Part shown: one piece after another, positions 1-64,000 of the stretch
Position numbering within the stretch: position 1 is the first letter of the stretch
How the letters are laid out: each line of letters opens with the position of its first letter
Source of the DNA: Phycisphaerae bacterium
GTDB lineage: Bacteria; Planctomycetota; Phycisphaerae; UBA1845
NCBI GenBank assembly: GCA_963666835.2
Contig: CAXXGO010000001.1
Location: forward strand, 384,001-448,000
Reading direction: 5' to 3'
DNA: 64,000 bases
Position numbers and translations under genes: made by a program
Notes under the pieces: generated by a model
Told to the model about the DNA's origin: nothing
Database searches by the model: none
What the model saw: the letters and a program-made list of their open reading frames with translations, nothing else

Positions 1-498
1 CCAAGAGCATCTCTGGGTACCGTGAGCGGGAAACGGCTCGGAGCCGGTCCCGTGCTGCAACGTACGGGTAGAGGCGAATCCGAGAGCATCTTTGCCGTTC
101 GGCGCCCGGTACTCGACGCGATCTTGAACGGGCTTCTGAATGATGTGATCGTGACTTCGGGGGCGCTGTTGGCGCCGATTCAATCACCGGATCAGGCCCG
201 CTCGGCCGGTCATTCGCTCGTGACCCTGTCCGCCCAAAGCGATCGGCTATTGACCGAGCTGGAGCGATTCCTGGCCACGCGGCTCTACCGGTGCGAAGAG
301 ATAGCCGCTGCCGACGATCGCGGCCGGCGCATGGTCACAGACGTTGTGGAGGCCTATCGCCGAACCCCCGCCAATCTCCCGCCGCGGTTCTACAGACGTC
401 TGGATGAACAGGGCATCGACCGCGTGGTTTGCGATTATGTGGCCGGCATGACCGACCGCTTCTGCCGCACGGAGCATGAGCGGTTGATGTCGCCGTGA
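1..498 (+). CDS. 3' part of deoxyguanosinetriphosphate triphosphohydrolase (dGTPase)-like HD protein, 5'-truncated or disrupted
   Basis: The C-terminus FLATRLYR...LPPRFYRR...RVVCDYVAGMTDRFC matches the HD-associated C-terminal domain of dGTPases. The frame is open from base 1, but the first ~28 codons do not look homologous. Confidence 0.65.
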   Translation, partial: PRASLGTVSGKRLGAGPVLQRTGRGESESIFAVRRPVLDAILNGLLNDVIVTSGALLAPIQSPDQARSAGHSLVTLSAQSDRLLTELERFLATRLYRCEEIAAADDRGRRMVTDVVEAYRRTPANLPPRFYRRLDEQGIDRVVCDYVAGMTDRFCRTEHERLMSP

Positions 499-1352
499 TC
501 CTCCGGACCGGGCAGCGGGTTTGTAGGGCAGGTCGAGGCCCGAGACCTGCCGCCGAGCTCGCGCGATGATCGCCATCTGGGCTTTGTTGCGCAACGCCTC
601 GGCGTAGGTTCAAAAGGACGCACATCGCGCGAAGACCGCGGCAGTGTGTAGGGCACGGTCGAGGTACGAGACCTGCCGCCGAGCTCGCGCGATGTGCACC
701 ATCGCGGCAGGTCTCGTACCTCGACCTGCCCTACGAGCTGAACCGGCTTCTGAACGACGCGATCGAGATTTCGGGGGCGCTGTTGGCGCCGATTCAATCA
801 CCGGATCAGGCCCGCTCGGCCGGTCATTCGCTCGTGACCCTGTCCGCCCGAATCGATGGGCTCCTGGCCGAGCTGGAGCGGTTCCTGGCCACGCGGCTCT
901 ACCGGTGCGAAGAGATAGCCGCCGCAGACGCACGCGGCCGGCGCATGGTCACAGACGTTGTGGAGGCCTATCGCCGAACCCCCGCCAATCTCCCGCCGCG
1001 GTTCTACAGACGTCTGGATGAACAGGGCATCGACCGCGTGGTTTGCGATTATGTGGCCGGCATGACCGACCGCTTCTGCCGCACGGAGCATGAGCGGTTG
1101 ATGTCGCCGTGATCCTCCGGACCGGGCAGCGGATTAGTAGGGCAGGTCGAGGCCCGAGACCTGCCGCCGAGCTCGCGCGATGATCGCCATCTGGGCTTTG
1201 TTGCGCAACGCCTCGGCGTAGGTTCAAAAGGACGCACATCGCGCGAAGACCGCGGCAGTGTGTAGGGCACGGTCGAGGTACGAGACCTGCCGCCGAGCTC
1301 GCGCGATGTGCACCATCGCGGCAGGTCTCGTACCTCGACCTGCCCTACGAGC
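125..1352. repeat. 614-bp tandem direct duplication (dGTPase 3' end plus REP cluster)
   Basis: Stop codons end at 498 and 1112; REP starts are at 523/1137 and 648/1262 (offset 614). The copies are identical over long stretches, with about 20 clustered substitutions. Confidence 0.95.
738..1112 (+). pseudogene. duplicated 3' fragment of the dGTPase-like gene
   Basis: Near-identical to 125-498, begins directly after a REP element, and lacks the N-terminal HD domain. Confidence 0.8.
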
Positions 1353-1460
1353 GGGGGTGCCACACGGGTGTCATGGGTCGACCTGTTGACCCGTGGGGCA
1401 AATGCGGTCTGCCAAGCGGACTCTACCCGCCCTGCGGAGCGAACCCTACCGGCTCACGAA

Positions 1461-1557
1461 TACGCGAAAGGCGTAGCGTCCTATAGCCCAGGGTGGCACG
1501 AACGCGGCTGCGCCGCTTCGTTTACCCTGGGCTCTGCTGTTCAACGCCTTCGGCGTA
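1461..1557. repeat. nested inverted-repeat element (second REP-like family)
   Basis: Outer arms tacgcgaaaggcgt...acgccttcggcgta and inner arms agcccagggt...accctgggct. Confidence 0.6.
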
Positions 1558-1750
1558 TGTTGAGAAGAGGTACGCCGTTCCGTTAGCGCGTAGGGCATGG
1601 TCGAGGTACGAGACCTGCCGTTGGTCTTCGTGCGCCGCGACCCCCGCGGCTTACGTTGCGGGCTGGGCGGAGCTGTCGCCCTGACGGGTTGGTCCCGCGA
1701 GACACACGGGTGGCACATATTCGTGCGACTCGAACCATCGCGGCCCTAAT

Positions 1751-2012
1751 GGCAGGTCTCGTTCCTCGACCATGCCCCACAAGGTCTTCGCGCGACGCGC
1801 GCTGTTGTGGCAGGTCTCGTTCCTCGACCATGCCCTACAAGGTCTTCGCGCGACGCGCGCCGTTGTGGCAGGTCTCGTTCCTCGACCGTGCCCTACAAGG
1901 TCTTCGCGCGACGCGCGCTGTTGTGGCAGGTCTCGTTCCTCGACCGTGCCCTACAAGGTCTTCGCGCGACGCGCGCTGTTGTGGCAGGTCTCGTACCTCG
2001 ACGCTGCCCTAC
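1751..2012. repeat. 58-bp tandem repeat, about 4.5 units (30-bp REP plus constant 28-bp linker)
   Basis: Unit starts at 1751, 1809, 1867, 1925 and 1983. Confidence 0.95.
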
Positions 2013-2192
2013 GACCGCTGCCACGTGGGTGGCATGGGTCAACTTGTTGACCCGTGGCTTTTAGCGCGGGCATCCACGGGCAAGCGGCAAGCGTCCATAC
2101 CTCCATTGCGTAATCTCTTGCCGTGCGGCGGAGTACTCTACGCGCGAGCTACGCTGGCCCATGCCACCCGACCGTAAACGGCTGGTTGCGTT

Positions 2193-3770
2193 CTATTCCA
2201 GCGGGCCGAGTTCGTTTTCTACGTCCTTGAGGACCTGTTGAGAGCGCAGCAGATCGAGGGACGCGTTGATGTCATTACCGAAGAGGCGATCTTCCTCCGC
2301 GTGGGGGATCTTGCGGCGGACCGCGGCTTGGGCGAGGCGTGGGCCGATACCGGCGCGGAGTGGGGCACGGTAGTCCATCGCCTGGGCGGCGCACATCTGT
2401 TCGATGGCCAGGACCGTTTCGGCGTTCTCCAGAACCTGCAGGCACTTGACGGCCGCCCGGGCGCCCATACTCACGTGGTCTTCCTGACCCAGCGAAGTGG
2501 GGATCGAATCGACCACGGCCGGGGTGCACAGTCCCTTGTTCTCGCTGACCAGCGCCGCGGCCGTGTATTGCGGAAGCATGAACCCGCTGTTGAGGCCGGT
2601 GTCCTTCATCAGCAGTTTCGGCAGGTCGTCCACCCCGCTGAGCAGCAGGTAGATCCGTCGTTCGCTGATCGACGCCAGTTCGGCGAGCGCCATGGCCAGG
2701 TAATCGAGGGTCAGCGCCAGGGGTTGTCCATGGAACAGCCCGCCGCTGATCACGTCTCCATCGTCGAAGATCAACGGGTTGTCGGTAACGGAGTTGACTT
2801 CGGTTTCGATTGTGCGGGCGACGTGGTCGATGGCGTCACGGGATGCGCCGTGGACCTGGGGTACGCAGCGCAGGGAATACGGATCCTGCACGCGCGGGCA
2901 TTCGATGTGGGATTCGAGAATTTCGCTGTCCGCCATCATTCGCAGGATGTTTCCGGCTACCCGGATGGCGCCGTGGTGCGGACGGAGCCGATGCAGCCGC
3001 GGATCACAGGGTTTGACACTGCCCCGCGCGGCTTCCAGCGACATGGCGGCGATGATGTCGGCGTGCTTCGCCAGGCGTAGTGCCCTTATTACGGCATTTG
3101 CCCCATAGGCTGCCATCAACTGCGTGCCGTTGATCAGAGCGAGACCTTCCTTCGGACCGAGCGTAGCCGGTTCGATGCCGTGCTCGGCCAGAGCTTCCGC
3201 GGCCGGTTGAGTTCGGCCGTTTCGGGAAACGGTCCCCCGCCCGATCATGGGCAAGACCATGTGAGCCAGAGGGGCCAGATCTCCGCTGGCTCCGAGTGAA
3301 CCCTGGGTCGGGATGGTGGGGAGCAAGTCGGCGGCCAGCATCCGTCGCAGGCAATCGACGGTCGGGCGTGACGCTCCGCTGACTCCGTGGGTCAGCGCAT
3401 GGATCTTGAAGAGCATGATCCAGCGGACGATCTGCGGCGGCACCGGAGTGCCCACGCCCACGGCGTGCGACATGATCAAGTTGGTTTGCAGGGCGCGGAC
3501 CTGGTCGGGCGGAATTCTCTTTTCGCACAGATGTCCGAAGCCGGTGTTGATCCCGTAGGCGGCCGCCCTTCCGTTAGCGATGCGGGCTACCGCCGCGCAG
3601 CAGGTCTCGATGCGCTGCCAGATCGGCTCGGCGATCTCGACGCGGATCGGACAACCCAGGGCGGTGTCCAGCCCTGCCAAGCTTAGCGGGCGACCGTCCA
3701 GGGTCAGGTGGGCGCATCCTGCGCCATCGATTCGCACCGGCACGGCGGTCGTTTCGTCTGAGTTGCTCAT
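2193..3770 (-). CDS. hutH: histidine ammonia-lyase
   Basis: YGINTGFG motif, MIO-forming GSLGASGDLAPLAH, HAL-type SH (NLIMSHA), QDPYSLRCVPQVHG and QEDHVSMG. Confidence 0.93.
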   Translation of the reverse strand: MSNSDETTAVPVRIDGAGCAHLTLDGRPLSLAGLDTALGCPIRVEIAEPIWQRIETCCAAVARIANGRAAAYGINTGFGHLCEKRIPPDQVRALQTNLIMSHAVGVGTPVPPQIVRWIMLFKIHALTHGVSGASRPTVDCLRRMLAADLLPTIPTQGSLGASGDLAPLAHMVLPMIGRGTVSRNGRTQPAAEALAEHGIEPATLGPKEGLALINGTQLMAAYGANAVIRALRLAKHADIIAAMSLEAARGSVKPCDPRLHRLRPHHGAIRVAGNILRMMADSEILESHIECPRVQDPYSLRCVPQVHGASRDAIDHVARTIETEVNSVTDNPLIFDDGDVISGGLFHGQPLALTLDYLAMALAELASISERRIYLLLSGVDDLPKLLMKDTGLNSGFMLPQYTAAALVSENKGLCTPAVVDSIPTSLGQEDHVSMGARAAVKCLQVLENAETVLAIEQMCAAQAMDYRAPLRAGIGPRLAQAAVRRKIPHAEEDRLFGNDINASLDLLRSQQVLKDVENELGPLE

Positions 3771-3902
3771 GAAGCGGATTATAGGCTTGCTTGCCGGAAA
3801 CGTAAGCGGGTCCGGCCCGGCGTTGCGACCTCTGCAGGTGCCGGCAGAGGCTGCGCCGCCGGACCGGACCCGTGTGTCCGATCCGATCGCTCCGGGCGGT
3901 GA

Positions 3903-4850
3903 TCAGTTGCGGGTGACCTTAACCGCCACGGCGATAGCTTCGCCGTCGGCCGTCGAAGCGGGGGCGGCGGCCAAGACGACATAACTACCGATCTTGGCCA
4001 CAAGGGTCGTATCGATTGCGAAGTTGGTTTCCCCGAGATGGTCCTCCTCCGTGCGGAACTCACCGGTTACCTCCGTCCTCAACTTCAGTTGAACGAGATC
4101 CTCGTCGGAATCGAGCCGAGCTGTGCCTGCGACCGAGATCTTCAGGCTGTCGCCGTATCCGACCGGGTCCCGGCTCGACAGGGCCGACTCTTGAGAGAAA
4201 CTCTGCCCTTCGTCGGCCGTTAACATGACGGGTGCCAGAAGGTCCAAGTCTCCGAAACCGTTTTCGGTAAGCGTGTGGGCTACGGATTTGAGTCCGGCGG
4301 GCAGCGAAGCCTCCTTCCCATTGTGGTTTCCGACCGAGGCGCGAATGACGAAGAGGTGGATATTGAAGGACTGAGACGGTCGGTCGACTTCCTTGAGAAG
4401 CTGCCGGACTGCCTCGGTCTCCGCTTCGCCGGCGCGGATCACCAGTAACCGGTTGGCGTCATCGATTGCGATGCGGGTTTTGGGTCCACTCACGGCCGCG
4501 CGGATGAGTTCCATCAACATGCGGGATGGTTGATGGGTCAACCGGATGATCGAGACGTCTTCCGAATCTTCGGCTACTTCGGCGACATCCCAGGCGGGGA
4601 TGAGCTGGTCGCAGATCAATTTCACCTGATCGCTTGGCCCCTGCACGATTATGCTCGACGGTCCCACGCAGGCGGTCATTACCGGATAGCCCAAGTTGTT
4701 CAACGAGGAGGCGAGCGTCTCGCATTCTACGTGAGCGAGCTTCGTGATAACGGTTTCCTGGGGCGGAGTCTGGGCTACGCAAAGCGGCACGCCCACGGTT
4801 ACGAACACGGCCAGAGCTATAGTACATTTCCATGCGTTCATTGTGATCAC
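3903..4850 (-). CDS. exported protein with secretin N-terminal (NolW-like) domains
   Basis: Signal peptide, plus a RIAIDDANRLLVIRA...VRQLLKEVD secretin_N-like repeat. There is no secretin barrel. Confidence 0.6.
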   Translation of the reverse strand: MITMNAWKCTIALAVFVTVGVPLCVAQTPPQETVITKLAHVECETLASSLNNLGYPVMTACVGPSSIIVQGPSDQVKLICDQLIPAWDVAEVAEDSEDVSIIRLTHQPSRMLMELIRAAVSGPKTRIAIDDANRLLVIRAGEAETEAVRQLLKEVDRPSQSFNIHLFVIRASVGNHNGKEASLPAGLKSVAHTLTENGFGDLDLLAPVMLTADEGQSFSQESALSSRDPVGYGDSLKISVAGTARLDSDEDLVQLKLRTEVTGEFRTEEDHLGETNFAIDTTLVAKIGSYVVLAAAPASTADGEAIAVAVKVTRN

Positions 4851-4924
4851 TCCTTATTGAGATTGCTTGTTTCATTTCCTGTCAAGTGGGTGACGCTAAC
4901 GTCTCCCGGCTGTTTCCGTTTGGA

Positions 4925-5437
4925 TCACTCGTCCGCCGCCGCGGTCGGCGTCGAGTAGAGCCAATACAACTGAACGTCGGGCTCAGACGAATGGCGGGCG
5001 ACGGCCATGAACTTCTCGGCCGCCCCTCCACGAAGCGTGATCCCGACACGTGGGTTCGTTTGGGGCATTCCGATTACTGCGGAAGACCCCCCGTTGTTTT
5101 GTTGTGTATGGTTCGAACGCTGCACGTTCTGATAGAGGATTCCTCCTCCGATCAGCACGACGACGGCAGCGGCTACTCTTACCAGGCGATGGACCCGCCG
5201 AGGTGTGATTCTCAGCCACGACTGAGTCTGTTCTCGCAGAGCCGGCCCGGATGTTTGCGAGGTGATAGCCTCGGTCTCCAAGCGGAGTTTATCCAAACCG
5301 TCGGCGATCAGAGCCATCTGCGCGGCGTACTCTCGGCAGGAGACGCATCCGCGAAGGTGTTCCTCGAGTTCGGCATCGGGGCGTCCGGCGTCGAGTTGTT
5401 CGTGCCATCGGTTTTGGGCTTCTTCGCAGTTCATCAC
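4925..5437 (-). CDS. zinc-finger (zf-HC2) anti-sigma factor
   Basis: HLRGCVSC (HxxxCxxC) motif, one TM helix, and a 4-nt overlap with the ECF sigma gene. Confidence 0.85.
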   Translation of the reverse strand: MMNCEEAQNRWHEQLDAGRPDAELEEHLRGCVSCREYAAQMALIADGLDKLRLETEAITSQTSGPALREQTQSWLRITPRRVHRLVRVAAAVVVLIGGGILYQNVQRSNHTQQNNGGSSAVIGMPQTNPRVGITLRGGAAEKFMAVARHSSEPDVQLYWLYSTPTAAADE

Positions 5438-6048
5438 AGCTCTCCACCTGGTCTTCCGGTTCGGTCGAACCAGTCCGGGTCTCTTTTCAGGATCAAGCTT
5501 CGCAGGGTCTCCCGTCCGGCCCGAGCATGTACGCGGGCCGTGGCCGGGGCGATGTCGAGCACTCTGGCGATTTCCTCAAACGGCATACCTTGAAGATGCC
5601 TCAGGACCATCACCTCGTGTTGCCTTTGCGGTAGCTCCATCAGCAGGCTCCGTAAGGACTCGCCTCGGTCGGACGGTATCGCCGGAGGGTTCTCGGGTTC
5701 TCTACGCGACGATTCCATTGCGTAGGGTTCGATGTGGCGCCGGCCAAGTTGGGTCCGCCGCCCGAGCAGCCGACATCGTTGAACGACAATCCGGGAAACC
5801 CAGGACCACCACTTGTCGGCCTCTCGCAAACTGCCGGCTTTCTCGTGGGCTGCGACCAGAGCATCCTGAACCGCATCTTCTGCGTCCTCTTGGTTCCAAA
5901 CGAACCGGTAAGCGAGGCGAACCAGCCGATCTCGAACGGCTCCCATTCCTGCGGGAGGCGTCGAGGTGTCGGCTGCCGGTGCATTTCGGCGTGATTGGCG
6001 TTGTATGTCTGCAGTCTTGTCTGCCATGCCCGTCTTCGCCGGAAACAC
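5434..6048 (-). CDS. ECF RNA polymerase sigma-70 factor
   Basis: Region 2 DAEDAVQD...WSWVSRI and region 4 LPQRQHEVMVLRHLQGMPFEEIARVL. Confidence 0.9.
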   Translation of the reverse strand: MFPAKTGMADKTADIQRQSRRNAPAADTSTPPAGMGAVRDRLVRLAYRFVWNQEDAEDAVQDALVAAHEKAGSLREADKWWSWVSRIVVQRCRLLGRRTQLGRRHIEPYAMESSRREPENPPAIPSDRGESLRSLLMELPQRQHEVMVLRHLQGMPFEEIARVLDIAPATARVHARAGRETLRSLILKRDPDWFDRTGRPGGEL

Positions 6049-6269
6049 CGTCTCGATTCCGTCATCCGCCCTTACAGATGCGCGGCGCGGTCGAGGCGTT
6101 TAGTGCCCCGGGTGGTCCCGTTCTCGCCGTGCGGTCGAGGGGATTATGGGGCTGCCCACCTCGTCCTCTTCGCCCTTGTACGGCCCGTTGGCGATTGAGA
6201 CGCAACGGTTGAAAGCTCTGGAATAATGCCATTCTCAGAGCTGGGCGAATAGCGCCCGAAGACGCGCGC

Positions 6270-6764
6270 TTACCCGGACAGACCGACCATGGTTGGGCTA
6301 AGATAGATGAGCAAGTGCAGCAGGCCGCAGGTGTACAGTCCGGCCGCGATGTCATCACCCACCACGCCCCACCCTCCGGGCCAGTGGTCTTCGATCTGCC
6401 GGGCGGGGGGGATCTTGGCGACGTCGATTGCCCGCTCAACGAAGAAGGCGACGGCGGTCAGTTGCCAGGTAAAGGGAACGAACGCGACCGCGAACATGAA
6501 CCCGACCAGTTCGTCCCAGACCAGGCGGCGGCTGTCCTTTTCGCCCAGGATGCGGTCTCCGGCCTGGTGTACGGCTACGGATGCGAGCGAGAACAGCACC
6601 GTTACCGTGACGTAAGTGATTGGCGACAAGTCATGCATCACCCAATACAGCGGGACGCCGATGACGGCTACGGTGACGGTTCCCGAGGCGGGAGCGTAGC
6701 CGAGCGGACCGATAGAGCCTGCCAACAGAATGGTCCACTCTCCGGGGGTGCGTTCAGTCGACAT
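6270..6764 (-). CDS. pgpA: phosphatidylglycerophosphatase A
   Basis: GYAPASGT, KDSRRLVWDELVG, DVAKIPP and GGWGVVGDDIAAG motifs. Start set at ATG 6764. Confidence 0.85.
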   Translation of the reverse strand: MSTERTPGEWTILLAGSIGPLGYAPASGTVTVAVIGVPLYWVMHDLSPITYVTVTVLFSLASVAVHQAGDRILGEKDSRRLVWDELVGFMFAVAFVPFTWQLTAVAFFVERAIDVAKIPPARQIEDHWPGGWGVVGDDIAAGLYTCGLLHLLIYLSPTMVGLSG

Positions 6765-7087
6765 GGTCTCAATTCTGGCAGAGTCGAGCCGTTGCTGCAA
6801 ACTCAGCGGTTCAAGAGTGGTCCGGGCTTGCCGGGTGGTGACGCTAATACTGTTAGCTGAGCCGGTTTGGAACGCGTAACGCTCCAGTAACATGGCGGTC
6901 AGCAAGTTGATGTCAGCCGACGATATGCAGTATAACCGTCGACCCAACTATAAGGGGGCCGGCTCGGATGATGTGGCCAAGATTGGCTGCTACGAGCCTT
7001 CCGACCCGGGTCCATAGTGGGCGAAGCCGGGTGATCCGTTGAGTGATTGCCGTAATCTGTGAATAAGAGGTAGAGGGAATCTGACTG

Positions 7088-10000
7088 ATGAAAACGAAAT
7101 CCTTTGTCGCCGCGGCGCGGGTACGATGGTCGAGAGAATCCAGGGCGTTTTGTGCCTTGCCGATTGTGCTTGCCGTGGTCGGGATCGTTGCGGCTTCGGT
7201 AGTTGCGGCTCCGAGCCAGACTGAGAAGAAGGCTCCGGATGCGGTGCCGGTTATCAAGATCGACAACCCGATCCACGACTTCGGGACTAAGTGGATCGGT
7301 CCGATGCTGGACCATACCTACACGATCAAGAATGAGGGCACCGAGGCTCTCGAGATCATCAAGGTGCGGCCGGCCTGCGGCTGCACGGTGGCCGGGGAGT
7401 ACCCCAAGAGCATCGCCCCGGGCGAGTCCGGCAAGTTCCCGTTCACGCTCAACAGCAAGAAGCTCCGCGGGAAGTACGAGAAGTCGATTACGGTCACTAC
7501 GAACGACCCGGTGACTCCGGAATTGAAGCTCAAGCTTCGTGGGGAATGCAAGCGTTACATTGACGTGCTGCCGACCGCCGCCAATTTCGGGAAGGTCGTG
7601 GACAACGAGCCTAAACGTAAGGACATCGGGATTAAGAACAACACCGATGATCCGCTGAAGCTGACGTTGACCAAGACGGAAGACGGGCCGTTTGCGTTTG
7701 AACTCGTCGAGAAGACGGCGGGTAAGGACTTTGACGTGCATGTGTCCATGAAGCCTCCGTACACCCCGGGGACTTTCCGCGGCACCACGACCGTATTGAG
7801 CAACATTGAATCCCAGAAGGAGATTACGGTTCGGGCGACGGCGCGGGTGCCCGAACGGCTCGAACTGCAGCCTTCTCAGATTACCTATGACCCGAACAAG
7901 TTCAAGGATAGGGGCTTCTCACGCTCGGTTCGGTTTGTCAACTACGGAAACGAGCCCGTCCAGGTGGTCGACGTAACCACGGACGACCCGGACCACATCA
8001 ACTTGGCGTTCAAAGAGCGTACGCCCGGCAAGGCGTACACGATCCAGGTTGATATCCCGGCCGGTTACTCGCCTCCCGAAGGCGGGCGGGAAATCGTGAT
8101 CAAGACCGACGATACCAAGCAGCCTGCCATCGTTCTTCCGGTGACGCAGGTGGCGGCCCGTGCGGCAGAGAGCCTCCAGGCTAAGGCCGCCGAGAAGGCC
8201 AAGGCCGCCGAGAAGGGCAATGACGCCGAGAAACCCAAGGCCACGGTGGCCAATAAGGACAAGGCCAAGCCGTCCGAGAAGAAACGCACGGAACCAAAGA
8301 GGGCCCGGAGGGGGCGCCCGGCCGAGGAGATGGTTGGCCAGCAGGTTCCGTCGTTCGAAGCCACCACGGTTGTCGGGGAGAAGTTGAACGCCGAGTCCTT
8401 TATCGGCAAGGTGACGGTTCTGGATTTCTTCTCCAAGCGTTGCGGTCACTGCATGAAGCAGATCCCGCGGCTTGAGACGGTGCGGCAGAAGTACGCGGCC
8501 AAGGGAGTTCGGTTCGTGGCGATCGGCGCCGGCGGAACCGACGAGGAATTGAAGGCCAAGACCGCTTCGCTCGGTTTCAAGGGCGAGTTGGTCATCGATT
8601 CCGCCAAGAAGATCAGCCCGCTGTTCAAGGTGAGCGGGGTGCCTTCCATGGCGATCGTGGGCAAGGCCGGCATAGTTGAGGCCGTCAACGTCGGAAACGT
8701 TGGTGATCTCGAGGAGCGTATGGCCAAGCAGCTCGATGCGATGCTGGCGGGCAAGCCGGTTCCGGAGATCGATCGCGCACCATCGAAGGCTCAGGAGAAG
8801 GGTAAGAACCAGCCGCGTCCGGCCGAGGAGATGGTCGGGAAGGTCGTACCGGACTTTGATGCCACGACAGTGACAGGAGAGAAGATCTCTTCCAAGTCGT
8901 TTACGGGCCAGGTCACGGTGCTCGACTTCTTCTCGAAGCGTTGCGGGCACTGCATGAAGCAGATCCCCCGGGTCGAGGCGATGCGACAGAAGTACGCCGA
9001 CAAGGCGGTCCGCTTTGTGGCGATTGGCGGCGGCGGTACGGAAGACGAACTGAAGGCTAAGGTCGCCGAGCTTGGCTTCAAGGGCGATTTGATTGCGGAT
9101 ATCTCTCAGAAGATCAGCCCACTCTTCGGCGTTCGCGGAGTTCCTTCAATGGCTATCGTCGGCAAGACCGGCAAGGTCGAAGCCGTCAACGTCGGGAACC
9201 TCCGGGATCTCGAAGATCGGATGACCTCGCAGATCGACGCGATGTTGGCCGGCAAGCCGGTTCCGCAGATTGCCGAGACGCCGCCGAAAGCTCCTGATCG
9301 GGGCGCGAACAAGCCGCGTCCAGCCGAGGAGATGGTTGGAAAGGTCGTGCCGGATTTCGATGCCACGACAGTGACAGGAGAGAAGATTTCGTCCAAGTCA
9401 TTCGTGGGCAAGGTCACGGTGCTCGACTTCTTCTCGAAGCGCTGCGGGCACTGCATGAAGCAGATCCCCCGGGTCGAGGCGATGCGGAAGAAGTACGCGG
9501 CTAAGGGCGTCCGGTTTGTGGCGGTCGGTGCGGGTGGTACCGAAGACGAAATCAAAGCTAAAATTGCGGAGCTGGGCTTCGAGGGCGACCTGGTGGCGGA
9601 TGTTTCCCGGAAGATCAGTCCGCTCTTTGGGGTTCGCGGTGTTCCCTCCATGGCGATCGTCGGCAAGAGCGGCAAGGTCGAAGCCGTCAACGTCGGGAAC
9701 CTCCGGGATCTGGAAGACCGCATGACGAAGCAGTTGGATGCCATGCTGGCCGGCAAGCCCGTCCCCCAGGTGGCGGAGAATACCCCGCCCCCGTCCCCGC
9801 CCACCAAGGAACCGACCAAGGCTCCCACAACGGAGTTGGTCGGAAACCCGGCGCCCAAGTTCGACCTGACCACTCTCGAGGGCGAGAAGCTCAACAACGA
9901 GACGGTGGCTGGGACGGTCGTCGTGCTGGATTTCTTCGCTACCAACTGCGGCTACTGCAAGAAGCAGATTCCGCGGGTCGAGGCAATACGGCAGAAGTAT

Positions 10001-10783
10001 GCGGACAAGGGCGTGCGGTTTGTGGCGGTCAGCCAGAAGATGCGCACGGAGTCCACCGTTGACGAAGTCAAGGCCAAGCTCGACGAGTTCGGTTTCAAGG
10101 GCGAGGCTGCAATCAATCATACCAACTCGGTCGGTCGGGCATTCGGCGCCACCGGGTTCCCGACTATGGCCGTGATCGGCAAGGACGGGAAGCTTGGTTC
10201 GGTGAACGTCGGTAATATCGCGGATCTCGAAACCAAACTGGAGGCTCAGCTTGATGCCTTGATCGCCGGCCAGCCGATTCCGGAGAAGTTCGTCGGAAAA
10301 CCGCGAACAAGGGGCAGCAGGCAGCGCCCGGCTATGGAGTTAATAGGTAAGACGGCGCCGGCTTTCTCGGCCACGACTATGGACGGAAAGGCCGTGGGTG
10401 ATGCGGACTTCGCGAACCACCCGGCGACCGTGTTGAACTTCGTTGCTCCGAATTGTGGCTACTGCAAGAAAGCGCTTCCCAATGTTGAGAAGGTGCGGGC
10501 ATCGTACGAGCAGAAGGGCGTGCGTTTCGTCAACATGGCCCAGTCCATGCGTAAGGAGTATCCGGCAGACGAAGTGGTCAAGATCTTCACGGAAGCCGGC
10601 TCGAACCTGGAGCTGTCTTACGACCCCAAGAACGAAGTAGGCAAGAAGTTCAAAGCCACTAGTTTCCCCACGATGGTCGTTGTGGGCAAAGACGGGAAGG
10701 TCGCGGCCGTGAACATCGGAGCCAAGCCCGATCTGGAGACCCTGTTGAAGGGGCAGCTCGACAAGCTCATTGCGAACCAGTAG
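7088..10783 (+). CDS. exported multidomain protein: DUF1573/Ig-like domains plus five TlpA/redoxin (CxxC) domains
   Basis: N-terminal hydrophobic signal, HDFG...PACGCT DUF1573-like motif, and CGHC x3 and CGYC x2, each with a downstream cis-Pro motif (GVPS/FPT). Confidence 0.85.
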   Translation: MKTKSFVAAARVRWSRESRAFCALPIVLAVVGIVAASVVAAPSQTEKKAPDAVPVIKIDNPIHDFGTKWIGPMLDHTYTIKNEGTEALEIIKVRPACGCTVAGEYPKSIAPGESGKFPFTLNSKKLRGKYEKSITVTTNDPVTPELKLKLRGECKRYIDVLPTAANFGKVVDNEPKRKDIGIKNNTDDPLKLTLTKTEDGPFAFELVEKTAGKDFDVHVSMKPPYTPGTFRGTTTVLSNIESQKEITVRATARVPERLELQPSQITYDPNKFKDRGFSRSVRFVNYGNEPVQVVDVTTDDPDHINLAFKERTPGKAYTIQVDIPAGYSPPEGGREIVIKTDDTKQPAIVLPVTQVAARAAESLQAKAAEKAKAAEKGNDAEKPKATVANKDKAKPSEKKRTEPKRARRGRPAEEMVGQQVPSFEATTVVGEKLNAESFIGKVTVLDFFSKRCGHCMKQIPRLETVRQKYAAKGVRFVAIGAGGTDEELKAKTASLGFKGELVIDSAKKISPLFKVSGVPSMAIVGKAGIVEAVNVGNVGDLEERMAKQLDAMLAGKPVPEIDRAPSKAQEKGKNQPRPAEEMVGKVVPDFDATTVTGEKISSKSFTGQVTVLDFFSKRCGHCMKQIPRVEAMRQKYADKAVRFVAIGGGGTEDELKAKVAELGFKGDLIADISQKISPLFGVRGVPSMAIVGKTGKVEAVNVGNLRDLEDRMTSQIDAMLAGKPVPQIAETPPKAPDRGANKPRPAEEMVGKVVPDFDATTVTGEKISSKSFVGKVTVLDFFSKRCGHCMKQIPRVEAMRKKYAAKGVRFVAVGAGGTEDEIKAKIAELGFEGDLVADVSRKISPLFGVRGVPSMAIVGKSGKVEAVNVGNLRDLEDRMTKQLDAMLAGKPVPQVAENTPPPSPPTKEPTKAPTTELVGNPAPKFDLTTLEGEKLNNETVAGTVVVLDFFATNCGYCKKQIPRVEAIRQKYADKGVRFVAVSQKMRTESTVDEVKAKLDEFGFKGEAAINHTNSVGRAFGATGFPTMAVIGKDGKLGSVNVGNIADLETKLEAQLDALIAGQPIPEKFVGKPRTRGSRQRPAMELIGKTAPAFSATTMDGKAVGDADFANHPATVLNFVAPNCGYCKKALPNVEKVRASYEQKGVRFVNMAQSMRKEYPADEVVKIFTEAGSNLELSYDPKNEVGKKFKATSFPTMVVVGKDGKVAAVNIGAKPDLETLLKGQLDKLIANQ

Positions 10784-10834
10784 TCGTTCGGTAGTGCTCG
10801 CGGGCTTGATACCCGCATGATTGACAGTCTCCCC

Positions 10835-10879
10835 GGCAGCCCTTCCGTCTCTCTGCGGAGACGGGAGGGCTGTCCTTTT
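10835..10879 (+). terminator. probable intrinsic terminator
   Basis: Stem gcagcccttccgtctc/gagacgggagggctgt followed by cctttt, about 50 nt after the stop. Confidence 0.65.
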
Positions 10880-11030
10880 GCGCCCGCTCTTCGGCGCGGC
10901 TCACCGCACCCCAACATGTCGATGGCGGATGGGGCCGACCCACTATCTGTGTCGGCCGGGTCCGAGCCGTTTCCGGCGGTAGCATCATTCCGCAGGCCTT
11001 GTGGAAAGTTGTCGGAGCTGGAGAAAAGCG

Positions 11031-11082
11031 TTGACGATCTCCGACAGATGTAGTAGGTTGCCTACGACTGATGTAGTAGGTT
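11031..11082 (+). promoter_or_regulatory. sigma-70-type promoter overlapped by two BlaI/CopY-type operator boxes
   Basis: TTGACG-17bp-TAGGTT. The boxes gACAgaTGTA (11043) and gACTgaTGTA (11066) resemble TACAnnTGTA, and gatgtagtaggtt is duplicated. Confidence 0.65.
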
Positions 11083-11102
11083 TGCGAGTTGGTGAATATT
11101 CG

Positions 11103-11489
11103 ATGGCGAAACGTCAATACGATCTTGGAGACGCGGAGCTCGGGGTTCTCCGAGCGTTGTGGGATGTGGGGCCGGCCACGGTGCGCGACGTACTTGAACA
11201 CCTGCACGAACGTGGGCGGCGGGTGGCGTACACTACGGTGCAGACTTTGCTGACGCGGCTGGAACAGAAGCGTTACGTCGCGAGCGACAAGTCCGGTCTG
11301 GCGTTCGTCTATCGTTCGAAGGTCTCACGCGAACGCATCAGCCGGTCGCGGCTGAGTTCGCTGCTGACTCAGTTGTACGACGGCGCTGCGGGCCCGTTGG
11401 TGCTGCAACTTATTCGTACCGAACGACTAAAACCGGATGAGATCGAAGAACTGCAGAAACTGATCGAAGAACTCGATACTCGATCGTAA
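11103..11489 (+). CDS. BlaI/MecI/CopY family repressor
   Basis: ELGVLRALW...ATVRDV...AYTTVQTLLTRLEQK winged-helix pattern, located upstream of an M56 gene. Confidence 0.92.
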   Translation: MAKRQYDLGDAELGVLRALWDVGPATVRDVLEHLHERGRRVAYTTVQTLLTRLEQKRYVASDKSGLAFVYRSKVSRERISRSRLSSLLTQLYDGAAGPLVLQLIRTERLKPDEIEELQKLIEELDTRS

Positions 11490-11522
11490 CACGTAGCAGG
11501 CTAAGGCGGGGATCAACAGGTC

Positions 11523-14500
11523 ATGTGGGAAGTATTTCCAACAGACGTATTGTGGCGAAGCGCGTTGGCGGTGATACCGCTGGCCGTGATTGTCGCCCTT
11601 GTCTGCCGTCGCCTGCCGGGCCGGCCGGCGTTGCGTCATAGCCTCTGGTTCATGGTGTTGCTCTGGCCGCTGATGGCCCCTGTTTTGCCAAGTCTGGACG
11701 TTCCCGGCGAGTTAGCCGCGCAGGTATTGCCGGATCCGGGGGGAACCGAGCGGGTTGCCGCGGTGACGCCTCTTGAAGAGCCAAGACCGGTCCCGCCGGC
11801 AGCGTTCGGGGGTTCGGGATCCGCGGCGAACGTAACTGGTGTTAAGTTGAGGACCGTCGAACCGGCGAGGACCGGGCCACATCGCACTTTGGTGCCTCGA
11901 AACGGGTTGACGACGGAATCGCATAGCGCAGCCTCCCGCCCAGAGCCGTGCTCGCCCTTTGAGCTCGCCCGGGCGACCGGCTTTGGCGGGGGGCTTCTTG
12001 AACAAGTTCAGCTTGCGGAACGCCGTCGCGGCATCAGGTCGCAGCACGATCGGGTCGACGAACGGTCGAGCGTCGGTTTGTTCGACAATCCAGCGGCGGC
12101 TTCTTTGGAGGTGCCGGCAGCGGCCGCCACGGCGCGGGACGGGACCGAGTTCGGCGAACCCGAAGGAGTCTGCCCATTCGAGGTGGGCCCCGAAGTTGAG
12201 CCCGAGCAGGCCTTCTGTTTGTTGATGATGCCGGATGGTGCGTTCCTGGAAAGCGAATCAGCCCAGAGCGCGGGGGCGCCGCCGAAGGTTGCGTTGAGTT
12301 TGCCGGCAGTGTCGGAGAACGCTGCGGAGGCTGAACCCGGCGGCGCGTGTCTTGAATGGGCGACGTGGCTCGCGGGCTTGGCGGCGATTCGTGACAGTGT
12401 CGGTAATCTGCCACCGATACCGGTGAAGATATGGTTGGCGGGGATCGTGCTCTTCGGGTTGGCGAAGGTTGCCGGCGTCATTCGGGCGCGCCGTCTGTTT
12501 GGTCGGGCGACCGTCGCTCCGGCGTCAGTGCGAATGACCGTATCTGCGGCGGCGGACAAGCTGGGTCTGCAGTCCGCTCCGGATACGTTCATGACTGACG
12601 AGCAGATCTCCCCGATGGTGTGGTGCGGGCGCCGGCGGCGTTTGCTGCTACCGCGGGCGTTGTGGGCGCAGTTCGACGATGCGGGCCGCGCGGCGATCGT
12701 GTGCCACGAGCTGGCTCATCTGCGCCGCCGGGACCATTTGGTTTGCTGGATAGAAACTCTGGTCGGCGGATTGTACTGGTGGCATCCCCTGGTGTGGTGG
12801 GTGCGCCGTCATCTACGGGCAGAGGCCGAGCTGGCGTGCGATGCCTGGGTCATCTGGTCCTTGCCGAACGGGCGACGGGCCTATGCCGAGGCGTTGCTGG
12901 CCACGAAGCAGTTTGTGGGAACGAATAGAAGTCCCCTGCCCGTTGGGGGTATTGGGGTGACGACCGGGCGAGCGGAGCGTTTTGGTAGGAGACTTACGAT
13001 GGTGATGACTCAGACGACAAGGCCGGGGCTCTCGTTCTCGGGTGTCGCGATTGTGGCAGCATTGGCGATGGTCGGTTGGATTGCCGTGCCGGCGCGATCC
13101 GGCCCGCCGACCGAGGAGCCGTCGGCGACCGCGGTGGCTTTGGAGACTCTGGCGATCGAACTGGCGGACAAAGGCGAGGACGTGCCTGCACTGCAAACCG
13201 TTCTTGTCGGGGATTCCGACCAGAAGAAGCTCAACAGGCGGATGAACGCCCTGGAAGCGAAACTGGATCGGTTGGCGAATCAGCTCGATCGCCTGGTGGG
13301 TGATCTTCCGGAAATCCCGCGAGTGCCGGTCGTTCCGGCCGTTCCCGCGGTTCCGGCCGTTCCCGCGGTTCCGCCTACCGCTTTGGGGACCGCCTTCCTT
13401 GGAGGCGAGACAATTGTCCAAGCCTACTCTCTTCCGGGCGAGAAACTCGAGAAACTGACGGCGCTTATGGTGCGCCCGGATGTGCCGATCCTCGTCAACC
13501 CGACCGAGGACGGCCTGGAAGTCCATGCGACCGCGGAGCAACATGCGATCTTCAAGCGGTTTGTGGAGATGATCCACCCGGAGAAGGAGAAGCGGAATGT
13601 CAAGGTGGCGCCGGGCAAGCTGGAGGCCTTGGCCGAGTTGATGATCCTCGATGACGTTCCGGTTCCGGTTCGGGCCGGCGAAGACCATATCATGGTTCAC
13701 ACCGATAGTCTGAACCAGTTAATCTTCCAGGACTTCGTAGACTTGATCGAGGAGCCGGGGAGTATCTCGGTTGCGTCGACGGTTCCGATCCAGTTGGGCG
13801 AGTTCTTCGTACACGGTGAGTCGTCGACCGGAGAGTACCAGGCAAAGAGCGACTGCAGTGGCAAGAAGAAAGCCAAAGCGGCCAAGAAAGCCAAGAAGGC
13901 TAAGAAAGCTAAGAAAGCTGAGAAGGCCAAGGGAACTAAGAAAGCCCGAAGATCCGAGCGTGTGGTTGTCGACCATGCCGGATGCGACGGTTGCGATCAC
14001 AAGAAGCACGGCGCTTGTAGCTCCTCGCACGCTGTTGCCCTCGAGCATTATGAGGCCGGAAAGCAGAGCCTTGCGGATCTGGCGAGCAGCGCGAATCTCG
14101 ACGAGCTGCTTAAGGTCACTTCCAAGTTAAGTGACGGAGCGTTCCACGGGGAGCTCAAAGTTCAGAGGAAAGCCCTCGAGACCCAGGCGCAGATGCTGGA
14201 AGCCCAGGCAATGGCGTTTATGGCCAAGGCTCGCAAACTCGTGCAGAAGGCCGAGACGGTGGAAGCCCGGGCCGACCAGCTCGAAGACCGGGCCGACCGC
14301 ATCGAAGACAAGGCCGACGATCTGAGGGGCAAGGCCGACGACGTGGCGGCATCAGAGCGCATTGCTCTTGTCACCGAGGCCGAAGCCCTGATGGCCCAGG
14401 CGAAGGAGATGGAACGGAAGGCCGGCGAACTCGAGACGAAAGCCGAGGAGATCGAGGATCTTGCCGACAGTCTGGAAGCCCAGGCCGAGGCGTTTGAGGA

Positions 14501-14576
14501 TGCCGCAGATACGATCCGCGATGCGGTGCGCCAGTTGGCCGAGGATGCCGCGCGGGTCTCGCTCGAGAGTCTGTAG
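11523..14576 (+). CDS. BlaR1/MecR1-like M56 metallopeptidase sensor with long insertions and a coiled-coil C-terminus
   Basis: HELAHLRRRD zinc motif, WWHPLVWW, ELACD and TM helices. The C-terminal region has PAV and KKA repeats and a heptad coil. Confidence 0.88.
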   Translation: MWEVFPTDVLWRSALAVIPLAVIVALVCRRLPGRPALRHSLWFMVLLWPLMAPVLPSLDVPGELAAQVLPDPGGTERVAAVTPLEEPRPVPPAAFGGSGSAANVTGVKLRTVEPARTGPHRTLVPRNGLTTESHSAASRPEPCSPFELARATGFGGGLLEQVQLAERRRGIRSQHDRVDERSSVGLFDNPAAASLEVPAAAATARDGTEFGEPEGVCPFEVGPEVEPEQAFCLLMMPDGAFLESESAQSAGAPPKVALSLPAVSENAAEAEPGGACLEWATWLAGLAAIRDSVGNLPPIPVKIWLAGIVLFGLAKVAGVIRARRLFGRATVAPASVRMTVSAAADKLGLQSAPDTFMTDEQISPMVWCGRRRRLLLPRALWAQFDDAGRAAIVCHELAHLRRRDHLVCWIETLVGGLYWWHPLVWWVRRHLRAEAELACDAWVIWSLPNGRRAYAEALLATKQFVGTNRSPLPVGGIGVTTGRAERFGRRLTMVMTQTTRPGLSFSGVAIVAALAMVGWIAVPARSGPPTEEPSATAVALETLAIELADKGEDVPALQTVLVGDSDQKKLNRRMNALEAKLDRLANQLDRLVGDLPEIPRVPVVPAVPAVPAVPAVPPTALGTAFLGGETIVQAYSLPGEKLEKLTALMVRPDVPILVNPTEDGLEVHATAEQHAIFKRFVEMIHPEKEKRNVKVAPGKLEALAELMILDDVPVPVRAGEDHIMVHTDSLNQLIFQDFVDLIEEPGSISVASTVPIQLGEFFVHGESSTGEYQAKSDCSGKKKAKAAKKAKKAKKAKKAEKAKGTKKARRSERVVVDHAGCDGCDHKKHGACSSSHAVALEHYEAGKQSLADLASSANLDELLKVTSKLSDGAFHGELKVQRKALETQAQMLEAQAMAFMAKARKLVQKAETVEARADQLEDRADRIEDKADDLRGKADDVAASERIALVTEAEALMAQAKEMERKAGELETKAEEIEDLADSLEAQAEAFEDAADTIRDAVRQLAEDAARVSLESL

Positions 14577-14816
14577 CACAATCGGGAGTTTCAGCGAGGG
14601 AGCTTGGCGGCGGGCGGCGGTAACGGCCGTGCCGTCGCCGGGCTTCCCCGAACGAATTCCCGCGCTTTGCCTGCACTGACCGGCGGGCCGATTTCATAAC
14701 GGCTCGTAAGGGCCTTTTCTGCCACCGGAATCTGCGAGGTCGGCAGGGGGGCAGGCACGGTCACCTTCGTGGAAAGGCCGTAGTGCCATTCCACAGTCAC
14801 GTTCCATCAGGAGGGA

Positions 14817-17800
14817 GTGTTCAACGTGTTACGCACCGGGCCTTGGTTATTAGGATTGGCAGTCGCGGTGGGGGTCGGATCGACGGTAGCCGCGTCGGGT
14901 CCGGATCAGGACCGCGCGGCGGTTCCGCGGGACTACTACAGTGCTAACGGGCTGCTGAATCGCGGGCTCTATGACCTGGCCGAGACGGAGTATCGGCGGT
15001 TTCTCAGCGAGCATGAAGACCACGACAAGGCCGCCACGGCGCGGTACGGCCTATCGGTGTGTCTCTATCGGCTTGGCCGGCATGAAGATGCCACGGTCGA
15101 GCTGGAGCGTCTGATCGCGCTGCCGGAGCCGCCGTTTGCCGCGGAAGTGCTGACCATGTTGGGGCAGTGCCGACTCGCCACAGGGCGGCATGCGGCTGCG
15201 GTGGAGGCGTTCGAGCAAGTCATCCGCGACCATCTTAAGCACGATCTGGTGGATGATGCGGTGGCCGGCGCGGCCGAAGCACTCTACCTGAGCGGCCGCT
15301 TTGATGAGGCAATCTCCAAATGCCGACTGCTGACTTCGCGCTGGCCTGACAGCCCCTTGCGGGAGCGGACGGAGTTTTTCCGAGGTCTGGCCGCGATGGG
15401 CAACGGGGACTTCGCCGCGGGGGCCGAGTGTTTCGAGGGCCTGATCTCGGAATTCCCCGACGGTCCCTTTATGGATCAGGCTTCACTTCTGTTGGCGCAG
15501 TGCCATCATCACAACAACGCAGTCGAAAACGCCTTGCGCCAGTACCGACAAGTGCTGTCTCGCTCCGGTACTCGGTTTTTTGCGGAGGCCTTGTACGGGC
15601 TTGGGGTCCTGGCGTTGCAGCAGGACCGGGCGAAGGAGGCCGGGGTTCTGTTCGACGAGTTGCTTAATCGGCACGCGGACAGCGTTCACGCCTCGTCGGC
15701 GCGGTTCTATCGCGGGCGGGCGTGGTATGAACAGGGCGAATTCGATAAAGCACTCAGCTCGTTGGAGAAGTGCGCCGAGGGTGTCAAAGACGCGACTCTG
15801 GCGGACGATGTGGCGTATTGGATGGCGAAGTGTCGGCTTAGGCAAGGGGCGTTTCCCGATGCCGCCGAGCGATTGACTGCCGCGATTGCCGCTCATCCCC
15901 AGAGCGATCTACTCCCTGAGATGTATTACGATCGAGCGATCGCACTGGTCCAAGCCGGTGAGCCCGAAGCCGGGGTGGAGGCCTTGGAGGAGTACCGAAG
16001 ACGCTATGCCGACCATTCCATGGACCCGGATGCTCTGCACCTTTTGGGCGCGACTCGGCATGAGCAGGGGCGATATGACGACAGTGCGGCATACTGTCGC
16101 GCGTTCATCGAGCAATACCCGAAGCACGAACTGGTTGCGGAGGTCGTTTTCCTCGCCGCGGAGAACGACATGCTCGCCGGCCGTTTCACGGAAGCCGCGC
16201 GAGGCTTCGATGAGTTCTTGAAGCGTTATCCCGGGGATGCCCAGGTCGTCAAGGCGGAATACCGGCTCGGTATGGCCTTGTATAACCTGCAACGCTTTGA
16301 CGAGGCCGAGGCCCGGCTTAGAAAGGTCGTTCAAAACACGGGGGCCGATGAGGCGTTTCGTCCCGGCCTGTTGGCATTGGGGGATATTCATTTTCAGCGC
16401 AGCGAGTGGGAGCAAGCTGAGCGACTTCTGAGCGATTATCTCTCTGGTGAGACGGTGGGCGGTTCCGCAGATGACGCATTACTGAAGCTGGGTTTAGCCC
16501 TGCAGAGGCAGGAAAAGCACTCCGAGGCGATCGCGGTCTTCAGCCGCCTGATCGACGGCAGTCCGGACGGGCCGCACCGCCTGCAAGCGGTGTTCGAGCG
16601 TGGGCAGGCGTTGGCTGCTCTGAAGCGCTTTGATGAGGCCCGCAAAGCGTTCGAACAGGTACTGGCCGAGGGCGGCGAGTCGCGGTTCAAGCCGTATGCT
16701 CTGAACCACTTGGGTTCGGTGGCGATGCGGGACGGCGATTTCACGGCCGCGGCGGGGTTCTTCGAGAAGGTGAACGAATCGGCGGGAACACCCGTGGACG
16801 AGGGTGAGTCTCTGTTTAATCGTGGGCAGGCGTTGTTGGCCGGCGGGAGCTTCAAGGAGGCGGAGAGCGTTTTCGGGGAATTGCTCGAACGGTTTCCCAA
16901 GCACGCCCGAGCGGGGTCCGCGACCGCTCAACTGGCGATAGCGCGTTCCCGGCAAGACCGCTGCCCCGCCGCCCTGGAGAGTATCGCCCGTATCGAGGGT
17001 GAGTCCGGAGCTAAGCTCAGCAATACCCTGCGCAGAGCGGTTCAATACGAAAAGGCCTGGTGCCTCCGTAAGGTCGGTCGCTCGGATGAGGCGGCGGATA
17101 CGTACCGAGCGCTGCTGGAGGGCAAAGGCAGCGACGACGAGCGCCGTCACGCGCTGCTCGATTTGGCCGGTATTGAGTTCGAGGCGGTGCGGTACGAGGT
17201 GGCGGCCGGCCTCCTTCGGCAGCTTGATGAGGCGATCACCGGGGCTTCGTTTACCGAGCCGGCGGACATGCGGGAACAGCGCACGTACCAGTTGGCGGTA
17301 TGCGAGTTCGAACTCAAGCGATATTCAGAGGCGGCCAAGCTGTTCGAGGAGTTCGTCGGGCTCTTTCCCGCGAGTCGTTTGCTGGCTTCGGCGAGCTTCT
17401 TCTGCGGTGAGGCCTACAGTGCCCTCGGCGACTTCAACGCGGCCGTTCCGCACTTGAGCAGAGTAGTGGAGGGCTTTCCGTCGGATCCGGTATATCCGGC
17501 GAGTATTTTGCGTCTCGGCGAGGGATTGGCGGCCTTGCAGCGCTGGCCCCGCTGTGAGCAGGTCTTCAGCGAGTATCTCAGCCGTTTCGGTGACGCCGAG
17601 CGCTGGTTCCAGGCTCAGTTCGGCGTGGGCTGGGCTCGGGAGAACCAGGGCCGGTACGATGAAGCGATCCAGGCCTATGAAGCGGTGGTGGCCCGCCATC
17701 AGGGCCCGACGGCCGCGCGCGCCCAATTCCAGATCGGTGAGTGCCTCTTCGCCAAGAAGCAGTACGACGAGGCGGTGCGTGCTCTTTTGAAGGTGGACAT

Positions 17801-17993
17801 TCTCTATGCCTATCCGGAGTGGAGCGCGGCGGCTCTGTACGAAGCGGGCCGGTGTTTCGAACAGCTTTCCAAGCCGGCCGAGGCGCGAGTGCAGTTCAAG
17901 ACCGTGGCGGAGAAACACTCGGAAACGCGCTGGGCGGCAATGGCGGTCAGCAAGCTGAAGGAAGTGCCGCCGGTGTCACTGCCGGGGCATTAG
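14817..17993 (+). CDS. exported long tetratricopeptide-repeat protein (CpoB/YbgF/BamD-like repeats)
   Basis: Signal peptide and many TPR pairs ending in the (F/Y)PxS pattern. Confidence 0.85.
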   Translation: MFNVLRTGPWLLGLAVAVGVGSTVAASGPDQDRAAVPRDYYSANGLLNRGLYDLAETEYRRFLSEHEDHDKAATARYGLSVCLYRLGRHEDATVELERLIALPEPPFAAEVLTMLGQCRLATGRHAAAVEAFEQVIRDHLKHDLVDDAVAGAAEALYLSGRFDEAISKCRLLTSRWPDSPLRERTEFFRGLAAMGNGDFAAGAECFEGLISEFPDGPFMDQASLLLAQCHHHNNAVENALRQYRQVLSRSGTRFFAEALYGLGVLALQQDRAKEAGVLFDELLNRHADSVHASSARFYRGRAWYEQGEFDKALSSLEKCAEGVKDATLADDVAYWMAKCRLRQGAFPDAAERLTAAIAAHPQSDLLPEMYYDRAIALVQAGEPEAGVEALEEYRRRYADHSMDPDALHLLGATRHEQGRYDDSAAYCRAFIEQYPKHELVAEVVFLAAENDMLAGRFTEAARGFDEFLKRYPGDAQVVKAEYRLGMALYNLQRFDEAEARLRKVVQNTGADEAFRPGLLALGDIHFQRSEWEQAERLLSDYLSGETVGGSADDALLKLGLALQRQEKHSEAIAVFSRLIDGSPDGPHRLQAVFERGQALAALKRFDEARKAFEQVLAEGGESRFKPYALNHLGSVAMRDGDFTAAAGFFEKVNESAGTPVDEGESLFNRGQALLAGGSFKEAESVFGELLERFPKHARAGSATAQLAIARSRQDRCPAALESIARIEGESGAKLSNTLRRAVQYEKAWCLRKVGRSDEAADTYRALLEGKGSDDERRHALLDLAGIEFEAVRYEVAAGLLRQLDEAITGASFTEPADMREQRTYQLAVCEFELKRYSEAAKLFEEFVGLFPASRLLASASFFCGEAYSALGDFNAAVPHLSRVVEGFPSDPVYPASILRLGEGLAALQRWPRCEQVFSEYLSRFGDAERWFQAQFGVGWARENQGRYDEAIQAYEAVVARHQGPTAARAQFQIGECLFAKKQYDEAVRALLKVDILYAYPEWSAAALYEAGRCFEQLSKPAEARVQFKTVAEKHSETRWAAMAVSKLKEVPPVSLPGH

Positions 17994-18042
17994 ACGAATT
18001 GCGGGCGGGCAACCGATCCGAATACGACAGGAGCTTGGATAC

Positions 18043-18864
18043 GTGAGTGTGTTGATGGCAGTGTCGGGGGTAGTGGTCTTGGGGCAGGTTACTGGGGGAC
18101 CGGTCGAGGGCGCGGGGGCGTCCGTGACCGGGCAGATTCAATCGGTCTGGGATTTCGTCGTCAAGGGCGGGCCGATGATGATCCCGATTGGGATCCTGTC
18201 GCTCGTGGCGCTGACCGTGATCATTGAGCGGATGGTGAGCCTGCGCCGCCGCCAGGTGGTACCCGACGGCTTCTTGCCCGGCCTGCAGGCGGTGCTGGAA
18301 GATGGTCTGGACGACCGCACCGCCGCCCTTGAGTATTGTCAGAACGATGGCAGTCCGGTTGCGAGTATCTTCGCCGTGGGGATCAAGAGACTCGGCGAGC
18401 CGGTGGAGCTGCTCGAGAAGCACGTTCAGGAAGCCGGAGAGCGCGAGGTTCGCAAACTCCGTAAGTTTCTGCGCTCGCTGGCCGTGGTGGCGTCCATCGC
18501 CCCGTTGATGGGGCTATTGGGTACGATCTTCGGGATGATCAAAGCGTTTCAGACCGTGGCAACTTCGGGCGAAGCGCTGGGCAAAGCGGAACTGCTCGCC
18601 AAAGGGATCTACGAAGCGATGATCACGACGGCCGCGGGGCTGTTGGTGGCCATCCCGACTCTGATTGCCTATCACTGGATTTCCGCCAAGATCGAACGGC
18701 TTGTGACGGAGATGGACCAGATGACGTGCGAGTTCATCGAGGAGTATGCGGGAACCGAACCTGCTTCGCAGTCGCGAGCGTCACGTTTGCGCCCGGTCAG
18801 CGAGTCGGTCGGCACCGCTGAGGCAGTGGCGGATGACGCCAGGGCCAACGCGGCTTCGGCTTGA
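18043..18864 (+). CDS. MotA/TolQ/ExbB proton channel protein
   Basis: APLMGLLGTIFGMI and GIYEAMITTAAGLLVAIP motifs. Confidence 0.92.
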   Translation: MSVLMAVSGVVVLGQVTGGPVEGAGASVTGQIQSVWDFVVKGGPMMIPIGILSLVALTVIIERMVSLRRRQVVPDGFLPGLQAVLEDGLDDRTAALEYCQNDGSPVASIFAVGIKRLGEPVELLEKHVQEAGEREVRKLRKFLRSLAVVASIAPLMGLLGTIFGMIKAFQTVATSGEALGKAELLAKGIYEAMITTAAGLLVAIPTLIAYHWISAKIERLVTEMDQMTCEFIEEYAGTEPASQSRASRLRPVSESVGTAEAVADDARANAASA

Positions 18865-18930
18865 GGGGATAATGTGTGTCGCGATACGTCTTGCAGGATG
18901 AACCACGGGGGTGCGGCTTTGGTTATGAGA

Positions 18931-19165
18931 GTTCGAGTCCCCCAACGCTAAAGCGATGGGCCACCCGTTTGAACGATAAACCGGAGGGGGCCGGTCTTGG
19001 ACGTGGGTGGGCTGAATCCGCCGGTGGTTCGAGTCCCCCACCTCTAAAGAGGTGGGCCACCCATTTGACGAGGCGGGCCACCCATTTGACGAGGCGGGCC
19101 ACTCATCTGGGGCGGGCCACTCATTTGGAGAGCAGCACGCATCTGAAGAGGGCCGCCCATCTAAT
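18931..19165. repeat. GGGTG-type REP-like hairpins plus degenerate 21/18-bp tandem repeats
   Basis: cccaacgctaaagcgatgggccaccc (~18941) and cccacctctaaagaggtgggccaccc (~19037), followed by gggccacccatttgacgaggc-type units. A related inverted copy lies at 24718-24746. Confidence 0.75.
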
Positions 19166-19192
19166 GGACTTTTCCGGAAACGGCGCTGAGGC

Positions 19193-19606
19193 ATGTTGAT
19201 ATCTGCAGAAGAACAGAAGCCGACGGTCTCGATCGAGCTGACGCCGATGATCGACATGGTCTTTTTGCTGCTGATCTTCTTCCTGGTGGCCACGACGTTT
19301 CGCCAGGAAGAAAGGGAGATGCAGATCGCTCTGCCCTTTGCCAGTTCGACGGCTCCGATCAGTACGATGCTGCGCGAGCTGATCGTCAACGTTGATGCCG
19401 ACGGGGCGATTATCGTCGGCGGCCGGCGGATCGATGAGGACGCCCTGCAGAAGATCATCACCGATGCCGTAGCCGGTAACCCGGAGCAGAAGGTCACCGT
19501 GCGCGGAGATCGCGGAACGGCTTATGCCAATGTGGTTCGAGTGCTGGATGTCTGCAAGGTCGGTGGTATTCAAGAACCCTACCTCGACACGGTGTTGCCC
19601 GAATGA
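19193..19606 (+). CDS. ExbD/TolR biopolymer transport protein
   Basis: IELTPMIDMVFLLLIFF with the conserved TM Asp, and VRGDR...YANVVRVLD. Confidence 0.92.
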   Translation: MLISAEEQKPTVSIELTPMIDMVFLLLIFFLVATTFRQEEREMQIALPFASSTAPISTMLRELIVNVDADGAIIVGGRRIDEDALQKIITDAVAGNPEQKVTVRGDRGTAYANVVRVLDVCKVGGIQEPYLDTVLPE

Positions 19607-22600
19607 GTGGTGCGTCTTCCGCAAGCCCGCCGCCCGGTGAGAAGGCCGCTCCGAAGCGGTCCTGGTGTCGCCGCTTGATGATAGGCGCGGCGATACTCGT
19701 GGGGATCGACGCGGCTACGGTGGCGGCGGTGCTTTGGCCGCGGACCATGGTGTTCTATACGGATGCCGACACGATTCGCGTACCGGCGCAGGTCGCGGCG
19801 CTACGCGAGGTTCTCTGGCAGCCGCCCGTGCAGCTTCCTGATCTGATCAATACCGAATCCGACGATTACGAGCCCCGGCTAAGTGCCGATGGAATGACAC
19901 TATACTTCGTGCGCGGTAAGGCCGGCGATAATGCCGACGTGTACCGTTGCACCCGCACGCCGGACGGTTGGACCGAGCCCGTTCCCGTGGTGGAATTGAA
20001 CACGGAGTATGACGAGCTGGGGGCGGAGCCTTCGGCGGACGGGCGGTCCATTTACTTCTACAGTAATCGCCCCGGGGGGCAAGGCGGCTACGATCTCTGG
20101 GCGATCCATCGCGGGCTCGACGGAGAGTCGGGATTCTCAGCTCCGGTGAACCTGGGGCCGAGAGTCAACTCGGAGTACAACGACTACGGTCCGGCGCTTA
20201 CGGCCGACGGCAAAACACTGTACTTCGCTTCGAACCGACCGCAGCCGCGCGACGCCGACCAGCCCGATCCGGACGCCTGGCCGGGGACAATTCGCGAGGA
20301 CCTGTACCACCGCACCTATGACTTGTTCATGGCACCGCTGACCGAGCAGGGCCCGGGAGACGCGCGACCTTTGGCGGCGTTGAACACGCCGTACAACGAG
20401 GGCGCCCCCGCGGTCAGCCCGGTGGGGGACTTCGTGTACTTTGCCTCCGATCGCCCCGGCGGCGAAGGGGCTTTTGATGTCTATCGATCCCGCCGGCTCC
20501 GCGGCGTCCACCAGCCGGCGGACAACTTGGGCGACGTCGTCAACACGGCGGCCAACGAGCTGGACCCGGGCATGACTCTCGGAGGATTCGCTCTCTATTT
20601 CAGTTCCGACCGGCCGGCGCAGCGCAGCGATCCGGAAAAGCCCAACCCGTATCATGTGTTTCAGACGACCTCCCGCGAGGTCTTCACGGAGACCGAAACC
20701 CGGCAGGTGTCCATCGACTGGGCGGCACTGTGGTCCGAAGTGGGGCCGAACCTGCTGTGGGCGTTGTTGGCGTTGCTGTTGCTTCTGCTCCTGCTAGTGG
20801 TCTTCAGAGACCTTCAGCGTCGCCGGCTCAGCTTGTTGGCCCGGTGTTTGCTCGCCTCCATTGCGGCCCATCTGCTGTTAATGTTGCTGTTCAACGTGTG
20901 GGGCGTGACCGTCTCGCTTGCCCGAGAGTTGAAAGGCCGCGGGCGCATTCAGATTGCGCTCGCTGCCCCGGTGAAAGGCAATGACATTTCCACCCAGATC
21001 CGCGGGGAGTTCACCGAGGTTGACACTCCGCCTCCCGTTCAACTGGAAAGTGAGCGAGCGGCGAGCGAGATTGCTGTAGAACCTGTTGCCGAACCGGCGA
21101 ATCCCGGCTTTGACCATCAACCCGTGCGGTTCGAGCATCGTTTGCTGGTCGACAGGCGAGTTGTAGAGGCTGAACCCGAGTCCCGCCCGGATGTTCCGGA
21201 TTCCACCCCGGATTCGACGCGCACCGAACGCAAAGAGGCTTTGGACTTGGCGGTGCCGTTCGAGGAACGCCGGGTAGATGCGGCGGAGGAAGCTTCTTCG
21301 TTTTCCCCGGATCCCGTTGCCGATTCTGCCGGCGCTCGCATGGCGATCGACCGGGTCGAGCGGGATACGACCGCGGCGGACCAACCGATCGAGCTTCCGC
21401 CGGATCGGCTTTCGGAATACACCCGTTTGCCGCGACGCAGTCTGGCCGAGTTTGCGCCGAATCGACCTCCACGCGTTGACGTTCCCTCGCCGGTTCCTTC
21501 GGTTGGTGGAACGGCGGTTTGTCAGGTTTCGGAAGCTGAGTTTGGATTAGCTTTGCCGAAGGATGACCGCCGGATCAGTGATTCGGAGAACGGTTCGGCA
21601 CCCGCGCCGGCTCCGGTGGCCGAGGTGCTGAGCGAGCGCCTGGCCATCGACCGGATCGAGCGAGTTCCGGCCGTGGCGGACCAACCCATCGAGCTTCCAC
21701 CGGATCGGCTTTCGGAAGATACGCGTTTGCCGCGGCATAGCCTCGCGGAGTTCGCGCCGAATCGTCCTGTTGTGGTCGACGTACCGTCGCCGAATCCGTC
21801 GGTCGACGAGGCGGCGGCTTGGCAAGCCCCGGAAGCGCAGCTTGGATTGGCCCTCCCGCACGACGAGCGCAGGGTTCAGGAGGCGGAAGATGCCTCCATA
21901 ACCCGGCCCGTTCCTGTTGCCGACGCGACGAGCGCGCGCTTGGCGGTGGATTCCGTAGATGGCGTTTCGGAGGTGTCCGATTACCCGGTAGAACTTGTTC
22001 CAGACCGGGTGGTTGACGATCTTCGCATGCCACCGCGTAGCTTGGCTGCGCGTACGCCGAACCGAGCCTCCAACGTCGAGGTTTCTTCTCCGACTCTATT
22101 GGCCGATGCCACAACGGTATCATCACCGCCGACCTTCGAGTTGGATCTGGCGCTGCCGCAGGCTCAGCAACCCGGGGTCGATCAGGAGCACAGCCAACTG
22201 CCCGCGGCCGAGATGCCCGAATCGGTTCGGTCGAAGTTGTCCCCGCGTACGGTGACCAGTCCGGACGTCCCCGTTGTTTCTACTATGAAACCCGCAAGCC
22301 CGGCGACTGCGGGAAACGCGACCAGCCTGGCCGATGCAAGCCGTCCACGGGAGAGCGATTTGCCTGGAGCCGCGAATATGACCGCGCCGATCAGAGCCGA
22401 CGGTCTTGATACCCCCTACGTTCCGAATGCCGATCTGGCTCTGCCGACGGTCGAGGAGATTCCCGCGGATGTGCGGAATGAGCCCGCGGTCCTTCCCCAA
22501 GGGACGGTCGTTGACGGGCTCCGCAAGACGCTGCCGCTGATCATGGATGTTGACACACCCGAGTCACCACGGTTATTCGATCCGATCCCGCACCTGCCGT

Positions 22601-24495
22601 TTTCGGCGCAACTGGCGCAGCACGGACTGCCGCTACGGAAGCCGCGAACGGAAGGGGCGGCGGTGGCCGTGCCGGGTCTTGCTGTTTCAGCTCCCCGCGA
22701 TCACGATTCCCTGACGCCGAGTCAGGCGATTCCGAATCTGCGTCTCCCCGGCGAGGTGGTTCTGCCGGACGATACGTACGCCCAGCGGGCCCGGGCCCAG
22801 CGGTTGGCTGTGGTTAAGGGAATGGGCGGTAGCGAGGCCACCGAAGAGGCGGTGCGTTTGGCTCTGAAGTGGCTGGCGGCACACCAGAGCGATGACGGGC
22901 GGTGGGACGGCCGCGACTTCGACGATAATTGCGGAGAGTGCGGCGGCCAGACGGATATCGAAATCGATACGGCTCTTACCGGACTGGCTCTGCTTTGTTT
23001 CCTGGCGGCGGATCATACGAATGTCAAGGAGGGTCCATACCGCGCGAACGTCGAGCGCGGTTTACAGTGGCTACTCCGGCGACAAGCGCCCAACGGCGAC
23101 TTCCGCGGTGAGGAGACCATGTACAGCCAGGGCATCGCCACGATCGCGCTGGCGGAAGCGTACGGCATGACCCGTGATTCTCGTCTGGCGGAACCGCTCC
23201 GCAAAGCCGTTCGTTTCATCGACCAGGCGCGCGATCCATCCAGCGGTGTGTGGCGCTACGAGCCCGGTCAGCCCGGTGACACCTCCGTGTTGGGATGGCA
23301 GATCATGGCGTTCAAGAGTGCCCGCGAAGCCGGCCTCGAGGTGCCGATGGATCCGTTCGTTGCCGCGCGCGATTGGCTGGATGATGTCAGCCCGTCGTCA
23401 CATCCCGGGCTGTATGCATATCAACCGGGACAGCGCGTCACGGTTACGATGACGGCCGAAGGTTTGTTCATACAACAATTGCTCGGCCGGCGGCGTAGCG
23501 AGCCGCGTATGCAAGAGTCGGTTGCGGTTGTCCTGGATCACCTGCCGGGTTCGGACGACGATTTCAACACGTATTTTTGGTACTACGGTACGTTGGCTCT
23601 GTTTCATCATCAGGGCGAGGCCTGGCGGACCTGGAACGAGGCCCTTACCGAACAGCTTCTCACGCGGCAACGCCGGGACGGTTCGGCGGCGGGAAGCTGG
23701 AATCCGGAGGGCAAGTGGGCCAAGCTCGGTGGGCGCATATACCAGACGACCCTCTGCACGCTGATGTTGGAGGTGTACTATCGCTACTTACCCCTCTTCC
23801 TACAAGAGCGACCGTTAGAGGCGATCGGGACGATAACGGGGCGGGTGACCCACGCCGAGACCGACGCTCCGATTGCCGGCGCGCGGGTCCGACTGGATCT
23901 GCCCGACAGTGCTCCGATCGAGGTCGTAACCGATACGCTCGGGCGGTATTCCCTCTTCCCGCCGGAAGTGCCAACGTTCTTTGCGCTGTCGGCGTCGGCC
24001 GAAGGCTATCTGCCGGATTCGAAAAACGTAGCCACCGCCATGGTGAAAGGTGCCGAGTTGGCTCTTGACTTCTCCTTGGAAGAAGAGACCCAGAGCATCG
24101 TGGCGTTGGAGTCCGAGCCCGAGGTTCATCACCTCGGTGACGACCAGTTTGACGGCCGGATCAACAGCCAGTTCCAACGAAAGGCCGAAGGCTCTCGATA
24201 TACGGGTTCTTTCACGCTCTCGGCCAGGCAGCTTCCGCCGCACTACAACACGGCGGAGATCACCATATTGGTCAAAGGGGTACAGCTTTCGAGTCGGATC
24301 AGGGTTAACGGGCGGACTATCCCGACCCGGCTGGACTGGTCGCCGCGCGATGGCAGCTTCGGTGAGTTCACCGCTTCCCTCAATCCGGACTTACTGCGCG
24401 CGGGTGACAACACCTTCGAGATCCTTTCCAGCTCCACCGGGTCCGATATCGACGACTTCGAGTTCGTCAACATTCAGATCCACCTCTCGCCGTAA
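19603..24495 (+). CDS. large membrane protein: PD40/TolB-like propeller, TonB/TolA-like TM, Pro-rich linker, prenyltransferase/squalene-oxidase-repeat barrel, carboxypeptidase-regulatory-like and beta-sandwich domains
   Basis: Repeated P..SADG..LYF.S.R PD40 units, the SIAAH helix, QW-like motifs (HQSDDGRW, RQAPNGDF, AGSW), GDTSVLGW and GTITGRVT...PIAGARV. Confidence 0.8.
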   Translation: MSGASSASPPPGEKAAPKRSWCRRLMIGAAILVGIDAATVAAVLWPRTMVFYTDADTIRVPAQVAALREVLWQPPVQLPDLINTESDDYEPRLSADGMTLYFVRGKAGDNADVYRCTRTPDGWTEPVPVVELNTEYDELGAEPSADGRSIYFYSNRPGGQGGYDLWAIHRGLDGESGFSAPVNLGPRVNSEYNDYGPALTADGKTLYFASNRPQPRDADQPDPDAWPGTIREDLYHRTYDLFMAPLTEQGPGDARPLAALNTPYNEGAPAVSPVGDFVYFASDRPGGEGAFDVYRSRRLRGVHQPADNLGDVVNTAANELDPGMTLGGFALYFSSDRPAQRSDPEKPNPYHVFQTTSREVFTETETRQVSIDWAALWSEVGPNLLWALLALLLLLLLLVVFRDLQRRRLSLLARCLLASIAAHLLLMLLFNVWGVTVSLARELKGRGRIQIALAAPVKGNDISTQIRGEFTEVDTPPPVQLESERAASEIAVEPVAEPANPGFDHQPVRFEHRLLVDRRVVEAEPESRPDVPDSTPDSTRTERKEALDLAVPFEERRVDAAEEASSFSPDPVADSAGARMAIDRVERDTTAADQPIELPPDRLSEYTRLPRRSLAEFAPNRPPRVDVPSPVPSVGGTAVCQVSEAEFGLALPKDDRRISDSENGSAPAPAPVAEVLSERLAIDRIERVPAVADQPIELPPDRLSEDTRLPRHSLAEFAPNRPVVVDVPSPNPSVDEAAAWQAPEAQLGLALPHDERRVQEAEDASITRPVPVADATSARLAVDSVDGVSEVSDYPVELVPDRVVDDLRMPPRSLAARTPNRASNVEVSSPTLLADATTVSSPPTFELDLALPQAQQPGVDQEHSQLPAAEMPESVRSKLSPRTVTSPDVPVVSTMKPASPATAGNATSLADASRPRESDLPGAANMTAPIRADGLDTPYVPNADLALPTVEEIPADVRNEPAVLPQGTVVDGLRKTLPLIMDVDTPESPRLFDPIPHLPFSAQLAQHGLPLRKPRTEGAAVAVPGLAVSAPRDHDSLTPSQAIPNLRLPGEVVLPDDTYAQRARAQRLAVVKGMGGSEATEEAVRLALKWLAAHQSDDGRWDGRDFDDNCGECGGQTDIEIDTALTGLALLCFLAADHTNVKEGPYRANVERGLQWLLRRQAPNGDFRGEETMYSQGIATIALAEAYGMTRDSRLAEPLRKAVRFIDQARDPSSGVWRYEPGQPGDTSVLGWQIMAFKSAREAGLEVPMDPFVAARDWLDDVSPSSHPGLYAYQPGQRVTVTMTAEGLFIQQLLGRRRSEPRMQESVAVVLDHLPGSDDDFNTYFWYYGTLALFHHQGEAWRTWNEALTEQLLTRQRRDGSAAGSWNPEGKWAKLGGRIYQTTLCTLMLEVYYRYLPLFLQERPLEAIGTITGRVTHAETDAPIAGARVRLDLPDSAPIEVVTDTLGRYSLFPPEVPTFFALSASAEGYLPDSKNVATAMVKGAELALDFSLEEETQSIVALESEPEVHHLGDDQFDGRINSQFQRKAEGSRYTGSFTLSARQLPPHYNTAEITILVKGVQLSSRIRVNGRTIPTRLDWSPRDGSFGEFTASLNPDLLRAGDNTFEILSSSTGSDIDDFEFVNIQIHLSP

Positions 24496-24947
24496 CGCCT
24501 CACCCCGTTGGATAATATCGGGCGTTCGTGCGCATCCTCTGCCGGCGTGGGTAAGGCCCAGCCGCCCCTCGAATACGCCGATCATCATGGAAGATACTGC
24601 GCCACCGGCCGAGGGGTCGTATCGGGGAGATTCGCCCGGGGTCTTCACGGGATTCTCCACCTTTCCCGCGCGGGTGCTCCATCACTTTAGTGGTGGGGGA
24701 CTCACGTGTTCCCGCGAGGGTGGCCCATTGCTTTGGCGGTGGGGGACGCACGTGCGTCACTGTGGACAGACGGGGGAAGGGTCTCGTTCGACCCGGTTGG
24801 TTGCGGTGAAACCCCATTTTCGTTACCTGCGGTCGGCGCAGGGCACGGTATTGTTCGTTTGCGGTCCCAAGTCGTGCCACCGCCCCGAACTGCCGGAGGA
24901 ACGGCCGACTGGGATACAGTTCGTAGACGCCGAAGGATGAGCTGCTA

Positions 24948-27900
24948 ATGTCAGAGTCCACCGTCACAATCCTGACCATCGATGACGATACCCACGTCCG
25001 GCACAGCATAGCTGCTTTCCTGGTGGATCACGGATTCCAGGTGCGCGAGGCCGAAGACGGTCGCGAGGGTCTGGAGCTCTTCCATCAGATCCGGCCGGAT
25101 CTGGTGCTGGTGGATCTGAGGATGCCGAAAGTCAGCGGGTTTGAAGTGATCGACACGATTCTGCGAGAGTCGCCGGGCACGCCGATGGTAGTGATATCCG
25201 GGGTGGGGGTCCTCGCTGACGCCGTCGAGGCTCTGCATCGCGGAGCGTGGGACTACGTGCTCAAGCCTATTGAAGATATGGCGGTATTATCGCACGCGGT
25301 GGACAAGGCTCTCGAGCGGGCTCGACTTCTTCGGCAGAATCGGGAATACCAAGGTAATCTGGAGCGGCAGATCAAGGACCGGACGGCCGAGCTGGAAGCT
25401 TCCAACGCGCAGCTTCTTCAGGAAGTAGAGGAACGCCGGCTCTCGCAGGCGGCGCGCGAGCGGACTCTGCAATACCAGGTCCGAGTCAATCAACTCCAGC
25501 AGGCGTTGTTGGGACCGGGTAGTCTTGAATGTAAGTTGAAGATGGTCACTGACGGCGTGGTTGACATCTTCGGCGGTGATTTCTGCCGTATCTGGTTGAC
25601 CGCGCCTGGGGATTTGTGTGATTCCGGGTGTGTGTACGCTTCCGCGGCCGAAGGGTCGCGCGCGTGCAGTGACCGGGAGCGCTGTTTGCACCTGGTTGCC
25701 AGCTCCGGTAGATACACTCACATTGATGGGATAGAGCACCGGCGGGTGCCGCTCGGACGCTGCAAGATCGGTCGGATTGCCACGGGAGAAGAACGCAAGC
25801 TCGTGATCAATGACGTGAGCCAGGGCTCCTGGCTCCTCGATCATGAATGGGCCGAGGATCTGGGACTCGTTTCGTTCGCGGGTTACCGGCTCCGGCCTCC
25901 CGACGAGGGTATTGTCGGAGTGCTGGTGCTGTTCGCCCAACGCCCTTTAGCGGCCGAGGAAGACGCGCTTCTCGACAGCCTCAGCCACACCGCCGCCCAG
26001 GTAGTCTCCAAGTGCCGGGCCGAGGAGGCGCTGCAAAGGGCGAACCTCGTGGTTGAGAACAGTCCGGCCGTACTCTTCCGGTGGAAGGCTGCCCCCGGTT
26101 GGCCGGTCGAGTTCGTCTCGCAGAACGTGGTGCAGTTCGGATACGCTCCCGAGGAGTTTCTCGACTCAGGCCTGCTCTACAGTTCCATCATGCATCCTGA
26201 TGATCTGAAAACGATGGAAGAAGACGTCGCCGCGCTGGTCCGCGACGGCGGTGATCGTTACGAACAAGAATACCGCATCCTCACGAAAGGCGGTGCAATC
26301 CGATGGGTCGATGAGCGAACCGCGTTAGAGCGGGACGCTTCGGGGCAAGTCACTCATTTCCAGGGTGTTGTCGTTGATATAACCGACCGCAAGCGGATGG
26401 AAGAGGCCCTGCGGGACAGCGAGGAGAAGTTCCGCACCATCAGCCAGTGCGCCCTTGACCCGATTGTCATGATGGACTCGCAAGGCCGCATCTCCTACTG
26501 GAATACCGCGGCGGAGGGTCCGTTCGGCTATACCGCGGACGAGGCGGTCGGGCGAAACCTCCACGAGCTACTCGTTCCGAAGCGGTACCTGCCGACCCAC
26601 CTCCGGGCGTTTCCCACCTTTCAGAGAACCGGACAAGGAGCGGCAATCGGCAAGACTCTGGAGCTGACGGCTTTGCGTAGAGATGGCACCGAGTTCCCCG
26701 TGGAACTTTCGGTCGCTCCCGTTCGTCTACGTGATCAATGGCACGCGGTGGGCATCATTCGAGATATCACCGAGCGCAAACGTGCGGAGAACGAGCTGCA
26801 TCGGGCGAAAGATGCGGCCGAGGCGGCCAGCATGGCCAAAAGCGAGTTCCTCGCCAATATGAGCCACGAGATTCGGACTCCGATGACGGCTATTCTCGGG
26901 TTTTCCGACGTTCTGCTCGAAGACGGCCAAGCTCTGGAAGATCAGCACGAGAGAATGGATGCCGTGAAGATGATCAGGCAGAACGGAGAGTACCTGCTGG
27001 GCATCATCAACGATATCCTTGATCTCTCGAAGATCGAGGCAGGGAAAATGGCGGTCGAGAAGATCGCCTGTTCACCATGCCGTCTTCTGGCTGAAGTGGC
27101 GTCGCTCGGACGGGTGCGGGCTGATGCTAAAGACCTGCCGTTCTCCGTCGAGTACCCGTGGCCCGTTCCAGAGACGATTCAGACCGATCCGACCCGTCTT
27201 CGGCAGATTCTCATTAACTTGGTTGGTAATGCGGTCAAGTTCACCGTGTCCGGCCGAGTGCGCCTTCTTGCCGGGCTGGTCGAAAGCGGTGGTGTGCCGA
27301 AGATGCAGTTTGATGTCGTTGATACCGGCGTGGGGATGACCGAAGAACAGGTTGCCCAGCTCTTCCTCCCGTTCACTCAGGCGGACACGTCCACCACCCG
27401 CAAGTTCGGAGGTACGGGACTGGGACTGACGATCAGCAAACGGCTGGCCGGCCTGCTGGACGGCGACGTTACCGTAGTCGAGACCACTCCCGGAGTCGGC
27501 ACGCGTTTTCGAGTTACGGTGGCGACCGGTCCGTTGGACGGCGTTAAGATGGTCGCGGACCCGATCCGCGCCACGGTCGTTGCGCCGGAAACCGAGGATC
27601 GCAAAGCTGCGTTCGGTCGGTGTGACCTCGTCAACTGCCGGGTGCTTGTTGCCGAGGACAACACCACGAACCGCGTTTTGATCTGCGGTTTGCTTCGCAA
27701 GGTCGGGGCGCAGGTCACGGCGGTGGAAAACGGCGCCTTGGCCGTTGATGCCGCCTTGAGGGCTCGCGATGAGGGCAATCCCTTCACCGTTATCATCATG
27801 GATATGCAGATGCCGGTGATGGACGGCTACGCGGCCACGCGCCTGCTTCGCAAACGGGGATACGACCGCCCGATCGTAGCCTTGACGGCTCATGCGATGG

Positions 27901-28025
27901 CGGGCGATTGTGAAGAATGCCTCCTGGCCGGCTGCGACGCCTACGCGACCAAGCCGGTTGACCGGGCGGGTTTGATCGCGACAATTCGGCAACATGCATC
28001 CGAAGATGCCGAGGCCGCCCGCTGA
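24948..28025 (+). CDS. hybrid sensor histidine kinase (REC-GAF-PAS-PAS-HisKA-HATPase-REC)
   Basis: [14 protein letters not shown]-box, NAVKFT, GGTGLGL, and REC domains at both ends. Confidence 0.93.
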
Positions 28026-28179
28026 GGCGGAGGAGTGATCCCGTCATGATCGTCCTTTCATCACGTTCGTCTCGGCGGCCAATTGATGCTTCACTTATCT
28101 GCCGAGCAGCGAATCGTCCGTTCTGCGATGATTCCAGCTCTCCCCCTTTCACCTCCGAATCTGCCGGGAGAAACCGACG

Positions 28180-29220
28180 ATGGCGCGACTACTGGTACAT
28201 ATTGTCTTGCTCGCAACGATCACGCTTACTCTTACGGGCGAAGCACGTGCCCAGAAACCGCCCGCCTACCGTATCGGAACGGTGCCGTGGGCCGGCTGGT
28301 CACCTCTGCACGTGGCGGAGGCTGAGGGTTTCTGGCGGGACGAAGGGGTTGCCGTAACCGTCGTCAGCTACGATGACCCCGTTATTATTCTCGAGGCAAT
28401 TAAAGCCGAGCGAATCGACTTCGCCATGGACATGGCCGGCTCATTGGTTGGTCTGTATATGGACGGAGTACCGGCCGTCATCCTGGCCGAGACTAACTGG
28501 TCCCACGGCGGCGATAAGATCATAGTCAAGGCCGGTCATGACGTCTCGGAATACCGGGGTGAGCCGATCGGGGTGTTTTTGAAAAAGCCGTCATGTCTCT
28601 ATTTTCTCGATAAATACCTGACGACTGTGGGGCTCCGCGTGGCGGATTTTCGAATAGTGGAGCTCGAGCCGGACGATCTGGCCGCCCAGTTCATCGCCGG
28701 ACGGATCCCGGTAATTCTGGACTACGACCCGCATGCTGTACGAGCGGTGAAGGAGGGGGATGGGCGGGTCCTTGCGAATTCTGCCATGTATGAGGGCTGT
28801 GTTCCCGAGTGCCTGTGGGGGTATCGCGCCCGTGTTCAGCGAGTGCCGGACGAGGATCTAAGGAGAATCCTCCGAGGTTGGATCAGAGCGGTCCGGTGGA
28901 CAAAGGACCCGAAGAACTGGCCAGAATATATGCGTATTCTGAACGACCGCACTTTTGCGAACTTTGGACCCTATACCGAAGTCGAGTTGAGAGAACTGCT
29001 GGGGGCGGTGAAGATCCACTCAGTACCGCAGATGTACGAACGGAATAAGAGCTTCGGCGGGATGAGCGAGTACCTAGTTTCCCTCCGCGCGTTTCTGGAT
29101 CGCAACGATATGCTGAAGAAGGACTATACTGTCGTAGAGCTGCTCGATAATCGTCTCGTCATGGAAGTACTGGAGGCTGAACTTCGCGAGGCACGGGTGA
29201 TCCGGGAGGACTCAGAGTGA
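28180..29220 (+). CDS. periplasmic substrate-binding protein, NMT1/THI5/SsuA-like
   Basis: Signal peptide, WAGWSPLHVAEAEGFW and SHGGDKII. No ABC permease or ATPase is adjacent. Confidence 0.8.
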   Translation: MARLLVHIVLLATITLTLTGEARAQKPPAYRIGTVPWAGWSPLHVAEAEGFWRDEGVAVTVVSYDDPVIILEAIKAERIDFAMDMAGSLVGLYMDGVPAVILAETNWSHGGDKIIVKAGHDVSEYRGEPIGVFLKKPSCLYFLDKYLTTVGLRVADFRIVELEPDDLAAQFIAGRIPVILDYDPHAVRAVKEGDGRVLANSAMYEGCVPECLWGYRARVQRVPDEDLRRILRGWIRAVRWTKDPKNWPEYMRILNDRTFANFGPYTEVELRELLGAVKIHSVPQMYERNKSFGGMSEYLVSLRAFLDRNDMLKKDYTVVELLDNRLVMEVLEAELREARVIREDSE

Positions 29221-29313
29221 TTCGAGATGCGTTACGGTTATGGGTGAACAGCATGTTGACCGGGCACGCCTCCTTGGCGTATTCGGATAAGCGGCGATGG
29301 AGAGGTTGACCGG

Positions 29314-32300
29314 ATGCGTTCGATCAGTACTCGACTGATTCTGGCCTTCGCCAGCGTTGTTGTTTTTCTGATTGCGCAAGGGGTATTCTCGATCCACAAT
29401 ACGCGCACGGTTTCTCAAGTGCAAAGCCAGGCTCTTCACCAGGAGCTGGCCGTAAGTGCGTTGGCCGAGGATATCGACAACGTCCGCCTGGCCGTGTTCA
29501 AGCTGTTGGAGACCATGGCCCCTGCTGAAATGGACGCCTTTCGGGCGGAGTATGAGCGAGGTGTCAGGCAGGTGAATGAGGCAATGTCGGGCTTGGGTAT
29601 GGATTCCGCGCCGTTTCTGCGTTGCCGGGAGACCTACGATACGATCATCGGCTTGCAGTACGATTTCTCGGCTAATACGGCTCGGACTCTGATGAGCGGT
29701 AGATCAAGAGTCGAGCATGACGCCTTGAGGGAAGTCTTGGCCGGCAAGCGCGCGGAACTGGAGGCCGGAACTCGCGCGCGAATGGCCCGGGCAGAAAGGC
29801 ATTCTCTATATGTCGTAGGAGGTTTGTGCGGAGCGGCCTTGCTGGTGGCCATCGGATGGGCGATCGCCTTGAGACGATCCTTGACTGACCGGCGGCGCGC
29901 CGAGCAAGCTCTGCGGAACTCCGAGCAGAACTACCGTGAGATATTCAATTCCTCGAACGATGCCATATTCGTTCACGAGATGGCGACCGGGGAGATCGTC
30001 GACGTCAACCGGACGATGTGCCGGATGTTCGGATACCCACACGAAGAGGCCTTACGTGTGACTATCCAGGATATCAGCCAGGGGGAGCCGCCGTACTCCC
30101 AGGCGGAGGCCGGGCAGTGGATCAAGAAGGCGGTCGAGGAAGGCCCTCAAGCTTTCGAGTGGTGGAGCCGCAGGAAAGGCGGGGAGCTGTTCTGGGTAGA
30201 GGTTCATTTAAGTAGGGTGACCGTTGGAGGCAGGGACCGCGTAATAGCCGTCAGCCGGGACATAACCGAGCGCAAACAGGCGGAAGTGCTGCTCAAGGAG
30301 AGCGAACGCAAGTTCCGGGCGGTGTTCAACAATACTTTCGAGTTCATGGGTGTGCTCACCGTGGACGGCGGCATGGTCGAGGCAAACCAGACTGCACTCG
30401 ACTTCGGCGGTCTGCAGGAATCCGATGTGCGGGGAAAGCCGTTCTGGGAGACCCCGTGGTGGCGGCACTCCCCGGAGATTCAAGATTGGTTGCGCGTTGT
30501 TGTGCGTAAAGCCGCAGCCGGCGAGACGGTTCGCGGTGAGGTCGACAGTCTATCCGTCGATGGTAAGACTCGCTATATCGACTTCTCTATCAGGCCGCTC
30601 AGGGATGAGAACGATGATGTTGCCCTTTTGATCCCCGAAGGGAGAGATGTCACTGAGCGGAAGCAGGCGGAACTGGAATTGCGAGCGAGTGAGGAGCGTT
30701 TCCGCGGGTTTGCCGCAGCTTCGAGTTACGGCCTGGCGATGGGCGAGCTTAACGGGCAACTGGTCTTCGCCAACGCGGCTGCTCTCCGGATTCTTGAAGA
30801 GGAAACTGAGGAGGCCTTTACCAGCCGGACGTTCTATCAGTACTACACACCGGAGGACGCCGAGCATCTTAGGCAGGAGATCTTGCCGACCGTTTTGAAG
30901 GAAGGGCAATGGGTAGGGGAACTTCCGCTCCTGTCTGGAAAGGGCAACCCGGTTACTACCGAACAGAACATTTTTCTGATTCGCGACGAGAATGGGATAC
31001 CTCGGATGATCGGCAACATAATTACTGACATTGCTGATCGCAAGAAGGCCCAGGAAGAACGCCGCGCTCATGTTAAGTTCTTGGAGAGTCTGGCCCAAGT
31101 CGACCGGATCATTCAGCAGACCGATGATGTCGAACAGATGCTCTGGGATGTGCTGAACACGACGTTCCAGGTATTTGAGTGCGACCGAGCCTGGCTGCTG
31201 TACCCCTGCGATCCCGCGTCGCGCACATATCGCATACCAATGGAAGTTGCCGGACCGGGATATCGCGGAGGAGGGGGTGAGGAAGGCGACCTTGCCATGG
31301 ATGACGGTACCGAGGCGATCTGCGCGACGGCACTCGCCGCGCCGGGCCCGGTTACCTTCGGACCCGGTAACGATCACCCCATTAGTGACCATAAGGCGGC
31401 GCAGACTTTTCAGGTTCTAGGCCAGATGGTTATGTCTGTTTCGCCCAGGATCGGCAAGCCGTGGATGTTCGGTATACACCAATGCTCGCATCAGCGGGCC
31501 TGGACGGAGGAAGAGAGGCGCCTGTTCAACGAGATCGGGCGGCGCATCTCCGATGCACTTTCCACCCTTCTCATCCTCCGGGATCTCCGCGAGAGTGAAG
31601 AGCGTTTCTCTCTGGCGATGGAAGCTAACCGGGACGGACTCTGGGATTGGAACGTCAGCACTGACGAGGTCTACTTCAGCCCGGGATATACCGCCATGCT
31701 CGGGTACTCGCCCGGCGAGATCCCCGCGCACGTCGGTTCCTGGAAGGACCTCCTTCACCCCGAAGACAAGGACGCTGCCCTCAACGCGATCATGGACTGC
31801 GTCGATAATCACCGCCAGGATTTTGGCGTGGAGTTCCGAATGCGAGCCAAGAACGGCGAGTGGCGCTGGGTGCTCGGACGGGGAAAGGCCGTCGCGCGGG
31901 ACGATTCCGGTCGGGCGGTGAGAATGATCGGAACCACCACCGACATCACCGAGCGTAAACGAGTGGAGCAAGTGCTTTGGGAGAAGGCCTTCATGATCGA
32001 GTCGGCGGCGAGCACGATTGCCACGGCCGACTTGAACGGCAACATGATATACGCCAACCCGGCCTTCCTCGCATCCTGGGGCTATGATGACTTTGACGAA
32101 GTACGGGGTCGGCCGTTCCCAGAATTCTGGATGGTCGGCGATCAACTGACCGAGATCCGCGAGGCGTTGCTCGGCAGAGGGGGGGGGAAGTGGTTCGGTG
32201 AGATCAAGGCGAAGCGGAAGGACGACTCTCTGTTTGATGTGCAAGTCTCTGCCGCAACCGTTTACGACGGCGAAGGCGAGCCGGTGGCCATGATGTCTAC

Positions 32301-33885
32301 CTCCATCGACATCTCCGAGCGTAAGCAAGCGGAGGAGAGACTAGTCGAGAGTGAGCGCCTCTTCCGGGCCGTGTTCGATCAGGCGGCTCAGTTTATGGGC
32401 GTGCTCACTCCGGACGGAACCGTCATTAATATCAATAGGGCGGCTCGGGAGTTCATCGGACGTGATGAGCCGGAACTGGTCGGAAATCCCTTCTGGGAAA
32501 CGCCGTGGTGGGCACACGCGGTAGAGTATCAGGAGCAATTGCGTGCCGCAATTCAGGATGCGTCCCACGGAGGGTCCGCGCGGTTCGAAACGACCCATCC
32601 GCGCACGGATGGCAATCTTGCGTATGTGGATTTCTCCCTCACCCCGGTGAAGGACGAGGACGGCGAGGTTGTCTTCCTTATTCCCGAGGGACGCGATATC
32701 ACCGAGAGCAAGCGCGCCGCCCAGGAGATGCAACGCCTCCGCAACCTCTTGAAGGACATTATAGACTCGATGCCCTCTGCGATCGTCGGCGTGGACCATG
32801 AAGGCTGTGTCATGCAGTGGAATCGTGAGGCCGAGAACATTACCGGTGTGACCCCGTCGCAGGCCCACGGACGTCCGCTGGGCGACGTGTTCCCGCAATT
32901 GGAGGGACAGTTGGACAATGTCTTCCAGGCTATCGCAACACGTAAGGTCCGTCAGAGCGTCAAGACCGCCCATAAGGTGAACGGCGAGAACCGCTTCTCC
33001 GAGGTTACGGTCTTTCCGCTCATTGCCAACGGCGTGGAAGGCGCCGTTGTCCGTGTGGATGACGTCACCAACCGGGTCCGCATCGAAGAGATGATGGTGC
33101 AGACCGAGAAGATGATGTCGGTTGGGGGGCTTGCGGCCGGCATGGCCCATGAGATCAACAACCCCTTGGCCGGTATTCTCCAGGGAGCGCAGAACATCGA
33201 GCGCCGGGTATTGCCGGACCTGCCCGGCAATGTTGAAGCCGCTCAGGCCTGCGGTACTTCAGTTGAGACGGTTCGAGCCTACCTGGAGAGGCGCGATATC
33301 CTGAAGTTCCTTACGGGCATTCGGGAATCGGGCGGGCGGGCCGCGAAGATCGTGGCCAACATGCTCCAGTTCAGTCGGCAGAGCGATTCCCGATTGGTAC
33401 CGTCGAACTTGGCGGAACTGATCGACCGTGCCGTAGATCTGGCAGAAAACGACTACGACCTCAAGAAGAGGTACGACTTCCGGCACATCGAAATCGTTCG
33501 CGAGTACGATGACGAGCTTCCGCCGGTTCCCGTTGTAGCGACCGAAATCGAGCAGGTCCTTCTGAATCTTCTGAAGAACGCCGCGCAAGCCGTGCAAAAC
33601 CGGGAAGCCGGCGAGAGTCCGAAGTTGATTCTGCGTGCCAGGAATGACGGGGACATGGCTCGGATCGAAGTGGAAGATAACGGCCCTGGTATGCCGGAAG
33701 ACGTGAGAAAGCGGGTGTTTGAGCCGTTTTTCACGACGAAGGAAGTAGGGGTAGGTACGGGGCTGGGTCTTTCGGTATCATACATGATAGTCACCAACAA
33801 CCACGGCGGGACAATGAGCGTGGAATCGGCGCCCGGTAACGGTGCCCGATTCATTGTTCGTTTGCCCGTAACGGAGAAGCGCTGA
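29314..33885 (+). CDS. membrane multi-PAS/GAF sensor histidine kinase
   Basis: Two TM helices flanking a helical sensor domain, about 7 PAS domains, a GAF domain, AGMAHEINNPL and FEPFFTTK...GTGLGL. Confidence 0.93.
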   Translation: MRSISTRLILAFASVVVFLIAQGVFSIHNTRTVSQVQSQALHQELAVSALAEDIDNVRLAVFKLLETMAPAEMDAFRAEYERGVRQVNEAMSGLGMDSAPFLRCRETYDTIIGLQYDFSANTARTLMSGRSRVEHDALREVLAGKRAELEAGTRARMARAERHSLYVVGGLCGAALLVAIGWAIALRRSLTDRRRAEQALRNSEQNYREIFNSSNDAIFVHEMATGEIVDVNRTMCRMFGYPHEEALRVTIQDISQGEPPYSQAEAGQWIKKAVEEGPQAFEWWSRRKGGELFWVEVHLSRVTVGGRDRVIAVSRDITERKQAEVLLKESERKFRAVFNNTFEFMGVLTVDGGMVEANQTALDFGGLQESDVRGKPFWETPWWRHSPEIQDWLRVVVRKAAAGETVRGEVDSLSVDGKTRYIDFSIRPLRDENDDVALLIPEGRDVTERKQAELELRASEERFRGFAAASSYGLAMGELNGQLVFANAAALRILEEETEEAFTSRTFYQYYTPEDAEHLRQEILPTVLKEGQWVGELPLLSGKGNPVTTEQNIFLIRDENGIPRMIGNIITDIADRKKAQEERRAHVKFLESLAQVDRIIQQTDDVEQMLWDVLNTTFQVFECDRAWLLYPCDPASRTYRIPMEVAGPGYRGGGGEEGDLAMDDGTEAICATALAAPGPVTFGPGNDHPISDHKAAQTFQVLGQMVMSVSPRIGKPWMFGIHQCSHQRAWTEEERRLFNEIGRRISDALSTLLILRDLRESEERFSLAMEANRDGLWDWNVSTDEVYFSPGYTAMLGYSPGEIPAHVGSWKDLLHPEDKDAALNAIMDCVDNHRQDFGVEFRMRAKNGEWRWVLGRGKAVARDDSGRAVRMIGTTTDITERKRVEQVLWEKAFMIESAASTIATADLNGNMIYANPAFLASWGYDDFDEVRGRPFPEFWMVGDQLTEIREALLGRGGGKWFGEIKAKRKDDSLFDVQVSAATVYDGEGEPVAMMSTSIDISERKQAEERLVESERLFRAVFDQAAQFMGVLTPDGTVININRAAREFIGRDEPELVGNPFWETPWWAHAVEYQEQLRAAIQDASHGGSARFETTHPRTDGNLAYVDFSLTPVKDEDGEVVFLIPEGRDITESKRAAQEMQRLRNLLKDIIDSMPSAIVGVDHEGCVMQWNREAENITGVTPSQAHGRPLGDVFPQLEGQLDNVFQAIATRKVRQSVKTAHKVNGENRFSEVTVFPLIANGVEGAVVRVDDVTNRVRIEEMMVQTEKMMSVGGLAAGMAHEINNPLAGILQGAQNIERRVLPDLPGNVEAAQACGTSVETVRAYLERRDILKFLTGIRESGGRAAKIVANMLQFSRQSDSRLVPSNLAELIDRAVDLAENDYDLKKRYDFRHIEIVREYDDELPPVPVVATEIEQVLLNLLKNAAQAVQNREAGESPKLILRARNDGDMARIEVEDNGPGMPEDVRKRVFEPFFTTKEVGVGTGLGLSVSYMIVTNNHGGTMSVESAPGNGARFIVRLPVTEKR

Positions 33886-34313
33886 TGACTAGCCAAGCCC
33901 TCAAGGTCCTCATCGTGGATGACGAAGCGGTAGTCCGTCAGAGCCTCGCGGCTTTCTTCGAGGATGAGGGTTTCGAGGTGGCGATGGCCGCCGACGGGGA
34001 GGAGGCGTTGCGCCTTGTTGCGGATCGCCGATTTGATTTCGGCGTCATCGACATGCGGTTGCCCGGTATCGATGGTAATGCCGTGATCCTGGAATCCCAC
34101 GAGATACAGCCGGACATGCGATTCCTAATTCACACGGGATCTGCCAGCTACCAGCTTCCGCCCAATCTCAAGGAGCTGGGGATCGCCGCATCGGACGTGT
34201 TCAGGAAGCCGATAAAAGACATGACGGCGCTGGCCGTAGCGGCCCAGCGCATTCTCGACCGCAGGATCGCGTCGAAGGCGGCTGTGGGTGAGGATCGGGA
34301 ATCGGCGGATTGA
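33885..34313 (+). CDS. single-domain response regulator
   Basis: VLIVDDE, DMRLPG, HTG and FRKP motifs; TGATG overlap with the kinase. Confidence 0.88.
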   Translation: MTSQALKVLIVDDEAVVRQSLAAFFEDEGFEVAMAADGEEALRLVADRRFDFGVIDMRLPGIDGNAVILESHEIQPDMRFLIHTGSASYQLPPNLKELGIAASDVFRKPIKDMTALAVAAQRILDRRIASKAAVGEDRESAD

Positions 34314-34732
34314 TGCGACGCTTCAGCCCGAACGGTGGGGCGACCTGGCCGGCGGATCCGCTCTGCGTTCGACAGTGCAAGGGACTGGTCGTCGCGTTCA
34401 AGCCGGGCGGCGCGAAGACATTGCGGGCTACCCGAAAGAAGACCGGAATAGAACGGAATTCCGGTCTACATGGGGATTGTCGCAGCAGTACGCGCGTACG
34501 GGACCGCGAACAACCGGGAGTCGAGCAGAAAGCCCTTTACATCAGAGCCTCGGAACCGGATCATCAGGGTATCGGTGGGAAACCAGTTCGAGCCCACCAT
34601 TGCAGAGGCACTCCTTCGCCGCGTGGATCACATGTTCGCGGTGAAGGAGCCCAGGGTTGAGCCGAGCGGAACCGGAGTGCTTGTATCGGCTTGCTGTATA
34701 GGCGACCCGGCAATCAGAGGAGTGGACAGCGT

Positions 34733-36439
34733 ATGCCCAGGGACTCCCACGCGACCGTGCTGACGATTGAGGACGAGGCGGTGGTTCGTCAGAGCATCGT
34801 CGCTTACCTCCAAGATCAGGGTTACATGGTTCTCGAAGCGGCCGACGGTCGTGTTGGGTTAGAAGTCTTTCGAAGGGAGCTACCCGACGCGGTCTTGGTT
34901 GATCTGCGCATGCCTGAGGTAGATGGGCTCGAAGTTCTCAAGACTATCGTTCGAGAGTCGCCCGATACGCCGATTATTGTGGTCTCGGGTACGGGAGTGC
35001 TGGCTGATGCTGTTGAGGCCCTTCGCGCGGGAGCCTGGGACTTTGTGCTCAAGCCGATTATGGAGATGGCGGTGCTCCATCATGCCATCCGCAACGGTCT
35101 GGAGCGCACTCATCTTCTGCGGGAGAACCGGCGGTATCAGGAACGCCTCGAAGACCAGGTGAAGGAACGGACGGCTCAACTCGAGGCGACCAACGATGCC
35201 CTCACTCGGGAAATCGAGGATCATCAGCGCGCCGAGGAAGAACGTCGGAGCCTCGAGGCCCAGCTACGGCACTCGCAGAAGCTGGAGGCGGTCGGGCAAC
35301 TAGCCGGTGGCGTTGCCCACGACTTCAACAACATCCTCACGACCATCTTCGGCAATATTGAACTGACGATCAGTGCTCTGGGCAAGGAACGTCCTCCTAT
35401 CGCGACGATCCTGGAGCAGGCCCGTCAGATTGAGCAAGGTGCCCAGCGGGCGTCGGCGCTGACTCGGCGGCTTCTGGCATTCAGCCGGCGACAGGTCTGC
35501 AAACCCGAGATAGTCGACCTGAATGCCACGCTCAACGATGTGTCGAAGATGCTCGGCCAGTTGTTGGAAGAGAACATTCACGTAACCATGAACCTGTCCC
35601 CCGTGATCCCTCGTATCCGCATCGATGCGGGGCAGATGGAGCAGATTGTCATCAACTTGGCAGTTAACGCTCGAGATGCCATGCGGGATGGTGGACGACT
35701 TACCATCGAAACCTCGGAAACCGCGTTCGATGACGGTGATATCGCAGCCCATCCGGAAGTCCAGCCCGGCGCCTACGCGATGCTCTCTGTGCGAGATACC
35801 GGAGTCGGGATGACGCCCGATATTGTGGAGCGGATTTTCGAGCCGTTCTTCACGACTAAGGCCTTGGGCCAGGGAACCGGGCTCGGCTTGTCCACCGTCT
35901 ATGGAATCGTCAAGCAAGCGGGCGGGCATGTTGCCGTTGAAAGCCGGCCGCAGGCGGGAACGACGTTTCGGGTCTACTTACCGGCCGTGGATGCTCCGGT
36001 TTCCCGCCGCGCCGAGACGCGGTTCTCGGACGATGCGCCGACCGGCGACGAGACGATTCTCTTGTGCGAAGATGACATTGCCGTGCGGGAGCTTACCGAG
36101 CTTCTCCTCGTTGACGCAGGGTATACGGTCCTCACGGCCGCCAGTGGGCGGCGCGCTGTGGCATTAGCCGAGGATCGATCTCGGAAGATTGACCTGCTGA
36201 TAACAGACGTTGTCATGCCCGACATGGATGGCCGGGAACTGGCTCAGGCCTTGGCCGCGGAGCACCCGGACTTGATGGTCCTGTTCGTTTCCGGGTATAC
36301 GGCTGATGTTATCGCTCATCACGGGGTGCTCGATGCGGGCGTCGAGTTCCTCGAGAAACCGTTCAATCGGCGGACTCTGCTCAATCGCGTTCGAGACGTG
36401 TTGGACAAGGCCGCATGCACATCCGATACGACATCTTGA
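34733..36439 (+). CDS. hybrid histidine kinase (REC-HisKA-HATPase-REC)
   Basis: [18 protein letters not shown] and GTGLGL motifs; GAGGAG RBS upstream of ATG 34733. Confidence 0.92.
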
Positions 36440-36555
36440 TGGGTGGTAGATCCCGCAGGCGTTGACCACGGTGGATATCGGACGAGCGGGATAGCTCGAA
36501 GACCGCCCCGGATACGGGCGTACTCCGGTACTGCTGCGGGGCGGCGCCGGTTCGG

Positions 36556-39500
36556 ATGCGTACGGAGGTCTCGTTGGATTCTCACTCTCATACTCCGTCT
36601 GCCACTATTCTGGTAATGGAGGGCGACGCTGAAGTTCGCGAGCGCATGGTGACCTTACTGAGTCACTATGGCTTCGATGTCCTCGAAGCGCGCGATGGGC
36701 ACGAGGGCGTCCGCCTGTTTCACGAGAACCGTCCCGACGCCGTGGTAGTCGACCTGGTATTACCGGGAATAACCGGATTGCGCGTTGTGCAGCGACTCGC
36801 GCGCGAGGCTCCGGGCGTTCCGGTCATTGTGGTTGCTGGGGCCGAGCATGCCGATGAGGCGCTGGCGGCCTTGCGGTGGGGGGCGGCGGACTGTGTTCTT
36901 AAGCCTCTCGGCGACATGAGCGAACTGCGCGATTCCATCAGGAAATCACTGGCCCGTGCGGGTTACGCTGAGAAGGACCGTCAACTTCAGGTTGTCAAGG
37001 AAGCTGCGGGACTTGGCGCGGCGCGCCGCGCCGAAAACGCCCCGCGCGTGGTGGAGGGCAATCTGCAAGCTGTGTTTGATGCGGCGCCGGTTGCCATGCT
37101 TCTTCTCGACGCCGATCTGACCGTTCGGCACGCCAACGCCTGCGCAGTTGAACTGATTGGCGATCCGGTTTCGGAAATCGTGGATCGGAATGCCAGGCCG
37201 GGAATCAACTGCCTGTGCGGAAGGGGCAAGGACGGGTCCTGTGGCCAATCAGCCGAATGTGCGGATTGCTGTTGGCGCGAAATGCTCGATACCACCGTTA
37301 GCACCCAAGAGGTTATCCGGGGGCGGGAGATTCGCTTGCTGGAACCGCGAGGCGGAACGGGCGCCGAGACTTGGCTCAGCGTAAGCACTGCGCCGGTTAT
37401 GATCGACGGTGAACAGCACGTGATTGCATCGTTCGAGAACATCTCCGAACGGCGACGAGTCGAGCAGGAGCGGCGCGCTCGGCTTCAGCGAGTCCGGCAA
37501 CAACAGTGTGCGATTCTGCAACTTACAACTGAGCAGTCTCTCATTCTGGGAGACGTACGTCCGGCTATGCGGGCGATTACGGAGGCGGCGGCGCACGCTC
37601 TCGGAGTGCAACGGGCGAGTATCTGGCTGACGGGTGAGTCCGGCAGAGTCTTCCGCTGCGCACACCTGCACACGTGCGGCGACAATACTCCTGCGGATGG
37701 GACGATTCTGCAGGCGAGTCGTATCCCTACCTTTCTGAAAGCTCTTCGGGAAGAACGCGTGGTAGAGGCCGCCGATGTCAGCGATGACGCGAGGATCCGC
37801 GAGTTTGTGGACGGCTTCTTCATGGAGCCTCGGGCGGTTTCGATATTAGCCGCCACTATTCGTGACTCGGGTGTGTTGGTGGGCTTCATTGTCTTCGAGC
37901 AGACCGGGGAATCGCGCAGGTGGGAAACCGATGAACGTGCCTTCGCCGGGAACATGGCCGACGAGGTCGTCCGTGCGCTGGTCAGCGGTGAGCGCCGGCG
38001 TACGGCGGACGCTCTCGCTGACCGGTTGGCTTACGAAGAAGCCCTGGCGGAATGTTCTCAAGCTCTGCTCGCCGGGCACGACGATGCCCTGGCTACCGCG
38101 CTGGGACACTTGTGTTCGGCGTCCGGCGCCGGTCGAGTCTGTATGTTTGAGAACTTCGAAGATCCTACAGATGGATTGTGTACGCGCCCCACGTGTGAAG
38201 TCTGCGCGCCGGGGGTAGCGACCAAGATCGGCAACTCCGCCCTGTTGCCCATGGCGTACCGCGCAGGGTTTGACCGGTGGCGAGTGGCTCTGTCCAAAGG
38301 ACTCCCGATCGAGGGTGTCGTAGAGTCCTTTCCGGAAAGTGAGAGACGGGTTCTCGAGTCCTTCGATATCAAGTCCCTGTTGGTGCTGCCGACCTGGGGG
38401 GCGGAGCGATGGCATGGTTTTGTTGGAATCGATGACACCGCTGCCGCCCGGGAATGGGATCGCGAGAGCGTCCGAGTGCTGCAGACTGCGGCAGAGATGA
38501 TCGGTGCTTACCTGGATCGCCGCCAGGCCGATCAGGCTCTGCGCGAACAGGCCGACCTGCTGAAGAGTAAGAACCAGAAGCTCAAGGACCAGAGGCAACA
38601 ACTGGAGAAGAAACAGAGCGAATTGGTAGCGATGAACAGCGTTCTGGCCGAGGCCAAGACTCAGGCCGAAGCGGCCAACCTTGCCAAGAGTGAGTTTCTG
38701 GCCAATATGAGTCACGAGATTCGGACTCCGCTGAATTGCATCATCGGATACGCCGAGGTTGCTCTCGGATCCGATTCCATTGAAGCCGTGCACGGGCACA
38801 ACCATGGCATTATTCGCGAATCCGAGCACCTGCTGAGTCTTATCAACGAGGTATTGGACCACGCCAAGATCGAGGCTGGCCGGTTGGAACTGGAGCAGCG
38901 CGTCTTCGACCTTCCCCAAGTGGTGCTGCAGGTCGAAGGTAGCGTCCGAGCCGGCGCCGAAGCGAAGGGCCTCCGGTTGGCGACTTCCGTCGGGGCGGAT
39001 GTCCCGCGCTTCGTGATAGGTGACTCGCTCCGGTTGCGGCAGATTCTCATAAACCTGGTCGGCAACGCTATCAAGTTCACGGAACAGGGGTCCGTCAAGA
39101 TTGGCGCAGCTCTCGTCAAGTCTACCGGAGAGCACGCGAGTATCCGTTTCTCGGTAATCGACACCGGGATAGGGATTCCGCTGGAAAGGCAGGATTCCAT
39201 CTTCGAGAGTTTCACGCAGGTGGATGGCAGCACTACGCGCAAATACGGCGGGACCGGATTGGGGACGACGATCTCCCATCGACTCGTCGGGTTGATGGGC
39301 GGCGAGATCGGCGTGACTAGCGCTCCCGGCGAGGGTAGCACCTTCTGGTTCACCGTTCCACTCAAACTCTGCGCAGAGCAGCCGGAGGCGCTCACGCAGG
39401 TTGCCACAAGTATGGCACAGCCGACCGGCGTCGAGCGAAGACGTTACTGCGGACGTGTTCTTCTCGTCGAAGACTATGCGCCTAATCGCGAGGTTCTGCG

Positions 39501-40221
39501 CATGCACCTGGAACGAGCCGGGTACCAGGTGGACCTCGCCGAGAACGGACGCGAGGCGGTCGAGACCTGCGCCGAACGGGCCTACGACGTCATCCTCACC
39601 GATGTGCAGATGCCCGATATGGACGGCTACGAAGCAACTCGCCGGATTCGCGCCGGCAATTCTCCTTGCCGAAATGCGCCCATTGTCGGAGTCACCGCCC
39701 ACGCCGGGGCGGATGCGCGGGACAAGTGCCACGAGGCGGGAATGGATGATGTAATCACCAAACCGATTCGGAGAGAAGCCCTGCTGGCGGCCGTGGAGGC
39801 GGCCTTGTCACGTGCGCCAAAGAGCGAGGGTATTGCCGGAGGATCATCGGAGGACGCCACGGCTCTGCACTGTCCGATGGACTACGCGCGACTTCTGGAG
39901 GAATTCGAGGACGCCGCGCTTGTGGAGCAGGCCTTGCGGGTTTTTCTGGATAAGGCTGACGAGCAGATGGAGATCTTACGCCGGGCATTGGCCGATGGAG
40001 ATTCAGACGCCCTCCGGCGTGAAGCCCACTCTATCAAAGGAGCGGCCGGCACGCTCGAGGCGCCCATGCTCGCGGACGCCGCCAGGGCGTTGGAGGAACT
40101 TTGCAGGCAGGAGAATGGCGAGGGGCTTCCTTTTGGGCTTGACAAACTGGCCGCAGAATACGATCATTTCAAGCAGTACGCTGTTCAGTGTTTAGACCGG
40201 GGTGCCCGCGGGGGTGGCTGA
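36556..40221 (+). CDS. hybrid histidine kinase (REC-PAS-GAF-GAF-HisKA-HATPase-REC-HPt)
   Basis: SHEIRTPL and NAIKFT motifs, with a C-terminal AHSIKGAA HPt motif. Confidence 0.92.
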
Positions 40222-40640
40222 TGCGTAGCCTCGTAGTCGATGACGAGTTTGTGGCCCTTACCAGAATGTCGGCCATGCTGGGACGGTACGGCAGGTGCGA
40301 CGCGGCGACTCATGGTTCCCAAGCGGTTGAGATGTACCGGGCTGCGGTCAAAGAGGGCTTCTACTACAGTCTGGTTACTATCGACATTGACATGCCGGAG
40401 ATGAGCGGCATCAGGCTCCTCAAAGCGCTGCGTGACGTGGACGCGGACTTGGATATAGTACCTGCCAAGAAGATCATCGTGTCGGCCACGAGCAGCTCTG
40501 ACATGGTACGCATGGCGGCCGAATCACATTGTGATGGGTATTTGGTCAAACCGGTGAGGACGGAAGTGCTGGATCGTAAGCTCCGGGAGATCGGGTTGGT
40601 CCAGAATCAGACGTGCCCGTCGTCACCCTCAGGCCTGTAA
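40221..40640 (+). CDS. single-domain response regulator (CheY-like)
   Basis: LVVDDE, DIDMPEMSG and YLVKP motifs; TGATG overlap. Confidence 0.88.
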   Translation: MRSLVVDDEFVALTRMSAMLGRYGRCDAATHGSQAVEMYRAAVKEGFYYSLVTIDIDMPEMSGIRLLKALRDVDADLDIVPAKKIIVSATSSSDMVRMAAESHCDGYLVKPVRTEVLDRKLREIGLVQNQTCPSSPSGL

Positions 40641-40757
40641 CGGGTCTTCACTCTGCTCAAGCCCCTCGGGCAGGCGAAATGAGCTGACGTACGTCCGGTT
40701 CGTGCCGGAACCACTCAACGTATCTCGCCAATCCACACGAGCGGAGATCAACTACCG

Positions 40758-42539
40758 TTACGGGCAATCCACCGGGGCGCTGAAGGGATAGGCGTTCCCC
40801 TTAAACCCGCCTACGATCTGCTGAACATCGGTCATGTTGACCACGATGTTGGGGGTCTCGGGATCTACGTCCACCCAGATCAGAGGCGGCGCTATGGCGC
40901 CTCCGTTGAAGCGCTGGATAGCTGCGAAGATGTCGTCCATGTTCACGATGCCATTAGGCTCGGTCCACGTGTTGTCCATCACCGGTCCGACCACGTCGGC
41001 CCAGAACTTCGGGTCGGGCTGCGCGGCCGTTTCGACCAACACCGGATCGCTGAACCCGATTCCGTCCAGGCTGGCGCGAATCTCATAGACGGTGTCGGGC
41101 AGGATTGCGCAGTCGCCGACATGAACCACCTCGGGCCAGGAGTTACTGAAACGGGCGGTATCGACAATACGGGCGATGCCGTCGCCGTCGGGAGCCCCCA
41201 CCCACCCGACCGGTCCGGTGGATCCGGTAAACAGACCGCAGTCGGCTATCGTCACGTGGAATGACACCAGAATGCCACTCGGTGCCGGGTAGAAAGAGAT
41301 GTACCGGTTCTTGCGGATGTCGTGAATGCTCGCCTGGTGGCAATCGCACTTACTGCTGAGCGGATTGCAGAACCAGGTCTGTCCGGGGCAGTCGCCGTCT
41401 TCCGTGCATGAGATATCCAGATCCGCCGGCAGGGTTCCGATGCAGGTTCCGGCGCCGTCGCAGTGATCGTTGATAATGCACTCGTTGGCATTACTGCAGA
41501 CTTGCTCCTCTGGGTATAGCCAATGCTCGGCCTCGCCGGTCGTCTGACACAGATCCCCGCTGCCCCCGGGGCACTCCGAGTCGAGATAGCAGGTGCCGCC
41601 CGTGAGTGTGCATCTCTTCAGGCAGTAGTCGAACGTGCAGTCATTGCCGTCATCGAAGGGAGCCGTAGTTCCGTCCGCGGCATTGCAGCAGTCTACCGCA
41701 GAATTGTATAGCAGGGTGTACTGGCATCCGCAGACCAGGTCGCACGTTTCGCTCGTGCATACGTCGAAATCGTTGCAATCCGGATCCGTTTCGCAATCGG
41801 GGCATCCGCAGTTGGCGCAGGTCTCATCGAACAGCAAGTCTCGGGGAGCGGGCATAGCGTCGCACATTGTCTGCGAGTAGTTGTTTCGACAAGTAGCGGT
41901 CACCAAGCCGATTGAAGCGCAACAACGCCCGATCGGGATCTCTATAGTCGCTGCCTGTCGCACCAGCCCGGGGATCGCCTGCGCAGTCTGATCGTTGAGA
42001 AACGTCTTAATCTCGGACGGGTTCCAATCGACCACATACGTGCCGCCCGCGCCCGCCGGGACCTCGACGATCAGAACTCCGCCGTAATAATCGCCGCCGC
42101 CGTCTGGAAACGTACCGGCGACGCCGCTGCCTCCCCATTCGTAATCAAGCGTAGTGGTCATTACGCCGGCGAGAGGAGTGAGGTCTCTAAACGGAAAGTC
42201 GGCCCGAGTATGGTCGATAAAGGCCCCGTCTTCCGGCGTGCCCGGCCAGCCCTTTGGCACCAGTGGATCGCCCACGCCGTTTTCGTATCCCGCCGAAACC
42301 AGCGTTCCTTGGTAAGCTCCGAGTTCCGGCGCACCGGCAGCGCTACCCCACCCGCTAAGGACAATCTCGAAAGTGACCTCCGCCGGACCGCCCGGCAGGT
42401 GAATCGTCGTGCCGTCGATAGTGTAGGAGCCGGTCGAACTGATCGGCTGCCACCTGATCATGGGATCGGCCGGCGCAGATTCGGCAAACACCGCGCCTAG
42501 CAACACGAGTCCCCCGCCCAGAGCACGAAAGCGCAACAT
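40758..42539 (-). CDS. secreted Cys-rich protein with C-terminal dockerin/EF-hand-like repeats
   Basis: Signal peptide, CNDFDVCTSETC and DDGNDCTFDYC Cys repeats, and paired NGIVNMDD / NIVVNMTD motifs. Confidence 0.75.
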   Translation of the reverse strand: MLRFRALGGGLVLLGAVFAESAPADPMIRWQPISSTGSYTIDGTTIHLPGGPAEVTFEIVLSGWGSAAGAPELGAYQGTLVSAGYENGVGDPLVPKGWPGTPEDGAFIDHTRADFPFRDLTPLAGVMTTTLDYEWGGSGVAGTFPDGGGDYYGGVLIVEVPAGAGGTYVVDWNPSEIKTFLNDQTAQAIPGLVRQAATIEIPIGRCCASIGLVTATCRNNYSQTMCDAMPAPRDLLFDETCANCGCPDCETDPDCNDFDVCTSETCDLVCGCQYTLLYNSAVDCCNAADGTTAPFDDGNDCTFDYCLKRCTLTGGTCYLDSECPGGSGDLCQTTGEAEHWLYPEEQVCSNANECIINDHCDGAGTCIGTLPADLDISCTEDGDCPGQTWFCNPLSSKCDCHQASIHDIRKNRYISFYPAPSGILVSFHVTIADCGLFTGSTGPVGWVGAPDGDGIARIVDTARFSNSWPEVVHVGDCAILPDTVYEIRASLDGIGFSDPVLVETAAQPDPKFWADVVGPVMDNTWTEPNGIVNMDDIFAAIQRFNGGAIAPPLIWVDVDPETPNIVVNMTDVQQIVGGFKGNAYPFSAPVDCP

Positions 42540-42840
42540 GACAAGGCCCTCCAAACCCGAAACCTCTCGGCATGAACACCACCCAGTTTACCGGATCCGC
42601 CGGCCGTTTTGAAGCGCTATTTCGGCTCGAAATCCGCGGTATGACACCGCGCACAACCGAGCGCCGGCCTCAATTCCGCCTCCAAACGCCCGATCTGCCG
42701 TCCTGACCGCTAAGACGCCGGTGCCGAAGAGGCTGGGCGCATCGCCTGCAAGGTCTGTGAGTTGACCGTGCGGCACAAGAGGTCAACAATCTCGTAGTGA
42801 CCGCGACTGCCGACACTTCAGCGCGGGGGAAAGAAAGCAG

Positions 42841-43833
42841 ATGACGTCCTCGGCTCCTGAATGGGATCTGGTTCCGTTCGAAGTGGGCTGCGCCCGTTGT
42901 GGACAGGATCTGCGCGGGCTTACCGACCCGGCCTGCCCGGCCTGCAATCTGGAGTTCGAATGGACGGACGTTGTCCCGCTCGACGAGCTGCAATGCCTGC
43001 AGTGTGGGTATCAACTTCGTGGTTTGCAGGAGCCGCGATGTCCGGAATGTGGGGAACGCTTCACCTGGCCGGAGATCCTCGAGGAGGTCAGCCGCCGCCG
43101 CCAGCCGCTTTTCGAGTATCGTTGGCGCCGCACGCCGCTGAGGTCTTTTGCGCGGACGTGGCTGTTGGCGCTGCGGCCGCGGAGCTTCTGGCGGCGTATC
43201 GACATCCACCAGCCGCCGGCGGTGGGGGCATTGCTTCTGATGGTCGTTGCGGGGTCCATCGCTACTTGGTTGATCCTAAGCATGGGGCTGGGCATTAGGT
43301 CCTGGCTGGCGGTTGCTTCGAATACTCCTGTGCCCTTGCGCATTTATCTTCCGAGCGATCTTGTCATCCGAATCGGGAGAGTGCTGGCGTATCTGCCGGG
43401 ATGCGACTTCGCCAAGACGTATATGCTCTGGGTGGCCTTCGGTTTAGCGTCGCTATTGGTCTTCCGGCAGTCTATGCGCAAGTATAAGGTGCGCACCGTT
43501 CATGTTGTGAGGGTGTGGGCCTATTCGCATTCGTTCATCGTGCCAACAGTGGCTATCATGTTTGCGGCCGCGGGTCTCGTCGATCTTCTCATTACCGGAG
43601 ACTTGGTTCGGGAAATCTGTAACGTCCTGCCGGTTGTTCTGTTCGGGTTCGCAAGCTGGTCCGTACGGCAGGGATACGCCGACTATCTGCACATGCCTCA
43701 TGCGGCCGCCGTGGCGATTGTGTCCCAGATCGTCGCGATTCTGGCGATGCTGGGGATACTGACCATAATGGGGGACGTGTCGTACGTAGGTATGCTGGTC
43801 CGCGAGGCGTTGGAACTGGTGAGGATCTGGTAG
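42841..43833 (+). CDS. membrane protein with N-terminal double zinc ribbon
   Basis: CARC..CPAC..CLQC..CPEC followed by about 5 TM helices. Confidence 0.75.
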   Translation: MTSSAPEWDLVPFEVGCARCGQDLRGLTDPACPACNLEFEWTDVVPLDELQCLQCGYQLRGLQEPRCPECGERFTWPEILEEVSRRRQPLFEYRWRRTPLRSFARTWLLALRPRSFWRRIDIHQPPAVGALLLMVVAGSIATWLILSMGLGIRSWLAVASNTPVPLRIYLPSDLVIRIGRVLAYLPGCDFAKTYMLWVAFGLASLLVFRQSMRKYKVRTVHVVRVWAYSHSFIVPTVAIMFAAAGLVDLLITGDLVREICNVLPVVLFGFASWSVRQGYADYLHMPHAAAVAIVSQIVAILAMLGILTIMGDVSYVGMLVREALELVRIW

Positions 43834-44870
43834 TGGACGCACCTTCGAGCGGGGTCGTAAAGTCAGACGATGCGCCGGGCAGTCCGGCCCCGGATTGGGA
43901 TCTGGTGCCGTTCGACGTCGGCTGTGCCCGGTGTGGTCAGGATCTTCGCGGGCTTACCGAACCGGTCTGCCCGGCCTGTGAGCTTGAGTTCGACTGGGCG
44001 ACCGCGGTTCCGATAGAGGAACTCACGTGTAGAGAGTGCGACTATCATCTGTTCGGTTTGAAGGACGCTCGATGCCCGGAATGTGGTACGGAGTTCACCT
44101 GGTCGGAGGTGCTCGTTGATTACCATCGACGTCGCAAGCCTCTGTTCGAGTATCGCTGGCGCAGCCAGCCGATCCGTTCGCTCGGGGCGTCTTGGGGGCT
44201 GGCTCTGCGTCCGTGGACGCTTTGGCGCAAGGTGGACCTGCACGATCCCCCGGCGGTCAAACCGCTGGCAGCTCTCGCGGCAATCGCCGCGGTGGTGTTT
44301 GCGTTGATCGTCCCCGGAATTGCCCTTGCCACCGCGTCGGGGCTCGCCAGGTTATCCGAGTTGATAGCGGCAAGTGGCGGGATTTCCCCCGGAAGTCTCT
44401 GGGCGCCCGAGCTTACGCTTGCGCTTCCGTGGGTGTGTTTCACGGAGGAGCACGCTGCCATCGTAGCGCACTTTGGAGTATGGATAGCGGCCAGCTTCGC
44501 AGCTCTTCTTGTTTTTCAGCAGTCCATGGCCCATTGCAGGGTGCGGACGGCCCACGTGTTTCGCGTGTGCGTGTACGCTCTGCTGGCAGTGCCAGTGGGG
44601 GAAACGCTGCTAATCCTCCTTATGTTCACGATCGATCTAGGTGGGACGATTTTCGGCTGGCGATGGCCGATGTGGCTGAGTATCGTTCTAAGCTGCGTAA
44701 TGCTCGCCGTCGTGCTCTCGACATTCCTCTGGGTTTTCATGTCGATCGCTCTCGGTTACCGGCTGTACCTCAGGATGAGTCACGCGTGGTACGTGGCCTT
44801 TGCAGCTCAGATCATTGCAGGGCTGGTGTTGGCGATCTCCCTAGCTCTGCGCGTTACCCTGGGGTTTTGA
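43833..44870 (+). CDS. membrane protein with N-terminal double zinc ribbon (paralog of the preceding gene)
   Basis: The WDLVPF.VGCARCGQDLRGLT N-terminus is shared with 42841-43833, and the genes overlap by 1 nt. Confidence 0.75.
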   Translation: MDAPSSGVVKSDDAPGSPAPDWDLVPFDVGCARCGQDLRGLTEPVCPACELEFDWATAVPIEELTCRECDYHLFGLKDARCPECGTEFTWSEVLVDYHRRRKPLFEYRWRSQPIRSLGASWGLALRPWTLWRKVDLHDPPAVKPLAALAAIAAVVFALIVPGIALATASGLARLSELIAASGGISPGSLWAPELTLALPWVCFTEEHAAIVAHFGVWIAASFAALLVFQQSMAHCRVRTAHVFRVCVYALLAVPVGETLLILLMFTIDLGGTIFGWRWPMWLSIVLSCVMLAVVLSTFLWVFMSIALGYRLYLRMSHAWYVAFAAQIIAGLVLAISLALRVTLGF

Positions 44871-45417
44871 AGGGAGCGATGCCGGCCGAAGCCTGTTTCG
44901 GCATAAACCGGACCGGCGTTTGACTATCGGTGGAGGCGGGCTAGGATCAGGTGACTGTTGCTGTTTTTGGGAGGGTGTTCGTGTTTGGCCATCCTCCGCC
45001 TGCAAGGGCTGGAGATCCTGAAGTTTCGGATAGGGGCCAGATGGCGCAGGCTTTGGGCCTGCCACAGCGGACCGGACTTCGGCAAGGGCGGCGGGCTTGA
45101 ATGACCCTGCTGTAAAGGGCGCTAGGTTGGCAGCCGTGCCAGGGCGGCTGAGAACGCTGGGCGATGACGACAATGCCGCTGGCAAGCTGTGCCGAGTCTT
45201 AGAGTCCAACAGCGCTGAATCGGTGCTTTCCGGCGTCCTTGAGAATCTAGCGCTGCTTGCCACCGGCGTTTTGGATGCTGCCGGAAGGCGTCTGTTGCTG
45301 AGGTGGCATTGTCGTATTAGAACGCCTTTAGAGCGTTGCGAAGCTGCGATCTGACGATGTTGTAAAGGCCCGGCCTGTGCAGTGAAGTCTGCATAAGGTC
45401 GATGTGTTAGGTACCCC

Positions 45418-45769
45418 GGGGGCGATTGGATTCGACCGGGCGAGAAGAAAGGAACGTTGCGTGCCGAGGTTGTCAGGTGGCCTCGTAAAAAACCTGGCGC
45501 TAACTTTACATGGCAACAATTCGTATGCCATGGCTGCCTAAAAGAAGGTAGCCCGTTGCGCGGAGGACGCCCACTACTCCGTGCAACGACGCTAGTGGGC
45601 TAGTTCCGGCGTGCGGCCAAGTCGCGCCGGAGCGAACCAATAACCTGGCTGGGGAACGCGGAAGCCTGTCGGCCGGCGTCCGCCGCCCCGAGACCCAAAA
45701 GACCGCCTACGCACGTAGAAGCGTCCCCGGATCCGTCGCGGGACGGGGGTTCGATTCCCCCCGCCTCCA
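45418..45769 (+). ncRNA. ssrA: tmRNA (transfer-messenger RNA)
   Basis: 5' GGGGGCG...GGATTCGAC. The 3' T-arm GGGGGTTCGATTCCCCC is followed by CGCCTCCA, giving an acceptor stem with G3-U wobble. Tag ORF 45512-45541 encodes GNNSYAMAA*. CCA is not encoded. Confidence 0.95.
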
Positions 45770-45941
45770 GTACGTAAGTCTCTGTAAACAGACGACTTAC
45801 GATCGATCGCCGGAACGGCGGGTACTCTCGCGGGTACTTCTTCCCGCTTTTCTGCCGCTTGTTCCGGCGCCTCGATCGAGTACAATCGGCACACTCGGTT
45901 TGCGGCCGACACACCTGAATCAACCCGAAAGGACAGGTGTG

Positions 45942-47138
45942 ATGGCCTCACTCGCCAAAGAAAAAGGCGCGATCTACCGCATCCACTGGAAGTTCAAGGT
46001 CCGCGTCGGCCCCCGGGCCGGCGAGACGATCGAGGGCAGCCACCAGCTCGGCCGCTGCACCAAAGCGGCCGCCAAGTCCCAGCTCCGCGACGTCGAAGAA
46101 TGGGAGGAACGAGTCAAGACCGGACGGCTCGTACCCGGCCGGGATTTCGGCGAGGTCTGCACCGCCTGGCTACGTGAACGGGAGCTGATCTGCACGGCCC
46201 AGACGTTGGAACGGACCGAGCGAGTCCTTAACCTGTACAAACGCTGGCGGCTGGAAGGCGGTCTCCCCTGCGGCACCGTGGTCGACGTGGCCAATCAGAC
46301 CGACCTGATCGCCTGGCGCGATCATCGCCTCGACTCCGAGGCCGGCCGTAAGACCGTCGCCAACGACCTCTCGACCCTCTCCGCGTTGTTCGAATGGTGC
46401 GTTCGCGAGAAGTACCTGCCGGACAACCCGGTCGAGCGGATCGCCCGGCCCCGGTTCATAACCCACAAAGAAGGTACGCCACTGACCCGACAGCAAGCCG
46501 GAGCGTGGCTGCGGTCCATCAAGCCGAGAATCGGCCGGAATGGTCACGGCCCGCGATCATGGGAGGAAGTCCGGCGCAAGCGTCAGCTAATCGTGTTTCT
46601 TCTGAACACCGGCCTGCGGAACGGGGAGCTCTGCGCTCTGAGTATCGAGGACTTGCGGATCGACGATGAAGAGCAGCTCGTCTACGTGATGGGCAAGGGG
46701 CTCAAGGAACGCTGGGTTCCACTCAACAAGTCGGCCCTCGCCGCCGCCCGCCTTCACCTGCGCACCCGAGGATGCCCGAAACGGGGTCCGCTGTTCCACA
46801 CGCGGGCCGGCACCCGGTACAACGTTCGGCAGCTGGCTAGTGAGATCGTCAAGACCGCCCGGGGTTACGACGAACCGATCGAAGCAAACCCGCACAATCT
46901 GCGGCACTCCTTCGCTACTTGGCTGGCGAGGTCCGTACCCGACGTCTCGATTGTCCAGAAGATCCTAGGCCACGAGAACGTCAACACGACGCTGAAGTAC
47001 TACGTCCACACGGGTGACCACGAGCTGGCACAAGCGACGGCCAGCCTTCGCGGTCGACGCCGAGAGAGCGAGACTAGGCAGGACCCCGATAGAGATGCGT
47101 TCCGGATCATCCCCTTTCCCGAGCGCCGCGTGAGTTGA
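45942..47138 (+). CDS. tyrosine recombinase/integrase
   Basis: Catalytic residues in TGLRNGEL (R), GKG (K), HNLRH (HxxR), LGH and LKYY (Y). Confidence 0.95.
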   Translation: MASLAKEKGAIYRIHWKFKVRVGPRAGETIEGSHQLGRCTKAAAKSQLRDVEEWEERVKTGRLVPGRDFGEVCTAWLRERELICTAQTLERTERVLNLYKRWRLEGGLPCGTVVDVANQTDLIAWRDHRLDSEAGRKTVANDLSTLSALFEWCVREKYLPDNPVERIARPRFITHKEGTPLTRQQAGAWLRSIKPRIGRNGHGPRSWEEVRRKRQLIVFLLNTGLRNGELCALSIEDLRIDDEEQLVYVMGKGLKERWVPLNKSALAAARLHLRTRGCPKRGPLFHTRAGTRYNVRQLASEIVKTARGYDEPIEANPHNLRHSFATWLARSVPDVSIVQKILGHENVNTTLKYYVHTGDHELAQATASLRGRRRESETRQDPDRDAFRIIPFPERRVS

Positions 47139-47211
47139 TGCGCAGCAAAACAGCGCCGGCGGAACGCAACCGCCGGCGCTGCCCTCGGTTTGCGGCCAAC
47201 ACAGCCGCTGG

Positions 47212-47646
47212 TTACTCGTTGCTGGATCCCGGACTGGCTCCCCGACAGTCCGGGCCTCTGGCGCCGTTGCCTCGGGATGAGGCGTCGGAGATCGTGGCGT
47301 GGCCAAAGGCAGTTCTTGCAGCCAACCTGCTGATCGCCCTTTGGAGCCGTTCGTAGATCCGACAGGCTCGACTGACGAGCGCGAGATCTTCATCCTCAAA
47401 CATCTTGACGAGACGAGGCTCGATCCTCTCGATAGCTATCCGCAACAGGTGGTTAGCCTCGGCAGGACTGCGCGCGTCGGCGTCTCGGACCACCCAGCGT
47501 GAAAGCCGGTCGATCGAGATGTCCGGATCGGTAAGGTACGCGGGTAACACGAACCCGGGGTTCACGTTGCGGACCGTCCGATTCGGATGCCGTTTCTTCC
47601 GACGCCTTTTGGGCTTGGGGCGTATGGGTGATTTCTTGTCAGGCAA
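47212..47646 (-). CDS. hypothetical protein
   Basis: Co-oriented downstream of the HTH gene, with an AGGAG-like RBS upstream and no recognisable motif. Confidence 0.45.
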   Translation of the reverse strand: MPDKKSPIRPKPKRRRKKRHPNRTVRNVNPGFVLPAYLTDPDISIDRLSRWVVRDADARSPAEANHLLRIAIERIEPRLVKMFEDEDLALVSRACRIYERLQRAISRLAARTAFGHATISDASSRGNGARGPDCRGASPGSSNE

Positions 47647-47736
47647 TATTCTGTGCTCCTTATTAATGTCTCTATATTGTCACTACCCTCCCGCCCTCGC
47701 GGGAGCGGTCTCGTAGGCGGTGGTGCTTCGTTTGCC

Positions 47737-48006
47737 TCACCCCTTCCGGAGTTTCTCCTTCACCCGAGCGTCGAGCCTGGCATTCTGCTCGTGCCGCTTC
47801 CTGAGGAACTCCGAGACGTACTGCCATTGCCATCGGGGACGTCCCCCTTGCCCGATGCATGGCCGGGGAAGCTCGCCGCGATCGACCATCCGGGAGACCG
47901 TGCGAACATCCACGTCCAGTCGGCGGGCAAGTTCGTGCCGGCCGATCAAGTCTGAAGTCTGCTGATCCGTGGCCAACGCCGCATTCTGAACTTTGCTGCT
48001 ATTCAT
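47737..48006 (-). CDS. AlpA/excisionase-like helix-turn-helix protein
   Basis: LIGRHELARRLDVDVRTVSRMVDRGELPRP...PRW motif. Confidence 0.85.
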   Translation of the reverse strand: MNSSKVQNAALATDQQTSDLIGRHELARRLDVDVRTVSRMVDRGELPRPCIGQGGRPRWQWQYVSEFLRKRHEQNARLDARVKEKLRKG

Positions 48007-48527
48007 CCGTACAACTCCTCTTCCACGGCTTGGCCGTGATTGAAATATTCCCTCGACTCACGACCCCGTGAGGCGTTTAGCCGCCACAGACCGCGCCAAA
48101 CAGCGCGGCAGGCTGATGTTTGCGCGGACGGACGCACGTTCGCCATAACTCGAGTGGGCCCAGCTACTTGCGCGTGCATCGCCATATGCACGGTTTGCAC
48201 GAACGTGAAACCGCACCATGGACAACGCGGCCAACGCGGGTGATACGAGTGCCGCAAGGACCCAAACCCGTATCTCGATCGTGCATTGACACCATGCACG
48301 CTCAAACCGCACCCAACGCGAGGGTTACGTTCGGTGTGCGTGGCCGACCAGGCGAAATAGCGCGATAGACGACCAGCAGTCGGATCGATCCCCTTCCCGT
48401 AACAACGCCCGGATGCCGACTGGATCGCGCCGAACGTGCAGTATCCGAAGGATGGCCGATCCGCCCGATCGCTGCTCCGGAGTGGCCGCGCATTATTCCG
48501 GAGGTTTGAGTACGTAATCCCGTTCAT
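48003..48527 (-). CDS. hypothetical protein with a degenerate C2H2-like zinc-finger motif
   Basis: 4-nt overlaps with both neighbours; CPWCGFTFVQTVHMAMH motif. Confidence 0.45.
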   Translation of the reverse strand: MNGITYSNLRNNARPLRSSDRADRPSFGYCTFGAIQSASGRCYGKGIDPTAGRLSRYFAWSATHTERNPRVGCGLSVHGVNARSRYGFGSLRHSYHPRWPRCPWCGFTFVQTVHMAMHAQVAGPTRVMANVRPSAQTSACRAVWRGLWRLNASRGRESREYFNHGQAVEEELYG

Positions 48528-50146
48528 GCCTGATCACCCTCCGCCGGACGTGCATCTGTGCCGTCCTCAACACCCAGGCGCGCGCTGGGGTCCACGTCTG
48601 TTTCCGGGTTGGCGACCGGGTCTAAGCCGGGCGACCGGGCTGGCGACGCCCCGTCTTCGCCGTCCTCCCCCGGGCATTCAGGGGCTTCGGGTATGTCTTC
48701 CGGGTCGGGTAGCGTGAGGACGGTCACCTCAGCGATCTGCGTCTCGGTCCGGCTGTACCGGTGGGGTCGACGGCTTTCGTCCTTATCCACCAACCCGCAC
48801 GCCACCAAGGGCTTCACGCGGCGACCGGCTTGCTCTGGGCCGACCCCTAACGCCAGGGCCAAGTTGTCGCGCGTGAACAGTTTGGCAGGGAACTTCTGGT
48901 CAATAGTTTCCAACGTGGCACGCATCTGCCCGTCGATGAGTTGGAACGCATCCGCCAGCGGTTCGCGCATCAGATCCAGGAAGATCTGATAGTCGGTCCG
49001 GTCGGCAAGGACCGTCTTACGGCCATTAGAACACCGGATTCGTTTCTGTTTCTGCCGAAGGAAGGCCACAGCCTGGATGAAGCTGCCGACGTGGCCCATC
49101 GCCCGGCGCGCCGCCACTTTGTCGCATGGCAGTTTGAGCATGTGAGCCCAGGGGATGATCACCTCGACCTCCGGATCCAGAAGGCGCTGGGCCGTTTGGT
49201 GCACGAGCCGGATCCGTTGCTGTGCGGCGACGTCAGGGCCGCGCCCGGCAAGGCGGTCCTGCTCCGCACGGATGACCTGCTCTGTTTGTCGTTGTGCCTC
49301 GTTGACGGTCAGCATCAAGAGCCGAGTACGGTCTTCCTCGTGCACCGTGCCGGCCGTGGAGGTTTCGACGAACGCGATCGGGCCCTCTTGTGTAATCAGG
49401 ACAGTCGCGGGTCGTCCGTCCTCGCCTTTGATCGTTACGCATTTCTTCAGCTCGCCGTCGGCGATCATCTCCCGGAACGCTTTCGATCCGAATCTCGCCC
49501 GGTCGTGGGTGGGGTGCTCGCGCTCACGCTCCCCGCACGCTACGAACTTGTGCCGGAGCGAGCCCGCCGGAAGGTAGTAGAAGGACTGATCGGTAATATC
49601 GTGAGCCTTGAGGACGCCTTCCTCCGGCATCATCGAAGCGATAGTGTTGACGATGAAGCTCTTGCCCCCGCTGGACGCGCCGTGGACGTGAGCAGCCAAC
49701 GGATTCCGGAGGAATCGGCTGGTGCCGATTATGTAGATTGCCAGAGCGAGCCGAGGTTCACCCGCGACTCCGAGAAGTGCGACGTCAGCCGCGATACGGT
49801 CCATCAGGTCAGGCGCGCGAAGCATCGCCTCCGCTTCCTCGAGTACCTCCGGCGGCGTCTCGGCAAGAGCGGCCTCTCGTGGATCGGCGGAATCGTCGGG
49901 CTTCTTGGCGGCCTCCGTGGCCGCGTCCATCGCCTCGGCGGCTTTCTCCAGGACGACCGCGTCCACGTCGGCTGGTGGGCAATCGATAATCGGCGCGACG
50001 CGGTTCACGTACTGCGCGCGAGCTCTAGCGCTTCCCACGTTCAACTCGTCAATATCGACGACCTTTCCCTCGCGCTCGGCAGTCAGCCGGATCTTGAGAC
50101 TACCGTTGAGGCTGAGGACCTCCGGCGTGATAGTGGGGGTGCTCAT
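48524..50146 (-). CDS. P-loop NTPase, primase-associated helicase/replication protein with C-terminal winged helix
   Basis: Walker A GASSGGKS, C-terminal FTRDNLALALGVG...RRVKPLVACGLV, and coupling to the primase. Confidence 0.75.
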   Translation of the reverse strand: MSTPTITPEVLSLNGSLKIRLTAEREGKVVDIDELNVGSARARAQYVNRVAPIIDCPPADVDAVVLEKAAEAMDAATEAAKKPDDSADPREAALAETPPEVLEEAEAMLRAPDLMDRIAADVALLGVAGEPRLALAIYIIGTSRFLRNPLAAHVHGASSGGKSFIVNTIASMMPEEGVLKAHDITDQSFYYLPAGSLRHKFVACGEREREHPTHDRARFGSKAFREMIADGELKKCVTIKGEDGRPATVLITQEGPIAFVETSTAGTVHEEDRTRLLMLTVNEAQRQTEQVIRAEQDRLAGRGPDVAAQQRIRLVHQTAQRLLDPEVEVIIPWAHMLKLPCDKVAARRAMGHVGSFIQAVAFLRQKQKRIRCSNGRKTVLADRTDYQIFLDLMREPLADAFQLIDGQMRATLETIDQKFPAKLFTRDNLALALGVGPEQAGRRVKPLVACGLVDKDESRRPHRYSRTETQIAEVTVLTLPDPEDIPEAPECPGEDGEDGASPARSPGLDPVANPETDVDPSARLGVEDGTDARPAEGDQA

Positions 50147-51033
50147 CTCTTACGGGTCCTTTCCGGTGCATACCAACGGTGGCGTAGTGACAGGGGTGGA
50201 GAAACGATGCTCGGCGGTCGTTGGCATGGAGCCTCCGCGACGCGTTGCAGCAGTACGTCCCGGGTCAGCCCAGATCGGACTTCCTCGCGAATGTCATTGA
50301 ACGGCGGGCCGGGGAAAATGATCTTCACGGTGCCGGCTTTGGAGAGGAGCGCATCGCGTAACGACTCGGCGCCCTCGCGGCCGGGTCGGTCGTTGTCGGC
50401 GACGATGACGACGTCGCGGCCGCTGACCAAGTCCAGGCAGAAATCGATGCATTGCCCGCATCCCGGTCGGCCGATTACCGTCACACCCAAGTCGAGCAAG
50501 GCGGCGGTGTCCGACTCACCCTCGGCGATGAACAGCATCCCCTCGTCGGGTCTGTTGTTCGGCAGGAACAGGCCGTTGCGCGAACCCTTGACCGCTCGCT
50601 TCCGGCCATCCGGGAAACGTCGACGAATGCCAATGATGGCACCGCCGGCGGCTCTCATGGGGAAGGTGTAGGCGTGTCCGTCCCAGCCGACGCCAAGATC
50701 AAGTAGAGAGGATTCACAGACTCCAAGCTGTCCCGCAAGCATCGCCAGGCGGCCCGGTCGCAGGTTCTTGGTGAACCTCGAATACATAGCCGCCCAATCC
50801 GGTGGGGTGATTCGAGGGCGTTCTTTGGGCCGGGCGCTATGGGGAGGGCGCCGGTTACGGTCGAGCGGGCCAAACACGACGCCACGATCGCGGCATCGCT
50901 TGACAATCCGCCAGCCGGGCGGCGGTTCGCTGACCTTCATGCATCGAACCACATCACCCGATCGGCTGCACCATTTGGTGTACCCACAGATCTCGCAGGG
51001 CTCCGTCCGACAGACTGCTTTCCATTGGCTCAT
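50143..51033 (-). CDS. primase-like protein (Zn finger plus TOPRIM)
   Basis: N-terminal CEIC...WC...C, and TOPRIM motifs IAEGESDTAAL and VADND. Confidence 0.85.
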   Translation of the reverse strand: MSQWKAVCRTEPCEICGYTKWCSRSGDVVRCMKVSEPPPGWRIVKRCRDRGVVFGPLDRNRRPPHSARPKERPRITPPDWAAMYSRFTKNLRPGRLAMLAGQLGVCESSLLDLGVGWDGHAYTFPMRAAGGAIIGIRRRFPDGRKRAVKGSRNGLFLPNNRPDEGMLFIAEGESDTAALLDLGVTVIGRPGCGQCIDFCLDLVSGRDVVIVADNDRPGREGAESLRDALLSKAGTVKIIFPGPPFNDIREEVRSGLTRDVLLQRVAEAPCQRPPSIVSPPLSLRHRWYAPERTRKR

Positions 51034-51274
51034 AGTAGACTCCGCACAAGGAGAGCCGCTAGCCCTGGGCGATCCAACACGCCCCGTCGAATTACGGGTC
51101 GCGGTCTCTCTCGCTTGTCTGAGTGAAGTCTACGGCGCTTTCTGTACTGAATAATTACGGGCAGTTATTCAGGATCGGCTATCTGCAGTGGGCAGGCATG
51201 GAATGGCGTAAAACGCCGGAAGAAGTCGTCGATGGGTATTTCTTGCTGAATAATCCCAACCCCTTGACAGGGAA

Positions 51275-52024
51275 TTATTCAGCAGGCTTCACCTCGCGTT
51301 TTCGCATCCGGTTCTTGGCTTTGGCGATCTCGCGGTGATCAATATTCCGCTCTCGGGCGAAATCTTTCTGTGACATCCCGCTCGACTTCCAGTCATTGTA
51401 GAGCTTCGTATCTTTGACGGGATCCGTTGTCTGCGGCCGTCCAGCTCGCTTCTTCCCTTTGGATGCTGCCCTGCGTTTGCGCGGGGTCTTGGCGTCTTGG
51501 GCTGCCTCCAGACGCTTCTTCTCCCCCCAGTCTCGGACGGTCTGTACTATCAGGATCAACAGGTTGTTGGTTTCCGAGAGGATACGTCGCCCATACACGG
51601 CGACATCTTCTTCGTTCGCGTCGAGGGGCCTCGCTGCCTTGACCCGAAGTTGGTCCCAGGCCTCTCTGGCCAGAAACGCGCCGATCCCCTCGATCTGCCG
51701 AACCGTGTTTTCGATGGCATCGGCGTCCATCGGCGAATCGTACTCCTCCAGGAACTTGGCAAACCAGCGGTGAAGGTCTGGTATAGTATCCAGAACCCAG
51801 CGGTTGATCTGGACGAACAAACGGTCGATGCCAAGGTCCGCAAGATAGGGCGGTTTCGTGGGATGAAAAAGCTCGGACAGCTCGGTCCGCGATTGGTTCA
51901 TTACCGCGAAAAACGTCTCCCGACGGTCATGCGGGATTATGTTGGGCACCTCATACACTGTGGGGAGATCTGCAAACTCGGTCTTGTCGGCCGGGAACAT
52001 GGTGTTTCTAACCTGCCGATCCAC
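51275..52024 (-). CDS. hypothetical protein with C-terminal HTH-like motif (possible regulator)
   Basis: Ends in GRP...LYNDWKSSGMSQKDFARERNIDHREIAKAKNRMR. Confidence 0.6.
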   Translation of the reverse strand: MDRQVRNTMFPADKTEFADLPTVYEVPNIIPHDRRETFFAVMNQSRTELSELFHPTKPPYLADLGIDRLFVQINRWVLDTIPDLHRWFAKFLEEYDSPMDADAIENTVRQIEGIGAFLAREAWDQLRVKAARPLDANEEDVAVYGRRILSETNNLLILIVQTVRDWGEKKRLEAAQDAKTPRKRRAASKGKKRAGRPQTTDPVKDTKLYNDWKSSGMSQKDFARERNIDHREIAKAKNRMRKREVKPAE

Positions 52025-52278
52025 TCGTCCCCGTGAAGAACACGAAAACCGATCGTCTTAACAACTGGGCCACAGCGTTGGAACGAAGCCACATCACGAT
52101 TAACTGGTCGGCCGGAGGACACGTCGAACCGGACAACACAATCCCGGTGCCCCTCTCACGAAACTAGATCGCCGGGCGACCCTCGTAGTAGTAATCGCCG
52201 CAGGGCGATCCCGGCGGCTAGACGAACCCGAAGCCGTCTCCTTCCGAGCCGGCGGAGCGTCGGCGAGTTTCCGCGTTC

Positions 52279-52629
52279 CTACACCTCATCAAGCCGCTTC
52301 TCTTCCTCCTCTCGAGCTTCCAGCCACGGGGGCTTCGGGCTTGCCCGGCCTTCGACGGCGGCATAGATCGCATCCGCCAGCGGTTTGGCATTCTTCAGCG
52401 GGATGACGAAGAAACGCCCCGGGCGAGACCGTCGCTTCGGTCGGCGATACTTAGAGCAGCTTTGAAGGCGTACATAGGCGCGCCCGCCATGCTCTCGCCG
52501 ATGCACAAGAACCGCATGTCGATCGTCCCAAGGCACCACATCCACCAGCCGGTCGATCGTGTCGAGGATGCTCGGCATAGTCATTCGTTCGGGAATGTGC
52601 ATGCTGGCGTCCATGCCTCGGATAGCCAC
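52279..52629 (-). CDS. PC4-like putative ssDNA-binding protein (paralog 2)
   Basis: VPW...VLVHRREHGGRAYVRL...RFFVIP...LADAI, homologous to 53254-53625. Confidence 0.55.
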   Translation of the reverse strand: MAIRGMDASMHIPERMTMPSILDTIDRLVDVVPWDDRHAVLVHRREHGGRAYVRLQSCSKYRRPKRRSRPGRFFVIPLKNAKPLADAIYAAVEGRASPKPPWLEAREEEEKRLDEV

Positions 52630-52884
52630 CTCCTATTCGCCCAAGTGTACGCAGCCCGGGCGATCTCGCAATGTGTCCCCCATACCCCAAAGGGTATTTC
52701 TGCGCGCGAACGTCGCGACGCCCAGAACCCATTATCCCGACCTTCCTAATGACATCACTGGAATTCGTTGCTGGATGTGGCGTGAGTGTGGACGCAGGCG
52801 GCAGGCACCCTCATACCCCAGGGCGCAACCGTATGGGGTATTCTCCCCAACCCAGAGGCATACCACCCGGCCGGGCCGCGGAGA

Positions 52885-53235
52885 TTAGCCCCCCGTGGGC
52901 CTCTCGAAATCCAACGGCCCCAACAACTGCTCGACCTGCGGGATGGATCGAAGAGCCCCGCGCGATTGCCGGTCGGCGCGGACCCTTGCAGCAAGGTTGC
53001 CGCCGTCGGACAGTTCAGCACGTCGGTGTTCGATGTCCTCGATAAGCTGCTCAACCGCCTCTCGGTCCGCCTCGTCGGTCGCGGACGCTCCAAGCTGGCG
53101 GGCGCGACGCAGGTGTTCGGTCAGCTCCCCGCATGTCTTCAGACGGCCCCTGGCCGTACGCCGGCGGGCAGCTTTGGGCATGGTCTGGCAGAGCAATCGC
53201 AAACGCGCGTGCAGGTGCTCGTTCTCCTCGGACAT
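52885..53235 (-). CDS. hypothetical helical protein
   Basis: GGAGG RBS 8 nt upstream of ATG 53235. Confidence 0.5.
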   Translation of the reverse strand: MSEENEHLHARLRLLCQTMPKAARRRTARGRLKTCGELTEHLRRARQLGASATDEADREAVEQLIEDIEHRRAELSDGGNLAARVRADRQSRGALRSIPQVEQLLGPLDFERPTGG

Positions 53236-53253
53236 CACCCAAACCTCCGTCAC

Positions 53254-53625
53254 TTACGTAAACGGCCACGAATCCATGTCGTCAACATCGTCTGCCGCGT
53301 CCTCATCATCCTCCGACAGATCGAACCACTCTTCCTCCCAGGCGTAGAGCCTATCGGGGCTGGGATTCGTCACGCCTTCGGCTGCAGCCCGAATCGCGTC
53401 TGCGAGGGCCGCGGCGTTGTCGATCGGGATCACGAAGAACCGGTCGGACGGATACCATACCAGGAGCTTGCGGTGCTTGTTCCACGTTCGAAGGCGGATG
53501 AAGGTACGTCCCTGGTACTGACGACGATAGACGAGCACCGTCCGCCACTCCCCCCACGGAACCGCAGCCATGAACTCCTCGATCGTCTCGGAGCTGCTTG
53601 GTTTCGTTGTTTCGACGTGTGCCAT
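53254..53625 (-). CDS. PC4-like putative ssDNA-binding protein with acidic tail (paralog 1)
   Basis: VLVYRRQYQGRTFIRLRTW...WYPSDRFFVIP...LADAI, ending in DDEDAADDVDDMDSWPFT. Confidence 0.6.
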   Translation of the reverse strand: MAHVETTKPSSSETIEEFMAAVPWGEWRTVLVYRRQYQGRTFIRLRTWNKHRKLLVWYPSDRFFVIPIDNAAALADAIRAAAEGVTNPSPDRLYAWEEEWFDLSEDDEDAADDVDDMDSWPFT

Positions 53626-54376
53626 ATGCGAGTCCCTTCGCCCGGCCAGCTTGCGGCGCGATGACGCGTGCTGTCCGTGGCCCGCGTTCGCGTGATCCAA
53701 GGGCATGTTATCCCAGCTACCCCGGACGCAAGCAATAAGCCGCGAGCGCGGCCGGCGATTACTCTCCACAGGACGACATCGCCGCCGGCATGGACGCGGC
53801 GGGACCAAAGCTCGCCACGCGCCGAGCCGGGACTTACGCACAGCGGCGGTGCGTGATTAGTGTGCATGACCGTGCACGCACCGAATGCACGCTCAAGTGC
53901 CTGTATGTGCGAGAGTTACATCAATCGTGCATGGGTCTCGAAGAATAAGCGGCTCCGGCGAGTTTGGAAGCACGAGGCGCGTTCCTGCAAACCCGGGCGG
54001 TCAAAGACCAAGCCGCAAACCGCCTATCCCGGAAACGCCGGAGGCACCGAAGTGGTTGTCGGGCTTGGTGTCGCTGCATCCCATCGCCACGTACGCCTAG
54101 ACGGCGCATGCCGGCTTCGGGGGCATGGATGGCCCACCCAGCCGAGATCGTTGAAGGACGCGTGTTCTGACGCGTCTAACGCATGTAGGAGGCGACGCCG
54201 TTCTTGGTGAGATCCGGCCGCGAAGCGAGCGTCCCGATGTCCTCAAAACGCCTCCGAGTTGAGCAGATGCCCCCGGAGGACCTGCTAGACTCCGGTTGAC
54301 TCCCCGAGTCGAATCCGCTAAAGATTCAATCTAGCTGACATCGGCGCAATTCATTCCCTCGACGGAGGAGCAGACG

Positions 54377-55045
54377 ATGAAGTGGAAAGTCGCGGCAGCT
54401 GCTGTTCTGGCGGTTCTCGTCCTTGGCGCTTCACCCGCCCGGGCCGGCAAGCCGATAGCAAACCCCTATCCGTTCGGCAAGGCCGAGGTACAGGGCAAGT
54501 CGATCGAGTACGTAGTGGAGTTACTCGCCATCGGCGACAAGTACCGCCGCCTCTGCCTCAACGCATGCTACGTCCAGAACTCGTTCGGTATCGCGGAGCA
54601 CAATGGCCGCGAGTCCAAGAACTGGTATCGCGCGGCCCTGGACCGGGAGCCCGGCAATGCCTACGCGAGCGTCTCGATCGGGTACGTCGATCTGATCCTC
54701 GGGCGCGCCGCACGCACCACAAGCGACCGGGACAGCTACTTTTCGGCGGCCATGGCTCGATTCCGCGAGGCTCTGGAGAAACGCCCGGGTTATGGCCGGG
54801 CCTATCTGTACATGGCCCAGGTCCAGGCCCTTCGCCAGGAGTACACCAAGGCCGAGAAGAACCTCGAGCTCATCCTCAACTCCGACATCGCCGAGTCGGA
54901 AACGCACTCGTGGATGGCGTACGTGCTGATCAAGACGAACCGCAAGAAGGAAGCCCAGAAACACATCGCCCGGGCTATTGAGTTGGATGACCCCTCCGAG
55001 TCGGCACGCTGGTGCCGGGACAACAGAAGAAGGGCGGAACGCTAA
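54377..55045 (+). CDS. exported TPR protein
   Basis: GGAGGAG RBS, signal peptide (ARA cleavage site) and TPR-like repeats. Confidence 0.75.
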   Translation: MKWKVAAAAVLAVLVLGASPARAGKPIANPYPFGKAEVQGKSIEYVVELLAIGDKYRRLCLNACYVQNSFGIAEHNGRESKNWYRAALDREPGNAYASVSIGYVDLILGRAARTTSDRDSYFSAAMARFREALEKRPGYGRAYLYMAQVQALRQEYTKAEKNLELILNSDIAESETHSWMAYVLIKTNRKKEAQKHIARAIELDDPSESARWCRDNRRRAER

Positions 55046-55046
55046 G

Positions 55047-55850
55047 ATGAGATTGCCGCGCACCTACGGATTCTGGTTGATTGCTCTGGCGACCCTGGGG
55101 ACGATCGGTTGTGCCACTATGGGCCCTCCACCCAGCGTCGAACCCCTCATGCCCCGACGCGGGATTACGCCGCGGTCGTACAAGATGAAACTCGCCGTGT
55201 TCAACCTGCAGGATCCGACCGGGTCCGGTGGTAAGCTGTCGGAGAGCGTCGCTGAGGTTCTGCACATTTCGCTCTTCGAGACGAATCGGTTCGAGCTGAT
55301 GCAGCGCGCCGAACTTCGCGGGATTGACCCGGGCGACACGAAGCGTATTCAGGAACAGTACCGCGACCGGCTCGACGCCCTCGTTGTGGGGAGCATCACC
55401 CACTTCGACACCGTCAAGAAAACCGTGGCGTTGAACGTCAACGTGATGAATCCGTACGGCACGACCATGGCCGCCAAGCACTTCGTGGTCAAATACAGCG
55501 GAAACATCAACGTCGACGCCGACCGCGACGATATCGACCGCATCGCCGAGTGGATCGAGAGATCGTTCCCGAAGCTTGCCACGGGCGAAGTCATCTCACG
55601 CTCCTCCGACCGGATTACGGTGAACCTCGGCACCGATAGCGGAGTACAGGTGGGGATGTGGATGCTCGTCGCTTCCCGCGGAGATATCGTCAGAGATCCC
55701 CAGACGGGCGAGTTCCTCGGCAGCGACATCTACGTTGGTGAAGTCTATGTGGTGGCCATCAACCCGGCCACGTGCGACGCTCGGCTCGTGCGGAACGTCA
55801 ACAAGCGAATCCCGCAGATCAAGGTCGGTGACAAGGTCGTGTTCAAATAG
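55047..55850 (+). CDS. lipoprotein with CsgG/TolB-N-like and FlgT-C-like domains
   Basis: Lipobox TIGC, KLAVFNL...TNRFELMQRAEL, and C-terminal ITVNLGTDSGVQVG...DPQTGEFLG...IKVGDKV. Confidence 0.7.
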   Translation: MRLPRTYGFWLIALATLGTIGCATMGPPPSVEPLMPRRGITPRSYKMKLAVFNLQDPTGSGGKLSESVAEVLHISLFETNRFELMQRAELRGIDPGDTKRIQEQYRDRLDALVVGSITHFDTVKKTVALNVNVMNPYGTTMAAKHFVVKYSGNINVDADRDDIDRIAEWIERSFPKLATGEVISRSSDRITVNLGTDSGVQVGMWMLVASRGDIVRDPQTGEFLGSDIYVGEVYVVAINPATCDARLVRNVNKRIPQIKVGDKVVFK

Positions 55851-55863
55851 GAGTTCCCCTGCG

Positions 55864-56286
55864 ATGTTGTGGAAGACTCTTGGACTCGGATTGTTGGGGT
55901 TGATTGCCCTCGGCCAAAGCGAACCAACCCGGCCCGGCGAACCCGCGCACGCCGGCGCCGAACAGGCTCGCTCGGATCTTCTGGTTACGCTGGAGCATGT
56001 CGGAGGGAGGATCGAGGTCTTCGGCGACGAGGTCTATCGCCTGGAGCTGATTCTGGATGCCTCCGGGAAGCTCGACCAGGTGCACCTGATCATCCGCTCC
56101 GCCGAGGAAGTCGACACGCACGTCTGGTACAACGTCGACAACCTGGTAAGCGTGCGCTATCGATTCGTGGAGATCACCGGCAAGGGGAAGGTGATGGTCC
56201 GCACCGTCACCCCGCCCAAGATAAAACCGCCCACGGTCACCCACAAATCCGAGGTTCCTGCTCTGGAACCGGAAGATTACCGTTAG
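55864..56286 (+). CDS. exported hypothetical protein
   Basis: AGGAG RBS, signal-like N-terminus, operonic with the two preceding genes. Confidence 0.6.
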   Translation: MLWKTLGLGLLGLIALGQSEPTRPGEPAHAGAEQARSDLLVTLEHVGGRIEVFGDEVYRLELILDASGKLDQVHLIIRSAEEVDTHVWYNVDNLVSVRYRFVEITGKGKVMVRTVTPPKIKPPTVTHKSEVPALEPEDYR

Positions 56287-56302
56287 CCCGGTAAGTGGGT
56301 GA

Positions 56303-59300
56303 CTACTCCGAATAACGCAGTCTGGACTCGAGCTTGCGCTTGACGGCCGGCGGCGGATCGCACTGACGCCCCTGGCGGAACGAACGGATTGCAGCCGCGA
56401 CCTGCTCGCAGGCGAGCTGGGCGTCGCCGAGCAGTAGCCACGCTTCGGCATTCCGCGGCTCGTACCTCGTGGCCGAACTTGCAGAAACCACCGCGGCGGC
56501 GAATTCACCCTGGGCGAGCTGCACCCGGCCCCTCACAAACCAGGCGTGTCCGTACCCCGGGAACACGTCCGTCGCCCGCTTCGCGTAATCCCCGGCCCGG
56601 TCAAGCCTCTGGGCCCGCTCGTGGACCAGAGCGGCAAGGACGAGGGCCTCGCCGTTGTCCGGATTGTCCTCGAGAACATCCTCCAGCCATGGAAGGGCCT
56701 TCTCCGCCGAACGGCGGTCCCCGGCGAGCATTGTCCGAGCCAGGCCTAGCCGGGCCGCGGTGTGGTCTTCGTCGACCTCAAGGGCCCGCTCGAAGTCTTT
56801 CCGGGCGGAACGCGTCCAGCCCTTCTTCCGCAGCTCGGCGTAGCCGCGAAGAACGAGAGTCTCCGCGTCGCGCGGATGGGCGTCCAGAATCTCCGTGCAG
56901 GCCTCGATGGCCGCATCGATCTTCCCGTCCTCGAGGTCGCGACACGCTCTGGCGAACAGATCCCGCTCGTTCTGCGGACGGGATTCGGCCGGTGGAGTAT
57001 CTCCCCGCAGCCCAGCCGCAATGTCGCTCGCCATGTGATCGGGAATCCCGGAGACGTGGCCGGACCACCGGGCTTGCCGCACCATGTTCCCGGTGGAAGC
57101 ATCGACAATCCGGACGAGGATCGAGACCATGCCCTCATCGAATCGGAACTCGCCATCGATCAACAGCTCGGCGCCGACGTGGCGAGCAGCGTCCGCCTTG
57201 TTCCCTCCGGCCGTCTCCAGAGCCCCAGCGACAGTCGCCCGCTCGACCACCGTACAAAGGTCTGCATCCCGCAATCCCAGGTAGAGTGCTTGATCGACAA
57301 GCGTCCCGAGGTGCCCGGATGGTGGCACCCCGGCGTCGTTGTTGACGGAGAACAACGCGCAGGTCTGCGCTGTGTAATCCACCGCTTCTTCGGACTCGAC
57401 CGCAGGCTCACCGGTCGCGACCGGCTCGCCCGCGCCGGCCTCTTCCGTCGATGTCACGTCGGCCGCGACATCCGTCTCCGCCACAACCCGGAGCCCGTAG
57501 GTGTAGCCGCGGAAGCCCGGCCTGCCCCTGCTTCGATACGCACAACGGCAGAAGCTCGCAAGGTCGAACCCCGAGCCGCCCCGGTGAACACGGTACATAC
57601 CGCTGTCAGGACCGGTCGGATCCCGGTCTGGAGAATCGGCATAATAGTCCTCTCCGTACCAATCACCGCACCACTCCCAGACGTTGTCGTGCAGGTCATA
57701 TAGGCCCCACGGGTTGGGCTGATTCACGCCCACTGAATGAATCTCAGACGCGGAAATACCCCGACACCAGGCGTGGTCGTCCAGACGGCCCTTCGAGTCG
57801 CCGAATGAGTACGCCGTCGTAGTGCCCGCTCGGCACGAGTACTCCCACTCCGCCTCCGTAGGTAGCCGGGTCGTTCGACCAGTCCGCGCCGACAGCTTCC
57901 GGCAGAATTCCTGGCAGTCACTCCACGATACCTTCTGTACCGGATGATCGGCGCCCGTGAACCCGGACGGAACGCCTCCCATAACCGCCCGCCACTGCGC
58001 CTGCGTTACCTCGTACTTGCCCAGGTAGAACGGCTGGCTGATTCGGACGCGATGCAGCGGGTCCTCGTCACTATCGCTGTTGCTCGACCCCATCAGGAAC
58101 TCGCCCGCCGGAATCAATACCAGCTCCATCGTCACCCCGCTGCCCAAATCGAGGGTGAGCGTCGAGGCGGGATCATACTGGCGTCCACTCTCCTCCCTCA
58201 GCCGATCGGACACCTCCGGTGTGCTCACAGCCTTCTCAGGTACCCCCGCCGCAACCCGAAACCCGACGCTGCAGTTCCGTTTGTCCGGCGTGCCTATGAC
58301 ACGATACGCCGAGCGCAGGCTCACACCGTGGATGTCCAAGGCCCCGCCCCTAAAAGCGCTTCCTCCGGTGTTTCTCGACCCCACCGGATCCACCTGGACA
58401 CCGGACGGGTAAGCGCCCAGCCAGTCTGCACACCACTCGTAGACATTGCCGTGCATATCATGCAGACCCCACGGGTTGGGCTGCTTCGTACCCACCGCGT
58501 GCGTCACCCCCCCGGAGTTACCTTTATGCCACGCGTAATCGCTCAGGCGAGCCGTCGAGTCTCCGAACGAATACGCCGTCGTCGTCCCGGCCCGGCACGA
58601 GTACTCCCACTCCGCCTCTGTCGGAAGCCGAATCGGATGCCCCGCGTGCCTGGACAGCCGCCGGCAGAACTCCTGAATGTCATTCCACGACACCCTCTCG
58701 ACCGGACGGTTGTCGCCCTTGAACTTCGACGGATCACTCCCCATCACCGCGCGCCACTGGGCCTGCGTTACCTCGTACTTGCCGATGTAGAACGGGCTGC
58801 TAATCCTGACGGGATGGGGCGGCCTCTCGCCACTGCCTCCGTTGTTCGAGCCCATGGTGAACTCGCCCGCAGGTATCAACACCAACTCCATCGTCACCCC
58901 GCCGCCCAGGTCGATGGTGCGCGTTGGGGCTAGATCCTGGCGACCTCCGATCCCATCCTCCAGTCGAACCGCCTTCGTAGCCCCGACCTCGGGGACCGGC
59001 GGTTCCTCCTTCGCTTCGTCATAATCCACGGTCCCGGCACCATCGGAGACTACCGCCGGATCCTCGATAGCGGTGATACGATCATGCTCGTCTAGCGCCT
59101 CCGGGTCATCAGGGAATAATGCCAGTGCCACGCGGACAGCCCTCAGTCCCCGGTCGCGCTGGGCATACGTTGTGCAATCCCTGGCCGTGACCATGTTCCG
59201 CTCGTATCTCTCGCGCCTCTTCCGTTGCTTAACGACCGCCGGATCTTCGATAGCCTCGATCCGATCGCGCTGGAGCAACGCCTCCGGGTCGTCGGGGTAT

Positions 59301-60763
59301 AGAGCTAGAGCATCCCGTACGGCCGCCAGACCCAGTTCACGGCGGGCGTACGTCGTGCAACCGCGGGCCCTGCCCATCAGTTGCTCGTAGGTCCGTTGCT
59401 TCTCGCGGTCGGCAGCAATCGCGGGGTCGACCATATTCCCGATACGCTCGCGCTCGGCCAGCGCCTCCGGGTCGTCCGGGATCAAGAGCAAGGCCTCCCG
59501 CACCGCCGCAAGACCCGCCGTGCGATCCGCATACGATGTGCACCCTTTCGCCACAGCCAGCAGCTCATCAAACCGGGCGAGCTTCTGTTGGCCGGGATCA
59601 ACGGCCGCCGGTAGCTGGTCAGCTTCTTGCCCTTCGTCAGGAAGCGTCGCCACCGGGCTTGTTACCGGGGCAGGACTCACCTGCGAGCCGGGAGTACCTG
59701 ACCCGCCCCCCGTAATCGCCCAGATCCCGACGGCGGCCAGGACGACCACCGCCGCCAGGCCGATCCACCAGGCCGCGCGGGACGGCGAGTGGCCGGCTAT
59801 GGCGCTCAGACTCGCGCGGGCCTCGGCGGCTTCTTGGTACCGACGAGACGGATCGGCTTCCAGAGCCCGGCTGATCCAAGCATCCCACGGGGAAAGCTCG
59901 GCATCTTCTTGTCCCGGCAGACGAGTGATGCCCTCCGGCAATCTACCCATCAGCATGCGATAGGCCATCAGACCGACGGCGTAGAGATCCGTGCGGTGGT
60001 CCACGGTGGTCCCGGGCTTCTTCTGTTCGGGGGCCATGTACGACCACGTGCCGATCAGCGCCTGCGTGCTCGTACCGGCCGGAGAACCGCCCTCGTCGGG
60101 CATATCCGACCCGGCTTGGCCGTCGATGGTCGGCGCCGAGCCGATCGAAGTATCTCGCCCGCTCTTGACATCCATATCGCCCGCCGCACCCGGAATGGTC
60201 GGAGCGGAACCCAGCGAGAGGGACTCGCTGATACTGGTGAAGATCCGGTCGCGAAACATCGCCTCGCCGACGATCCGCACCAGGCCGAAATCCGCGATCC
60301 GGGCCATGGGGCCGGACGGGGTCTGCTCTATCAGCACGTTGGCCGGCTTGAGATCGCGGTGGACAACACCCTCGTCGTGGGCGTAGCTGAGCCCGTCGAG
60401 GATTTGCCCGACCAGCCGAGCGGTCGTGCGACTGTCGAGTTTGGCGCCGTGGTCCTTCAGGTAGCGGTGGAGGTCCATCGGGCCGTCGTCGTCGCCGACG
60501 TAGGCCATGACGACATACGGCCGACCGTCCTGGTCGAGATCGCTGTGCTCGATCTTGAGCAGATGGGGGTGGTCCAGCTCGGCCTGTACTTGGGCCTCTT
60601 TCTTGAACCGGTCGAGGGCCGACTCGCTGCCGTCGGTGTGCAGTACCTTGATCGCCCGGCGAAATCCGAGGTCACGGTGCTGGCACAGATACACCGCGCC
60701 CATCCCCCCACACCCCAGCCGCCGCAGGACCTTGTACGGACCAATCTGTTGCGGGTCAGTCAT
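56303..60763 (-). CDS. membrane Ser/Thr kinase: kinase-TM-helical repeats-2x FGE-sulfatase (CLec)-CsgG-like-TPR
   Basis: GCGGMG, AIK, HRDLKPAN, DFG and APE kinase motifs; a TM helix; two LIPAGEF...RLPTEAEWEY...G(F/L)RV domains; C-terminal TPRs. Confidence 0.92.
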   Translation of the reverse strand: MTDPQQIGPYKVLRRLGCGGMGAVYLCQHRDLGFRRAIKVLHTDGSESALDRFKKEAQVQAELDHPHLLKIEHSDLDQDGRPYVVMAYVGDDDGPMDLHRYLKDHGAKLDSRTTARLVGQILDGLSYAHDEGVVHRDLKPANVLIEQTPSGPMARIADFGLVRIVGEAMFRDRIFTSISESLSLGSAPTIPGAAGDMDVKSGRDTSIGSAPTIDGQAGSDMPDEGGSPAGTSTQALIGTWSYMAPEQKKPGTTVDHRTDLYAVGLMAYRMLMGRLPEGITRLPGQEDAELSPWDAWISRALEADPSRRYQEAAEARASLSAIAGHSPSRAAWWIGLAAVVVLAAVGIWAITGGGSGTPGSQVSPAPVTSPVATLPDEGQEADQLPAAVDPGQQKLARFDELLAVAKGCTSYADRTAGLAAVREALLLIPDDPEALAERERIGNMVDPAIAADREKQRTYEQLMGRARGCTTYARRELGLAAVRDALALYPDDPEALLQRDRIEAIEDPAVVKQRKRRERYERNMVTARDCTTYAQRDRGLRAVRVALALFPDDPEALDEHDRITAIEDPAVVSDGAGTVDYDEAKEEPPVPEVGATKAVRLEDGIGGRQDLAPTRTIDLGGGVTMELVLIPAGEFTMGSNNGGSGERPPHPVRISSPFYIGKYEVTQAQWRAVMGSDPSKFKGDNRPVERVSWNDIQEFCRRLSRHAGHPIRLPTEAEWEYSCRAGTTTAYSFGDSTARLSDYAWHKGNSGGVTHAVGTKQPNPWGLHDMHGNVYEWCADWLGAYPSGVQVDPVGSRNTGGSAFRGGALDIHGVSLRSAYRVIGTPDKRNCSVGFRVAAGVPEKAVSTPEVSDRLREESGRQYDPASTLTLDLGSGVTMELVLIPAGEFLMGSSNSDSDEDPLHRVRISQPFYLGKYEVTQAQWRAVMGGVPSGFTGADHPVQKVSWSDCQEFCRKLSARTGRTTRLPTEAEWEYSCRAGTTTAYSFGDSKGRLDDHAWCRGISASEIHSVGVNQPNPWGLYDLHDNVWEWCGDWYGEDYYADSPDRDPTGPDSGMYRVHRGGSGFDLASFCRCAYRSRGRPGFRGYTYGLRVVAETDVAADVTSTEEAGAGEPVATGEPAVESEEAVDYTAQTCALFSVNNDAGVPPSGHLGTLVDQALYLGLRDADLCTVVERATVAGALETAGGNKADAARHVGAELLIDGEFRFDEGMVSILVRIVDASTGNMVRQARWSGHVSGIPDHMASDIAAGLRGDTPPAESRPQNERDLFARACRDLEDGKIDAAIEACTEILDAHPRDAETLVLRGYAELRKKGWTRSARKDFERALEVDEDHTAARLGLARTMLAGDRRSAEKALPWLEDVLEDNPDNGEALVLAALVHERAQRLDRAGDYAKRATDVFPGYGHAWFVRGRVQLAQGEFAAAVVSASSATRYEPRNAEAWLLLGDAQLACEQVAAAIRSFRQGRQCDPPPAVKRKLESRLRYSE
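57479..57592 (-). repeat. internal DGR variable-repeat-like segment (sister of 63667-63780)
   Basis: Gapless 114-nt alignment with 21 mismatches, 18 of them at codon positions 1 or 2. Confidence 0.7.
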
Positions 60764-60819
60764 GCTACTCACTCAACCTCGCATGCCGCACTCATTGGCG
60801 AGCGGTGAAGGAAACCGGG

Positions 60820-63417
60820 CTAGGGGGCCCCGGCTACAACACGGAACCCGACATCGAAGCGGCAGAAGTCGGGCGGGACCCCCACGCGGTCCGCAGAACG
60901 GGAAGTGTGGATTCGGCCCGCGAATTGGCCGCCACGCGCCACAAAGCGGCCCTCGCCATACTGCGGTCCGCGCGGGTCGATTTGTGAATCGGACGGGTAC
61001 CGGCCGTAGATATCCGCGCACCACTCGCACACGTTCCCGTGCATGTCATACAGACCCCAAGGATTCGGTTGCTTCTCACCAACTGGGTGAGCCTGGTTGC
61101 CGCTGTTGCTGTCGCACCATTCGAATGAGTCAATCCGATCGGGGGTGTCGCCAAACGAGTAGGCTGTCGTCGTGCCGGCCCGGCAGGCGTACTCCCACTC
61201 CGCTTCCGTTGGAAGACGAAACTCACGTCCAACCCGCCGCGAAAGCTCTCGACAGAAAGCCGTTGCGTCTTCCCACGAAACGGCGCGCATCGGGTGGCGA
61301 TCACCGTATCCCCTCAACCCCCAAGCCCCTTTCTTCTTGGCACGTTGCTGACGCAAGGTCGTGCCTGTAACGGCCTCCCATTGCGCCTGCGTCACTTCGT
61401 ACTTACCCATGTAAAACGGCCGGCTAATCCTCACCCGATGTTGCGGGCCTTCATCATCCTGACGGCCTGCTTCCGACGACGGCGAACCCATCATGAACTC
61501 ACCCGCCGGGATCAACACCAGCTCCATTGTCACTCCGCCACCGAGGTCGATCGTCAACGTCGGATCGGGACCATAGTACCCTTGGATCTTCTCCTTCAAC
61601 CGAAGGGCCTCGGAGTGGCCGGGATCGAGCACTAACAACTCCTTGAGAGCCTGCAACGCCGCCCTCCCGGTGGCTTCGCTATCGTTCGCCTTCGCCTCCC
61701 GCAACAACCCGGAGACCCGCTCACGCCGATCCCGGGCCGCACGCTCCTGAGGGGACTCTAGCGACTCCAAACGCCCACGCTCAGCCAACGCCGCCGAATT
61801 GGAAGGGTACAGTTCCAGGGCCCGACGAATCGCCGACAATCCCCTGTCACGATCCGGGTACGTCGTGCAGCCTCTGGCAGTGGTGAGTAGCTGGGAGAAC
61901 CTGCCCCGTTTCTCCCGTTCGGCAACCACCGCCGGATCCTCGATTCCGGCGATACGGGTTCGCTCCGCCAACGCCGCCGCGTCGTCAGGGTACAGAGCCA
62001 GAGCCTCACGCAAGGCCGTCAGACCCCGATCGCGGGAGGAATACGCCGTGCAACCCTTGGCCGTGGCAATTAGCTGCTCGTACTGCTGCCGCTTCTCGCG
62101 CTCGGCAACGACAACCGGATCCTCGATCCGCCCGATACGCTCCCGCTCCGCGATCGCTTGAGGGTCATCGGGGAACAGAAGCAACGCCTCCCGCACCGCG
62201 GAGAAACCCCTGTCACGATCCGAGTAGGTCGTACACGCCTCCGCAATGGCCAGCAGTTCATCGAATCGCGCAAGCTTCTGTTGGCCGAGATCAACCACCT
62301 CCGGGGGAGATTCAGCTTCTCGCCCGTCGTCAGGAGGAACCACCGCCATCTTACTAGATACCGGTGGCGAATCCGCTAGCTTCTCGGAAGTGCCCGACCC
62401 AACGCCCGAAATCGCCCACAACCAAACGGCCGCAAGGACCACCACGGCCGCAAGGGCCAGTATCCGACGACGGCCGCCGCGGCCGGTCGCGCGGAGGTCG
62501 CTCAGTAGTCCGGCTGCCGAGGCGTAGCGTTCCCTGGGGTCCTCGGGGAGACATCTGTCGACGACAGCGTCCCATCGCGTCGGCAGGGCGCGAACGACCC
62601 GGGACGGGGGCTTCGCCCTCGCCGTGGGCCGCTTGCCCGTGAGCAGTCGGTACACCACTACCCCGAAAGAGTAGATGTCCGTGCGCTCGTCAATCTGGCC
62701 GGTGCCTTCGCCGCGCTGCTCCGGGGACATATAGTCGTAGGTGCCCAGAATGCTAGAGGCGCTGCTCGTGCGGCGGCTGCCGCTTCCTTCCGCGGGGATC
62801 GTGGCCGCGGCGTCGAGGGAATCTAACGCGCCGTCCGGGGATGGCGAGTGCAGCGTCGGACCGCTGCCCAGCGAGTGCTGCATCGTCGAGTGGATCTGCG
62901 AGAGAATGAACTCGCTCCCGATCGCCTTGGCCAGGCCGAAGTCGGTCAGCTTCGCATCGCCATCGGCGTCGATCAGGATGTTGGCCGGCTTGAGATCACG
63001 GTGGATCACGCCCCGCTCGTGGGCGTACTGCAGCGCCTCGGCGATCTGGATGGACCACTTCCGCACTTTGGCCTCGGGCAAGCGGCCGTCCGGCTGCTGC
63101 TTGAGGTGCTCGTGCAGGCTCAGCGGCTTGCCCTCCGGTCCGGTCACGTAGTCCATGACCAGGAAGTACACCCCCTCGGCCTGGCTCATCTGGTGAACCT
63201 GCACGATGTTCGGATGATGCAGATCGGCCATCACCCGGGCCTCGTCGTAGAATCGGGCGACGAACCCCTTATCCTGCGCCAGCCCGGCCGGCAGGATCTT
63301 CAGCGCGTACTTCTTACGCAGGTGAACGTGCTCGGCCAGATAAACCTCGCCCATCCCACCCGCGCCGATAGATTCCACGACCCGATAGTCGCCGAGTTGT
63401 CTGTCGATGAACGTCAT
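60820..63417 (-). CDS. membrane Ser/Thr kinase: kinase-TM-helical repeats-FGE-sulfatase (CLec)
   Basis: GAGGMG, ALK, HRDLKPAN, DFG and SPE kinase motifs; a TM helix; a C-terminal FGE domain. Start set at MTFID (63417). Confidence 0.92.
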   Translation of the reverse strand: MTFIDRQLGDYRVVESIGAGGMGEVYLAEHVHLRKKYALKILPAGLAQDKGFVARFYDEARVMADLHHPNIVQVHQMSQAEGVYFLVMDYVTGPEGKPLSLHEHLKQQPDGRLPEAKVRKWSIQIAEALQYAHERGVIHRDLKPANILIDADGDAKLTDFGLAKAIGSEFILSQIHSTMQHSLGSGPTLHSPSPDGALDSLDAAATIPAEGSGSRRTSSASSILGTYDYMSPEQRGEGTGQIDERTDIYSFGVVVYRLLTGKRPTARAKPPSRVVRALPTRWDAVVDRCLPEDPRERYASAAGLLSDLRATGRGGRRRILALAAVVVLAAVWLWAISGVGSGTSEKLADSPPVSSKMAVVPPDDGREAESPPEVVDLGQQKLARFDELLAIAEACTTYSDRDRGFSAVREALLLFPDDPQAIAERERIGRIEDPVVVAEREKRQQYEQLIATAKGCTAYSSRDRGLTALREALALYPDDAAALAERTRIAGIEDPAVVAEREKRGRFSQLLTTARGCTTYPDRDRGLSAIRRALELYPSNSAALAERGRLESLESPQERAARDRRERVSGLLREAKANDSEATGRAALQALKELLVLDPGHSEALRLKEKIQGYYGPDPTLTIDLGGGVTMELVLIPAGEFMMGSPSSEAGRQDDEGPQHRVRISRPFYMGKYEVTQAQWEAVTGTTLRQQRAKKKGAWGLRGYGDRHPMRAVSWEDATAFCRELSRRVGREFRLPTEAEWEYACRAGTTTAYSFGDTPDRIDSFEWCDSNSGNQAHPVGEKQPNPWGLYDMHGNVCEWCADIYGRYPSDSQIDPRGPQYGEGRFVARGGQFAGRIHTSRSADRVGVPPDFCRFDVGFRVVAGAP

Positions 63418-63563
63418 GGGCAGTTTCTGCCTTTTGGTCTTTGGCACGACAGTCGCAAATCGCCTCTGGGACCGCAAGATGTCGAGCGGGCGACACATCC
63501 CATCCCGCCGCGACCCAATCGCCACAGGACCTTGTACGGACCGATCTGTTGCGGGTCAGTCAT
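63414..63563 (-). pseudogene. vestigial kinase N-terminus (49-aa ORF)
   Basis: MTDPQQIGPYKVLWRLGRGGMG is nearly identical to the start of the 60763 kinase, then diverges. Its TGA overlaps the ATG at 63417. Confidence 0.7.
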
Positions 63564-63601
63564 GCTTGCCACTCAACTTCGCACGCCGCTATCAGCGGCG
63601 A

Positions 63602-63660
63602 CCAGGGGCTCCGCCCCTGGACCCCGGGAAAAGAGAAAAGAGTTAAGGGGAAAAGGGTAA
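63602..63660 (-). promoter_or_regulatory. putative DGR IMH-region pyrimidine tract and hairpin
   Basis: Minus strand ttacccttttccccttaactcttttctcttttccc, then CCAGGGGC-GGA-GCCCCTGG (8-bp stem, 3-nt loop, 63602-63620). Confidence 0.7.
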
Positions 63661-64000
63661 AGTCCCCGCCACAACCCGGAACCCGAGGCTGCTGCTGCGG
63701 AGGCCCGGCCTGCTCCTGATGCGATCCGCACAACGGCAGTAGTGAGCGAGGTAGATCCACGAGCCGCCCCGGAGAACACGGTATTTGCCACTACCAGGTC
63801 CGGTCGGGTTCGTACCCGGAGAGCTCGCATAATAGTCCTCTCCGTACCAGTCACCGCACCATTCCCAAACGTTCCCGTGCATATCATGCAAACCCCACCC
63901 GTTAGGCTGTTTCGCTCCCACCGAATGCGTCTGCTTCCCGGAGTTGCCCGTGTACCAAGCATGGTCGCCCAAGCCCCCCGAAGAGTCTCCGAACGAGTAC
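63643..64000 (-). CDS. 3' end of an FGE-sulfatase (CLec) domain protein, putative DGR target; start lies beyond the window
   Basis: PNGWGLHDMHGNVWEWC...RVLRGGSW...CRCADR...LGFRVV, with NNC codons at the variable positions. Confidence 0.88.
   Translation of the reverse strand, partial: YSFGDSSGGLGDHAWYTGNSGKQTHSVGAKQPNGWGLHDMHGNVWEWCGDWYGEDYYASSPGTNPTGPGSGKYRVLRGGSWIYLAHYCRCADRIRSRPGLRSSSLGFRVVAGTLPFSP

Follow-up and report, generated by a model that had tools for sequence, protein, structure and literature searches.

Is the group of kinase and C-type-lectin-fold (CLec) genes at the end of this stretch of DNA a receptor repertoire that a DGR is diversifying, or what such a system has left behind? 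The window, i.e. the whole stretch of 64,000 nucleotides analysed here, lies on contig C1 of a Phycisphaerae bacterium genome assembly and covers one end of a 31-kb CLec gene array (C1 440.3-471.6 kb). A preliminary description had reported three co-oriented genes with four FGE/CLec domains. We located them as described, on the minus strand (56303-60763, 60820-63417 and a 3' end at 63643-64000). Past the window end, the array continues for ~23 kb, to C1 471587, with five further CLec genes (g450, g454, g464, g466 and g469). It comprises seven kinase-TM-stalk-CLec genes and one zinc-ribbon-CLec gene with nine CLec domains in all, and the open reading frames are intact in all eight. The features are given below in window positions, or in contig positions where marked C1.

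45418..45772, plus strand: tmRNA gene, integration site of the island (Rfam RF00023, 162.9 bits)
45900..47138, plus strand: tyrosine integrase of the island (PF00589, E 3.5e-31)
After the integrase, to ~51 kb: primase-like and other small island genes (weak Toprim match on ORF 50143-51033)
56303..60763, minus strand: g441, 1486 aa; kinase A, one TM at residue ~334, helical stalk, CLec outside the VR family, CLec with internal VR, further domain, TPR (from Pfam and kinase motifs)
57479..57592, minus strand: internal VR of g441; 78/84 fixed sites, not followed by a hairpin, 5 departures from the consensus of non-variable sites
60820..63417, minus strand: g445, 865 aa; kinase B, TM, stalk, CLec outside the VR family (57/84 fixed sites)
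63414..63563, minus strand: start fragment of a kinase-A gene (from its translation; the short frame terminates over the g445 start codon)
63584..63620, minus strand: two GC-rich hairpins behind the g447 target, the first (63602-63620) with a GGA loop
63626..63684, minus strand: IMH-like invariant VR end, stop codon and pyrimidine tract (2/21 sites vary directly after the VR, five copies)
63643..64000, minus strand: 3' end of g447 (whole gene C1 447643-450216), 857 aa; kinase B, TM, three 61-aa helical repeats, CLec with terminal VR (best PDB match TvpA, E 5.8e-46)
63667..63780, minus strand: VR of g447, variable core 63685-63756; 84/84 fixed sites, 16 variable codons, ~3e17 possible sequences
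C1 463.6-463.9 kb and C1 465.6-465.9 kb, beyond the window: two avd-spacer scars

The mobile context proposed earlier was borne out, as the array lies within an island integrated at the tmRNA gene. Copies of the tmRNA 3' end were found at C1 473453, 514383 and 605717. An ARAGORN run reported no genes, and the tmRNA was detected by Rfam instead. Neighbours of the array encode SPFH, FHA, TPR and zinc-ribbon proteins. The kinase-A start fragment is a recombination scar; the same segment is also found upstream of g447 and g466.

Array genes encode predicted receptor kinases

The Gly-rich loop, the catalytic Lys and the HRD, DFG and APE-like motifs are present in all seven kinase genes. Each of the seven products has one hydropathy peak (2.2-2.6) that is preceded by basic residues. 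With one TM and intact kinase motifs, the receptor-kinase topology suggested before is well founded, and the positive-inside rule predicts the kinase inside and the CLec sensor outside. The two complete genes had both been read as kinase-TM-stalk-CLec. This layout was found in both, but g441 additionally carries a second CLec, a further domain and TPR repeats. Because its two CLec domains precede the latter parts, the VR of g441 is internal; it is an older target.

The best NCBIfam kinase match was NF033483, below cut-off. In single-sequence AlphaFold predictions the stalk was folded (pLDDT > 90, residues 11-130) and the CLec head did not fold. A Foldseek search gave nothing at E <= 0.001, only weak TPR-like rows, and the best ESM Atlas score of 0.83 is a lead only. 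The stalk was not found in the 150 other genomes of the order that were searched. In the relative G198, a kinase-TM-CLec gene is placed directly before hairpin-avd-RT.

Variable repeats point to a DGR origin

A VR from one template was found in seven of the nine CLec domains, with 78-84 of the 84 fixed sites matched; five VRs are terminal and two internal. Outside these seven, the best stretches of the genome reach at most 60/84 fixed sites. The terminal segments of all four CLec domains in the window had been described as differing. Two of the domains do belong to the VR family, but the other two do not; with 57/84 and 56/84 fixed sites they resemble the top-scoring CLec domains elsewhere in the genome (51-60/84). 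At the end of the third gene, the variable segment quoted earlier, the pyrimidine tract (63626-63642) and the GGA-loop hairpin are all present.

Variation in the VR is concentrated on certain codon positions. In five copies, 27/29 variable VR sites were at codon positions 1-2, compared to 14/37 in the scaffold (Fisher p = 2.7e-6), so that the pattern is far beyond chance. Third codon positions were variable at 22/40 sites in the scaffold and at 5/38 in the VR (p = 1.2e-4). Five related TR-like sequences, which are templates of relatives used as proxy for the cognate TR, have A at 23-26 of the 31 variable sites versus 2-3 of the 41 fixed sites. By itself, a depletion of adenine among the fixed sites was not significant (p = 0.07 and 0.17). 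As to a possible DGR-specific base bias, few C are found at codon position 2 of the array's own VR copies; the contrast to position 1 is probably due in part to one templated-C codon, and for the relatives p = 0.28. Comparison of g447 with g450 revealed 21 differences within the VR and none in 969 flanking nt. Pairwise VR distances matched those of column-shuffled draws (sd 2.42 versus 2.43), and all seven VR reading frames are open. Judged from the sequences, the seven CLec C-termini appear to be independent draws from one template, varying where related templates have adenine.

Five VR targets are followed by a hairpin and an invariant 3' end. These five show 0-3 departures at non-variable sites, compared to 5 and 5 in the two targets without hairpin. 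The GGA-loop hairpin recurs behind CLec genes of relatives. The 101-nt flank behind g447 had a folding z of -2.7, which was equalled by 4/200 shuffles, and three other own flanks with the GGA-loop hairpin gave -2.2, -1.4 and -1.0. An IMH function of the region 63626..63684 is suggested by its position. The DGR origin claimed in the preliminary description is therefore backed by adenine-positioned variation (with the relatives' templates as proxy), IMH-like ends, hairpins and avd remnants, and the template predicted there fits closely to the N-masked pattern of the VR copies. Gene conversion between paralogs also occurs, as g447 and g469 share an identical block of 120 nt.

The mutator cassette is missing from the assembly and has left a scar

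A search of the genome for a template, a DGR RT and avd had been proposed. No cognate TR was found in the 92%-complete, 7-contig assembly by a fixed-site scan or among AAY-rich windows. Searches of the assembly with tblastn and with an HMM of 10 related DGR RTs did not find a DGR RT, save a 37-aa fragment at C1 625652. The genome has 14 RTs, of which 13 are group II intron-like and one is a 958-aa fusion. A degenerate VR pattern had 0 matches among genome contigs and 0 among metagenome contigs. Since the assembly is 92% complete in seven contigs, a core may be unassembled. Of avd, the array holds two truncated copies, but no intact one. Both copies stop at codon ~87 and then join sequence that trails the TR in intact relatives. 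This join, present twice, is a deletion scar, and it marks the array as a degenerate or orphan DGR target locus. Compared with the avd-RT-TR-spacer cassette of relatives, ~1.4 kb is gone behind two targets; the deletion begins at avd codon ~87 and ends ~100 nt past the TR. Between the two copies of the scar there is a divergence of 8%, and one contig of run X5 reads across the junction of scar 2.

At C1 484525 there is an avd of full length, but it belongs to another lineage and has no RT behind it. An 88-aa Avd query gave no match among genome contigs and three matches among metagenome contigs, which were distant or short. The protein search found no close full-length Avd; among 8 candidates there was only the genome's own copy. 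Direct avd-to-spacer joins are found in the relatives G325 and G523, too, and an RT match is missing at 16/37 evaluable avd loci of relatives. Core-less DGR relics thus seem to be common in relatives, and the latter count suggests that the DGR-shaped genes of this group are too numerous to be fully captured by surveys anchored on the RT. The G325 scar had raised a programmed site-specific deletion as a candidate; this was ruled out because the avd breakpoints of relatives scatter over codons 33-113.

Alternative readings of the array

Could the locus have arisen without a DGR, or be something else altogether? Ordinary divergence of paralogs by positive selection and gene conversion, with no retroelement involved, is highly improbable. 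It would agree with the mosaic identity among the paralogs, which indicates recombination, and binding loops can diverge fast. However, the near-invariant third codon positions of the VR, next to a scaffold where they vary, largely refute it; moreover, variable sites coincide with adenines of the relatives' templates, and avd and spacer remnants adjoin the targets. We give next to no credence to the idea that the CLec domains are formylglycine-generating enzymes (FGE) fused to kinases. Pfam FGE-sulfatase matches and FGE structures at E ~1e-30 are in line with it, but the top PDB match is the DGR target TvpA. In FGE, the first Cys of the C-terminal pair has a catalytic role. When the array's CLec is aligned to FGE, this Cys has no counterpart, and its place falls in the variable segment. 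An assembly artefact, with repeats and junctions chimeric or polished into each other, is very unlikely. Such errors might be feared in a metagenome-type assembly with many 85-92% repeats, where no compared contig spans the 3-kb test stretch whole; yet contigs from runs of two studies had 0 differences to VR464, VR466 and the scar 2 junction, and all eight CLec genes are open frames.

More weight must be given to the possibility, which we put clearly below even, that diversification of the array still goes on in trans. The TR and RT would then be encoded in a region missing from the assembly, on a different replicon or by a subpopulation with an intact cassette. The independent VRs of g447 and g450 within identical flanks speak for it, as do the fewer departures in hairpin-bearing targets, the seven open VR frames and the incomplete genome. 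With the scars 8% apart, the g447/g450 pair indicates that the VRs may have been rewritten after the scar had formed, and only very recently. On the other hand, paralog gene conversion as between g447 and g469 makes this flank identity an unclean clock. In addition, TR and RT were not found in the assembly, and no close full-length Avd came up in protein search or contig scans. Contigs of X1 and X2 carry VR464 unchanged, and an X5 contig does so for VR466; this comparison covered a 3-kb test stretch beyond the window, and X1 may be the source sample of the genome. Two VR-sized X5 contigs (records 29 and 30), whose first base lies 30 nt ahead of the variable sites, agree with none of the seven genomic copies and hint at extra alleles, but they are single, partly readable and of low depth (2.1 and 2.9, below 5). 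No TR-like contig was recognisable among the matches listed. Trans activity and structural variants with intact cores are described in the excerpt of PMC10907252, and the subpopulation case would resemble Thiohalocapsa DGR 3, 4, 5 and 7. The word 'diversifying', in the present tense, was not borne out, as TR and DGR RT are absent, the local cassette is scarred and two VRs are identical across samples. Compatible with either history, and somewhat unlikely in our view, is that the proteins are anti-invader (immune) sensors triggering defence or cell death; otherwise they would respond to contact with surfaces or to the state of the envelope. The island location, several specificities in one cell and the proposal that clade-5 CLec targets are antigen sensors (PMC10907252, excerpt) are in its favour. 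In contrast, PADLOC on 17 island proteins gave kinase-domain and HTH matches only (the MADS, PD-T4-6 and BREX PglW matches were kinase-centred plus one HTH match, with no partner genes), and a Pfam scan of 19 proteins found no NACHT, TIR, caspase, vWA or MoxR family. The SPFH, FHA, TPR and zinc-ribbon neighbours and the predicted extracytoplasmic position of the heads also speak against it.

Proposed history and function

The array is probably, if only just, a tandem array of DGR targets whose mutator cassette was deleted, leaving a largely fixed panel of receptor-kinase specificities. A module of CLec 3' end, IMH and hairpin from an ancestral target would have been duplicated inside the tmRNA island and grafted onto several N-terminal halves, namely several kinase types and a zinc-ribbon protein. 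Each copy would then have been rewritten by mutagenic retrohoming. Some of this rewriting probably came from a second core in trans after the local deletion, and this core would later have been lost, too. The six VR-bearing kinase genes are predicted to encode single-pass receptors with a cytoplasmic Hanks kinase and a stalked CLec head outside the inner membrane; up to 16 variable residues distinguish the heads. Kinases brought together by a bound ligand would then phosphorylate Ser/Thr, and the FHA protein encoded nearby may be the reader of this signal. The cell would thus carry a largely fixed panel of specificities.

We consider a broader version of this history unlikely. There, the DGR-built multi-receptor repertoire would be the bacterial equivalent of an immune family of clustered receptor kinases, and would detect phages or foreign cells at the envelope. 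The mutator would have been discarded, or kept by a part of the population that re-seeds alleles, and such core-less relics would be frequent and invisible to RT-based surveys.

For the favoured history, the locus would record both building and retiring of a DGR repertoire, in its independently drawn VRs, its grafted modules and a deletion scar that could be mapped. For most cellular DGR targets, neither a ligand nor an output is known. The array offers six natural variants on receptor-kinase scaffolds that are closely related, with autophosphorylation as measurable output and FHA as candidate reader, so that what cellular DGR targets sense becomes testable.

Comparison with known systems

Published precedents exist for kinase-CLec targets, for targets in tandem and for degenerate DGR loci. 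In the literature we found no report of a core-less tandem receptor-kinase array; kinase-TM-CLec targets of this group may, however, be included in the target tables of PMC7517822, PMC10907252 and the Roux preprint. Cyanobacterial clade-5 targets, as described in an excerpt of PMC7517822, likewise have a C-terminal CLec VR on an N-terminal Ser/Thr kinase and several paralogs per genome. They are mostly predicted cytosolic and dispersed, with the DGR intact, whereas the six VR-bearing single-pass receptor kinases here are in tandem, the assembly lacks a core and the deletion scar is defined. The same excerpt mentions a paralog with remnant TR-VR homology, and its authors suggest removal of the machinery after selection. 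The clade-5 DGRs of Thiohalocapsa PB-PSB1 (PMC10907252, excerpt) share CLec variation at codon positions 1-2, degenerate loci and a proposed sensor role, trans activity being described there. They have one complete locus per class and targets in STAND or ternary conflict systems. In our assembly a complete locus did not turn up, and SPFH, FHA and TPR genes adjoin the array.

Multi-target DGRs are exemplified by eight tandem targets in Stenotrophomonas and seven non-adjacent ones in Treponema (PMC5758913, excerpt). Common features are many targets per template, an IMH and a GC-rich inverted repeat, and the order avd-RT-TR (architecture B2) is as in our relatives. Those cassettes keep RT and TR, and the excerpt does not describe their targets as receptor kinases. 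The FGE-type CLec agrees with the clade-5 target type (bioRxiv 2020.04.01.020958, excerpt on the Treponema DGR). TvpA of Treponema denticola (PDB 2y3c), the closest structural relative of the CLec head by sequence, is also an FGE-type CLec with a C-terminal variable segment, but it is a surface lipoprotein (PMC10907252, excerpt) without kinase. PknB/PASTA-type receptor Ser/Thr kinases share the layout of kinase, TM and extracytoplasmic sensor. In the array, a hypermutated CLec borne by a stalk of helical repeats takes the place of PASTA, and the genes are multi-copy and island-borne.

Extent of the array

The array of receptor kinase genes is confirmed, was written by a DGR and exceeds its first description in size. 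The preliminary description had reported three co-oriented genes with four FGE-type C-type-lectin-fold (CLec) domains, and these were confirmed on the minus strand of the window (contig C1, 384,001-448,000). The variable repeat (VR) segment quoted there and the pyrimidine tract were both found, as was the GGA-loop hairpin (window 63602-63620). Beyond the window, the array extends to position 471,587 of contig C1. It holds nine CLec domains in total, in seven kinase genes (g441, g445, g447, g450, g454, g466 and g469, named by position in kb) and one zinc-ribbon-CLec gene (g464). The array is flanked by the tmRNA gene with adjoining integrase and by a copy of the tmRNA 3'-end at C1 473,453. Further such copies at C1 514,383 and 605,717 suggest that several islands are arranged in tandem at the tmRNA. 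The labels of homologues point to Phycisphaerae.

Features of the array from g447 onwards (contig C1)
447,643-450,216, minus: g447, kinase gene
450,442-453,552, minus: g450, kinase A-TM-other stalk-CLec, VR and hairpin
453,741-~456,386, minus: g454, zinc ribbon-kinase-TM-CLec, internal VR, C-terminal extension
456,412-463,601, minus: SPFH/zinc-ribbon gene, two genes without Pfam match, HTH gene, zinc-ribbon-FHA gene
463,602-463,942, minus: scar 1 (avd-to-spacer join)
463,967-465,601, minus: g464, zinc ribbon-CLec, VR and hairpin, without TM or kinase
465,557-465,897, minus: scar 2
465,973-468,564, minus: g466, kinase B-TM-stalk-CLec, VR and hairpin
468,798-471,587, minus: g469, kinase B-TM-stalk-CLec, VR and hairpin
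473,453-473,477, plus: att-like copy; a second integrase (473,446-474,927) overlaps it with its end

DGR signature of the variable ends

Seven of the nine CLec ends have 78-84 of 84 fixed sites of a 114-nt segment in common; these sites were derived from six of the seven copies, so that g441 (78/84) alone matches independently. The next best stretch of the genome reached 60/84, and the two other CLec domains of the array 57/84 and 56/84. Of the 29 VR sites that vary among the five copies with a hairpin, 27 fell on codon positions 1-2, compared with 14/37 in the upstream scaffold (p = 2.7e-6). Third positions, in contrast, varied in 22/40 scaffold codons and in only 5/38 VR codons (p = 1.2e-4). 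Between g447 and g450, 21 differences lie inside 71 nt, and the flanks are identical over 561 nt on the upstream and 408 nt on the downstream side. The 21 pairwise VR distances had a standard deviation of 2.42, against 2.43 in column shuffles, which fits independent draws from one template. The 16 variable codons allow ~3e17 possible sequences, and none of the copies contains a stop codon.

The preliminary description had asked whether mismatches fall at adenines of the template repeat (TR). The cognate TR is absent, and adenine specificity was gauged by proxy on related DGRs, which were located via avd. Five TR-like sequences were used, four from DGR loci and one unmutated VR-like copy (genome G016). 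They carry A at 23-26 of 31 variable sites, compared with 2-3 of 41 fixed sites (p <= 4.3e-10). As a control, the TR and VR of genome G138 were compared, with A at 16/16 mismatches. The closest solved relative of the CLec head is TvpA (E 5.8e-46). The variation of seven of the array's CLec ends is DGR-type.

Local loss of the mutator core

The expected TR was not recovered from the assembly (6.02 Mb, 7 contigs, rated 92% complete) by fixed-site scan, AAY-rich scan or BLAST with the relatives' cores. Likewise, the expected DGR reverse transcriptase (RT) did not turn up: searching with a profile built from 10 related DGR RTs added nothing beyond a 37-aa N-terminal fragment (C1 625,652). Of the 14 RTs in the genome, 13 are group II intron-like, 12 of them near-identical to each other, and the last is a 958-aa fusion. 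The twelve copies (96-100% identical; ten on C6, one each at C1 23.7 kb and C7 45 kb) represent a recent burst, and the C1 copy is frameshifted close to its end. In the 958-aa frame (C6 1808095-1810971) the RT domain is central, and the N- and C-terminal parts presumably resemble Cas6 and Cas1.

Gene order in the intact relatives G138 (same family) and G275 (same order), whose avd genes show 52-54% identity, is target-avd-RT-TR-spacer. The avd copies behind g466 and g464 both end at codon ~87. Here avd continues directly with a sequence whose homologue in the relatives is spacer lying ~100 nt past the TR (82 nt at 74%, E 2e-6). The deletion therefore removed ~1.4 kb, with the end of avd, the RT and the TR. 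The junction is identical in both scars, and that of scar 2 is spanned with 0 differences by a contig from X5, a sequencing run of another sample. With no TR, no RT and a truncated avd, the locus fails as a functional DGR. It behaves like a set of DGR targets of clade-5 type.

DGR relics in relatives and in the same genome

Core-less DGR relics are common among relatives. Search-returned avd loci were counted one per genome, and four duplicates, the own genome and five further matches were subtracted, leaving 41 loci. An RT match lay behind avd in 21 of these and was missing in 20, of which 4 reach the contig end within 307 nt. Among the 37 evaluable loci, 16 were without RT match although the sequence goes on for 1.1 kb or more behind avd. 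Direct avd-to-spacer joins also occur in G325 and G523. A programmed deletion was rejected, as the breakpoints in avd range from codon 33 to 113. Wider flanks were examined for 22 loci. In G198 (contig C225, 3992-9200 of the examined stretch), hairpin-avd-RT is immediately preceded by a kinase-TM-stalk-CLec gene, and a repeated element interrupts the TR after ~20 nt. The kinase-CLec target in G362 lacks a TM. On contig C17 of G016 (1430-1760 of the stretch), a template-like VR copy nearly free of mutations has a target-type end; behind it lies an avd that breaks off at codon ~80, and there is neither an upstream CLec gene nor an RT.

The own genome holds two more relics. A CLec family at C1 483.2-489.9 kb (7200-13871 of its stretch), whose genes have a signal-like N-terminus, is probably a second set of DGR targets. 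Compared with a related template (G084), its ends differ largely at adenines (e.g. 19/28, 19/30 and 23/32). A full-length avd at C1 484525 runs directly into a fragment of another gene, with neither RT nor TR behind. Relatives of this family were found at C5 64.5 kb, C1 1363 kb, C3 426 and 431 kb, and C6 208.7 kb. The second of the putatively stacked islands (tmRNA 3'-end copies at 473453, 514383 and 605717) carries this family. At C1 624.6-625.8 kb, an NTPase-like gene, which we take to be KAP-type by its motifs, carries a fragment of a CLec domain to which the initial ~37 residues of a DGR RT are fused; unrelated sequence follows.

Relation to known DGRs

PMC7517822 describes kinase-CLec targets and 76 remote targets in cyanobacteria, mostly predicted cytosolic, and suggests removal of the DGR machinery after selection. 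Degenerate loci, trans activity and an antigen-sensor hypothesis appear in PMC10907252; tandem targets (up to eight), IMH and inverted repeats in PMC5758913; mostly membrane-anchored cellular target clusters in bioRxiv 2020.04.01.020958; and DGR spacer and AAC bias in PMC12875486. The literature search listed no paper describing receptor kinases in a tandem array without a core. The ingredients are already published, but open questions become testable through six natural specificity variants on receptor-kinase scaffolds, the scar that was mapped and how often relics occur.

Fixed repertoire or continued diversification

We lean towards the array being a fixed repertoire. VR464 (the VR of g464) was the same in contigs of runs X1 and X2, which come from two studies (X1 is possibly the source sample itself). 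An X5 contig that reaches only 28 nt past the variable core of VR466 on one side likewise carries this core unchanged. Both favour a fixed repertoire. Diversification continuing in trans is the less likely reading. In its favour, the scar copies differ at 21/264 avd nt and 6/90 nt behind the junction, whereas the g447/g450 flanks differ at 0/969 nt, with 77 expected at the scar-copy rate. On a simple reading, the local deletion came long before one of the VRs was rewritten, and a second core would therefore be needed. Gene conversion weakens this clock: in otherwise diverged sequence, a block of 120 nt is identical between g447 and g469. Two short X5 contigs (130 and 125 nt), both beginning 30 nt ahead of the first variable site, have 22 differences, and 20 differences plus 2 gaps, respectively, to g466; none of the seven copies produces these counts. 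At depths of 2.1 and 2.9 with few letters legible, they are a hint only, and a fixed repertoire is still the reading we prefer.

Receptor proteins

All seven kinases retain Gly-rich loop, Lys, HRD, DFG and APE-like motifs, and each protein has one hydrophobic segment preceded by basic residues. The positive-inside rule places the basic-flanked side of a TM in the cytoplasm. Thus the kinase is predicted to be cytoplasmic, with stalk and head outside. The g447 stalk (residues ~385-575, C1 448.4-449.0 kb) consists of three 61-aa helical repeats with conserved Cys, the first two folded with high confidence in the predicted structure. The repeat occurs in four array proteins and partially in a fifth. 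No significant structural match to the stalk was obtained, nor any match to the repeat in 150 other genomes of the order. A ligand would bind the variable face of the CLec head, and binding may cluster the kinases, whose signal the FHA protein would read out.

These receptors may have an immune role, but nothing in the neighbourhood pointed to it: PADLOC returned no more than kinase and HTH matches for 17 island proteins, and none of 19 proteins scanned against Pfam had STAND or ternary-system domains. Two small minus-strand island ORFs without PADLOC match (window 52279-52629 and 53254-53841) are alike. At window 63414-63563, and in copies before g447 and g466, the start of a kinase-A gene is joined to unrelated sequence. 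This short frame and its copies overlap, with their ends, the start codon of the kinase gene that follows; this may reflect translational coupling or be no more than a scar.

Follow-up and report, generated by a model that had tools for sequence, protein, structure and literature searches.

Domain organization of the fused gene

A gene encoding a 1489-aa protein lies on the minus strand near the right end of the window, by which we mean the whole stretch of 64,000 nucleotides that was analysed (C1:384001-448000, where C1 is contig CAXXGO010000001.1). Coordinates without a contig prefix are window positions. The second CLec/FGE domain of this gene ends in a segment resembling the variable repeats (VRs) of DGRs, and the frame reads on through it into further domains. 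The features of the gene are as follows; template sites are defined below.

56303..60772, minus strand, 1489-aa gene: Ser/Thr kinase, TM helix (aa ~332-357), helical repeats, CLec/FGE domain 1, CLec/FGE domain 2 (with int441), linker, probable CsgG/TolB-N-like domain, TPRs
58247..58360, minus strand, older VR-equivalent of CLec/FGE domain 1 (old442), 27 of 85 fixed sites off-template
57479..58147, minus strand, CLec/FGE domain 2, modelled with pLDDT 93.5, closest in fold to TvpA (2y3c; TMq 0.91, rmsd 1.6)
57479..57592, minus strand, internal VR (int441), closing 38 codons of CLec/FGE domain 2, with changes at 21 of 29 inferred adenine sites and off-template letters at 6 of 85 fixed sites
56969..57409, minus strand, predicted CsgG/TolB-N-like domain 3' of the VR, ESM-Atlas 0.95, no Pfam match
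56336..56929, minus strand, TPR region, by Pfam

The domain that carries int441 at its end is an FGE-type CLec domain (Pfam PF03781), with TvpA as the best match by sequence as well as by fold. The Ser-Cys-Cys catalytic set of formylglycine-generating enzyme was absent after GGS, where an Asp stands opposite the first Cys of the Streptomyces FGE motif. The position of the TM helix would place the CLec domains and the tail opposite the kinase, an arrangement that would fit receptor kinases. The original prediction had named the tail CsgG/TPR. TPRs were found by Pfam; CsgG was not, even at E<=1, but TolB-N/CsgG/LpoB was the top ESM-Atlas reading of the tail domain, with 164 of 256 features in common. 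By this model reading, 56969..57409 is likely to be a distant CsgG/TolB-N-like domain. No close homologue of it was found elsewhere in the genome or in the protein database searched, and a search with the 390-aa tail returned just three weak TPR matches, among homologues with lengths of 214-683. No orthologue of the fused gene emerged when 40 relatives and 300 class members were searched at the DNA level; the best matches were short stretches of 70-81% identity. A single-sequence fold of the CLec domain with the tail (pLDDT 40.9) was discarded, and PADLOC matches concerned the kinase domain alone and were uninformative. A convergent TPR gene and a TolB-N/CsgG-like lipoprotein gene (54377-56286, weak Pfam matches) face the end of the fused gene.

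The array of CLec genes and the tmRNA-linked island

The fused gene is the last in an array of seven CLec-bearing genes, six of them with a kinase, at C1:440-472 kb. The genome contains seven VR-like copies, five of them terminal (t447, t450, t464, t465 and t468) and two internal. Two further, older domains (old442 and old444) are barely recognisable as VR-equivalents.

60820..63525, minus strand, neighbouring kinase-TM-CLec gene, with terminal VR-equivalent old444 at 60832-60945 (28 of 85 sites off-template, no hairpins)
63667..63780, minus strand, terminal VR (t447) of the next kinase-CLec gene, stop codon at 63643-63645, 0 of 85 sites off-template
C1:454197-454310, minus strand, second internal VR, within kinase-CLec gene C1:453741-456386, fused to a GspG/T2SSG pseudopilin tail
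45418..45772, plus strand, tmRNA gene, island left end, with 40 bp of its 3' end repeated at C1:514383-514422 (blastn)
45900..47138, plus strand, tyrosine integrase of the island

The GspG-type tail of the second internal copy shares 63% identity with a stretch at C1:39059 that resembles gspG. The array lies between the tmRNA gene with its adjoining integrase and the 40-bp repeat of the tmRNA end, and is therefore probably cargo of a tmRNA-linked island. A further copy of the tmRNA 3' end, of 19 nt, was noted by eye at C1:473459-473477, and more integrases lie at C1:473446 and 514631; the end copies and integrases are probably tandem elements at one site. The same island carries CRISPR-Cas genes at C1:494612-505742 (GSU0053, GSU0054 and Cas3 by Pfam), which we take to be of type I-G, and a likely repeat array.

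Comparison of the internal and terminal repeats

As shown by a gap-free alignment, int441 and t447 correspond on the minus strand and in frame. Our recount reproduced the 21 mismatches in 114 nt of the original prediction, 18 of them at codon positions 1 or 2 (11, 7 and 3 at positions 1, 2 and 3, respectively). The framework codons that it quoted were identical in the two copies, but its description of an identical framework did not extend beyond them, as six changes elsewhere fell at positions without a template-adenine explanation. The frame of int441 continues for 390 codons past the VR, and that of t447 stops 7 codons past it.

Just upstream of the VR the two genes have diverged at third positions, as had been claimed. 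Third positions differed in 30 of 66 gap-free codons upstream and in 3 of 38 within the VR (Fisher p=5.7e-5); over the 66 upstream codons, differences at codon positions 1, 2 and 3 numbered 12, 15 and 30. Synonymous identity was likewise greater inside the VR. Among codons for the same amino acid, 53 of 125 differed upstream and 3 of 23 in the VR (p=0.009), and when only the nearest 40 upstream codons were taken, 11 of 26 differed as against the same 3 of 23 (p=0.03). With int441 set against each of the five terminal copies, synonymous differences were lower in the VR than upstream throughout (p 0.0003-0.058). The contrast was not significant against t465 (p=0.058) and, when restricted to the near 40 codons, not significant against t465 and t468.

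The C-terminus of FGE proteins is conserved across many proteins, and similarity of this kind could arise from ordinary conservation of a protein motif with no retroelement involved. This explanation is refuted. The identity sits at silent positions, the two old domains have no silent bias (third-position differences 15/51 and 17/53), and avd stubs stand behind two of the terminal copies.

Origin of the repeats from a DGR

The original prediction held that both copies were written from the same template. In agreement with this, 80 foreign template-like repeats have adenines at 26 of the 32 columns that vary among the five terminal copies, as against 3 of the 82 constant ones (p=8e-17). A template inferred from the terminal copies comprised 29 adenine sites and 85 fixed sites. 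Measured against this inferred template, which stands in for a real TR, int441 carried 21 changes at the 29 adenine sites and 6 at the 85 others. An exact scan for the template pattern gave one metagenome-contig match and six genome-contig matches, all cyanobacterial (the metagenome one by likeness) and none close; a looser pattern gave 116 stretches, which were taken as foreign controls.

No TR was found in the assembly (92% complete, 7 contigs) when blastn (word 7) was run with two VRs and the inferred template. When the 85 fixed sites were sought without gaps along all 7 contigs, just the 7 VRs and more distant FGE ends came up. A full DGR reverse transcriptase (RT) was also absent: the 14 RVT_1 matches were group II intron-like or RT-Cas1-like, and a custom DGR-RT profile found the same RTs in the genome and, beyond them, only a 34-codon stub at C1:625664. 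Two avd stubs (C1:463550-463942 and 465505-465897, below the Pfam cut-off) follow t464 and t465. Both are cut at the same point, about residue 88, and they differ from each other at 31 of 393 nt. The stubs probably mark the former site of the RT and TR. A genome of the same family (G138) contains an intact cassette of target, IMH, hairpin, avd, RT and TR, and its Avd is 52% identical to the stubs. A search for related loci with the avd stub gave one weak match.

Signals behind the variable repeats

Behind t447 we found the following signals.

63622..63661, minus strand, pyrimidine-rich tract (IMH-like), 83% C/T, overlapping the stop codon of the t447 gene
63584..63620, minus strand, two DNA hairpins behind t447, one with an 8-bp stem and GGA loop (63602-63620), the other with a 7-bp stem (63584-63600)

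The tract and hairpins were present behind all five terminal copies and behind neither of the two internal copies. Thus int441 lacks the stop codon, pyrimidine tract and hairpins, as originally reported. The 40 nt 3' of int441 were 38% pyrimidine, as against 65-83% behind the terminal copies, and the likeness between int441 and t447 stopped 5 nt past the VR. In t464, 15 nt have been lost from the tract and the first stem is imperfect; this copy is the most drifted of the terminal ones. In the BPP-1 DGR a hairpin just behind the VR is required for efficient homing, according to the available text of Guo et al. (2011, PMC3240598), and deletion of the stem-loop lowers homing without abolishing it, according to that of PMC12875486. 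The target-site rules in the available parts of these two papers supply a mechanism for freezing here, although they derive from BPP-1 and not from the present DGR.

Drift away from the inferred template

Off-template changes at the 85 fixed sites formed a graded series: 0 in t447, t450 and t468, 1 in t465, 3 in t464, 6 in each internal copy, and 27 and 28 in the old domains. The internal copies together had 12 of 170 sites off-template and the terminal copies 4 of 425 (p=1.3e-4; int441 alone, p=0.002). The low counts of the terminal copies are partly built in, since the template was inferred from these copies. A leave-one-out template, which softens this effect without removing it, gave 4-6 of 81-84 sites for the internal copies and 0, 0, 0, 1 and 3 for the terminal ones, in the same order. 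The six changes in int441 were scattered over codons 3 to 34. Codon 11 has T at position 3 in both internal copies and in t464, and codon 13 has A at position 1 in int441 and in 78% of foreign templates. Some of the off-template letters may go back to an earlier state of the template.

The copies t447 and t450 are identical over about 900 nt (C1:447400-448317) save at 21 positions, all of them VR adenine sites. Writing therefore went on long after the internal copies had begun to drift. This bears on the explanation that the whole DGR is dead in this genome, with all VRs as leftovers and position in the gene irrelevant. The lack of a TR by blastn and by the genome-wide framework scan, the lack of a full DGR RT, and the truncation of both array avd copies at about residue 88 all agree with it, and it may be true today; set against these absences is the incomplete state of the assembly. 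A dead element leaves the drift difference unexplained, because the last rewriting of t447 and t450 postdates the identity of their flanks and is much younger than the 7% drift seen in the internal copies. With siblings rewritten recently, global loss of the element cannot account for the contrast between internal and terminal copies, and we regard this explanation as very unlikely.

Foreign VRs with a TR in the same locus served as a control, provided that their GGSW and GF motifs were intact and that they had no more than 15 mismatches. Of 43 such VRs, 31 had no off-template change and 5, all terminal, had 5 or more. Drift is thus not confined to internal copies; the motif and mismatch filter makes the control blind to copies as changed as int441. 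The sole internal VR among the controls, in L069:2065-6060 (Isosphaeraceae bacterium), had 0 of 76 sites off-template in a locus with RT and TR, and it retains the hairpin of its terminal siblings inside the coding linker. An internal position alone therefore does not freeze a VR, and loss of the signals is the likely cause, in line with the available text of PMC3240598.

We consider it likely that int441 is a DGR variable repeat that is no longer rewritten: the fusion would have removed the cis signals, homing would have stopped or become very rare, and drift would have followed. The lock proposed in the original prediction is likely in so far as it concerns loss of the homing signals, for these are gone and the excess drift arose while sister copies were being rewritten. 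Its further proposal of a selected archive was not supported.

Alternatively, the fusion may be old, and int441 may still be written in place, or have been until lately, at a low rate without a hairpin, off-template changes accruing between rare events. The residual homing without a stem-loop described in the available text of PMC12875486 agrees with this, as does the account of Thiohalocapsa in that of PMC10907252, where internal VRs are written less often than terminal ones. The likeness of int441 and t447 also ends at the same point past the VR as the VR-TR likeness in G138. This coincidence of 5 nt is weak evidence, because only 21 nt are open to a fusion that preserves the last strand but loses the stop. 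The dispersal of the six off-template changes over the VR counts against slow rewriting as well, and so does the lack of any variant in contigs of two studies. On balance, continued slow writing seems rather improbable.

The original prediction expected no read variation at 57.5 kb, and none was seen in these contigs. The VR was unchanged in contigs of four runs (at most 3 samples, 2 studies), which drop rare variants and have a depth of about 2.5-13. Single contigs spanned it in runs X1, X2 and X3, and two overlapping pieces did so in X4; X1 and X3 are one sample, perhaps the source sample of the assembly. In X2 the 1542-nt contig with unchanged int441 had 3 differences elsewhere. At the 63.7-kb VR, among the positions listed, the whole depth of X2 has another letter at 63695, a difference confounded by three paralogues that carry that letter too. 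Over 61900-63600, every letter that X2 showed behind the 63.6-kb hairpin and at 62012-62075 was of paralogue type. There is a hint here that the array differs between strains.

The array contains long near-identical tracts and mosaics, and strain X2 appears rearranged behind the 63.6-kb hairpin. Such features would suit arrival of the VR by recombination or gene conversion from a terminal target in place of retrohoming. Third-position differences, on the other hand, drop from the VR edge onward, as in the terminal paralogues. Moreover, int441 differs from every extant VR at 21-30 positions, so that no donor is present. We hold this origin to be improbable.

Proposed history of the internal copies

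If int441 was frozen by loss of its signals, its CLec domain would first have been an ordinary target at a gene end, in an array that grew by duplication and consisted mostly of kinase-CLec sensor genes. The CsgG/TolB-N-like and TPR tail would have been joined on in frame somewhere in the 21 nt that separate the VR from the old stop, by a fusion that also removed the cis signals. Retrohoming at int441 would then have ceased or become very rare while the siblings were still being rewritten, and int441 would since have been changed by ordinary mutation. Fusion to the GspG-type pseudopilin tail at C1:454197-454310 would be an independent parallel, and the same process may have taken place far earlier at the two older domains. 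The lock itself would be a side effect of domain shuffling.

Possible selection on the frozen domain

The original prediction went further and saw in the locked copy an archive of selected specificities. As an addition to the freezing explanation, this would mean that the fusion was favoured for locking a useful binding specificity and that the frozen domain is under purifying selection. Four of the six post-freeze changes in int441 were non-synonymous, close to the neutral share of 0.65. The int441 domain has also lost the Trp of GGSW to Gly (W193G, domain numbering) and the Gly of MHG to Asp (G154D). These residues occurred in none of 120 homologues, of which 103 have the Trp and 120 the Gly. 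The GGSW Trp aligns with the GGSW Trp of TvpA and is gone from both older frozen domains too. Constant aromatics in the binding site are known for this fold from the available text of PMC6328139, and by analogy the Trp lost from int441 may be one of them.

Other observations would suit selection. The open reading frame is intact and the VR is identical in a second strain (X2), which at 3 differences in 1542 nt is too close for showing selection. CLec/FGE domain 2 was modelled with high pLDDT (value given above). Its 4 departures at 82 conserved columns are within background (83 of 120 homologues have 0-3), and its F>L and L>H changes, shared by 37 and 7 of the 120 homologues, respectively, are tolerated ones. 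The second internal copy has just 2 of 6 changes non-synonymous, and two independent fusions occurred within one array. Taken together, selection for an archive at int441 appears unlikely. An earlier reading of F>L and L>H as decay, drawn from 49 foreign domains, was dropped, both being common among the 120 homologues. The second internal VR, in the GspG-tailed gene, keeps the Trp and Phe and has 4 of 6 changes silent; judged by its sequence, it is a better candidate than int441 for a kept variant.

A broader model is doubtful but may be stated. The DGR would rewrite terminal kinase-CLec sensors, and gain of a C-terminal module at the 3' edge of the VR would be a recurring, selected exit that fixes a variant and links it to an additional interaction domain, of CsgG/TPR type in one case and GspG type in the other. 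The frozen VRs would then form a dated series (0, 1, 3, 6 and 27-28 changes) that also records earlier template states.

Relation to known systems

Leftover targets, paralogues with remnant VRs, active internal VRs, and shuffling, decay and unequal activity are already published. Particular to this array are the graded drift series, the active siblings and the two independent fusions. No description of VR freezing by C-terminal fusion was found in the literature searched, whose supplements may list similar internal copies. The comparisons below refer to the available text of each paper.

In multicellular bacteria, the clade-5 DGRs that act on CLec1/FGE targets (Dore et al. 2024, PMC10907252) also have FGE-type CLec targets fused to signalling domains. 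They share duplication, domain shuffling, degraded redundant components and VRs of unequal activity, and one target (DGR 1) among them is silent. Internal VRs in those systems are found in CLec domains arranged in tandem; they agree with the TR and undergo diversification. The internal copies here, by contrast, no longer have the cis signals, run on into unrelated domains and have drifted.

For cyanobacterial kinase-CLec targets, remote targets and paralogues with remnant VRs are known, and removal of DGR parts after selection is an idea already published (Vallota-Eastman et al. 2020, PMC7517822). Remote VR matches are described there near 3' ends only, whereas freezing here is tied to C-terminal fusion in a tandem array whose siblings are active. 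Isolates of Treponema denticola (Nimkulrat et al. 2016, PMC4891356) likewise have VR-bearing genes without RT or TR, with the same fold (TvpA). Loss of the core orphans all targets in those isolates, but freezing in this array is staggered and tied to loss of each copy's own cis signals. Wu et al. (2018, PMC5758913) describe VRs inside the coding sequence and up to eight tandem targets. Those internal VRs are apparently mutagenised and their IMH overlaps coding sequence, unlike int441, which lacks the signals and has drifted off-template.

These results bear on how the host of a DGR spares a good variant from overwriting, for which loss of the entire element or a dispersal of its targets has been proposed in print. 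The array points to a copy-specific route, in which cis signals are lost through C-terminal fusion beside siblings still rewritten, and presents it at several stages of drift. It is a natural test set for the hairpin rule, and its frozen VRs offer a means of reading the past of the template. Internal segments that resemble VRs should not be tallied as active targets. Unless its variant was selected, int441 is a well-documented relic of a known system.

Other DGR-related sequences in the genome

At C1:483200-489871 lies a further group of surface proteins with FGE domains, whose ends are internal and Asn-codon-like; it is possibly another frozen DGR family. It includes a full-length Avd-like stretch (C1:484534-484833) that has no start of its own and is in frame with another ORF. 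A separate DGR relic at C1:625514-625770 consists of a P-loop NTPase-like ORF, presumably of KAP type, with which an FGE fragment and the initial 34 codons of a DGR RT overlap. A 955-aa ORF at C6:1808107-1810971 has an RT domain between Cas6-like and Cas1-like parts, as labelled by eye from the translation.
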